A stretch of DNA of 42,724 nt from Pseudomonadota bacterium (GCA_918234285.1 CAKJXZ020000063.1:1-42724), one strand, 5' to 3'; shown: positions 1-42,724, counted from the first letter of the stretch. The notes: generated from the letters alone by a model not told the origin. Numbers and translations: made by a program.

Positions 1-1
1 A

Positions 2-1465
2 CGCCAGGCCACTAAAGATGCCGGTAAAATTGCCGGTTTGGAAGTTTTGCGTATCATCAACGAGCCGACCGCGGCCGCACTTGCTTACGGTATGGATAAA
101 AAAGCGTCCGGCACCATTGTGGTATATGACCTGGGCGGTGGTACGTTCGATGTTTCCATTTTGGAAATCGGTGATGGTGTGTTTGAAGTTAAGGCCACCA
201 ACGGCGATACCTTCTTGGGCGGTGAAGATTTCGACCAACGTATCGTAAATTATTTGGCCGATGAGTTCAAAAAAGAACAGGGTATCGATTTGCGCACGGA
301 CAGACTTGCTTTGCAACGTTTGAAAGAAGCGGCGGAAAAAGCTAAAATCGAGCTTTCTTCTACCACACAAACCGATGTTAACTTGCCGTTTATTACCGCT
401 GACAGTTCCGGCGCCAAACACTTGAACATTAAGTTAACCCGCGCCAAACTGGAATCTTTGGTTGAGGATTTGATTGAAAAAACGGCCGAACCGTGCAAAA
501 AGGCTCTGGCCGATGCCGGGCTGAAACCGAGCGATATCAGTGAAGTTATTCTGGTCGGCGGTATGACGCGTATGCCGAAAGTTCAGGAAAAAGTTAAGGA
601 AATCTTCGGCAAAGAGCCGCATAAGGGCGTTAACCCTGATGAAGTTGTGGCCGTCGGTGCCGCTATTCAGGGCGGTGTGTTGATGGGCGACGTTAAAGAT
701 GTGTTGCTTTTGGATGTTACTCCGCTGTCGCTCGGTATTGAAACGTTGGGCGGTGTGTTTACGCGTTTGATTGACCGCAATACCACCATTCCGACCCGTA
801 AATCGCAGGTATTCTCAACGGCTGAAGACGGTCAGACCGCGGTTACCATTCGTGTATTCCAAGGCGAACGTGAAATTGCCGCACACAATAAACTTTTGGG
901 CCAGTTCGATTTGGTGGGAATTCCGCCGGCACCGCGCGGTATGCCGCAAATTGAAGTTACTTTCGATATTGATGCCAACGGTATTGTGAACGTTTCCGCC
1001 AAAGATAAGGCCACCAACAAAGAACAAGCCATTCGTATTCAGGCTTCCGGCGGTTTGAGCGACGACGAAATCAATAAGATGGTTAAAGATGCTGAAGCCA
1101 ACGCCGAAGCCGATAAACAGCGCAAGGAATTGGTGGAAGCCAAAAACCACGCGGAAGGTTTGGTTCACGAAGTTGAAAAGAACCTGAAAGAATATGGCGA
1201 CAAGGTGTCTTCGGCCGAAAGAGATGCTATCAGCAAAGCTTTGGAAGACACCAAAGCAGCGATGGAAAAGGAAAATCTCGAAGACTTGAAGTCTAAGACC
1301 GATGCCTTAATGCAGGCTTCAATGAAACTCGGCGAAGCGATGTATAAATCACAACAAGCTCAAGGTGCAACAGGCGCCCAACAGGGTGCCGATGCCGGTG
1401 CCGCTTCATCCGACAACAAGGATGATGGGGGGGTTGTTGATGCCGACTTCGAAGAAGTAAAATAA
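2..1465 (+). CDS. dnaK: Chaperone DnaK (Hsp70), 5'-truncated by the window edge
   Basis: Frame open from base 2 ([30 protein letters not shown]). Motifs [38 protein letters not shown] and C-terminal [10 protein letters not shown]. Confidence 0.99.
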
Positions 1466-1567
1466 AACCCGTATAATGGTCTGCTAATCAAAGGCTTTTT
1501 CCCTTATGTACTACTTTGTACACTACGGGAAAAAGCCTTTTTCTATCAGACTCATTCTCCGGATTTT
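1464..1567. repeat. Dispersed long palindromic element, copy 1 (MITE/REP/RPE-like or structured RNA)
   Basis: Nested inverted repeats: aaaacccg/cggatttt (one mismatch), aatggtctg/cagactcatt, aaaggctttttccc/gggaaaaagccttt and tgtac/gtaca. Homologous to 31645-31749. Confidence 0.85.
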
Positions 1568-1764
1568 TATGGAGTGTACCTCTTGTCGTACATGTCGCCG
1601 GAGGAACAAAAACAACCTCAAAATGTTGTTTTTGGACGACGGGCGAAGACCACTTAATGAGACGGAACGGTAGCGACGGCGAATTTAGTGGATGAGTGAC
1701 CGAAGCGAGCCAAAGGCGTAGCAAGAAAAATCCCCCTTCGTATTTACTTCATTCTCCGGATTTT
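1552..1764. repeat. 16-bp direct repeat TCATTCTCCGGATTTT flanking a ~180-bp hairpin-rich segment
   Basis: Identical 16-mer at 1552-1567 and 1749-1764. The inner segment has a tgtac...gtaca hairpin and caaaaacaac/gttgtttttg. Confidence 0.7.
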
Positions 1765-1829
1765 ATGCTGCCGGATTGTTTTGCGTGCGCCGATATAATC
1801 AAAAAGCATTCAATATTTGAGTTTTTTTG

Positions 1830-1857
1830 TTGACTTTTGTCAAAAATAACATATACT
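1830..1857 (+). promoter_or_regulatory. Putative sigma70 promoter with a palindrome over the -35 box
   Basis: TTGACT-16 bp-TATACT. TTGAC-tttt-GTCAA inverted repeat at 1830-1843. Confidence 0.55.
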
Positions 1858-1975
1858 GTTCCTATCAATTTATTATGATGACTATAATTAGCTGAAGGTA
1901 ATGTTTCTCAAGCGGAATAGGACTTCGCCATAGCATCATTTGTTTTTTAGTATTTACAAAAAAATCAAATAGCGT

Positions 1976-2614
1976 ATGAAAAAAATGGTATTTATTATCA
2001 GCCTTATCGGGCTGGTGTTGTTGCCTATATCCTGTGAAGACAGCTTCACCATGGATGAGGAAAAGAACTTTATGCCCATTATGTATGAGGCTAAGACTCC
2101 GGAGGTTCTCGGCGAAGAAGCTAAAATTCTCCTTATCAAGGGCATCGGTGATTTGGTCTTCGATGAGATAGAGAAGACCGATTGGAAAATCATCACCCGA
2201 TACCACGTAGAGTTTAGAGGCAGTCGTCCTCTGCAACTGCTGGATGATGATGACAACGACGGGTACGTAACCTATATGGTCAAAGATGCGCTGTCGAGTA
2301 TTCCTACGAATTACGAGGAGCTTCTGTTGACCTATGATAAGCTAAAGGTCACCTATAACTACCTCGGAATCGAAGCGGAGCTTAGGCCTGACGGCGGGTT
2401 GAAATTAGTTGTCGACATAGAAGAGCTGAAGAGGGAAGAAGAACCGCTCTTCATGCAATCCGGAAACATCGTTTTCAGACTCTGCGTCGGCTCTCTTCCC
2501 GTGAAAATCCACAAACTTCCTTTTGGTGTATTTGCTACCGATGAAGAGGTTGATAAGTGGATTAAGGAACAGGAAGAGAAAGCAAAAGAACAAGACAAAA
2601 CCAAAAATCAGTAA
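1976..2614 (+). CDS. Hypothetical lipoprotein, Bacteroidota-style
   Basis: MKKMVFIISLIGLVLLPISC lipoprotein-type signal followed by acidic residues (EDS). No Shine-Dalgarno upstream. Confidence 0.7.
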   Translation: MKKMVFIISLIGLVLLPISCEDSFTMDEEKNFMPIMYEAKTPEVLGEEAKILLIKGIGDLVFDEIEKTDWKIITRYHVEFRGSRPLQLLDDDDNDGYVTYMVKDALSSIPTNYEELLLTYDKLKVTYNYLGIEAELRPDGGLKLVVDIEELKREEEPLFMQSGNIVFRLCVGSLPVKIHKLPFGVFATDEEVDKWIKEQEEKAKEQDKTKNQ

Positions 2615-2617
2615 GTT

Positions 2618-4333
2618 ATGAAAAAGTATCTGATTTTGATGCTCTTGTTGTCGGTGACAATGGGAGTGTCGGCACAGAAGATGACAATCAAGACCGCTAA
2701 CGGCCAAACGATTGAAATCTCTTGTGAGGGTATTGTTCCGTCTGAGGTGGTAGTGATAAACGACAGCGTCGTTTTCAAAATGCCGCAACCGACTACGCAA
2801 CAGGTTACGAGTTCGGAACCGATAACCGTCGAAGATGCCGATTCTGTCTCCGCTCCGTCTTTTGAAACGGATATGGTGCAGGAGGCCGATACAATCGAGG
2901 TTGATTCGCTTAAACAGAACTACTCCGTCTCAGGGCAGACATTAGTGGGCGCGCTGGCTAATTCTCTGGCTGAAGAACTCAGTCCGGAATATGCCGAGTT
3001 TAACCGCGAACATGCTAATGATCATCCGCAGAGCGAAAAGGATGTGTTCAAGGCCGTAGCCAAGGAGTATGTCGATTCCGATGTGGTTGAGGCTGCCGAC
3101 ATTCTGACCCAAATGTTCTCGGGATTACGCTTTACGAAGGATACAACCTTTGTCCCGCGTTATGAACTGAGAAAGCCGAAAATAAGGTGGCGTACCTATA
3201 ACGTCATCATGCTTGACGGTTCATTTGGTAAGAACATCTCTGAAGTCGATGACAATATCGCCAGCAGGATCAGTGTTGATGACTACGGCGATGACACTTC
3301 GGTTGAGAACAAGTTCGGTGCCGGCGTCACGTTCTCTCATGTATATATGAGGGGCCGGGAGGTTAATGGTAAGTGGGTGCCAAACCCGACATGTTTTGCC
3401 TTATCGTGGGGTGGTATGCTGTCCTATAGCTATGAGCAAGATATGGGTTCATACGTCAATACCATGGGCAAGTTCGGTTTCCAAATCGGAAAAGACATTG
3501 CTCTGGGGGTTGATGCCTTAATCGGCTGCGGTATTACGCCGTACAACACGTTCTACACCAATGGTTTATACCACAGCGTGTTGAATAAGTCGGCGTTTTG
3601 CTTTAAGTATGGCCTGCAGGCGTGGGGTTCTCTGAATTTTACCAGAGATACTTACACCGCCGTGTATGCTCGCTACATCACTTCGGTTCAACCGACTTCT
3701 TCGGTAGGCGAACTTCCTGAAGACTGGGATGTGGTTTTGGAGAACTTTAATCCGTCCGGCTGGACCGTTGGTTTGGCCGTCGGTTATAAGTTCGGAGAAC
3801 TATCATTGCCGTCTTGTAATAAGCGTTTGCAGATTACCCTTAATACCGCCTATCAGCTGGTGGGTAAGCAGAAAGGCCTGATTGTTGCGGGTGAATTCGG
3901 ACGCTTTACGCAAGTTAGTCCGAGTACTTCGCTTAACTACGGCCTGGCTGTGGAGCAGATGTTTGATTATGAGAAGGCTCACAAGCGATACAGCAGTGTA
4001 TTACTCTCCACCGGCTTCAGGGTCAGACAACCGAATCAGCGATGGTTCTGGGGTGCAAAACTTTATGCCGGTGTCGGCGATTATGCCGTAACTCTCGTCG
4101 GTAAAATGGACTACAGCGAAATTACCAACTCCATTAAAAAGCTTTGTGCTAAGGGAGCTTTGCAGTTGAGTGGTGGTCTGAAAATCGGTGAGTGTAACGA
4201 AGTGTTTGCTACTTGTCGCTTGGGCGGTCACCTCGGTAAAGCCATTGATATGGAAGGATTCGATGATACGTCGTATGATAATCTGGATGGCTTCGAACTC
4301 GATGCGGGCTTGGGATACAGAATTACTTTCTAA
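2618..4333 (+). CDS. Hypothetical outer-membrane beta-barrel protein, possibly two tandem barrels
   Basis: Sec signal ending VSA|Q, alternating beta-strand patterns, internal GLAVGYKF and terminal AGLGYRITF (BAM beta-signal with C-terminal Phe). Confidence 0.7.
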   Translation: MKKYLILMLLLSVTMGVSAQKMTIKTANGQTIEISCEGIVPSEVVVINDSVVFKMPQPTTQQVTSSEPITVEDADSVSAPSFETDMVQEADTIEVDSLKQNYSVSGQTLVGALANSLAEELSPEYAEFNREHANDHPQSEKDVFKAVAKEYVDSDVVEAADILTQMFSGLRFTKDTTFVPRYELRKPKIRWRTYNVIMLDGSFGKNISEVDDNIASRISVDDYGDDTSVENKFGAGVTFSHVYMRGREVNGKWVPNPTCFALSWGGMLSYSYEQDMGSYVNTMGKFGFQIGKDIALGVDALIGCGITPYNTFYTNGLYHSVLNKSAFCFKYGLQAWGSLNFTRDTYTAVYARYITSVQPTSSVGELPEDWDVVLENFNPSGWTVGLAVGYKFGELSLPSCNKRLQITLNTAYQLVGKQKGLIVAGEFGRFTQVSPSTSLNYGLAVEQMFDYEKAHKRYSSVLLSTGFRVRQPNQRWFWGAKLYAGVGDYAVTLVGKMDYSEITNSIKKLCAKGALQLSGGLKIGECNEVFATCRLGGHLGKAIDMEGFDDTSYDNLDGFELDAGLGYRITF

Positions 4334-4335
4334 AT

Positions 4336-4377
4336 AAAAAAACAACCGATACCTGATAAGTATCGGTTGTTTTTTTT
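4336..4377 (+). terminator. Intrinsic terminator, bidirectional shape
   Basis: aaaaaaacaaccgatac-loop-gtatcggttgttttttt immediately after the stop codon. Confidence 0.85.
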
Positions 4378-4442
4378 GTGTCGTTTTGATTTATTGAAAT
4401 CGGAGATTTTGCGCATATATCCGCTTTGAAAAGGAGGGTATT

Positions 4443-5135
4443 ATGCCAAAAGTTTGGAAATATGATTATGCCAGCAGGTGCGATTGTTCCGATGATGATA
4501 ATTGCGGTTGTACTTCGCCCGGCAATATGGCTCGGAGTTATGTTGCGGAGAACCTTATAACCGAAACCTGTGCTCAGGTCGGTGTGGAAAGTCAGGCCCT
4601 AAATTTCAGTGCTCCGGCGGTTTTTGCCGACAATACGGTCAGCGACAGTTTTAATTTTTTTGACTATATCAGCAACAGTTATGCCTTGTTGGTATTTTAT
4701 TGGGCTGATTTTACCGCAGTATGTCCGCTTGAAATCACCGCATTTAATCAGGCTTACGAAACATTCGCCGGTCGCGGAGTTAAATTGGTGGCGGTCAGTG
4801 TCGATTCGGTGGCGGCGCATACGGCATGGCGTAAAATGTCACTCGCCGACGGCGGTATCGGGCAGGTTAAATTTCCGCTGGTATCGGATATAAATAAACA
4901 AATCAGCAAGGGATACGGAGTTTTGCGTGCCGACGGTATGGCGCAGCGTGCCACGTTTTTGATTGATCGGAATTATACCATACGCTATCAGGCGGTATAT
5001 GATAAGGAAATTGAGCGAAATATTGATGAAACTCTACGGGTAACCGATAAACTTCTGGCGCTTGACGAGGCCAAATGCCGCGGCTTGGGCTGCTTGTTAC
5101 AGTCGCAAACGGCGACAAACAATCTGACAATATAG
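4443..5135 (+). CDS. AhpC/Prx1-family peroxiredoxin, atypical
   Basis: FYWADFTAVCPLE (peroxidatic Cys motif), VSVDS..H.AW, FPLVSD, QRATFLID. Strong RBS AAGGAGG. Confidence 0.85.
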   Translation: MPKVWKYDYASRCDCSDDDNCGCTSPGNMARSYVAENLITETCAQVGVESQALNFSAPAVFADNTVSDSFNFFDYISNSYALLVFYWADFTAVCPLEITAFNQAYETFAGRGVKLVAVSVDSVAAHTAWRKMSLADGGIGQVKFPLVSDINKQISKGYGVLRADGMAQRATFLIDRNYTIRYQAVYDKEIERNIDETLRVTDKLLALDEAKCRGLGCLLQSQTATNNLTI

Positions 5136-5146
5136 CGATATTTACG

Positions 5147-5173
5147 GCGGCGAGCTATCAATCGCCGCTTTTT
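5147..5173 (+). terminator. Intrinsic terminator
   Basis: gcggcga-loop-tcgccgc followed by ttttt. Confidence 0.7.
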
Positions 5174-5214
5174 GTATTGTAACAAAAATTTAACATTAAA
5201 ATTAGCGAAAATAT

Positions 5215-5242
5215 TTGACAAAACATAAAAATATGCTAAACT
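5215..5242 (+). promoter_or_regulatory. Putative sigma70 promoter with extended -10
   Basis: TTGACA-16 bp-TAAACT with TG just upstream of the -10. RBS AGGAG at ~5263. Confidence 0.6.
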
Positions 5243-5274
5243 GAACATATATTGATATATTCAGGAGAACGACC

Positions 5275-8200
5275 ATGGCTATTTATAATAATTTTTCCGA
5301 TGTCGCCGATAGAGCGGATTTTAAGGATTTTATCCGTGATAAATTCGGAATTACCGATGTTTCACAAATTGCGGATGTAGAACAGACGGCCTTATTAATG
5401 TCCTTTAAAAGTCATACCAACGACTTAAGTGACGCGGATATTGATTTCTTGGAGGAAATCAGACAAGCCAACAATAAGGACGATATGGAAGAACTTACTG
5501 ATGTCGAATTGGGTTCGGTAAGAGATTTTGATCAACTGACAATTGACGAACAGATTTATATCTCCGTCAAAAATTATGATGCAAAAGATAAAGGCGTTAC
5601 CATCGATCAAATCAGAGATAACCTGATAAAAAGAGGCCTCGAAAATATAGAAAAAGAACAAGCAGCCACTGAGTTCAACGATAAAGATGCGGTGTATGAT
5701 GCGTTTCATCAACTGGCAACCGAAGTGCAAAACGGCGGTATCGGTGACGGCGCCGGTCAGGTAAAGCCTCATGAAATCTCTGACTTTATCGCTAAAAAAG
5801 AAAGCTATCTTGAAAAACATCCTGAAGAAAAAGAAGAAGTTAACGGCCAGCTCGGTAAATTCCTGAATAACCAAGACCAGGAAAAAATGTTCTACGGCAA
5901 CGAATTGTATACCGTGGACGATGGTTTCCGCAAAACCTATCAGCAAGCAGAGCTTGATTATGCCGATCTGTTGATGGGCAAAGATCACCCATCGCCGGAA
6001 GGATTTGACCTGGAGCATATTTTTGATAATGTCGACGATGTTAAACCGCAGCCTGCTCCTCAGCCGGATACGAAGCCGCAACCGGCACCGGTCAACGACG
6101 ATAAACAGCCAAAACCGATTACCGTCGGCGCGATTCCGGATAAGGATAAAGAAAACGATAACGTGAATATTACTCCAAAACCTCAACCGCAACCTGAGCC
6201 TCATCTGCAACCGGTAGCAACGGAGTATGAAATCGTGACGGAAGAATATCGTAAGCTGAGTCTCAACGGTGATAAAAATGATGCCATGATGGATTTGTTG
6301 CGCATCGGTGTTTTGCAGAATATGAACAAAGTTGAAAATGTTGATTTGAAAAAACTGAGTGAACAGGAGGCAATCGAGATTCTGCATGATACCTTGCCGA
6401 AGCTCTCCAATAAAGAACTGAAAGAAATGGAGAGCAAGGTTACCGATAAAATCCTGGAAGCCGATCCGCAAACCAAGCAATCCGAACTTTTAGGTATGGT
6501 GCCGCCGCTGGTTTTGGCCGAAAAATATGAAGAACTGAGCGCGGTTGTCAACAAAACCAATGACGGTCCGGAGCATGATGAGGCCTTGGAAAAACTGAAT
6601 AAAGTAGGTGACAGAATCGATAGCCTGGCCTCGCAACTGCTTACCAAAAAAATCGACCGCGATTTGTGGTTCAACGATTATACCAATATTGCCGATATTC
6701 ATTACGGCTACGAAAAAATGTTTGCCGCCCGCGAAAAAGATTTGATTGAATTGGCTAAAGAAGGCAATCAATCGGCCGACCAACGTGTAGGTATTATGCG
6801 CGACGGTATGAAACTGTTGAATGAAGAAGTCGCCAAATATGACGAGCGGATGAATTTATCCGGTGTTGATAAAGACAGTGCCGATGATTTGAATAAGCGT
6901 TTCGACTCGGTTAAGCCGCGGATTGACGGAGTGGAACTTGATCCGGAAACTTTGAAGTTAGTCTCTCATTATAAATTCAGAGACGAACAAGGTCAAATCG
7001 AGCCGCAATTCGAACTGCCGGACGGTACGCGCAGCGATACTTATGCGCAGGGCGCCAAAATTATTGAGGGCAGTAAGCTCGATTCCATGGTTAAGATGGC
7101 AAAACAGGATATTTTGCTCGAGAGTTTGGGAGCTGACGAAAATGCGTTAACCGATGAAAACTTAAAGCGTGAAGTTAACGAGCGTCTGCCGTTTAAGCTG
7201 TTTGAAATCGATGCCGAAACCAAGGGCTTGGATTTGGCAAATCGCTTAAAACAAGATGCTCCGATAATGGCTAAAGACGAGTTTACCAACTCTGACCATT
7301 ATCTTAAGTTCTTAAATGAGTTGCGTCAGTCACCGAAAGTCTGCGACAACGGTGTTTATGAAGTTGCTCGCGACAATATGGTTGAGAAAAATCGTGCCTT
7401 TACGCAACGTTTGGCTCAAAAAATCGATAGTCAGGATAATCCGATTTTATTCAAAGTAATGGATTCGGTAAAAGATTTCGATAAACGCGCCAACGACAGA
7501 AATGCCAACGGCAAAGTCAGCCGCAAAGAAATTTGGAAGAACATCGGTAAACGCGCTTTATTAGGCGGCGGTATTGCTTTTGCTACCTCGTTTGCGCTTT
7601 CTACCGGTGCGGCGGCCCTGGCGGCAGATGCCAGCCTGACAGCTTCGACCATGGGTATGAACAAATTTGCCGGCGCCATTTTGGGTACCGGTCTCGGTAT
7701 CGGCGCTATGGCTCTGCATGTTAAGAATTGGCGCAAATCGCAAAAGAAACAAGGCAAACCGGCCGGCTTGAAGGCATTTCTCAAAAATCCGCAGAACCTG
7801 ATGTCGGTTGCTACTTCTGCTTTGGGCGGTTTTGCTACCGGTGCTTTGCTGACCGGTAACCCGGCGATGGCACAATTGGCCGGTTACGGCGCAATTGCCA
7901 TGGGCGCAATTAACGGAACAACCACCAACTATGCACAAATCAAAAAAGCCGGCGGCAACAATTTTGATGCCATTGCCGGCGGGTTGCTCGTCGGCGGTGC
8001 TACTATCGGCGGCGGCTTCTTGGGACGCGAAGCTTCGCATTTGGCAATTGATGCCTTTAACAAGCTGATGCCGGATAATCGTGTTTTCCAAGACCAACAT
8101 ACCACCAAAACCCGTATTCAGGAAGCTAAAGATGAGTTTGTTTTCAATGATAAAGAAGCAGTGGTGAAAGGTTCGCAAAATACTCTTGATAACTTCTATA

Positions 8201-9534
8201 AAGGTAATGAAGCCCAGCTTAAATCCGATTTGGCTGACATTAGAGAGTTTTATAAAGCACACGGCATTGATTTTCCGGAAGAACGTGCGTTGGTAATGCT
8301 GGCTGACGGCGGTACCAATACCAACACCAATACCGTTAACTATACGCCGCACGGCAATGTTCATACACACGGTAACAATTTGGTGATGACACACGATTGG
8401 GCTGATACCAAAGGGCTGAATCATTCGATTGTTGATGCTTTGAACATTCCGAGAGGTCCTGATGGTCACCTGATGATGAATATGGATGCGCATAATGCGA
8501 TTATGAAAGTAAATCCGTTCGTCAGTGCCCATAATGGCATCGGTTATGTACCGAACACCGAAACTTACGGCTCGGGTATTCCGTTTAATGCCTCAAGAGA
8601 CGGAGCTAATATTCCGATAGAGGATTTGAGCGGCGGTAAAGAGTTTGGTACTTACATTAATCATGGTGGTGTCGGCGAATGGCAACATACTCCGGCAATT
8701 GATCGTACAGTAACGACAACAACACACTACTATGGCAATATCATGGCGACATTCGGCACATTCTTTAAACCGCTGACCAAGCGTACTTTCAAGATGGGGA
8801 GTGCGTTGGCAGATAAGATTGTCGGTGTATTCAAGAAAAAGCCGATTCCTGTTCCGGTTCCTGATCCGGACCCTAAACCGAAACCGGAGCCGATTCCTGA
8901 TCCGATTCCCGATCCGATTCCTGATCCGAAACCGGAGCCGATACCTGATCCGAAACCGCAACCGGAAAAAGTGGATATTACCAAAGATATGATTATGGAT
9001 GAGTATCAAATTATCTATGGTGATGATCCGCGCTCTAAGTTTGAGTTTGATGGCAAGCGTGATAAAAAAGTCGCAGCCGATCCGGAGAAGAACGCACAGT
9101 ACAAGGATTACGAAAAGCGTGTACTGGCAGAATACGAAGAAACCGGCAAGGGTAAGACTTTGGAAGAGTTCCTGAGCCAGCGCCGCAATGACTATAAAAC
9201 AGCCGTAAGCGATAATTTGTCGGCATATCTGAGCAGTGCGGAAGCGCAGAAGGCACAAAAGGAAGTGCTGAGCGTTAACGGCCAAATACCGGATACCAAC
9301 AAAGTACGTATTGACTTTATGAAAAATCCGGTTACGCATCCGGTAACGGCGGCGGCACGCCAGAACTTCCACGAAAGCAAGGTTGGCGAACCGGGCAAGT
9401 GGACGTTCAAAGGATTTATCCAACATGCCGTCGGATATCTGCAACGCTCGTCCGAAAACAAGCAGGCACGCGATCCGTCCAAAACAACGATGGTAAGCCA
9501 TGCTCGTATGAATGAGAGTGGCAGAGGTAAATAA
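5275..9534 (+). CDS. Large hypothetical protein (1419 aa) with Pro-rich linkers and a Gly/Ala-rich hydrophobic block
   Basis: Long ORF with its own promoter, RBS and terminator. KPQPAPQP and PDPKPEPIPDP repeats, several Gly-rich hydrophobic helices at ~aa 760-925, no signal peptide. Confidence 0.9.
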   Translation: MAIYNNFSDVADRADFKDFIRDKFGITDVSQIADVEQTALLMSFKSHTNDLSDADIDFLEEIRQANNKDDMEELTDVELGSVRDFDQLTIDEQIYISVKNYDAKDKGVTIDQIRDNLIKRGLENIEKEQAATEFNDKDAVYDAFHQLATEVQNGGIGDGAGQVKPHEISDFIAKKESYLEKHPEEKEEVNGQLGKFLNNQDQEKMFYGNELYTVDDGFRKTYQQAELDYADLLMGKDHPSPEGFDLEHIFDNVDDVKPQPAPQPDTKPQPAPVNDDKQPKPITVGAIPDKDKENDNVNITPKPQPQPEPHLQPVATEYEIVTEEYRKLSLNGDKNDAMMDLLRIGVLQNMNKVENVDLKKLSEQEAIEILHDTLPKLSNKELKEMESKVTDKILEADPQTKQSELLGMVPPLVLAEKYEELSAVVNKTNDGPEHDEALEKLNKVGDRIDSLASQLLTKKIDRDLWFNDYTNIADIHYGYEKMFAAREKDLIELAKEGNQSADQRVGIMRDGMKLLNEEVAKYDERMNLSGVDKDSADDLNKRFDSVKPRIDGVELDPETLKLVSHYKFRDEQGQIEPQFELPDGTRSDTYAQGAKIIEGSKLDSMVKMAKQDILLESLGADENALTDENLKREVNERLPFKLFEIDAETKGLDLANRLKQDAPIMAKDEFTNSDHYLKFLNELRQSPKVCDNGVYEVARDNMVEKNRAFTQRLAQKIDSQDNPILFKVMDSVKDFDKRANDRNANGKVSRKEIWKNIGKRALLGGGIAFATSFALSTGAAALAADASLTASTMGMNKFAGAILGTGLGIGAMALHVKNWRKSQKKQGKPAGLKAFLKNPQNLMSVATSALGGFATGALLTGNPAMAQLAGYGAIAMGAINGTTTNYAQIKKAGGNNFDAIAGGLLVGGATIGGGFLGREASHLAIDAFNKLMPDNRVFQDQHTTKTRIQEAKDEFVFNDKEAVVKGSQNTLDNFYKGNEAQLKSDLADIREFYKAHGIDFPEERALVMLADGGTNTNTNTVNYTPHGNVHTHGNNLVMTHDWADTKGLNHSIVDALNIPRGPDGHLMMNMDAHNAIMKVNPFVSAHNGIGYVPNTETYGSGIPFNASRDGANIPIEDLSGGKEFGTYINHGGVGEWQHTPAIDRTVTTTTHYYGNIMATFGTFFKPLTKRTFKMGSALADKIVGVFKKKPIPVPVPDPDPKPKPEPIPDPIPDPIPDPKPEPIPDPKPQPEKVDITKDMIMDEYQIIYGDDPRSKFEFDGKRDKKVAADPEKNAQYKDYEKRVLAEYEETGKGKTLEEFLSQRRNDYKTAVSDNLSAYLSSAEAQKAQKEVLSVNGQIPDTNKVRIDFMKNPVTHPVTAAARQNFHESKVGEPGKWTFKGFIQHAVGYLQRSSENKQARDPSKTTMVSHARMNESGRGK
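8842..8966 (+). repeat. Coding Pro-rich tandem repeat (PDPI/PDPKPEP)
   Basis: Repeated ccgattcctgatccg units. Confidence 0.8.
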
Positions 9535-9546
9535 AATCTGCATTTG

Positions 9547-9650
9547 AAAAAAATAACCCCGTCGCGGCAATGCGGCGGGGTTTGCTTTTTGTGATAACGC
9601 AAGGTTTTAAAAAAGATAACACCCGACGACGATTAAGTCATCGGGGTTAA
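9547..9650. terminator. Two hairpins between convergent genes
   Basis: aaccccgtcgc/gcggcggggtt followed by a T-rich tract, and a second imperfect stem cccgacgac/gtcatcggg. Confidence 0.65.
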
Positions 9651-9651
9651 T

Positions 9652-10026
9652 CTATGCGTCACTTTTTTCCTTTGAGCGATCGAAAATCTTCCGCGGCATC
9701 ATCATGTTGTTGATGTCGTTCTCGACAATCTCCTTTGCAATCAATGCATTGGAGCCGTCGAGCATCTTCGAGATGAGAACATTGTGCCCATCTGTATAAC
9801 GGAACACTGTTCCCGAGAGATTTAACCACTCAAGAGTGGCTTTTGCTTTCTTGACCTCGCAACCGGAGCGAAGATCAACATACTTACCGTCTTTTTTGAT
9901 GCACGGTTGTAATTTTAAGATCCACGGGCTCGTGTACTCACCTATCTGGGGAGTATTCAGAACCGGCAGAAATTCCGGAATCGTCACAAGCGTAACGACA
10001 GAACCGGTAATAAACTTCTTGTTCAT
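9652..10026 (-). CDS. Hypothetical protein (ORFan-like)
   Basis: ~124-aa ORF filling the gap between terminators. TTGACA promoter-like sequence upstream on the minus strand (~10102-10107). Confidence 0.6.
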   Translation of the reverse strand: MNKKFITGSVVTLVTIPEFLPVLNTPQIGEYTSPWILKLQPCIKKDGKYVDLRSGCEVKKAKATLEWLNLSGTVFRYTDGHNVLISKMLDGSNALIAKEIVENDINNMMMPRKIFDRSKEKSDA

Positions 10027-10117
10027 ATTCAAGATTTTTTGGGATTTCTATATATAACTAATATTGATTGCAACGTATCTTTTAGCATTTTTTAGGTATT
10101 TTGTCAAGCGTTTTCGT

Positions 10118-10156
10118 AAAAAAAATCGGTCGAAATGTTGATTTTCGACCGATTTA
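10118..10156 (-). terminator. Intrinsic terminator of tkt
   Basis: aaaatcggtcgaaa/tttcgaccgatttt stem with an A-run on + (U-tract on -). Confidence 0.8.
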
Positions 10157-10174
10157 TAAGATTTTATTACCGAA

Positions 10175-12139
10175 TTACAGGTATTTTTTGACGCTGGCGA
10201 TAATATTTTCTACGGTTATACCTAAATATTTATAAACTTCGTTGCCTTTGCCGGAAGCACCGAAGCGGTCAATGCCGATAATGGTGCCGTTGTCGCCGAC
10301 ATAACGTTCCCAACCGTAAGAAGTGCCGGCTTCGACCGCGATTCGCGGCAAATTACCCAACACCGCGCGCTTATATTCGAGCGGTTGTGCGTCAAACAAT
10401 TCCTGACACGGCATAGATACGACATTAACTCCGATATTTTCCGCCGCCAACTGCTTTTGCGCTTCAATTGCCAAAGAAACTTCGGTGCCGGTGGCAATGA
10501 TCGTGGCTACCGGCTTATGAATGCTCGGCGAAATTACATAAGCGCCCTTGGATGACAGGTTTTCTTCGCCGGAATGGCGCACGGTCGGAACCGCTTGCCG
10601 CGAGAGTGCCAATATACTCGGCGTATGTTCGTCTTTAAGTGCCAACTGCCAAGCTTCGGCTGTTTCTACCACATCACACGGACGGAATACGTTGATGTTC
10701 GGCATGGCGCGATAAGCGGCCAGATGTTCAATCGGTTGATGCGTAGGCCCGTCTTCACCCACTCCGATAGAGTCGTGAGTTAAAACATAGATTACCCGCA
10801 GCCCCATCAGCGCCGCTAAACGCATCGCCGGCCGCATATAATCGGAGAACACGAAGAAGGTACCGCCATACGGAATAACCCCGCCGTGTAACGTCAAACC
10901 GTTCATAATTGCCCCCATGACATGTTCGCGGATGCCATACATAATGTTATTGCCGTTATAGTCAGCAGCGGTAATGGTTTTCATCCCGTCAACAAAGGTC
11001 AGATTCGACGCGGCCAAATCCGCCGAACCGCCGATAATTTGCGGAATATATTTAACTATGTTTTCCAAACACATCTGTGAGGCCTTGCGGGTAGCAACCT
11101 TGGTCTGCTCCGCGATGACCTTGTTTTTCAACTCATTCAGTGCCTTATCCCAATTGTGCGGTAAAACGTTGCTGATGTAATTGATAAAGTCGTAATTTTT
11201 ATCCGCGGCTTTTTGCCATTGGTCATACAATACTGCTGATTTTTGGGCAGCAGCGCGCCAGGCGGCAATAATTTCCGCCGGCATTTCGAACGGGGCATAC
11301 GTCCAACCCAATTGTTTTTTCATGGCGTCCAATTCTTCTTCGCCGAGCGGAGAGCCGTGCACTTTCGGAGTACCGCATTTATTCGGAGCGCCGTGACCGA
11401 TGACGGTTTTGCAGGCAATCAAAGTCGGCTTTTCGGAGCGCTGAGCTTCTTCAATTGCTTCGGCAATTTGTTCATAGTTATGGCCGTTTATGCTGATGGT
11501 GTTCCAACCGACCGCCTTAAACCGCGCAATTTGGTCGGTAGCATTGGATTTATCCACCGTACCGTCGATGGTAATGTTGTTATTATCCCAGAAAACAATC
11601 AGCTTGTTTAATTTCCATAGTCCGGCCAACGAAATTGCTTCTTCCGAAATACCTTCCATCAGACAACCGTCGCCACAAATAACATAAGTGAAGTGATTGC
11701 ACAAATCATTACCGAAACGGGCATTGAGCACGCGCTCGGCCAGAGCCATACCCACGGCCGATGAAATACCTTGTCCGAGGGGACCCGTCGTCATATCAAT
11801 ACCGCTTAAATGTCCGTATTCCGGGTGTCCGGCAGTATTGGAACCGAGTTGGCGAAAGTTTTTTATATCTTCGATGGTAACATCCGGATATCCCAGAAAA
11901 TAAAACAGCGAATATAAGAGCATCGAGCCGTGACCGGCCGAAAGCACAAAGCGATCGCGGTTGAACCATCGCGGATCTGAAGGATTGACGTGCAGATATT
12001 TGGCAAACAAAACAGTTGCCACATCGGCCATACCAAGCGGCATTCCCGGATGTCCGGAATTGGCTTTATTAATGGCTTCGGCGCTCAAAATGCGCAACGC
12101 GGTCGCCATTTGTTGCAGTTTGATATTGTTTAAACTCAT
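10175..12139 (-). CDS. tkt: Transketolase
   Basis: SGHPGMPLG, RDRFVLSAGH, TTGPLGQG, GDGCLMEG and THDSIGVGEDGPTHQPIE motifs. Confidence 0.98.
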   Translation of the reverse strand: MSLNNIKLQQMATALRILSAEAINKANSGHPGMPLGMADVATVLFAKYLHVNPSDPRWFNRDRFVLSAGHGSMLLYSLFYFLGYPDVTIEDIKNFRQLGSNTAGHPEYGHLSGIDMTTGPLGQGISSAVGMALAERVLNARFGNDLCNHFTYVICGDGCLMEGISEEAISLAGLWKLNKLIVFWDNNNITIDGTVDKSNATDQIARFKAVGWNTISINGHNYEQIAEAIEEAQRSEKPTLIACKTVIGHGAPNKCGTPKVHGSPLGEEELDAMKKQLGWTYAPFEMPAEIIAAWRAAAQKSAVLYDQWQKAADKNYDFINYISNVLPHNWDKALNELKNKVIAEQTKVATRKASQMCLENIVKYIPQIIGGSADLAASNLTFVDGMKTITAADYNGNNIMYGIREHVMGAIMNGLTLHGGVIPYGGTFFVFSDYMRPAMRLAALMGLRVIYVLTHDSIGVGEDGPTHQPIEHLAAYRAMPNINVFRPCDVVETAEAWQLALKDEHTPSILALSRQAVPTVRHSGEENLSSKGAYVISPSIHKPVATIIATGTEVSLAIEAQKQLAAENIGVNVVSMPCQELFDAQPLEYKRAVLGNLPRIAVEAGTSYGWERYVGDNGTIIGIDRFGASGKGNEVYKYLGITVENIIASVKKYL

Positions 12140-12151
12140 GTTATGCTCCTT

Positions 12152-13285
12152 TTATTTTTTCTCAAATAAAGCGACCAATTCAAAATGCTCGGCATACACA
12201 AATTGGTCCACCATGGTTATTTCGCTCAAGACGTACCCGTTCTCGAGCAGTTGATTGGCATCATTTATAAATGTATGCGGATTACAGGAAACCGCAACGA
12301 TTTTTTGCGGCTTATCCGCCTGATTTGTCAGAGCGATTTGTTGCACTTGCGCGCTTGCACCGGCTCGCGGCGGGTCAAACACGACGGCAACAAAATTCTT
12401 AAGCTCCGTCGCATCAAACGGATACTTAAATAAGTTCTTTTTGCAGATTTTAATGTTCGGTATGGTTAAAAAATTCACGGTTTTTTGGAAGCAATCCAGC
12501 AATTCTTCCGATGAATCCGCCGCGGTGATTTTGTTTTTGATATTTTGTGCCAACGGATACGAAAAAGTGCCGACGCCACAGAATAAATCGGCAATATTGC
12601 CGGTGGTGTCGCCGATGTATTTCATCACCAACGAGGTTAGAGCTTTTTCGCCGGCGGTCGAAGCCTGTAAAAAAGTGCCGGCCGGAATAAACACCTCGTG
12701 TCCGGCAATTATTATATGCGGTTTGCTTTTTTCAATTACGGTTTCCGGACGGGTGTTCTTTTTGCCGACGGATACGCGAATAATCTCCGGATTGGCGGTG
12801 GCAAAATCGCATATTTCCATGCGGTGTTCCAGCGTTATTTTTTCGTCGGTTTCCAGTAAAACATCAATACCGTTGGCGGCTTCCGTCAGCCAAATCTCGC
12901 CTTGATTGATATTGGAAGTAACAAATTTCGTTTTGATTTTTTGCGAGTTTTTTATCGCACATAATTTTTGTAAAAAATCTCGCACTTGCGGTAACACGTT
13001 GTTGAGATTCGGCGTAAGTGCCGCACACTCGGCAATATCAATCAACTGATGGCTTTGCGCGGCATTAAAGCCCAGACTTATCGTACCCTTGCGATATTGG
13101 AAGGTAAATTCGGCACGGCGCCGCTGTCCGTCGGCAATAAAAACCGGCTCGCCAACAGCAATATTTTCTTGTTTTATATTGCCGATAATTTTTTGAAAGC
13201 GCTCGATTTTGCGCCGCCGATATTCTTCGGAATTAAGCTTTCGTAACGGGCATCCGCCACATATATTTTGATATGTACAATTCAT
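12152..13285 (-). CDS. RlmD/TrmA-family RNA (uracil-5)-methyltransferase without TRAM domain
   Basis: CxxxxxCGGC Fe-S motif, FLQ, DLFCGVGTF (SAM binding), DPPRAG, VSCNP (catalytic Cys) and DQF...HFE. Confidence 0.9.
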   Translation of the reverse strand: MNCTYQNICGGCPLRKLNSEEYRRRKIERFQKIIGNIKQENIAVGEPVFIADGQRRRAEFTFQYRKGTISLGFNAAQSHQLIDIAECAALTPNLNNVLPQVRDFLQKLCAIKNSQKIKTKFVTSNINQGEIWLTEAANGIDVLLETDEKITLEHRMEICDFATANPEIIRVSVGKKNTRPETVIEKSKPHIIIAGHEVFIPAGTFLQASTAGEKALTSLVMKYIGDTTGNIADLFCGVGTFSYPLAQNIKNKITAADSSEELLDCFQKTVNFLTIPNIKICKKNLFKYPFDATELKNFVAVVFDPPRAGASAQVQQIALTNQADKPQKIVAVSCNPHTFINDANQLLENGYVLSEITMVDQFVYAEHFELVALFEKK

Positions 13286-13294
13286 TTTCTTCTC

Positions 13295-14959
13295 TTACAA
13301 AGGTTGACTTCCGTAACTGTCAAGCAACGAAATTTCCTCACTTTCTTCATTTTGGAAAACCGGATGAACATTGCGTTTGCCCGATTTGGATTTTTTGTTT
13401 TGAACCGAGCGCAACTGTTGCTCATCGTAGGCGGCAACCTGATTGCGACCGTTGTGTTTGGCTAAATACATGGCATCATCAACCTGTCGCAGCAAGACTT
13501 CCAAACTGTTGGTTTTCTCTGAGGAAACAACACCGATACTGACCGTAATCTTGATTTCTTCGTCATCTTCGTCTTTGAACATGTGGTTTTCAATACTTTG
13601 TCGCAGACGCTCGGCCACGCGCATGGCAGAACGCAGCTCGGCATCATTAAGGAAAATAATAAATTCCTCACCGCCGAAACGGGCAACAATATCATCATCG
13701 CGCAACGATTTTTGGCAGATTTTTGCCACCTCAATCAGTACTCTGTCGCCGAATTTGTGCCCGTATTTATCGTTGATTTTTTTGAATTTATCGGCATCAA
13801 TCAGCAATAAACTGAAGTTTTGGGCGTTATGGATACATTCTTTAATTCTCTCCGGCACGAATTTTTCGAAATATTGGCGATTCCAGGCCATGGTCAGCGG
13901 GTCTTTATGCGCCTGATTTTGCAGATTATTTTCCTGTTCTTTGCGCAAAGCGATATCTTGAAAGGTAATGTAATTGGCCTCAGTATTGTTGTATTCCATA
14001 TTTTTGGCCGAGGCCGACATCCAAAACGGTGCGGCATTCAATAAGTTGCATACCATGACTTCATAATCGTCGACACCTCCGTGCAACAGCAAATTTTCAA
14101 AAAATTTACGGCGGTTATGTTCATCAACCAGAATTTCGTTCAGATTGTGGTATGCCACATCTTTATGGGTAAGGCCGAACAGAGCCGAAGCCTTGTTGTT
14201 GATGGTCAGAAGTTTGTTGTCGTCCGCCCGGGTTATTATAATCGGAAACGGCGAAGTATTAATCATATTTGATATTTGCAAATTCAGTTTATCAATAGTG
14301 TTCCACGAATGCGTTAAGTCATCGTGATACATGCCGAAACGCATAAAAATAACGGCCACAGCAAAAACATAAACCCAGAGCCAGTTAAAAATATTAAGAT
14401 TCAACCAGTTATATTGATAAAAGAAAGCCGAAACATTAATTTTGCTCATCAGCATAAATAAAGAAAGGCTGAGCAGAAAATAGCCGATATTGGTTTGCCG
14501 ATATAAACACACCAGGCTGCTCAAGAACAATAAAGATATGCTCAAAATCAGAAACATCGGTCGCAAATACAATGCAAATTCGGAGTTATAATCAATGAAC
14601 GAATAATATACGCACAGAGTTGCCGCCAAGGTGGTATAAATAGCCAGAGCCTCGCGGTTGGCCAGCCGGTTATTATACAATTCCGTCGCGGAGTTTATCC
14701 ATAAGATGGAAATCAGAGCAGACAGCAGCGTAAGTACAAATCTCACAAAATTATCATTCAGGCCCATTTTATACAATATATGATCCTGCGTTGTTATATA
14801 GGTGAGCAAAATCATCATTAACCCGCCGAGCTGGAACAACAAAAGTCCGCGAAAATCTTTGGAATCGCGCACCAAAAACACCGAACTTATACCGATAAAA
14901 AGCGACAGAATGCTGAATAGCATATTGTAGCCGGAATAAAATATATTTGTACTTAACAT
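13295..14959 (-). CDS. Membrane-anchored PAS-GGDEF diguanylate cyclase
   Basis: About 7 TM helices, a PAS-like segment, DPLT..NR, DADKFKKIND.YGH..GD, RDDD I-site and GGEEF. Confidence 0.92.
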   Translation of the reverse strand: MLSTNIFYSGYNMLFSILSLFIGISSVFLVRDSKDFRGLLLFQLGGLMMILLTYITTQDHILYKMGLNDNFVRFVLTLLSALISILWINSATELYNNRLANREALAIYTTLAATLCVYYSFIDYNSEFALYLRPMFLILSISLLFLSSLVCLYRQTNIGYFLLSLSLFMLMSKINVSAFFYQYNWLNLNIFNWLWVYVFAVAVIFMRFGMYHDDLTHSWNTIDKLNLQISNMINTSPFPIIITRADDNKLLTINNKASALFGLTHKDVAYHNLNEILVDEHNRRKFFENLLLHGGVDDYEVMVCNLLNAAPFWMSASAKNMEYNNTEANYITFQDIALRKEQENNLQNQAHKDPLTMAWNRQYFEKFVPERIKECIHNAQNFSLLLIDADKFKKINDKYGHKFGDRVLIEVAKICQKSLRDDDIVARFGGEEFIIFLNDAELRSAMRVAERLRQSIENHMFKDEDDEEIKITVSIGVVSSEKTNSLEVLLRQVDDAMYLAKHNGRNQVAAYDEQQLRSVQNKKSKSGKRNVHPVFQNEESEEISLLDSYGSQPL

Positions 14960-15097
14960 AATTGCACCATTTTAAAAACGTTTATATGCAGATAGTACAC
15001 TTAAATATCATAAAAACAAACATTATTTAAAAAAAATGATGAAAAAAATTTTTTATGGGTGTAAAGTATAGCTGTTCTTAAATTTAAGGAGAAGAAA

Positions 15098-16282
15098 ATG
15101 ACCTACACAGCTCCCAAGCATTACAGTCACGATTTTGAATTGAATATAGAAAAACTGCCGGTTACGCAAACTGACAGGATTGCCCGTAAAATATCATGGT
15201 GGGGTTTCGGCTGCGGATTAATGTTTGTTTTGTTGGGAGCCTTTGAAATTATCGCATATTTTTTACAGAACAGCGATGAAAGTTATGATTTCGGTACCGA
15301 TATAAATTTTACGGCGCATCAACTGTTTGTTATTCGCTATTCGTTCGATACGTTTATAGTGTTGTTCGGCCTGTTGATAATTTTTCTGGCCGTTATTGCC
15401 ATGCGTCGGCGCAAAGAAGTGTATTTTGACGGCGAAAACGTTAAAGTGATATATCATCCGTTGTGGGGAGCTACGCAGGTTCTGACCGAAAAACTTTACG
15501 GCTATACGGGAGTTTTGCTGACGGTGGAATATTTTCAATTCGGGTTGATGAATCGCAATCGCTATATTATTGAACTTTATCATCAAGATTCGCAAAAGCG
15601 GGTGCCGCTCTACATTTCCACCGATGGCAACGATGTTCGCAAAAAGTGGGAATATTACGCCGCAAAGCTGAAAATGCCGGCCTTGTTTATGACCGACCAC
15701 GGTTTGGTTTCACGCAATCACAACGAGCTGAGCAAGACTTTGATAACCATGGCAAAACGTTGGAATTTGGCGGCATTGTTGCGTGAGGAAGAACAAGCAC
15801 CGATGAGTATTCAATATAAGCGCAAAAAGGATAAGGTTATCTTCCGTGAGCGTCGGTTGTTCTTTGATGTATATTCAATTTTGTGCATTGCGAGCGCATT
15901 GGCTTTAGGTATATTTATTGCGGTGGCAATCAGATATTATGCCGTTTTGTTGCCGATTATCGGATTTTGGGGATTCGCTGCCGTGTTGTTGCTGTGTATG
16001 GCAACGATTATGTTTATTGCAACATGTATTTTAAGCAAAGATGTGTTGATTATCACGCGTTCGGAGGTGGTGCTCGGACACAACCTTTCGATTTTGCGTA
16101 TGGACGCCGAATTTTTGCCTAAAGAAGATATTGAATCCGTTGATATCGGATACAATCCGCTTACCGAACGTTATTATCTCTCCGTGATTTCGCACGACAA
16201 CAGCATAGTTTTCGGTAAAAATATGCCGATAGAGGATTTACGCTGGATACGCGGTTGCGTCATCAGGGAAATAGTAAAGTAA
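15098..16282 (+). CDS. Hypothetical membrane protein with two (2TM + beta-rich domain) modules
   Basis: RBS AAGGAG. Two helical hairpins, each followed by a beta-rich, PH-like soluble segment. Confidence 0.8.
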   Translation: MTYTAPKHYSHDFELNIEKLPVTQTDRIARKISWWGFGCGLMFVLLGAFEIIAYFLQNSDESYDFGTDINFTAHQLFVIRYSFDTFIVLFGLLIIFLAVIAMRRRKEVYFDGENVKVIYHPLWGATQVLTEKLYGYTGVLLTVEYFQFGLMNRNRYIIELYHQDSQKRVPLYISTDGNDVRKKWEYYAAKLKMPALFMTDHGLVSRNHNELSKTLITMAKRWNLAALLREEEQAPMSIQYKRKKDKVIFRERRLFFDVYSILCIASALALGIFIAVAIRYYAVLLPIIGFWGFAAVLLLCMATIMFIATCILSKDVLIITRSEVVLGHNLSILRMDAEFLPKEDIESVDIGYNPLTERYYLSVISHDNSIVFGKNMPIEDLRWIRGCVIREIVK

Positions 16283-16361
16283 AAAATGATTTGCTTTATG
16301 TTTTGTTTTTTGTTATGAATGGAAAAAATTAAAACAGTTATCTGAAAAAAAGGAAAGAAAA

Positions 16362-17123
16362 ATGGCTAAAACAGTAAAAACCAAAAAAGAATCGACCGTT
16401 AAAAACAATGTTGTTACCAAGCCGGCGGCCAAAGCACCGGTACGTGGGCGTCGCGATTTGTCGGACGTTAATCCGGAATTGACCGACGCATTTATTCAGG
16501 AAGTTGACGAGGATGTCAAAAACGATAATTTGAAAGAACTGTGGAATAAATACGGTCTGCTGATTATTGCCTTTGTGGTGCTGGCCGTTTCCGCCGCGAT
16601 TTCGTTTGACAAGATACAGGCTTGGAGAATGTTGCGTAATCAAAATCGCACTCAGGAATATATGGCGGCGGCGCAGTTGCAGGAAGACAGTAATGAAACT
16701 ATTGCCGCGCTACAGAAAATTTCAATGGATAACCAGGGTATATTCAGCGATTTTGCCAAGTTGCAAATAGCCAACGTTTTGCTCGCCGAAAATAAGCAGG
16801 AAGAAGCATTTGCCGCTTTGGAAAAACTGCAGGAAGACCAACAAATTAATGAAGAAGTCAAGAATATCGCGCTGATTAAGTTAGCCACTTATAAAGTGGA
16901 TTCGCTCGGATATGAAGAATTTGCCAAGTTGGTGCAGCCTCTGGTTGAAGCGAAAAATTCGTGGACTCCGGCAGCTCAGGATTTGTTGGCTATGTCCGCC
17001 ATCAGAAACGGCAACGTTGAAGATGCCAAAGACATATATAACAAGATTTTAAAAATAAAAGATTTGCCGGAGGGTTTCCGCAATCGTATACAAGATATGT
17101 TATCATCAATCAGCGATATGTAA
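16362..17123 (+). CDS. YfgM-like TPR membrane protein
   Basis: FIQEVDEDVKND..KELWNKYG followed by a TM and TPR-like helices. Conserved position before bamB-der. Confidence 0.85.
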   Translation: MAKTVKTKKESTVKNNVVTKPAAKAPVRGRRDLSDVNPELTDAFIQEVDEDVKNDNLKELWNKYGLLIIAFVVLAVSAAISFDKIQAWRMLRNQNRTQEYMAAAQLQEDSNETIAALQKISMDNQGIFSDFAKLQIANVLLAENKQEEAFAALEKLQEDQQINEEVKNIALIKLATYKVDSLGYEEFAKLVQPLVEAKNSWTPAAQDLLAMSAIRNGNVEDAKDIYNKILKIKDLPEGFRNRIQDMLSSISDM

Positions 17124-17138
17124 TTTTCAGAGGTAAAT

Positions 17139-18449
17139 ATGTTAAATAGACGTGTTTTGTTGGGATGCGGATGTTTGCTTTCCGTATTGGCTTTGGGGGC
17201 ATGCACCAAAAAGGAATTACCGGTCGGTACACGTATTTCGGTATTGACCGAGTCAACCGCAATTAAACCTGATGTGGCCAATGGTTCGGCGCAAATCAAA
17301 ATCGGTGCCACGTCTTCGGGAGATTGGCTGCAGAAAGAGGCCAACGCGCGCCACGTAATGCCAAATGCTTCGGTCAGTACCGATTTTGCTAAACAATGGA
17401 AGTCGGATTTCGGTACCGGAAGCTCCAAACGTGAGGTATTGATGGCACGTCCGCTCGTCAAGAATAATACGGTTTACACTCTGGATGCCGAGGGCCGCTT
17501 AAGCGCCTTCAATCTGGCCGACGGCAAGAATTTATGGCAGGTGGAATTGATTGCCGAGAACGGTAATGTCGGCGATATGGCGCTTAAAGGCGTAGGTCTT
17601 GCCATTGAAAAGAACACAATTTACATCACCACCGGATTCGGAGTAGTTGTTGCCGCCAAAACCGAGGATGGCAGCAAGGTTTGGGAAAGGAATTTGGGAA
17701 TGCCGCTCAGAATCGCCCCGACTGTGGCTGACGGCAAGGTATTTGTACAAAGTGCCGACAATCATTTCTTTGCTTTGAGTGCCGTCGACGGCAGTGTGTT
17801 GTGGGATTATGATATTGCCATGGAAAATACTACTTTGATGGGTGGTGCCATGGCCGCATACAGCAAAACCAACGATATGGTTATCGCCGGATTTTCCAAC
17901 GGCGAAGCACAGGCATTCGGCGCCAACATCGGTACGCCTTTATGGTCAACCGATTTGGTGGAAAACAGCTATGCTTATTCATCGACTTATTTGCACACCA
18001 TCAAGGCATCACCGATTATTGACGATAACATAGTCTACCTGTTGGGCAGTGCCGATGTATTTACGGCGATTGATATGCGCAGCGGCGCGCCGAAGTGGCA
18101 GAAAAAAATCGGCGGTACTTTAACGCCGGTGCTGTCGGGCAATACTTTGTTTGTGGTTACCAATAACAATGAGCTGATTGCCGTTGATAAAGAAAAAGGC
18201 AACGTATTGTGGGCCACACCGCTTGATTTGGGTAAAAAAGCCGCCAAAATCACGGTTCATGCACCGGTTATGTTAAATAATCAGTTGGTAGTTGCGCTGT
18301 CCGACGGTAATGTGTTGATTTTCAGCCCGCAAACCGGCAAACAAATAGATAAGTTTGACACGGATGAAGATTTGAACTCGGCACCGATTGCGGCCGGCGG
18401 TTATATTATCTTTACGACCTCAAACGCTAAAATTGTAGCCTATAAATAG
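17139..18449 (+). CDS. bamB: BamB-like PQQ beta-propeller lipoprotein
   Basis: LGAC lipobox, repeated A.D..DG...W blades, located between yfgM and der. Confidence 0.85.
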   Translation: MLNRRVLLGCGCLLSVLALGACTKKELPVGTRISVLTESTAIKPDVANGSAQIKIGATSSGDWLQKEANARHVMPNASVSTDFAKQWKSDFGTGSSKREVLMARPLVKNNTVYTLDAEGRLSAFNLADGKNLWQVELIAENGNVGDMALKGVGLAIEKNTIYITTGFGVVVAAKTEDGSKVWERNLGMPLRIAPTVADGKVFVQSADNHFFALSAVDGSVLWDYDIAMENTTLMGGAMAAYSKTNDMVIAGFSNGEAQAFGANIGTPLWSTDLVENSYAYSSTYLHTIKASPIIDDNIVYLLGSADVFTAIDMRSGAPKWQKKIGGTLTPVLSGNTLFVVTNNNELIAVDKEKGNVLWATPLDLGKKAAKITVHAPVMLNNQLVVALSDGNVLIFSPQTGKQIDKFDTDEDLNSAPIAAGGYIIFTTSNAKIVAYK

Positions 18450-18458
18450 GAGAAAAAC

Positions 18459-19844
18459 GTGCTTAAAGTTGCAGTCATCGGTCGCCCGAATGTCGGAAAG
18501 TCAACGCTGTTTAACCGTTTAGTCGGTAAAAAACTGGCGATTGTGCATGATATGCCAGGGGTAACGCGTGACCGCAAAATGGCACCGGCCAAGTTCAAAG
18601 ATTTGGATTTGGAGGTAATAGATACCGCCGGTTATGAGTATTCTACCACCGACAATATGGAAAGCAGAATGTGGCTGCAAACGCAAATGGCTATTGCCGA
18701 AGCGGATGTATGTTTGTTTTTATTTGATGCCCGTGCCGGTGTGCAACCATACGACGAACAGTTTGCCGATTTGGTACGACGCACGCATAAACCGGTAATT
18801 CTGCTGGCTAATAAATGTGAAGGCAAACAGCAGGAAAACGGTATCGGTGAAGCTTATAAACTCGGTCTCGGCGATCCGATTATTTTTTCGGCGGAGCACG
18901 GCATCGGTTTTGATTCTCTTTATGTGGAGCTGATGCAAATTGATGAGGCTAAAAAGGAAAAAGCGGCGGCAACTCCGACCGTGGCAACCATCGGTACGAT
19001 TCCCGAAGATTTCGAGCCGATAAAGGATAACCGCCCGATTCAAGTGGCGTTTGTCGGTCGTCCGAATGTCGGTAAATCGACTCTGGTCAATGCGTTGCTT
19101 GGAGAAAATCGCATGCTGACCGGTCCGGAAGCCGGTATGACCCGTGATGCCATTACCACCGAATGGACTTGGCAGGGACATAAATTTAATCTGGTGGATA
19201 CCGCCGGTTTGCGTCGCCAATCCAAAGTAGTCAACAGTTTGGAAAAAATGTCGGTAGAAAGCACCAAATATGCGGCCAATATGGCGCAGGTAGTGGTGTT
19301 GGTTTTAGATGCCGATGCGGTTTTGGATAAGCAGGATTTGACTATTGCCCGCAATGTGTTGGACGAGGGCAGGGCACTGGTTATCGCCGTCAATAAGTGG
19401 GATATTGCCAAGCGCAAAGAGGCTCTGGAAAAACTCAATTATAAATTGGAAACTTCGTTGACGCAGGCTGCCGGTGTGCCGACCGTTACGATTTCGGCTC
19501 TCAAAAAAGAGGGGTTGGATAAACTGATGCGCGCGCTTATAAAGGTTTATGAGCGGTGGAACATGCGCATTCCGACTGCGCCGCTCAATAAATGGTTTGC
19601 CGATGTGCAGGAGCAAAATCCGGCGCCGCTCGGCAAAAATAAGCGTCGCATAAAACTGAAATACATCACACAGGCGAAAATACGTCCGCCGTCGTTTTAT
19701 ATTTTTTCGAGCAATCCGGAAGGTTTACCGGAGTCGTATTTCCGCTATTTACTCAACAGTTTGCGCCAGACTTTCAATATGGGTGGAATTCCGATTCGCA
19801 TTACCGTACGCAAGGCGGATAACCCGTACGCGGATAAAAAATAA
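18459..19844 (+). CDS. der: Ribosome biogenesis GTPase Der (EngA)
   Basis: Two GRPNVGKS P-loops, DTAG motifs, NKCE/NKWD and a KH-like C-terminus. GTG start. Confidence 0.98.
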   Translation: MLKVAVIGRPNVGKSTLFNRLVGKKLAIVHDMPGVTRDRKMAPAKFKDLDLEVIDTAGYEYSTTDNMESRMWLQTQMAIAEADVCLFLFDARAGVQPYDEQFADLVRRTHKPVILLANKCEGKQQENGIGEAYKLGLGDPIIFSAEHGIGFDSLYVELMQIDEAKKEKAAATPTVATIGTIPEDFEPIKDNRPIQVAFVGRPNVGKSTLVNALLGENRMLTGPEAGMTRDAITTEWTWQGHKFNLVDTAGLRRQSKVVNSLEKMSVESTKYAANMAQVVVLVLDADAVLDKQDLTIARNVLDEGRALVIAVNKWDIAKRKEALEKLNYKLETSLTQAAGVPTVTISALKKEGLDKLMRALIKVYERWNMRIPTAPLNKWFADVQEQNPAPLGKNKRRIKLKYITQAKIRPPSFYIFSSNPEGLPESYFRYLLNSLRQTFNMGGIPIRITVRKADNPYADKK

Positions 19845-19881
19845 AAATTAAGTAAGAAAAGCGTTATTAGAAACGGATATG

Positions 19882-20001
19882 CGTCATTCTGAGTGAAGTG
19901 CTAACGAAACGAAGAAACCATATCGTTTCTCAAGAAACGATGTGATGCTTTGCATCACTGGATCCTTCACAACGACACAGATGTGTCTGTTCAGGATGAC
20001 G
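19882..20001. repeat. Multibranched palindromic element with GTCAT...ATGAC ends (REP/MITE-like)
   Basis: cgtcattctga/tcaggatgacg termini. Inner hairpins atcgtttct/agaaacgat, gtgatgc/gcatcac and gacaca/tgtgtc, plus a gtgaag/cttcac pairing. Confidence 0.7.
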
Positions 20002-20067
20002 ATAAGACAATGTGTTAACAATATAAAATACTTTTCTTTACTTGCGCCAAAATAAAATTACTGCATG

Positions 20068-20108
20068 AAAAAAGGAACCCGCCGGCCTAGCCGGCGGGTT
20101 CCTTTTTT
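20068..20108. terminator. Bidirectional intrinsic terminator
   Basis: aaaaaaggaacccgccggc-cta-gccggcgggttcctttttt between convergent genes. Confidence 0.9.
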
Positions 20109-20122
20109 GTAGTATTTGCAAA

Positions 20123-20530
20123 TTAATATCTTTGCTGATTTATCGTTCTTTGTTGATTAATCGGCAGAGTATCCTGCACCTTTTGGTTACGGGCATAGCG
20201 ATCGAGTTTTTCGCTCCAATTGTCTTGCGAAACGTAGAAAATACCGCAAGCAACGACAATAGTCATCATCAAAACAATCAAATGTCCGAACGAACTCTTG
20301 AAAGTTGCCCACCAATCAATCTTATTGCTGTTAGGAATATATACGTGCTTTAATAACAGCGCGTAAATCAAACAGATTCCCCACAGCGCAACATAGATAT
20401 AAGGAATGGCAATCAGTTGCCGATAGTTGTGCAACCCGTAATAAAAGATAATATACCCGCTGATACCCAAACCGATGAGTACAACCGGATTCAGCAATAT
20501 ACTAAATATAAGTTTAATAAAAGATCCCAT
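20123..20530 (-). CDS. Hypothetical small multi-pass membrane protein
   Basis: Three to four hydrophobic helices, RBS GGAG, directly downstream of glmM. Confidence 0.75.
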   Translation of the reverse strand: MGSFIKLIFSILLNPVVLIGLGISGYIIFYYGLHNYRQLIAIPYIYVALWGICLIYALLLKHVYIPNSNKIDWWATFKSSFGHLIVLMMTIVVACGIFYVSQDNWSEKLDRYARNQKVQDTLPINQQRTINQQRY

Positions 20531-20563
20531 CTGATTTCTCCGTTAAATATTTATACCTATATG

Positions 20564-21907
20564 TTAAGCACATTTATTGATACAATCAAGCATAATTTTT
20601 GCTTGTTCCGCGGCAATTTCGGCATTTTCATCTTCGATTTTAAGTCGCAGCACCGGTTCCGTGCCCGATTTGCGAATAATCAGCGAGCCGTGTCCGTTTA
20701 AATTGGCATTGACTTCATCAATACATTTTTTGACTTCGGCATTATCTAAAATTTTGCCGATAATTTCTTTGTTTTCAAAGCGCAGGTTATGGGCCTGAGT
20801 CGGGAATGGTTGAAATACCGGAAAGATTTCGCTGACTTTTTTACCGCTTTCTTTAATACCCAAACAAACTACGATTGCCGCCAACATGGCATCACCGGTG
20901 CGAGAATAATCACTCAACACCATGTGGCCGGATTCTTCACCGCCGAGATTACTGCCGACTTCGCGCATTTTTTCGATAACATAGCGTTCACCGACGGCCG
21001 AAGCATAATGTTCCAAACCCAGCGAGCGGATATATTTACCGAGTCCCATGTTGGAATAAAGGGTGGAAACAACCGCATTACCTTTCAATAGATTGTGTTC
21101 TTTAAGATATTTGGCTAAATAGGCAATAATTTGATCACCGTTCAAGCGTTGTCCGTTTTCGTCGCAGATAATGATTCTGTCGCCGTCGCCGTCAACCGCC
21201 ACACCGAGCATACAGCCGTTTTCTGTTACGGTTTTTGCCAGATTCTCGGTATGCTGTGAGCCGCAATTTTCGTTGATGTTGTAGCCGTCCGGAGTATCGG
21301 ATAAGCTGATAACATCGGCGCCGAGGTATTTGAACACATACGGTAAAATATCGGAAAAGGCACCGTTGGCCGAATCAAGTGCGATTTTCATTCCGTGCAG
21401 GGCATCGGCACCGGCCAGGGAGTTAACCGCATCAAAATAATCATCGATTCCGCATTCTGCCGGAATAATATTGCCGATTTTCTGCGGGTCGTAATCCGGT
21501 GTTGCCGTTTCCTGCATCAGTGCTTCCACTTTTGCCGTATCAACATCGGAAAACTTATCGCCGTCGCAGTTGATGAGCTTGATACCGTTATCTTTATACG
21601 GATTATGTGAAGCCGTAATCATAATGCTCATATCAACTTCAAATTCCGGCGTCAGAGTAGTACACAAAGGTGTCGGAATAACTCCCAAATCGAGGACGTC
21701 AACACCTTGTGCCGCAAAACCGGCGGCAAGCGCGCTGAAAATCATCGGGCTCGAAACACGGGTATCGCGAGCAACAGCCACGCGATGGCGAGTATTACAA
21801 AAATGCCGTCCCAACACATTACCCAACTTTAAACAAAAATCAACCGTCAGCGGATAAGTGTTGGCTACTCCGCGCATGCCGTCCGTCCCGAAAAGTTTAT
21901 TAGCCAT
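20564..21907 (-). CDS. glmM: Phosphoglucosamine mutase
   Basis: FGTDGMRG, ITASHNP, DGDGDR, GGEESGH and RKSGTEP. Confidence 0.93.
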   Translation of the reverse strand: MANKLFGTDGMRGVANTYPLTVDFCLKLGNVLGRHFCNTRHRVAVARDTRVSSPMIFSALAAGFAAQGVDVLDLGVIPTPLCTTLTPEFEVDMSIMITASHNPYKDNGIKLINCDGDKFSDVDTAKVEALMQETATPDYDPQKIGNIIPAECGIDDYFDAVNSLAGADALHGMKIALDSANGAFSDILPYVFKYLGADVISLSDTPDGYNINENCGSQHTENLAKTVTENGCMLGVAVDGDGDRIIICDENGQRLNGDQIIAYLAKYLKEHNLLKGNAVVSTLYSNMGLGKYIRSLGLEHYASAVGERYVIEKMREVGSNLGGEESGHMVLSDYSRTGDAMLAAIVVCLGIKESGKKVSEIFPVFQPFPTQAHNLRFENKEIIGKILDNAEVKKCIDEVNANLNGHGSLIIRKSGTEPVLRLKIEDENAEIAAEQAKIMLDCINKCA

Positions 21908-21937
21908 ATTATTCTCTCCTGTTGTTTTTTTTGAGTC

Positions 21938-21967
21938 AAAAAGAGCCGCTTTGCGGGCGGCTCTCTT
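21938..21967 (-). terminator. Intrinsic terminator after the omp gene
   Basis: gagccgc/gcggctc stem preceded by an A-run on +. Confidence 0.65.
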
Positions 21968-21981
21968 AAGACTTAATGATA

Positions 21982-22605
21982 TTAGAATACGTAACGTAAG
22001 CCGCCATAAATTTCGTGTGCTTTAACATCCATTTTGTGGATGGAGCCCATATCATAATAACGGTAGCCGGCATCAATATTGAATTTGTTGGTAACCTTCA
22101 AAGTCAAACCGCCGCCGACAGACCAGGTAAACTTCGTCGGAGTGTTATTATAACCGTCGGTCAAATTATCAACGGTCGTTTGTCCGCCGTAAGTCGAAAT
22201 CATCTTGTCGTGATACTTCATTTTGGTAAAGCCGATACCGGCGCCTACATACGGAGACCACCAGTTATACGGCAGGAAGTCAACGAAATGGTTCCACATA
22301 ACCGAATAAGTTTGGAAATCAGCTTCGGAAGTTACTCCGCCGTCATTAATTGACCATTCGTCTTTATCACGCCAAACATATTCGAGTTCGGTACGATAAT
22401 AGTTATAACGGTAACCCAAAGCACCGCTCATAGTATACAACCATGAATCCAAACCATTCATATCCATGTGGCTCTTTTTGGAATAAGTGTGCTTAACACC
22501 GCCGGCACGAATGCCGACATATAAGCCGTTGCAGTCAGCCATTGCTTCTTGGGCGGCAAAAATCCCCAAAACCAAAGCTGAAGTTGCCAATAACAATTTT
22601 TTCAT
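21982..22605 (-). CDS. 8-stranded outer-membrane beta-barrel (Omp25/opacity-porin-like)
   Basis: Signal peptide ending AMA, PYVGAGIG, IDAGYRY.D.G and terminal GLRYVF. RBS AAGGAG before the ATG at 22605. Confidence 0.88.
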   Translation of the reverse strand: MKKLLLATSALVLGIFAAQEAMADCNGLYVGIRAGGVKHTYSKKSHMDMNGLDSWLYTMSGALGYRYNYYRTELEYVWRDKDEWSINDGGVTSEADFQTYSVMWNHFVDFLPYNWWSPYVGAGIGFTKMKYHDKMISTYGGQTTVDNLTDGYNNTPTKFTWSVGGGLTLKVTNKFNIDAGYRYYDMGSIHKMDVKAHEIYGGLRYVF

Positions 22606-22658
22606 CAGTAAAGCTCCTTTCATACAGTTATTCTGTGCATAAATCTAACCGATAATGC

Positions 22659-22673
22659 TTAAGATTTAATTAA
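22659..22673. promoter_or_regulatory. CtrA-like box TTAA-N7-TTAA
   Basis: ttaa-gatttaa-ttaa in the divergent omp/rnpB intergenic region. Confidence 0.4.
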
Positions 22674-22733
22674 AAGTTGTGAAAAGGCTTAAAAAACATT
22701 GATTTTAAGATAAAATCGGGTTATCTCTTTTAG

Positions 22734-23139
22734 GAAGGCAATCGGATAGCTGCGTCTCGGAAAGGAAAATCCGAAGATGAGGAAAGTCCGGGCTTCACGG
22801 AAACAAGATACCGGATAACGTCCGGCTGGAGCAATCCACGGGAAAGCGCCGCAGAAAATTACCGCCGCGTACATCGCGGTAAGGTTGAAAAGGCGAGGTA
22901 AGAGCTCACCGCGTATGCAGTAATGCGTACGGCAAGGCAAGCCCTATCTGATGTAAGACCAAATTAGGAGGGTTTGATGTTTTTGCATTGAATCACACGG
23001 GGAGTTTCCGCCCCGCTCCAGAGGTAGGTCGCACCAACCAAGCGGAGACGTTTGGTGTAGATGAATAGCTATCGCACGAAATCTTTGCCGTTTACGACAA
23101 AGCAAATTGTGTACAGAACTCGGCTTACAGATTGCCTTC
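22734..23139 (+). ncRNA. rnpB: RNase P RNA (type A)
   Basis: GAGGAAAGTCCGGGC, GGAAAGCGCCGCAGAAA, AGATGAAT and ACAGAACTCGGCTTA conserved regions. P1 helix gaaggcaatc/gattgccttc. Confidence 0.97.
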
Positions 23140-23163
23140 AAAAAAATTTATTGGGAGAGGAAA

Positions 23164-24021
23164 ATGCCGCAAAAAACATTATCGCGTGAAGTTGAAATAA
23201 CCGGAATCGGGTTGCACAGCGGTTGTGAAAGTAAGCTTAAATTTAAACCGGCTTCGGCTGATACGGGGATTGTTTTTGTACGTTCCGATTTGGCCGATAA
23301 TAATCGTTTTCCGGCACTGTATTCGGGGGTGGTCGATACGCGCAATTGCACTTGTTTGGGTAATGCCTCGGGGCAGATTGTCAGCACCATCGAGCATATT
23401 ATGGCAACGTTGGCAATTTTGCAAATCGATAACACCGAAATTGAGGTGAGTGGTCCGGAAGTGCCGATTATGGACGGCAGTGCGAAAGTGTTTTATGAAA
23501 CATTACAAAAAGTGCCGCTGCTGGAACAAAATGCGCCAAAGAAATATTTGCGGATTAAAAAAACGGTAGAGTTTAAAGACGATAAAGGCAATTATGTCGT
23601 TTTGCACCCGTCCGATGCGCTGAAAGTGCATTTTACCATTGATTTTCCGTCAAAAATTGTCGGGCATCAGGAGTTTGACAGTCGAATAACCGAAGATGTT
23701 TTTGCGCAAAAGATTGCTCCGTCACGGACATTCTGCGAAAAATATCAGGTGGACTATCTGCAGTCAATCGGTTTGATTAAAGGCGGTAGTTTAGAAAATG
23801 CCGTGGTTTTAGACGGCGAAACGATTTTAAATGAGGGCGGTTTCAGAGTTGATAATGAGTGTGTCAACCATAAAACTCTGGATTGTATCGGCGATATGCT
23901 GACTTCGGGTTATGCAATTACGGCGGAAGTCGAAGCATTTCACAGCGGACACTTTCACAATAACGAAGTTTTGAAAAAATTATTTGCGAATGCGGAAAAT
24001 TATGAAATAGTTGAGGATTAA
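23164..24021 (+). CDS. lpxC: UDP-3-O-acyl-GlcNAc deacetylase
   Basis: QKTL...GIGLHSG, TIEH, EVPIMDGSA, RTF, GGSLENAVV and HKTLD. Probable start is the ATG at 23164 after RBS GAGG. Confidence 0.95.
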   Translation: MPQKTLSREVEITGIGLHSGCESKLKFKPASADTGIVFVRSDLADNNRFPALYSGVVDTRNCTCLGNASGQIVSTIEHIMATLAILQIDNTEIEVSGPEVPIMDGSAKVFYETLQKVPLLEQNAPKKYLRIKKTVEFKDDKGNYVVLHPSDALKVHFTIDFPSKIVGHQEFDSRITEDVFAQKIAPSRTFCEKYQVDYLQSIGLIKGGSLENAVVLDGETILNEGGFRVDNECVNHKTLDCIGDMLTSGYAITAEVEAFHSGHFHNNEVLKKLFANAENYEIVED

Positions 24022-24022
24022 A

Positions 24023-25147
24023 ATGCAGAAAAAATACGGAATATTACTCGGAATATTAATGTTGAGCGGTTGTGCTTCGGATATTGATATGGATTCGATG
24101 TCGGCCGAAGATTTATATAATCTGGCTTATGAAAATTTAGGCAAGACCAAATATGACAAAGCTGCGGAAATATTCGAAAAGGTTGAAACGGATCACCCGT
24201 ATTCAGGCTGGGCGGTGAAGTCTAAGTTAATGGGTGCATTTGCTCACTATAAAGATGGAAAATACGATGACGCGATTATGTCAATCGATCGTTTTATCAA
24301 ATATCATCCGGGCAACAAGGATGTTCCGTATGCACTGTATTTGAAGGGTATGTGCTATTATGACCAGATTTCATCGGCAGATAAAGATCAGGGTGATACC
24401 GCTATGGCTGCCGATACTTTCGGGCGTTTAATCGCACTGTATCCGGACAGCAAATATGCCCAAGATGCCATGGGTAAAATGAACCTGACCGAGGATTATA
24501 AGGCCGGACAGGAAATGATTATTGCCCGTTATTATCTGAACGAAGGTAACTATTTGTCGGCACTCAGTCGTTTTAATGTAATTCTTGAAGAATATCAGAC
24601 CACTATTCAAATTGAAGAAGCACTGTATCGCGAAGTTGAAATTTATGCAATTTTGGGACTTAACAGTTATGCCGACGGATATTATAAAATTTTGCAAAAG
24701 AATTATCCGGATGGAAAATGGACGGCCAAAGCAGCTAAAATTATGGATAAAATCGGTAAGGATAAGCAATCGGGGGTAACCTCTTTGGCAACGGATATCA
24801 AGACCGAAAAAGCGGTTGAAAAGACCGAAGAAAAAGCGGAAGAAAAGAAAGGCTGGTTCAGCGGTTGGTTCGGCTCCGATAAAAAATCTGCCGAGCCGGA
24901 AGAAGTAACCGAGGCTAAAGAAGCGGTTGCCGAAACCGAAGAAAAAACGGAAGAAAAGAAAGGCTGGTTCAGCGGTTGGTTCGGCTCCGATAAAAAATCT
25001 GCCGAGCCGGAAGAAGTAGCCGCGGCCAAAGAAGAGGCCAAAGCGGTTGCTGTGGAAACCGAGGAAAAGGCAGAGGAGAAAAAAGGCTGGTTTAGCGGAT
25101 TGTTCAGCGGCGGAACTTTGGTAGACAGCGGGGAAGGTGCCGAATAA
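24023..25147 (+). CDS. bamD: BamD lipoprotein with a C-terminal repeat extension
   Basis: LSGC lipobox, HPYS.W, RFIKYHP...VPYALYLKG and IARYY. Position lpxC-bamD-recN. Confidence 0.93.
   Translation: MQKKYGILLGILMLSGCASDIDMDSMSAEDLYNLAYENLGKTKYDKAAEIFEKVETDHPYSGWAVKSKLMGAFAHYKDGKYDDAIMSIDRFIKYHPGNKDVPYALYLKGMCYYDQISSADKDQGDTAMAADTFGRLIALYPDSKYAQDAMGKMNLTEDYKAGQEMIIARYYLNEGNYLSALSRFNVILEEYQTTIQIEEALYREVEIYAILGLNSYADGYYKILQKNYPDGKWTAKAAKIMDKIGKDKQSGVTSLATDIKTEKAVEKTEEKAEEKKGWFSGWFGSDKKSAEPEEVTEAKEAVAETEEKTEEKKGWFSGWFGSDKKSAEPEEVAAAKEEAKAVAVETEEKAEEKKGWFSGLFSGGTLVDSGEGAE
24811..25110 (+). repeat. Coding tandem repeat, 3x EEKKGWFSG(W/L)F
   Basis: ggctgg anchors at 24851, 24962 and 25085 (periods 111 and 123 bp). 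The first two units are nearly identical in DNA. Confidence 0.9.
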
Positions 25148-26814
25148 TGCTGAAGTCCTTATCAATTAGAAATGTTGTTTTGATTGATAAGTTAGACTTG
25201 GACTTATCTTCCGGTTTTACGGTTTTGAGCGGTGAAACCGGTGCCGGTAAGTCAATTTTGCTGGATTCTCTGGGGCTGGTTCTGGGGCGTCGCGCCGAAG
25301 CTTCGATGATACGCCACGGTTGCGATAAACTCAGTGTCAGCGCCGTGTTCGAATGTCATAATCCCAACGAAGCTTTGCAAAAATTATGTGAAGAACACGA
25401 TTTGGAATACGATAGCGAAATAATCATCAGCCGCACGCTTTCCGCAGACGGACGCGGTAAAATATTTTTCAATGATTATCCGATAACGCAACGTCTGCTC
25501 AAAGAAATAGGTAATTGTCTGGTTGAAGTGCACGGGCAATTTGATAATCAGGGCTTACTTAATGCGGAAACTCATCTGAGTGTGTTGGATGCGTACGGAA
25601 ATTATACCGAAACACTTGATGATGTGCGTCAAGCATACAATACCTACAAAACCGCGCAACATCTGCGACAACAGGCAGAAGATGAACTGGCGGCAGTGCA
25701 GACAGAGGAGGAAAACTTAACCCACTGGATTAAGGAATTTGCCCAAGTAAAGCCGCAAATCGGTGAGTTGGCGGAGTTGGAACAAAAGCGGCGCTATATG
25801 ATGAATGCCGAAAAGATCGCCGACGGTTTGCAAGCAGCACATAATTCGTTGCACCAGCAAAGCGCCGGAGTGCGCGAGTCTTTGCGACAGGCACAGGCGG
25901 CAATCGCACGTGTCAATGCCGTTACCGACGAAAAATATGCCGGTATCTATGAGATGCTGGATACGGCATTGGTCAATGTTGAGGAGGTCGATACGGAAAT
26001 TGACGGGGCTTTAAACGAAATCGACGTCAATCAAAATGATGCCGATGCGTTGGAAGAGCGCCTGTTTATGCTTAAGGATTTAGCACGCAAACACCATGTT
26101 ACGGTTGATGAGTTGCCGCAAGTGTGGCAGCAGATGGAAGATAAAATCGCACACTTGGAACATGGTCGCGATGATTTGGAAGTTTTACGCAAAAACGAAA
26201 CGGCGGCTTGGAGTGCGTATGTGAAAATTGCGCGTGAATTGCACGAACTGCGGTTGGCGGCGGCACAAAAGCTCGATGCCGGAGTTATGGCAGAGTTGCC
26301 GGCGCTTAAAATGGAAAAAGCACAGTTCAAAACCCAGATTATGGTCAAAGAAGAAAATCGCTGGAACGAAAGCGGCGGTGATGAAGTGTGTTTTCTGGTT
26401 TCCACTAATGCGGGGACACCGCTCGGTAATTTGAGTAAGATAGCTTCCGGCGGAGAATTGGCACGTTTTATGTTGGCACTTAAAGTTAACTTGGGGCAAG
26501 TCGGAGCGGTCGAAACCATGATTTTTGATGAGGTTGATACCGGCATCGGTGGGGCAACGGCACAGGCGGTCGGCGAAAAGTTAGCTGCGCTCGGTCAAAA
26601 CAAACAGGTGATGGTTGTAACCCATTCGCCGCAGGTAGCCGCATTCGGCAGCAACCACTTTAAGGTGGAAAAAACAAGTGTTGACGGAATAACTTTAACA
26701 AACGTTCGCTTACTTTCGGCCACCGAAAAGCGCGAAGAAATCGCCCGTATGCTTTCCGGCGAAGTAATCAGTGACGAAGCCAGAGCTGCGGCCAAAGTTT
26801 TGATAGGGGCATAA
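25147..26814 (+). CDS. recN: DNA repair protein RecN
   Basis: GETGAGKS, HGQ, ASGGELAR, IFDEVDTG and VTHSPQVAA. Confidence 0.97.
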   Translation: MLKSLSIRNVVLIDKLDLDLSSGFTVLSGETGAGKSILLDSLGLVLGRRAEASMIRHGCDKLSVSAVFECHNPNEALQKLCEEHDLEYDSEIIISRTLSADGRGKIFFNDYPITQRLLKEIGNCLVEVHGQFDNQGLLNAETHLSVLDAYGNYTETLDDVRQAYNTYKTAQHLRQQAEDELAAVQTEEENLTHWIKEFAQVKPQIGELAELEQKRRYMMNAEKIADGLQAAHNSLHQQSAGVRESLRQAQAAIARVNAVTDEKYAGIYEMLDTALVNVEEVDTEIDGALNEIDVNQNDADALEERLFMLKDLARKHHVTVDELPQVWQQMEDKIAHLEHGRDDLEVLRKNETAAWSAYVKIARELHELRLAAAQKLDAGVMAELPALKMEKAQFKTQIMVKEENRWNESGGDEVCFLVSTNAGTPLGNLSKIASGGELARFMLALKVNLGQVGAVETMIFDEVDTGIGGATAQAVGEKLAALGQNKQVMVVTHSPQVAAFGSNHFKVEKTSVDGITLTNVRLLSATEKREEIARMLSGEVISDEARAAAKVLIGA

Positions 26815-28620
26815 ATGGCGGGAATCAAACACGGCACCGAAGTTATCAAAAACTATGTCAAAATTGCTCCGGTCAATCCCGGAGTTTATCGTATGCTCGA
26901 TGCCGATAATAAGGTTCTGTATGTCGGCAAGGCTAAAAATATTAAAAAGCGCATTACGGCATACACGCATTTCGAGCGGCTTCCCGACCACATTAAACGC
27001 ATGGTGGCGGAAGTTGAAAAAATGGAGTTTATCATCGTCGAAAACGAAGCCAAGGCTTTGTTGATGGAAAACGACTTAATCAAGCGTTTGGAGCCTAAAT
27101 ATAATATTTTACTTAAAGATGATAAAACTTTTCCGCACCTGATGATAAATCTGGCAGAAGATTTTCCTGCTTTGCGTAAGAGCCGCGGTACCCGTCGCGA
27201 CAAGTGTAAATATTTCGGGCCGTTTGCCAGCGCAACCGCGGTCAATAATGTGATGGATATAATCCAAAAAACGTTTCGTTTGCGCTCGTGCCGCGACAGC
27301 GTTTTTAACAATCGCGAACGTCCGTGTATGCTGTATCAAATCAAGCGCTGCAGTGCTCCCTGCGTCGGCAAAATCAGCCGCGAAGAATATCATAAAACGG
27401 TTGATGAAGTGGTGGCGTTTTTGGAAGGTCGCAACAGTGAATTAAAAGAAAAATGGTCGGCGCAAATGCAGGCGGCGAGCGCTGCCGAGGACTTTGAAAC
27501 CGCGCTGATTTTGCGCGACCGGATTCGCACTCTCAGCAGCATTCAGGGCGGATATAACGTTGAATATGCCGATATTATGTCGGCGGATGCGGTGGCGGCG
27601 GTCAAGCATAAAAATATGGTTTGCATTCAGGTGTTCTTTATCCGTTCGGGGCAAAATTGCGGCAATATCCCGTATTTTCCGAAACAGGCGCGCGAGATGA
27701 GCGAGGAAGAAATTTTGGAAGGTTTTTTGAGCACTTTTTATGCCGAACATTTGCCGCCGAAAGAAATTTATGTGTCGCACGATTTGGAAAATAAGGAGTT
27801 TTTAGAGGAGGCTATCGGCACCAGAATCAATCGTTATCAGAAAGGCAATAAAGCCAAGTTGATTGAGCGAGCCAAAGAAAATGCGGTGGCGGCAATCGAA
27901 CGCAAGTTGGCGGAGAGTGCAACGGTTGAGGCTAATTTGACGGAGATGCAAAAGTATTTTGATTTGCCGCGGATTCCGCAACGTATAGAAGTATACGACA
28001 ACTCGCACAATCAGGGCAGCTATGCGGTGGGGGCAATGATTGTGGCAACTCCGGAAGGATTCGATAAAAAATCATATCGCACTTTTAACATAAAATATAC
28101 CGATAACACCCATGACGACTTTGCCATGATGAAGGAAGTTTTATTGCGCCGCTTTGAAAGGATGAGTACGGAAAATCGCCCGGACGTTATATTGCTCGAC
28201 GGTGGTTTGGGGCAGTTGCACGCAGTACACGAAGCTTTGAGCGGTTATGATTTGTCGGGAATTACGATTATAGCTATTTCCAAAGGGCCGGAGCGTAATG
28301 CCGGTAAGGAATTTTATCATATTTTGGGACGAGAAAGTTTTGATTTACCTTTTCAATCGTCGATAGCGTTTTATATGCAAAATATCCGGGATGAGGCGCA
28401 CCGTTTTGCCATCGGAACGCATCGTAAAAAACGCGCCAAATCAATGTTTAAGTCGGCAATAGACGAGATTGAGGGAATAGGGGCTAAACGCAAGCGCGAT
28501 TTGCTCAATTTTTTCGGTTCGGTTGAGCAAATTAAAGCCGCATCTGTTTCTGATTTGCAAAAAGTCGACGGAATCAGTAAAAAAACGGCGGAAAACATAT
28601 ATAAATACTTCCATAATTAA
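26815..28620 (+). CDS. uvrC: Excinuclease ABC subunit C
   Basis: PGVYRM..VLYVGKAKN (GIY-YIG), Cys cluster, RIEVYDNSH, LDGGLGQ, RDEAHRFA and HhH. Confidence 0.97.
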   Translation: MAGIKHGTEVIKNYVKIAPVNPGVYRMLDADNKVLYVGKAKNIKKRITAYTHFERLPDHIKRMVAEVEKMEFIIVENEAKALLMENDLIKRLEPKYNILLKDDKTFPHLMINLAEDFPALRKSRGTRRDKCKYFGPFASATAVNNVMDIIQKTFRLRSCRDSVFNNRERPCMLYQIKRCSAPCVGKISREEYHKTVDEVVAFLEGRNSELKEKWSAQMQAASAAEDFETALILRDRIRTLSSIQGGYNVEYADIMSADAVAAVKHKNMVCIQVFFIRSGQNCGNIPYFPKQAREMSEEEILEGFLSTFYAEHLPPKEIYVSHDLENKEFLEEAIGTRINRYQKGNKAKLIERAKENAVAAIERKLAESATVEANLTEMQKYFDLPRIPQRIEVYDNSHNQGSYAVGAMIVATPEGFDKKSYRTFNIKYTDNTHDDFAMMKEVLLRRFERMSTENRPDVILLDGGLGQLHAVHEALSGYDLSGITIIAISKGPERNAGKEFYHILGRESFDLPFQSSIAFYMQNIRDEAHRFAIGTHRKKRAKSMFKSAIDEIEGIGAKRKRDLLNFFGSVEQIKAASVSDLQKVDGISKKTAENIYKYFHN

Positions 28621-28684
28621 AAAAAATGTTTATAGTTAAGCATTATATTAACGCTAATATTTATATTTTAATGGGGGTACTCTC

Positions 28685-29518
28685 GTGTATAACTTACCGA
28701 ATATTTTAACCTTATCGCGGATTGCGGTTATTCCGCTGATTTTTGTTTCTATTTATATTCATTCGTTTTTATGGGCCATGTTTGCCGGCGTCTTGTTTAT
28801 TGCCGCATCCATAACCGATTATCTCGACGGCTATTTGGCTCGTGCCCGTAACGAAACGTCATCTTTCGGTCGCCTGTTGGACCCGATTGCCGATAAATTG
28901 CTGGTGGCAACGGCACTGGTGGTGATTCTTACCAAAACCTATTATGACGATAACGGGGTGTTGCAACACTATTATATATGGAACGGTACCATTATTGCCG
29001 CATTTGTGATTTTGTGTCGCGAAATTTTGGTTTCCGGCTTGCGTGAGTTTTTGCGCGAAGTCAATGCCGGGTTGCCGGTAACCAAGTTGGCAAAGTGGAA
29101 AACCGCCTTCCAGATGACGGCGCTTTCGATGATGATGTTCTGCGAATTATCGCTGTTTTGGGGCTATTTGGGCGAATTTTTATTATGGGTAGCTGCCGTG
29201 CTGACCTTTATAACCGGCTATCAATATTTCCAGAAAAGCTTGGATTATGTAAAAGCCGAAGAAGCGCAAAAAGTTATGGCGGCTCTGAAGGCGGTGGCGG
29301 CAAAAGTGGTAAATACCTCTAAAGCCGTGGTTGCCGCCGGCAAGAAAACAGCAGCCAAGAAAATTGCCGCGGTCAAAAAGGAAAAGGTTACGGAAGTCGA
29401 AGCGGCAGAAGTTCCGGCTAAGGCTCCGGCCAAAGCCCCGAAGAAACCTGCCAAGAAGGCTCCGGTACGCAAGAGTACTGCCGGCAAAACTACAAAAAAA
29501 CAGCTGCGTCAAAGGTGA
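28685..29518 (+). CDS. pgsA: Phosphatidylglycerophosphate synthase with a Lys/Ala-rich tail
   Basis: NLPNILTLSR, TDYLDGYLAR...FGRLLDPIADK, REILVSGLRE and AKWKT. Follows uvrC. GTG start. Confidence 0.95.
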   Translation: MYNLPNILTLSRIAVIPLIFVSIYIHSFLWAMFAGVLFIAASITDYLDGYLARARNETSSFGRLLDPIADKLLVATALVVILTKTYYDDNGVLQHYYIWNGTIIAAFVILCREILVSGLREFLREVNAGLPVTKLAKWKTAFQMTALSMMMFCELSLFWGYLGEFLLWVAAVLTFITGYQYFQKSLDYVKAEEAQKVMAALKAVAAKVVNTSKAVVAAGKKTAAKKIAAVKKEKVTEVEAAEVPAKAPAKAPKKPAKKAPVRKSTAGKTTKKQLRQR

Positions 29519-29544
29519 AAGCTGCAAAATAACAGGCAAAAGAT

Positions 29545-30234
29545 ATGCAAAAAGAACGTGCGCATATTTTGGTGGTTGATGATGACTTGCGTTTGCGCGG
29601 TTTGTTGCAACGCTATTTGCAGGAAAACGGTTTTATTGTGACCGGTGCTTGCGATGCCGAAAATGCACGGATGTTTTTGCAACAATATCAGTTTAATCTT
29701 TTGATTGTTGATGTGATGATGCCGAACGAAAGCGGTATCGAGTTTTTACAGAAATTACGCCGCGACAGCGATGTGCCGGCCATTGTTCTGACGGCGATGG
29801 GCACCACCGAAGACAGAATCTGCGGTTTGGAGGCTGGGGCCGATGATTATTTACCTAAGCCGTTTGAGCCTAAAGAGTTGGTGTTGCGCATAAATAATAT
29901 TCTGCGCCGAGTGCCGGAAGCAAAAGCTGACAATGCCTCTGTCTTGAAAATGGGCGATTGTGTATACGATATGAATAAAAAAGAGTTCCGTCACAAACAA
30001 GAGGGAATTATTCATATTACGCCGGTGGAGCAGATGATTTTGAGTATATTGGGGCAAAAAAGCGGGCAAATTTTTACGCGCGAACGGTTGGCGGAAATGT
30101 TGGGAAGCGGGCAAAATCCGCGTTCTATTGATGTACAAATTACGCGGTTGCGCAAAAAAATCGAGACGGACAGTAAAAATCCGCGTTATTTGCAAACCGT
30201 GCGCGGTAAAGGTTATATGTTACTAACAGAATAG
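29545..30234 (+). CDS. ompR: OmpR-family response regulator
   Basis: LVVDDD, DVMMP, GADDYLPKPF, RSIDVQITRLR and LQTVRGKGY. Confidence 0.9.
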   Translation: MQKERAHILVVDDDLRLRGLLQRYLQENGFIVTGACDAENARMFLQQYQFNLLIVDVMMPNESGIEFLQKLRRDSDVPAIVLTAMGTTEDRICGLEAGADDYLPKPFEPKELVLRINNILRRVPEAKADNASVLKMGDCVYDMNKKEFRHKQEGIIHITPVEQMILSILGQKSGQIFTRERLAEMLGSGQNPRSIDVQITRLRKKIETDSKNPRYLQTVRGKGYMLLTE

Positions 30235-30243
30235 GAGCAAAAA

Positions 30244-31599
30244 ATGCATATCAGATTTCCTAAAAAAGTAGATAATTTTTTGACGCTGATGAAGCGTAAG
30301 TTGTTGCCGAAGACTATGTTTTTCCGGACAATGTTGCTGATTTTTATTCCGCTGATTGTGGTGCAAGTGGTTTCAATCTATGCCTTTTTGGATGGTAACT
30401 GGAAGCGTGTCGGCCGCCATTTATCCGAGAATTTGACGGCAAATATGGCGTATACCATTCAGATGAAAAACGACGGCGTTGATTTTGAGCGGATACAACA
30501 ATTGGCTTCAACTCTGTATAACCTTGATGTCGCCTTTTATGATAATGATAACAAACACTCCGTATGGCGCGAAAATAAAAAGAATCACCACTTTGCCACC
30601 AAATATTTGGAAGATGCCCTGAAAAAGCAATTTCCACTGGCAAATACCGAGATTTTCCTGACGCAGCACCATTCAAACTTAAATGTTTTGGTGGATACGG
30701 ATCAAGGTTTGTATGTTTTCAATACACCGGCGAAAAATATTTTCAGTTCATCGATTTTCGGATTCGTAATCTGGATGATTGTTTGCGGTTTGTTGTTGTT
30801 TGTGGTGGCGGCGCTGTTTCTCAGAGTGCAGGCGCGCTCGATTTCGCAGTTGGCCGAAGCTGCTGAAGATTTTGGTAAAGGTATCAACACCAAGTTTAAG
30901 CCGTACGGCTCGATTGAAGTACGCCGTGCCGGTTTGGCCTTTACTAAAATGAAAGAGCGCATTATGCGCCAAATTTCGGAAAGAACCCAGATGTTAGCCG
31001 GTGTTTCGCACGATTTGCGCACGCCGTTGACACGGATGAAACTGCAAATGGCAATGCTTCCGGACAGTAAAGAAAATCAAGAATTTGTGCAAGATATCAA
31101 CGAGATGGAAAAAATGCTCGACGGCTATCTGGCTTTTGTCAGCGGCGAGGGCGGCGAAAAATCTACTTTTGTTGATTTGAATGAAATGATTTCGGGGATT
31201 ATCAATAAATATCGCAAAAATTCCAACGCGATGGTGCGTTTTGCCACCAACTACGATGTCAGCGCCGTGCAAGGACGCGAGCAGGCTTTGCGTCGCGCCA
31301 TTACCAACATAATCGAAAATGCGTTCCATTACGGCGAAACTATTGCGGTTAAACTGGACAGTGACAATAAGCATGTTCAACTCAGTATTGATGATGACGG
31401 TCCGGGCATTCCGGCCGACAAGCGTGACGATGTGTTCAAAGCGTTTTATCGGGTTGAAGGTTCGCGCAACAAAGATACCGGCGGCGTGGGCCTCGGTTTG
31501 GCCATTGCCAAAGATGTGATTGTTTCTCACGGTGGTTCGATTGAATTATCCGACAGTGAATTGGGAGGCTTGAGGGTACTCATTACTTTGCCCTTATAG
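30244..31599 (+). CDS. envZ: EnvZ-like sensor histidine kinase
   Basis: 2 TM, HAMP, SHDLRTPLTR, N box, DDGPG and GLGLAI. Confidence 0.88.
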   Translation: MHIRFPKKVDNFLTLMKRKLLPKTMFFRTMLLIFIPLIVVQVVSIYAFLDGNWKRVGRHLSENLTANMAYTIQMKNDGVDFERIQQLASTLYNLDVAFYDNDNKHSVWRENKKNHHFATKYLEDALKKQFPLANTEIFLTQHHSNLNVLVDTDQGLYVFNTPAKNIFSSSIFGFVIWMIVCGLLLFVVAALFLRVQARSISQLAEAAEDFGKGINTKFKPYGSIEVRRAGLAFTKMKERIMRQISERTQMLAGVSHDLRTPLTRMKLQMAMLPDSKENQEFVQDINEMEKMLDGYLAFVSGEGGEKSTFVDLNEMISGIINKYRKNSNAMVRFATNYDVSAVQGREQALRRAITNIIENAFHYGETIAVKLDSDNKHVQLSIDDDGPGIPADKRDDVFKAFYRVEGSRNKDTGGVGLGLAIAKDVIVSHGGSIELSDSELGGLRVLITLPL

Positions 31600-31644
31600 G
31601 AGGTTGAGTAAGTATATCCGCCGCACCACCTACTCTTGGTAGGA

Positions 31645-31749
31645 AAAATCCGTATAATGGTCTGCTAATCAAAGAGCGTTTTTCTTATGTACCTTTTTTG
31701 TACACCGCGAAAAACGCTCTTTTTCTATCAGAACCATTCTCCGGATTTT
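31645..31749. repeat. Dispersed long palindromic element, copy 2
   Basis: Shares ccgtataatggtctgctaatcaaag and cattctccggatttt with copy 1. Stem aaagagcgtttttc/gaaaaacgctcttt. Confidence 0.85.
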
Positions 31750-31822
31750 CGTACGCCATCCACATTTGATTATAAAATAAAATTATCTATATTCAATGAG
31801 TTATTGAGACATCTTTCATCTT

Positions 31823-32059
31823 TTACTTATATTCTTTTTTAATCATTTTTTTCTGTTCTTTATACTTATCCTTGGTCTGTTTGATGCAATCGCGGGTGCT
31901 CATTTGGGTATTGCTCAAACAGCTTTGCAAATCGGCGCGCATATCCTTATCCATCTTTTTATATTCCTCCGAGTCTTTATAAGAGTGATCACCGGCCATA
32001 CAATCTGCAGCCGAAATACCGATTAAGGCAACCGTTAAAAGTGCAAAAATTTTTCTCAT
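31823..32059 (-). CDS. Small secreted hypothetical protein
   Basis: RBS AAGGAG, signal peptide MRKIFALLTVALIGISAADCMA, helical Lys-rich mature part with a Cys pair. Confidence 0.7.
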   Translation of the reverse strand: MRKIFALLTVALIGISAADCMAGDHSYKDSEEYKKMDKDMRADLQSCLSNTQMSTRDCIKQTKDKYKEQKKMIKKEYK

Positions 32060-32153
32060 TTTTTTCTCCTTTGAATTTGTTAACAGTACGAATATATGCA
32101 TTGTCAGCCGCATAACAATATGCTATAAAGCATAGTAAAATACGGAGGAAAAA

Positions 32154-32567
32154 ATGAATACTGCGGAAAAAATTAAATCGGTGCGCGATGTTGCCGCCGG
32201 ATTGATAATGTGTAACGGCTTAATCCTGATTGCCCAACGCAAACACGGCAAAAGTTTGGAATATAAATGGGAATTTCCGGGCGGCAAATTGGAAGAGGGT
32301 GAAACCTTGCAAGAGTGTCTGGCACGTGAAATGATGGAAGAAATGCAATTGGAAATCACCGTCGGCGAGCACTTTATCGATTCTGCTTATGATTACGATT
32401 TCGGTACCATAATTTTGCACGCATATTGGGCCACTTGCAACAGTCGGGATATTGCGGTAGTCAACGAACACGAGCAATATAAATGGGTTACGATTGAGGA
32501 ATTGCCGCAATACGATTTTGCACCGGCGGATAAGCCGATTATCGCTGCCCTGTTGCGCCAAGTGTAA
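32154..32567 (+). CDS. MutT/NudG-like Nudix hydrolase
   Basis: WEFPGGKLEEGETLQECLAREMMEE Nudix box and FAPAD. Confidence 0.93.
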   Translation: MNTAEKIKSVRDVAAGLIMCNGLILIAQRKHGKSLEYKWEFPGGKLEEGETLQECLAREMMEEMQLEITVGEHFIDSAYDYDFGTIILHAYWATCNSRDIAVVNEHEQYKWVTIEELPQYDFAPADKPIIAALLRQV

Positions 32568-32590
32568 AAACGCATAAAATCGCTTTGTTT

Positions 32591-32606
32591 TTAAGACTAA
32601 GTTAAC
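32591..32606 (+). promoter_or_regulatory. CtrA-like box TTAA-N7-TTAAC upstream of the N-ATPase operon
   Basis: ttaa-gactaag-ttaac, about 75 bp before the atpD start. Confidence 0.45.
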
Positions 32607-32676
32607 CGAATTAATATATTCTTTTCGGTAAGGTTAAGATTATATCTTAAAAGGATTATTTTAGGCAGAGCGGTGA

Positions 32677-34097
<1,421 letters not shown>

Positions 34098-34098
<1 letters not shown>

Positions 34099-34502
34099 TG
34101 AAATTAACGGTGTTCACGCCTTTGGGTGAATTGCTAAAGTGCAAAATCAAAAAAATCACCGTTGAAACCTTAAACGGGCACTACACATTATTGCCGAAAC
34201 ACGTTGATTTTGTGGCGGCAATGAGCGAAAACATCGTTACTTATACCACCGAAGAAAAACAACAAAAATATATGGCTTGCCATCGGGGAATTGTGGTGAA
34301 GAAGGGTGATGCCGTTACCATAACCGTGCAAAACGCGGTTGTCGGCGACACTCTTGACGAACTGACCGAGATAATCAATCGCGACTTTAAGCAAACCGAT
34401 GAGCAACGCAAAGAATTCAATAGTGCTATGGCTCGTTTGGAATTGGGAATAATCCGCGGTTTCGGGCAGCTGAGCAAAGGAGACTTCAATGGCGGAATTT
34501 GA
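34098..34502 (+). CDS. atpC: N-type ATPase epsilon subunit
   Basis: L.VFTP, G..TLLPKHVDFV and MARLE..IIR.F. Position after atpD. Confidence 0.88.
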
Positions 34503-34830
34503 AAAAGTGCAGAGCAGCAAAGTGCGGGATGAGCTGGTTTATAAAGCCACACTGATGAAGCAACGCCCGGAGCGGCATTGGCATTCCAATTTCGGAATGA
34601 TAGCTTCTCTCGGCGGAGTGATTATTATTCCGATTCTTTTGGGAATATGGCTGGGAGGATATTTGGATGAATCCTGGCCGCAACGCTTCTCGTGGCGTTT
34701 GTCGCTGTTGTTTGTAGGCTTTGTGTGGGGAGCATTCAATGCTTATATGTGGGTGGCGATGGAAAATCGTAAAATTGCCGAGTTGGACGCCAAAATGGAC
34801 GCGCTGAAAAAAGGAGAGAAAAATGAATAG
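34489..34830 (+). CDS. atpQ: N-ATPase AtpQ (AtpZ/gene-1-like) membrane protein
   Basis: FGMIASLGG.IIIP.LLG.WLG.YLD, 2 TM. Position in the operon. Confidence 0.85.
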   Translation: MAEFEKVQSSKVRDELVYKATLMKQRPERHWHSNFGMIASLGGVIIIPILLGIWLGGYLDESWPQRFSWRLSLLFVGFVWGAFNAYMWVAMENRKIAELDAKMDALKKGEKNE

Positions 34831-35161
34831 CGGATATTTTGAACTGATGTGGCAACAAGCGGAAGAATGGCGGTTGATTATCGCATTTATCTGCGGCATT
34901 GCGGTCGGATTGGTATATTTTTACAGTTTGCGCTGGAGTATAAATCACTATGGCGAGCTTGAGCATAAATTTAAGATTTATGCCCTGACGGCATTGTGCC
35001 GGATTGCACTGTTTTTCGGAGTTTTGATTTTAATCGGACACCGCAACATTGCCGTTATCCTGTTATATATCTTGGCATTTTTCCTGACTAAAGTGGTGAT
35101 AATTTGGTTGGAAAAACGCAGATACGTTGCCGTGGATAACAAAGACGAGGTGAAAAAGTAA
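34823..35161 (+). CDS. atpR: N-ATPase-specific subunit AtpR
   Basis: G..YFYSLRWS..., CRIAL, 3 TM. Located between atpQ and atpB. Confidence 0.82.
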   Translation: MNSGYFELMWQQAEEWRLIIAFICGIAVGLVYFYSLRWSINHYGELEHKFKIYALTALCRIALFFGVLILIGHRNIAVILLYILAFFLTKVVIIWLEKRRYVAVDNKDEVKK

Positions 35162-35901
35162 TGGAGTGCCGAGCTGATTTTTCGCAGTGGTTTGATTTGC
35201 CGTGGCAGGACAAGGCCATCGGCCTGGAGAATTTTGATTCGATTAAGTTAATCGATTGCGGTAGTTTCGGCATTAATGTCACGATTTTCAATTCTTGGCT
35301 GGTAATAGCGTTGATTACGTTGGTTTCGTGGTTGGTTACGCGCCGTATCGGCACCGGTAAAAACGTATCAAAAATGCAGATTGTTTTGGAAACATTAGTG
35401 TTATGGATGCAAAAAGAAGCCAAAGAGACCAGCGGTTCCGGCAGCCGGAAGTATTTTTCTATGGCGCTGGGGCTGTTTTGCTTTATCATTACAGCCAACT
35501 TACTGACCTTTATTCCGTGGTTTCGGCCGCCGACTGCGTCTTTGAGCACAACCATGGCTCTGGCTCTGATTGTGTTTATGGCCATACCGTATTTTTCAAT
35601 CAAGAATGCGGGGATTAGAGGCTACTTGAAAAAATTTATTGAACCGGTGCCGCTGTTGTTACCGATGAACATATTCAGCGAAGTGTTTTCGGTTTTTGCC
35701 ATGGGCTTGCGTTTGTTCGGCAATATGCTGAGCGGTGTAATGTTTGCCGGCATTCTGAGCGCGTTTATACCGTTTATCGCGCCGCTGACCATGCAAACGC
35801 TCGGCTTGTTGACCGGTTCAATTCAAGCATACATTTTTGCTTTGTTGGCACTTGTATATACCTCAAGTGTTAAAAAGGAAGAAGAATTATCAATAACTTA
35901 A
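35161..35901 (+). CDS. atpB: Fo subunit a
   Basis: PPTASLSTT.ALA, LRLFGN (essential Arg) and IQAYIF. Confidence 0.95.
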   Translation: MECRADFSQWFDLPWQDKAIGLENFDSIKLIDCGSFGINVTIFNSWLVIALITLVSWLVTRRIGTGKNVSKMQIVLETLVLWMQKEAKETSGSGSRKYFSMALGLFCFIITANLLTFIPWFRPPTASLSTTMALALIVFMAIPYFSIKNAGIRGYLKKFIEPVPLLLPMNIFSEVFSVFAMGLRLFGNMLSGVMFAGILSAFIPFIAPLTMQTLGLLTGSIQAYIFALLALVYTSSVKKEEELSIT

Positions 35902-35917
35902 CTTAAAGGAGAAAACA

Positions 35918-36187
35918 ATGGATTCTTATGCAATTATCGGTGCGGTTTCGGTTTTGGGAGCCTGTTTGTGTATGGGTATCGGCAGTATCGGCTCGGCACT
36001 CGGCGAAGGGCAAGCGGCAGCTGCGGCCTTAACCGCAATGGCACAACAACCGGATGAGGCCGGACGGATTCGTTCCACCATGTTCGTTACGTTGGCAATG
36101 CTTGAAACAACTGCGCTGTATGCGTTGTTGATTGCATTTTTAACGCTGTATGCCAATCCGTTTTGGAATTATGCCATCAACCAATAA
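35918..36187 (+). CDS. atpE: Fo subunit c with two Glu and Na+-type ligands
   Basis: GSIGSALGEG, AQQPD loop and LETTALY. Confidence 0.95.
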   Translation: MDSYAIIGAVSVLGACLCMGIGSIGSALGEGQAAAAALTAMAQQPDEAGRIRSTMFVTLAMLETTALYALLIAFLTLYANPFWNYAINQ

Positions 36188-36203
36188 AAATACGTGAGGA
36201 CCA

Positions 36204-36986
36204 ATGGAAATTGACCTGGTTACATTAATTGCACAAATCATCAACTTACTGATTTTGTTGTTTTTGCTCAGAAAGTTTTTATATCTTCCGGTTTTGAAGG
36301 CGGTGGAGGCAAGGCAAAAAGCCGTTGCCGATGAGTTGCAGGCGGCGGAAGACGCGCAAAAGCATGCGCAAATTACCATAAAAGCGTGTGAAAAACAAAC
36401 TCAGAAACTTGAGGCGCAAAAACAGGAAATTTTGCAAAAAGCACATCAGGAGGCCGATGATTTGTCGGCGGAATTGCTTGTACAAGCTCAGAAAGAATAT
36501 GCGGTTGCGCAAAAACAATGGCAACGCAGAATGGTTGCGGAACAAGACAGTTTTGTGCATACAATGCAGAAGGCAGTTACCTTACAGTTTAATCACTTTG
36601 CCCAAAAAGCCCTAAAACAAATTGCCAACGTTGATATCAATGATTTGGCGGTTGATTGTTTATTAAAACAACTGGATAATCTGTCACCGGAACAGCAGGC
36701 CGAATATGCCGCGGATTTTCACTCCAAAAAGCGTATAGAGATTCAATCTGCGGCGGTATTGAGTGAAAAAAATCAAAAAAAATTAGAAAAATATTTGCGC
36801 GAAAAATGGCAGCTTTTGCCGCAAACCCAAATTGTTTTTACGGTTAACGATGAGCTGATTTGCGGTTTGAGCCTGATGGCCGAAGAACAGTTGATTTCAT
36901 GGAATTTAGAAGAGTATATGCGTCAGTTCGGGCATAATCTGAAACAGGAAGCAACACAATTTTTAAACAGAGGTAAAAATGATTGA
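36204..36986 (+). CDS. atpF: Fo subunit b with a fused delta-like C-terminus
   Basis: TLIAQIIN.LIL.FLLRKFLY.PV, coiled coil, and ELICGL.L....ISWN C-terminal domain. No separate atpH. Confidence 0.9.
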   Translation: MEIDLVTLIAQIINLLILLFLLRKFLYLPVLKAVEARQKAVADELQAAEDAQKHAQITIKACEKQTQKLEAQKQEILQKAHQEADDLSAELLVQAQKEYAVAQKQWQRRMVAEQDSFVHTMQKAVTLQFNHFAQKALKQIANVDINDLAVDCLLKQLDNLSPEQQAEYAADFHSKKRIEIQSAAVLSEKNQKKLEKYLREKWQLLPQTQIVFTVNDELICGLSLMAEEQLISWNLEEYMRQFGHNLKQEATQFLNRGKND

Positions 36987-38481
36987 AGCAAAAAATATGT
37001 TGCAGGCTATTCAGCAAAGTATCGAAAAAACCGATATGGAGCTGAAAAAAGAAGAAGTAAGCACCGTGCAGTCGGTTTCGGCCGGCACGGCGATTGTCAG
37101 CGGTTTGGAAAACGCACAGATGGACGAGTTGCTGCAATTTCCTCACAACGTTTCGGGAATGGTGCAGACGCTTAATCGACAATCGGTCGGTGTGGTGTTT
37201 TTGGATGATCCGCAAAAAATAAAAGCCGGCGACCGCGTGGTACGTACCGGTCGCGTTTCCGATGTCCCGGTCAGCGAAAATCTGTTGGGACGGGTGATTA
37301 ATCCGTTGGGAGAGCCGTTGGACGGTAAGGGGGCTTACAGCTATGAAGAACGTCGCCCGCTCGAGGTTGAAGCAGTTCCGATTATGGATAGAGCGCCGGT
37401 CGATACTCCTCTGCAGACCGGAATTAAAGCCGTTGATGCTTTTACACCCATCGGGCGCGGGCAACGCGAACTGATTTTGGGTGACCGGCAAACCGGTAAA
37501 ACAGCCATTGCTTTGGATACGATTATCAATCAGAAAAACAGCGGCGTAATCAGCATTTATTGTGCCATAGGACAGCGTAATGCGGCGGTGGCTTCGGTAA
37601 TTGCCGATTTGCAAAAATACGACGTGATGGATAAAACAATCGTCGTTTCGGCCTCTGCCGACGATGAAGCCGGAATGCAATATATTGCTCCGTATGCAGC
37701 TACCACTATCGGTGAATATTTTATGCAGCGCGGCTATGATGTTTTGGTGGTGTATGATGACTTGACCAACCACGCCCGAGCCTATCGGCAAATGTCGCTG
37801 TTGTTGCGCCGTCCGCCGGGGCGTGAGGCTTTCCCGGGTGACATTTTCTACATTCACTCCCGTTTATTGGAAAGAGCAACTCATTTGCGGCCGGAAGCAG
37901 GCGGCGGTTCTTTGACCGCTTTGCCGATTGTTTCGACCGAAGCCGGCAATATTTCGGCTTATATTCCGACCAACATTATTTCGATTACCGACGGGCAGAT
38001 TTATTTGTCGGCGCAAATGTTTCAGAAGGGATTGATGCCGGCGATAGATACCGGAAAGTCGGTTTCACGCGTGGGTGGCGATGCGCAGTTGCCGGCCTAT
38101 AAGTCGGTGGTCGGACCGCTCAAACTGTTTTATGCGCAATTTGAGGAATTGGAGTCGTTTACCAAATTCGGCACTCAGTTGGATAAAGAAACTCAACAAA
38201 GAATTGCCCGCGGTCAGGCGGTGCGTGCGGTATTGCAACAACGGCGATATGCTTTGTTGACGGCGGCCGAGCAAATAGCAATTTTTGCCGCAACCAACGA
38301 CGGTATATTTGACGGATTGAATGTTGAGCAAACCAACCATGTTCAGGAAGTTATCTTGCAGGTGTTGCACAGTCGCTTCAAAAAGCTGATGCACGCCGTG
38401 GATAAACGCCATAAAATTTCAGATGCCGATTTAAATAATATGATACAAACTTTCAAATCTGTTTTGCAGGGCGAGGAATAA
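36979..38481 (+). CDS. atpA: N-type ATPase alpha subunit
   Basis: GDRQTGKT, LRRPPGREAFPGD and SITDGQI. Confidence 0.96.
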   Translation: MIEAKNMLQAIQQSIEKTDMELKKEEVSTVQSVSAGTAIVSGLENAQMDELLQFPHNVSGMVQTLNRQSVGVVFLDDPQKIKAGDRVVRTGRVSDVPVSENLLGRVINPLGEPLDGKGAYSYEERRPLEVEAVPIMDRAPVDTPLQTGIKAVDAFTPIGRGQRELILGDRQTGKTAIALDTIINQKNSGVISIYCAIGQRNAAVASVIADLQKYDVMDKTIVVSASADDEAGMQYIAPYAATTIGEYFMQRGYDVLVVYDDLTNHARAYRQMSLLLRRPPGREAFPGDIFYIHSRLLERATHLRPEAGGGSLTALPIVSTEAGNISAYIPTNIISITDGQIYLSAQMFQKGLMPAIDTGKSVSRVGGDAQLPAYKSVVGPLKLFYAQFEELESFTKFGTQLDKETQQRIARGQAVRAVLQQRRYALLTAAEQIAIFAATNDGIFDGLNVEQTNHVQEVILQVLHSRFKKLMHAVDKRHKISDADLNNMIQTFKSVLQGEE

Positions 38482-38486
38482 ACATT

Positions 38487-39365
38487 ATGCCGATTGAGAA
38501 ATTGCAACGAAAGATAAAAACCACCCAAGAATTGCGGGAAATTGTCAGCAATATGAAAACGCTGTCATCGGTGAGTATCTTGCAATATGATCAGGCTAAT
38601 ACGGTTTTGGAAAAATATCAGCGCAATTTACAGGATGCAATTCATGTGTTGGCACTGCATAACGGCATTCCGCTATCGGCCTCCGAGCAGCCGGCACACC
38701 CGCGCTATTTGTTTATTATCATCGGTTCGGATAACGGCATGGTCGGTCGTTTCAATCGCGATTTGACCGAGCAGGTGCAAAAGTTTATAAAAGCGGAAAA
38801 AATCGCTGCCGCCGATGCCTATTTTATTACCATCGGTAAAAGGTTATCTGCTTTGAGCGAACAGGCTGATTTCAACGTTTTAACCGGATATGCTACGTCA
38901 AATTCGGTAAAGGCGGTGGTGTCGTTGGCCGAAACAATAATTATGCGCCTGGAGCAGGCTATGCGTCGTCAGCGCGTAACCAATGTTTATACTTGCTTTC
39001 ACCGGCGCAACGGTAACAGCGTAAGCATTAATTTGCAAAGAATTTTGCCGGTGGATAAAGAAGGGTTGTTGAAGCTTAAGAAAAAAAGATGGGAAACAAA
39101 CAATATCCCGATGTTACCCGTAAATAAAGATAAAATGTTTGCGGCCTTGGTCGGAGAAATTTTGATGATTGCCTTATCTAAACAAATCAATGCTTCGCTG
39201 GCGGCCGAACATTATATTCGTATGACAAATATGCAAAATGCCGAGAAAAATATCGATGAGAGTCTGGAAGAACTCAATTTGGAATTTCAGCAGCAACGTC
39301 AGGAAGAAATCACCGGCGAGCTGATTGATGTTATTTCCGGAGCCAATGCCATGGCTGAAGCTTGA
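38487..39365 (+). CDS. atpG: N-type ATPase gamma subunit
   Basis: LQRKIKT..EL..IV..MK, GSDNGMVGRFN, E...RM..MQ.AEKNI and RQEEITGEL. Confidence 0.93.
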   Translation: MPIEKLQRKIKTTQELREIVSNMKTLSSVSILQYDQANTVLEKYQRNLQDAIHVLALHNGIPLSASEQPAHPRYLFIIIGSDNGMVGRFNRDLTEQVQKFIKAEKIAAADAYFITIGKRLSALSEQADFNVLTGYATSNSVKAVVSLAETIIMRLEQAMRRQRVTNVYTCFHRRNGNSVSINLQRILPVDKEGLLKLKKKRWETNNIPMLPVNKDKMFAALVGEILMIALSKQINASLAAEHYIRMTNMQNAEKNIDESLEELNLEFQQQRQEEITGELIDVISGANAMAEA

Positions 39366-39387
39366 AGTTTTTACTCGCGTTAATATT

Positions 39388-39419
39388 AAAAAAAGACCGA
39401 TAATTTTCGGTCTTTTTTT
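39388..39419. terminator. Bidirectional intrinsic terminator
   Basis: aaaaaagaccga/tcggtctttttt between convergent operons. Confidence 0.85.
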
Positions 39420-39439
39420 AATTGTATCAACATCCTAAA

Positions 39440-40054
39440 TCAATTTTTCGGCGGAATATTGATTTGCGCAATATAACCCGGCTTGATTCTAACCGAACTG
39501 TACTTCATATTGCTGGTATCAATCATATACAGCTCACGCCCGGTCCAGTTTGCCGCCGTTTTATAAAAGTCTTTGGCCAGAATTTCCTGATTTTTCGGAT
39601 TCATCATATACAATACGCAACCCTGGTGCGGTTCGGCAACACCGCAACGGCTACGGCCCTGCGGTAACTCCGGATTGAGTATAACTCCATCAAGCCCGCG
39701 CGAAGTAGAGGAGGATGACGTCGGTGCCAGAATATATCCGGTGATTGCCCCGATTAAACCGGCAATAATGAGCAACATAAATACGGTTTTGTTGCGTAAC
39801 AATACCGCGATGGAATCTTGCGTTTGCGGCACCAATTCTTCTTCGGTAATAAAATGGATATTCTCCGCATCACCATTATTGTCATACACGGTATTATTAT
39901 TGGCGGTTTCGTTGAAAGCATCTTCCAAAAACGAACTGGGCTGAGAATAATTTACCTTTGTCGGCGCACCGAATGACATCGGTTGATTTTGCGGTCTGGA
40001 TCTCTTAATTTTGCGCAGTTTGCGAATTTTAGGCGCATTTTGATTTTGTTCCAT
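39440..40054 (-). CDS. Hypothetical bitopic membrane protein
   Basis: Basic/disordered N-terminus, single TM (VFMLLIIAGLIGAITGYIL), C-terminal domain with two Cys. 9 bp downstream of the previous gene. Confidence 0.8.
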   Translation of the reverse strand: MEQNQNAPKIRKLRKIKRSRPQNQPMSFGAPTKVNYSQPSSFLEDAFNETANNNTVYDNNGDAENIHFITEEELVPQTQDSIAVLLRNKTVFMLLIIAGLIGAITGYILAPTSSSSTSRGLDGVILNPELPQGRSRCGVAEPHQGCVLYMMNPKNQEILAKDFYKTAANWTGRELYMIDTSNMKYSSVRIKPGYIAQINIPPKN

Positions 40055-40063
40055 AATACCCCC

Positions 40064-41374
40064 TTATTTTATCTTATTCTTAATTGCTTCACTGGTCTTT
40101 AAGGTCCGAATCAAACGCGGTACCATAAAGATAATGGTTTCGGATTTCGGAGAGTTTACTCCGAATAACTCGTTCGGCATACCTATAATCAGGAAGTTTT
40201 CGCCGAGCTTATTACGAATATTGAATTTTGTAACCTGTCCGTCCGTAACTTCAACCGTAACGTCGGTAAATATTTCGTTATTCTTTTCAACCGATGCTTT
40301 GGCCAAAACGGACATACCGTAAGGATCTGCCCCCGGCTGGCTGCATTTGCCGATATCAAAGCGCGCTAACCACAGATTAGGTACCACGAATTTACCTTCC
40401 GAAACAGTTTCTATACGCGCCTGACTGCCTAAGAATTGTTGCAATTTTTCAATCGAAATATCATTAGTGGTGGTTAAAACTCTGCCGATAACACCGGTTT
40501 GTGCTGTGGTAATCGAGCCGAAATCAAAGGCTTTAAGCAATTCTTTCCACTCGATATCACGCATCGGATCATTAGGATATAAACGGAATACGCTGACATC
40601 ATAAGCCACTAAAGTCGGGCTGTTTTCAAAAATTTTAATCAGCTCGGTCATCTTTTTCTGCATTTCGATATCGGCATCAAAAGTGATGGAATAATCGGCC
40701 CAGTTGGTAGTGATATTGGTAATCCCGGCACCGCGGATAACATCAAGCAATCCGAGAATAATCGGGCGTGAATGCGGCGTATACAAGGTCATATTGGCCC
40801 GACGGCTTAATGTCAGAATTTTATCTTTGGCATTGTAGGAATAATAAATATCGGCCGATTCGGCAATCATTTTGATAACTTCCGAAAATTCGCCTTTCAA
40901 ATCTTGTGCCGAAATGCTGGTATAAGGCCCGTCGGCAGAAGAAACGCGAATACCTGCTTCTTTGGTTAAGCGCACCAGAGCCTGTTCGGCCGGCATCATA
41001 TCAAACGAAAATCCGGTAACTTCAAAACGCGGCAAAGCATCATTCTGTCCGTTACGCTCGAGTTTGAAAGCCGAACGAACATAAGGTAACGTCAAAATCA
41101 TTTGCTGGGTTCCCCAGTTGACGTTACAACGCAAAGGGGTTTCCAAATCCAAAGCATTAGCCCCCTCGGTAGTTCTTATCATAAACGGATCCTGCGGTTC
41201 TTTATGTGTAGGCCCGGCTTCCATCATTTGCATTGCGTGTTCATATTCATTTCGAGCAGCGATCTGCTCCGCTTCTGCTTGCTTGACGACTTCGCTGTTT
41301 TCAAGACATCCGGTTAGTGCAAACAACAAAAAAGCTGATAAGATATATAGTCCAGAATTAAGCAATTTTTTCAT
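40064..41374 (-). CDS. Secretin-like lipoprotein (TcpC/BfpB/PilN-like, divergent)
   Basis: LTGC lipobox, N0/STN-like segment (AEQALVRL...GEFSEVIKMIAESADIYYSY), LVAYDVSVF strand and C-terminal ETIIFMVPRLI resembling the secretin end motif. Confidence 0.6.
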   Translation of the reverse strand: MKKLLNSGLYILSAFLLFALTGCLENSEVVKQAEAEQIAARNEYEHAMQMMEAGPTHKEPQDPFMIRTTEGANALDLETPLRCNVNWGTQQMILTLPYVRSAFKLERNGQNDALPRFEVTGFSFDMMPAEQALVRLTKEAGIRVSSADGPYTSISAQDLKGEFSEVIKMIAESADIYYSYNAKDKILTLSRRANMTLYTPHSRPIILGLLDVIRGAGITNITTNWADYSITFDADIEMQKKMTELIKIFENSPTLVAYDVSVFRLYPNDPMRDIEWKELLKAFDFGSITTAQTGVIGRVLTTTNDISIEKLQQFLGSQARIETVSEGKFVVPNLWLARFDIGKCSQPGADPYGMSVLAKASVEKNNEIFTDVTVEVTDGQVTKFNIRNKLGENFLIIGMPNELFGVNSPKSETIIFMVPRLIRTLKTSEAIKNKIK

Positions 41375-41387
41375 TGTCGGTATCCTC

Positions 41388-41885
41388 TTATTTTTGAGTG
41401 TCAGCGGCTTCATTACCTGTTTCCGCAGCGTTCTCCGCCATAAGTTTATTCATTAAATCATCAATATTCATGCCGGCACCTACTGTCGGGTCGGTTGCCT
41501 TATCAAAGTTGCTCATAACCTCGTTTAATTTTTTTGCTTCGTTCGGATCGGTACGCAACATTTCAGGTGTTTGGTTATTGGTTAATTCCTGCTGATACAG
41601 CGATAAATTTTTGCGCAACGCTTCAACTCCGCCGGCAATTCTCTTTTCTACGTACGGATATAATTCCTGATGTTCTAAAACATAATTTCCGGTATCACAG
41701 ATTTCTTCCAATATATCAAGAATATACGGATAGAAAGGATATTCTTCCATGGCAATATTGCCCATACGTATGCAACGCGCTGCAATACGCGAAATGGTGC
41801 GGTCATAATAATCAATCAAAACGATATAATTATCGACATACCATAAAGATTCTTTTGAAACGGCGCTATGTGCAACTTCTGCCAT
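41388..41885 (-). CDS. Hypothetical cytoplasmic helical protein
   Basis: RBS AAAGGA before the ATG at 41885. Ends 13 bp before the secretin-like gene. Confidence 0.75.
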   Translation of the reverse strand: MAEVAHSAVSKESLWYVDNYIVLIDYYDRTISRIAARCIRMGNIAMEEYPFYPYILDILEEICDTGNYVLEHQELYPYVEKRIAGGVEALRKNLSLYQQELTNNQTPEMLRTDPNEAKKLNEVMSNFDKATDPTVGAGMNIDDLMNKLMAENAAETGNEAADTQK

Positions 41886-41970
41886 GTTATTTGTTCCTTT
41901 CATTTTTCCATCATTCTACTAAAGAATATATGGTTTGTAAATATTTTTGAGCAACTTGTCGCGAGTGTTT

Positions 41971-42724
41971 TTATGAAGCAATCGGATTGCCGTTTTCATC
42001 AACATATTCCCACTCGTCGCTATCCGACGGCTCAATCGGATTGCCGTTTTCATCAACATATTCCCATTCATCATCATTCGATGCCGTAACCGGATTGCCG
42101 TTTTCATCAACATATTCCCATTCATCATCACCCGATGCCGTAACCGGATTGCCGTTTTCATCAACATATTCCCATTCATCATCATCTGATGCCGTAACCG
42201 GATTACCGTTTTCATCGACATATTCCCACTCATCGTCATCCGATGCCGTAACCGGATTGCCGTTTTCATCGACATACTCCCACTCGTCATCGGTTGTTGC
42301 GGTTTCACCGTTGTTATCCGTTGCAAAGGCATCTTCCAGGTCACCGAAGGCAGCTTCCAAACTGACCGGCGCTTTATCGTTGCCGGCGGCCAAAGACACC
42401 GGTGTCACGTCCAAGTCATCAAGCGAAACCGAATCGGTTGAGTTGATGGCCTCTTTAATTCTTTGCATGGCACTGTCATAACCCGGATTACTTACCTTTG
42501 CTTGCGGCGCCGGTTTGGCGTCCATACCGAATGCCGCGCTCAAATCATCAACCGGTTTGGTGGCCTTTGCTTGCGGTGCCGGCTTGGTTTCCATACCGAA
42601 TGCCGCAGCTATATCATCAGCCGGTTTGGCGGCCTTTGTTTGCGGTGCCGACTTGGTTTCCATACCGAATGCCGCAGCTATATCATCAGCCGGTTTAACG
42701 GCCTTTGCTTGCGGTGCCGGCTTG
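41971..42724 (-). CDS. Acidic low-complexity repeat protein, 5'-truncated by the window edge
   Basis: Frame is open from the edge (KPAPQAKAVKPADDIAAAFGM...). 23-aa repeats are followed by 6 DEWEYVDENGNP repeats with synonymous third-position variation. Confidence 0.88.
   Translation of the reverse strand, partial: KPAPQAKAVKPADDIAAAFGMETKSAPQTKAAKPADDIAAAFGMETKPAPQAKATKPVDDLSAAFGMDAKPAPQAKVSNPGYDSAMQRIKEAINSTDSVSLDDLDVTPVSLAAGNDKAPVSLEAAFGDLEDAFATDNNGETATTDDEWEYVDENGNPVTASDDDEWEYVDENGNPVTASDDDEWEYVDENGNPVTASGDDEWEYVDENGNPVTASNDDEWEYVDENGNPIEPSDSDEWEYVDENGNPIAS
41981..42291 (-). repeat. 51-bp coding tandem repeat x6 (one unit 54 bp)
   Basis: Recurring ccggattgccgttttcatcaacatattcccattcatcatc units. 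Confidence 0.95.
42497..42724 (-). repeat. 69-bp coding tandem repeat, >=3 copies, continuing past the edge
   Basis: ccataccgaatgccgc recurs at ~42522, ~42591 and ~42660. Confidence 0.9.

Follow-up and report, generated by a model that had tools for sequence, protein, structure and literature searches.

In Escherichia coli, stem peptides are recycled by a route that runs through AmpG, AmpD, LdcA, Mpl and MurF (Mengin-Lecreulx 1996 and Templin 1999, as cited in PMC13046382 and PMC9790009). The E. coli Mpl ligase was reported to accept tri-, tetra- and pentapeptides and, weakly, L-Ala; a murC(ts) mutant was complemented by multicopy mpl, and (S/T)AFFDKRSK was given as the Mpl signature motif (PMC3060825). 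Tannerella forsythia, a gut or oral anaerobe, is described as a MurNAc auxotroph that is thought to live on muropeptides imported from its neighbours by AmpG (PMC5388701, PMC7670621). Caulobacter is described as having no LdcA or Mpl homologue (PMC13046382), and A. tumefaciens was reported to be without cytoplasmic LdcA activity (PMC9790009). The division and cell-wall (dcw) cluster was named in a preliminary description as the usual content of the interval between rnpB and lpxC. This agrees with four of the eight relatives outside the family studied here (G013, G014, G016 and G017), in which rnpB, mraZ...murE...murD...murC and lpxC follow each other in this order on one contig.

The genome under study (G000) is an alphaproteobacterial draft of 2.0 Mb in 71 contigs, 100% complete and with an estimated contamination of 2.58%. 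Its family consists of small-genome alphaproteobacteria (1.2-2.0 Mb), the DNA of which is found in animal-gut metagenomes. The window, that is, the whole 42.7-kb contig analysed, contains the following features around rnpB:

20564..21907, minus strand: glmM, phosphoglucosamine mutase family (Pfam PGM_PMM I-IV; tblastn synteny)
21982..22623, minus strand: outer-membrane beta-barrel protein (omp), divergent from rnpB (Pfam OMP_b-brl, 1e-19; synteny)
22689..22716, plus strand: promoter-like site TTAAAA-16-TAAAAT, 18 nt 5' of rnpB (consensus scan, 9/12 matches)
22734..23143, plus strand: rnpB, RNase P RNA class A (RF00010, 271.7 bits, E 9e-88)
23144..23163, plus strand: rnpB-lpxC spacer of 20 nt, with a Shine-Dalgarno-like GGGAGAGG and without a terminator (sequence)
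23164..24021, plus strand: lpxC, UDP-3-O-acyl-GlcNAc deacetylase (Pfam LpxC, 7.8e-96)
24011..25147, plus strand: bamD, YfiO family lipoprotein (Pfam YfiO, 4.6e-48)
25147..26814, plus strand: recN, 555 aa (Pfam SMC_N and AAA_23; named by domain make-up and position)
26815..28620, plus strand: uvrC, directly after recN (Pfam UvrC_RNaseH_dom, GIY-YIG, UVR)

The Rfam, Pfam and sequence data bear out the earlier statement that rnpB lies directly against lpxC-bamD-recN on the same strand. The RF00010 match covers model positions 1-367 at full length, well above the gathering score of 100, and ends at 23143 instead of 23139; the distance to the lpxC ATG, which is preceded by GGGAGAGG, is therefore 20 nt and not 24. 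LpxC (PF03331) scored 321.1 bits (cut-off 27) over profile positions 1-267 of 268, and belongs to this family. The site scan found no terminator-like site on the plus strand between the two genes, as had been stated; ligA, which had been expected after recN, is located on contig C11 (L006:15336-17429). The spacer is too small for a promoter or a terminator, and therefore lpxC-bamD-recN-uvrC, judging from the spacing alone, are most likely co-transcribed from the rnpB promoter. The site at 22689..22716 might serve as the promoter of rnpB and, by extension, of lpxC; two such sites were found and 2.1 were expected from shuffles, so that it is weak evidence. RNase P RNA would then be cut out of the 5' part of a joint rnpB-lpxC transcript. 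In the one RNA run examined, the only matches were conserved stretches of rnpB from relatives.

A draft of 71 contigs with some estimated contamination might contain a junction that was fused from two unrelated pieces during assembly or binning. The preliminary description had proposed a check of its conservation, and this check supports a real junction. The order glmM-omp-rnpB-lpxC-bamD was present in 12/12 genus genomes where rnpB was found, and rnpB-lpxC-bamD in 26/29 family genomes with rnpB (21/23 genera). Across 35 loci, which come from separate genomes, the median spacer length is 19 nt, and 33 of these loci have a spacer of 10-33 nt. In run X3, which belongs to a different study, a 1734-nt contig also bridges rnpB and lpxC (22883-23650, two differences). 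Moreover, LpxC identity at the junction loci declines from 89% to 55% across genomes, as expected for vertical descent. An artefact is thus scarcely credible.

The neighbouring genes suggest how the junction arose. The mraZ-rsmH genes lie divergently beside rnpB in 12 family loci, and ten of these also have lpxC downstream of rnpB; only mraZ-ftsI is still there, not the whole dcw cluster. G013, a same-order genome outside the family, has the same divergent rnpB-mraZ pair, but its lpxC follows ftsZ; in these fragmented assemblies, the rnpB of G013 is truncated at a contig edge. The ten loci are at odds with the proposal that the block was cleanly excised, and point to an inversion or translocation as the origin of the junction. 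In the ancestral state, the dcw cluster would have started with mraZ, adjacent to rnpB, and ended with ftsZ, followed by lpxC-bamD. In the family ancestor, inversion of the rnpB-dcw block, or an equivalent translocation of lpxC-bamD-recN, probably placed lpxC downstream of the rnpB 3' end, at a distance of 10-33 nt, and left mraZ-rsmH-ftsL-ftsI divergent on the opposite side. The cluster would subsequently have broken into pieces. In the genus of G000 the mraZ piece presumably moved off as well, and glmM-omp took its place: omp occupies the slot of mraZ in other family genera, and glmM upstream of rnpB is a neighbour common to genera g12, g14, g21 and g27 (tblastn synteny).

The preliminary description had also considered that the cluster was deleted, which would leave a diderm with LPS that lacks peptidoglycan synthesis and FtsZ and divides by an unknown system. 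It was right that the dcw cluster is absent from its slot: the Pfam search found no dcw gene between rnpB and lpxC or elsewhere in the window, and no contiguous, co-oriented mraZ-to-ftsZ cluster lies between these flanks in G000. However, genome-wide searches found open frames on other contigs for ftsZ, ftsA, ftsQ, ftsW, ftsI, ftsL, mraZ, rsmH, mraY, murA, murB, murF, murG, ddl, mreB, mreC and four PBPs. The dcw genes are spread over contigs C3, C11, C14, C22 and C31. The genes mraY-ftsW-murB-ftsQ-ftsA-ftsZ are together on C31:10609-17604 (FtsZ, 410 bits), mraZ-rsmH-ftsL-ftsI on C3, and murF and ddl on C11. MurF (L006:9198-10523) scored 358.9 bits on TIGR01143 (cut-off 288.6) and is a family member. 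The murG product on C14 passes NF009102 (415.8 bits) but not TIGR01133, and is 25% identical to MurG of G013. The murA gene is on C65; mreB-mreC-PBP2 are on C67, and MreB is 62% identical to that of E. coli. Outside the window, G000 thus encodes division by FtsZ, the MreB elongasome and the membrane steps of peptidoglycan synthesis; it is not a diderm devoid of FtsZ or peptidoglycan genes, and FtsZ was found in 74/74 family genomes with a completeness of 90% or more. A deletion of the cluster has almost no probability left, and the junction does not mark the loss of a division and cell-wall cluster. The suggested loss holds in part only: ftsZ, mraY, murB and others are retained; whereas canonical murC, murD and murE were indeed not found.

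The absences were called on draft MAGs, many of which are 99-100% complete. Canonical murC was found in 0/60 family genomes. Above the cut-off, murD and murE were present in 0/13 genus genomes and in 8/8 relatives outside the family. Across the family, murE was found in 38/81 and murD in 39/81 genomes, in the same genera, and 12 of the 23 sampled family genera have neither. In G000, tblastn with within-family queries found no remnants of MurD, MurE or MurI, whereas MraY (303 bits) and FtsZ (431 bits), used as controls, were recovered. Glutamate racemase (murI) was not found in G000; it exceeded the cut-off in only 1/42 MurD-less genomes, compared with 31/39 MurD-bearing genomes. DapA, DapB and LysA had no match in G000, and dapF was found in 0/5 genomes searched. 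Exactly two Mur ligases occur in 34/42 MurD-less genomes; the sibling genera g13 and g29 have none, yet retain FtsZ, LpxC and BamD. The family thus displays a full reductive series of 4-5, then 2, then 0 Mur ligases. As the family can go so far, the remaining wall genes might be decaying relics in a genus that has no sacculus. In every genus genome examined, however, MurF, the MurC-like ligase, LdcA, MurA, MurG, the PBPs and Ddl have intact frames, with identities of 66-94% and no internal stops reported. This pattern fits purifying selection, and decay is very improbable.

The sole MurC-family protein of G000 scored 323.6 bits on TIGR01082, below the equivalog cut-off of 335.1, whereas the true MurC proteins of G013, G018 and G020 scored 465-531 bits. 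It lies outside the canonical MurC clade (E. coli, G013, G018 and G020; support 98/98), in a separate clade of 23 MurC-like rows (support 92/99). On TIGR01081 (Mpl) it reached only 151.5 bits (cut-off 388.7), which is lower than its murC score, and the Mpl signature insertion, present in E. coli Mpl, is absent from all aligned MurC-like rows. Judged from scores, motif and tree, the MurC-like clade might represent a third branch of the MurC/Mpl ligases, one not characterised so far. Throughout the family, and also in G013 and G015, the MurC-like and LdcA genes are kept as a pair. The trimming of recycled tetrapeptides is the only known role of LdcA. The linkage to LdcA is only suggestive of a MurC-like ligase that attaches the tripeptide L-Ala-D-Glu-mDAP to UDP-MurNAc.

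De novo precursors might also persist, if the MurC-like protein were a divergent, L-Ala-adding MurC, and if D-Glu and DAP were added to the stem by non-homologous enzymes that escape recognition, or if the stem peptide were unusual. The protein is closest to murC, with a score just below the cut-off. Family genera that keep MurD and MurE have the MurC-like type as their only MurC-type ligase, so it must be able to act as MurC and add L-Ala there. An ATP-grasp gene, "alpha-L-glutamate ligase-like", also lies near mraZ (L042:15664-16620). On the other hand, with glutamate racemase, DapA, DapB, DapF and LysA not found, the building blocks themselves are missing. The ligase is fixed beside LdcA, and G013 and G015 have an orthologue of it in addition to a true MurC. 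Furthermore, the ancestral loop QPHGFxPMR is kept in 7/7 sampled MurD/E-less genera, whereas a derived loop is limited to MurD/E-bearing genera (8/10 sampled genomes there). De novo synthesis is accordingly regarded as unlikely.

The retained genes are more in line with salvage. G000 keeps AmpG, an AmpD-type amidase (Amidase_2 domain), LdcA, the MurC-like ligase, Ddl and MurF. This set matches a known bypass, in which the ready-made L-Ala-D-Glu-mDAP tripeptide is put onto UDP-MurNAc. AmpG (TIGR00901; G000:C10:40262-41464) scored 447.1 bits, above the curated cut-off of 350, and is a family member. LdcA is placed in its family by Peptidase_S66 (96.4 bits) and S66C (114.9 bits), both above the Pfam cut-offs, but reached 141.9 bits on the NCBIfam equivalog NF008424 (cut-off 378). 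Since MurC, MurD, MurE, MurI and the DAP pathway are missing while the bypass set is kept, the cell probably depends on stem peptides of its neighbours. Muropeptides from these bacteria would enter through AmpG, the AmpD-type amidase would free the peptide, LdcA would trim it, and the MurC-like ligase would join it to the cell's own UDP-MurNAc. From the gene content, obligate salvage of stem peptides released by neighbouring bacteria is a somewhat favoured reading for the lineage of G000. The wider proposal has an even chance: that a large share of this animal-gut family are obligate stem-peptide auxotrophs through the uncharacterised MurC/Mpl branch, with lpxC as a 3' extension of RNase P RNA. 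Taken as a whole, the best explanation (probability about 0.85) is that the junction is genuine, the scar of an old rearrangement that nearly the whole family shares, and that the cluster has moved; stem-peptide salvage is what we infer from the genes that remain.

A diderm with LPS but neither FtsZ nor peptidoglycan would have been a spectacular find; this is not the case, and the cluster was moved. Of the cytoplasmic peptidoglycan pathway, the half that builds the peptide is missing; the half that makes the sugar is retained, as are the membrane steps, the PBPs and the recycling enzymes. Many near-complete genomes show this pattern. If salvage is indeed the explanation, it would be a peptide-side mirror of the MurNAc auxotrophy of Tannerella and would account for the fact that metagenome assemblies are the only source here of these gut alphaproteobacteria. 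It would also suggest muropeptides or the tripeptide as a culture supplement, and define a new MurC/Mpl-family ligase clade with a directly testable substrate choice. The family, with 4-5, 2 or 0 Mur ligases and FtsZ throughout, offers a natural series for the roles of FtsZ and of LPS-envelope biogenesis during the loss of the wall. With its very short and conserved spacer, the rnpB-lpxC junction provides a small example, open to testing, of an mRNA operon headed by a ribozyme gene.

Compared with the canonical dcw clusters of G013, G014, G016 and G017, G000 is similar in its genes, its flanks and the blocks mraZ-rsmH-ftsL-ftsI and mraY-ftsW-murB-ftsQ-ftsA-ftsZ. However, its cluster is split over at least five contigs and rnpB abuts lpxC; the blocks have no murE, murD or murC, and murG is of another subtype. 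The functions of the E. coli recycling route are also encoded in G000 (AmpG, Amidase_2, LdcA, a MurC/Mpl-family ligase, Ddl and MurF). The two share a logic, in that a ready-made tripeptide is put onto UDP-MurNAc and MurC, MurD and MurE are bypassed. E. coli can do without this route, which there runs parallel to de novo synthesis; in G000, by contrast, where de novo ligases and a D-Glu and DAP supply were not found, it would be the sole route. E. coli Mpl and the G000 ligase are not orthologues, given the missing motif, the low Mpl score and the separate clade. T. forsythia, as it is described, resembles the lineage of G000 in that part of the cytoplasmic peptidoglycan pathway is missing. It lacks the sugar steps MurA and MurB, both of which are kept here; the lineage of G000 instead lacks the peptide steps MurC, MurD, MurE and MurI and the DAP pathway, and its dependence on neighbours would follow from genomes only. 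Caulobacter and Agrobacterium are Alphaproteobacteria like the family studied, and are described as having AmpD- and NagZ-type recycling (PMC13046382, PMC9790009). Unlike them, this family has a MurC-like ligase linked to LdcA, together with AmpG.

The class A RNase P RNA gene (rnpB) was the sole RNA gene detected by Rfam in the window, and the sequence past it consists of an A-rich stretch, GGGAGAGG, and then the ATG at 23164.

Features around the rnpB-lpxC junction in the window
20564-21907, opposite strand to rnpB, upstream: glmM
21982-22623, opposite strand to rnpB, upstream: outer-membrane beta-barrel gene (omp)
22734-23143, plus strand: class A RNase P RNA, rnpB (Rfam, full length, 271.7 bits)
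23164-24021, plus strand: lpxC (Pfam LpxC, 7.8e-96)
24011-25147, plus strand: bamD, gapless after lpxC
25147-26814, plus strand: recN, gapless after bamD
26815-28620, plus strand: uvrC, gapless after recN

The preliminary description had placed rnpB directly against lpxC on the same strand, with no remnant ORF or terminator between them. Rfam, Pfam and the sequence agree with this: the gap is 20 nt (23144-23163), and neither an ORF nor a plus-strand terminator-like site was found in it. The window spans all of contig C63 in the genome under study, G000 (2.005 Mb, 71 contigs, 100% complete, 2.58% contamination), and Pfam analysis of the frames on this 42.7-kb contig found no dcw genes. The window also contains a 1419-aa open frame (5275-9534, plus strand) with no significant Pfam family, its sole match being a sub-threshold acidic repeat. 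An open-ended frame at the contig end (41971-42723, minus strand) has short repeated SSSPR-51, MucBP and WW-like matches, and may encode a repetitive surface protein that the contig end truncates.

The rnpB-lpxC junction is genuine, being conserved among relatives and bridged by a contig of another study. The order glmM-omp-rnpB-lpxC-bamD was kept in 12/12 genus genomes in which rnpB was found by tblastn (G000 and 11 of 12 relatives; the other one, G003, is 83% complete and lacks both rnpB and lpxC), and the LpxC proteins of the genus loci share 66-89% identity (tblastn). Within the family, lpxC-bamD lies directly downstream of rnpB in 26 of the 29 genomes with rnpB (21 of 23 genera), the exceptions being G079 (genus g25) and G022 and G023 (g11). 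Moreover, a 1734-nt contig from the public sequencing run X3, which belongs to another study, bridges the junction (22883-23650) with 2 differences. Pieces of the runs X5 and X6 match the window stretch with 0-1 differences and do not bridge the junction. The runs containing the stretch are mostly animal-gut metagenomes. Across 35 loci, the median spacer between rnpB and lpxC is 19 nt, and 33 of the spacers are at most 33 nt long (range 10-33 nt). Because the spacer is this short and has no terminator, lpxC-bamD-recN-uvrC are predicted from the sequence to be transcribed by read-through of rnpB. The RNA run X15 contained only pieces of conserved rnpB (90-95% alike), which have no bearing on co-transcription.

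The premise that rnpB and lpxC normally flank the dcw cluster also held. In three relatives of the same class (G014, G016 and G017), rnpB, mraZ, murE, murD, murC and lpxC are found in this order on the same strand of a single contig. The contig of G013, from the sister family of the same order, opens with a truncated minus-strand rnpB, followed on the plus strand by mraZ-rsmH-ftsL-ftsI-murE-murF-mraY-ftsW-murG-murC-murB-ftsQ-ftsA-ftsZ-lpxC-bamD. The organism itself belongs among uncultured Alphaproteobacteria, judging by the names that its close homologues bear. The divergent pair of rnpB and mraZ is thus present in G013, where lpxC comes after ftsZ; in 12 family loci, mraZ-rsmH likewise adjoins rnpB on its other flank and is oriented away from it, and 10 of these have lpxC downstream of rnpB. 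The family layout is therefore ftsI, ftsL, rsmH and mraZ reading leftwards, next to rnpB, lpxC and bamD reading rightwards. The G013 layout would be converted into this one most simply by an inversion of the block of rnpB and dcw, with the cluster broken later; lpxC-bamD-recN may just as well have been translocated. Only mraZ-ftsI is left beside rnpB in the family members G075 and G044. The mraZ piece was later swapped for glmM-omp in this genus, g12, g14, g21 and g27; g20 has omp only. These six genera grouped together in the LpxC+BamD tree (SH-aLRT 93), which was built by a quick method from 29 chosen rows. The backbone of this tree was left unresolved, and its count of 6 changes in the presence of murD and murE is not reliable. 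Since genera retaining murD and murE also have the junction, it is older than the gene losses described below. It reflects a rearrangement, specific to this lineage, of a known cluster.

The preliminary description also suggested that the excised cluster might be lost together with peptidoglycan and FtsZ, and regarded dispersed ftsZ/mur genes elsewhere in the genome as evidence to the contrary. Such genes were found on other contigs of G000. Contig C31 carries the block mraY-ftsW-murB-ftsQ-ftsA-ftsZ (10609-17604), with FtsZ matching TIGR00065 at 410 bits; mraZ, rsmH, ftsL and ftsI are located on C3, with pal and cpoB after them. The murF gene (358.9 bits), ddl and ligA are on C11, murG (NF009102, 415.8 bits) on C14 and murA on C65. 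C67 carries mreB (62% identity to E. coli MreB), mreC and a class B PBP, and the genome has four PBPs. FtsZ is present in all 74 family genomes of at least 90% completeness. Relocation is thus established and loss of the whole cluster is refuted; the loss of some of its genes is real.

Further observations concern the relocated genes and their neighbours. The MurG of G000 (locus L043:7129-8511) has an N-terminal extension of ~100 aa and shares only 25% identity with the sister family's MurG, which is of the TIGR01133 type; judged by sequence, it may be a replacement by a foreign copy. An ordinary F-type ATP synthase operon on C31 is convergent to ftsZ (L004:17681-19494; L005:4506-7607), and is the second in the genome. 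The other is the N-type ATPase operon in the window (32680-39365, plus strand), which is composed of beta, epsilon, ATPase_gene1 (AtpI-like), AtpR, a, b/delta-like, alpha and gamma. Directly upstream of murF on C11 is a monomeric [FeFe] hydrogenase (L006:7753-9195; TIGR04105, 480 bits), and nrdR-nusB-def follow; the hydrogenase points to an anaerobic, fermentative lifestyle.

The first hint of absent ligases was a Mur_ligase_M search of a single genome, and model-specific profile and tblastn searches agreed with it. Neither murE nor murD was over the cut-off in any of the 13 genus genomes, and both were over it in 8/8 relatives outside the family. Within the family, murE was present in 38 and murD in 39 of 81 genomes, in the same genera; none was found in g1, g12, g13, g14, g16, g20, g21, g22, g24, g27, g29 and g31. 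No remnants of murD, murE or murI were found in the whole of G000 by tblastn with MurD, MurE and MurI of the family members G044 and G031, and MurD and MurE of G013. Only murF and the MurC-like gene were matched, as cross-hits, and the controls MraY and FtsZ gave 303 and 431 bits. Canonical murC was over the cut-off in 0/60 family genomes (15 genera) and is present in G013. A loss confined to the genus was thus rejected, with canonical murC absent family-wide and murD/murE from about half the genera. Genomes without murD (n=42) have two Mur-ligase domains in 34 cases, three in 3, one in 2 and none in 3, versus 3-5 per genome with murD. Glutamate racemase was over the cut-off in 1/42 MurD-less versus 31/39 MurD-bearing genomes, which are related and not independent. 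The dapF gene was found in none of the five family genomes tested. E. coli DapA, DapB, LysA and PurC (the last an intended control) had no tblastn match in G000, where the E. coli MreB, DdlB and MurC controls were positive; nor did a third, FolC-like protein with a Mur_ligase_M domain turn up there. These absences suggest broad auxotrophy of this 2-Mb genome.

Two sibling genera have no Mur ligase at all. No Mur_ligase_M domain, and so neither a MurC-like ligase nor MurF, was found in G027 and G088 (g13; 99% and 72% complete) and G083 (g29; 99%). FtsZ is kept in G027 (403 bits), G088 (261 bits, cut by a contig end) and G083 (397 bits), and rnpB-lpxC-bamD is present in G027 and G083. From their gene content, these may be alphaproteobacteria that lack a wall, bear LPS and divide by FtsZ.

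G000 has a single MurC-family protein, a MurC-like ligase of 454 aa on C22, which scored 323.6 bits with the murC model (cut-off 335.1) and 151.5 bits with the mpl model (cut-off 388.7). The next gene encodes an LD-carboxypeptidase (LdcA) with both S66 domains. The cassette of a divergent TetR gene, a secreted acidic protein, the MurC-like ligase and LdcA is kept throughout the family and in G013. The relative G015 has the pair of ligase and LdcA, and in G013 and G015 alike a true MurC is present besides. In a 30-row tree the cassette ligases formed their own clade (92/99), separate from the canonical MurC clade (98/98) and E. coli Mpl; the latter has a long branch and an unsure placement. None of the cassette ligases has the Mpl motif (S/T)AFFDKRSK described in PMC3060825. 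The annotation as Mpl was therefore rejected on score, motif and tree. The acidic protein, P0121 in G000 (C22, L007:8389-9690; the G013 counterpart is L044:3058-3897), is always located between the TetR gene and the ligase. It contains a long low-complexity stretch of acidic character, and its C-terminal domain of ~170 aa is conserved; it matched no Pfam family, and the protein atlas gave unnamed look-alike clusters only.

At the position of the MurC loop QPHRxxR, two forms were found among the sampled cassette ligases (one row per genus and all four two-copy genomes). The ancestral QPHGFxPMRxMG is present in 7/7 sampled genera without murD/murE, in the G013 copy and in LdcA-linked second copies of g10 and g15; the G015 loop is a variant of it, and the loop of the G000 ligase reads QPHGFGPMR. 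The derived Q(S/P)H..SA(R/Q)(N/T)TG occurs only in genera with murD/murE (8/10 sampled genomes), and is regarded as a single event because these loops form one clade. The genera g10 and g15 (L051-L058), which have murD/murE, carry two MurC-like genes, a TetR-linked copy with the derived loop and the LdcA-linked copy. The latter group with the MurD/E-less genera (100/100), the g15 copy with this genus and the g10 copy with g14. The tree suggests that the ligase-LdcA pair has been transferred within the family.

G000 also has AmpG (447 bits, cut-off 350), an Amidase_2 enzyme and one OppA/YejA-type binding protein. In the account of PMC3060825, Mpl-type ligases load tri-, tetra- and pentapeptides, and weakly L-Ala, onto UDP-MurNAc, and multicopy mpl rescues a murC(ts) mutant. 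As outlined in PMC13046382 and PMC9790009, AmpG imports the recycled material, AmpD frees tetrapeptides and LdcA trims them. The genus might thus build its wall from stem peptides salvaged from other bacteria, to which we give somewhat better than even odds (about 0.55). The MurC-like ligase would attach a salvaged tripeptide, Ddl and MurF would complete the pentapeptide, and MraY, MurG, SEDS proteins and PBPs would perform the remaining steps. The peptide must come from other bacteria, because recycling of the own wall gives no net growth; this fits the gut habitat. The main rival is de novo synthesis by unknown enzymes, which appears rather unlikely.

The partial loss, found while testing loss versus relocation, is real, and its likely consequence is interesting. 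Full-text searches of the literature turned up no account of bacteria that lack MurC, MurD and MurE and rely on stem peptides. Salvage of stem peptides would be a variation on wall recycling as it is known, and would be the peptide-side counterpart of the MurNAc auxotrophy described for Tannerella in PMC5388701 and PMC7670621.
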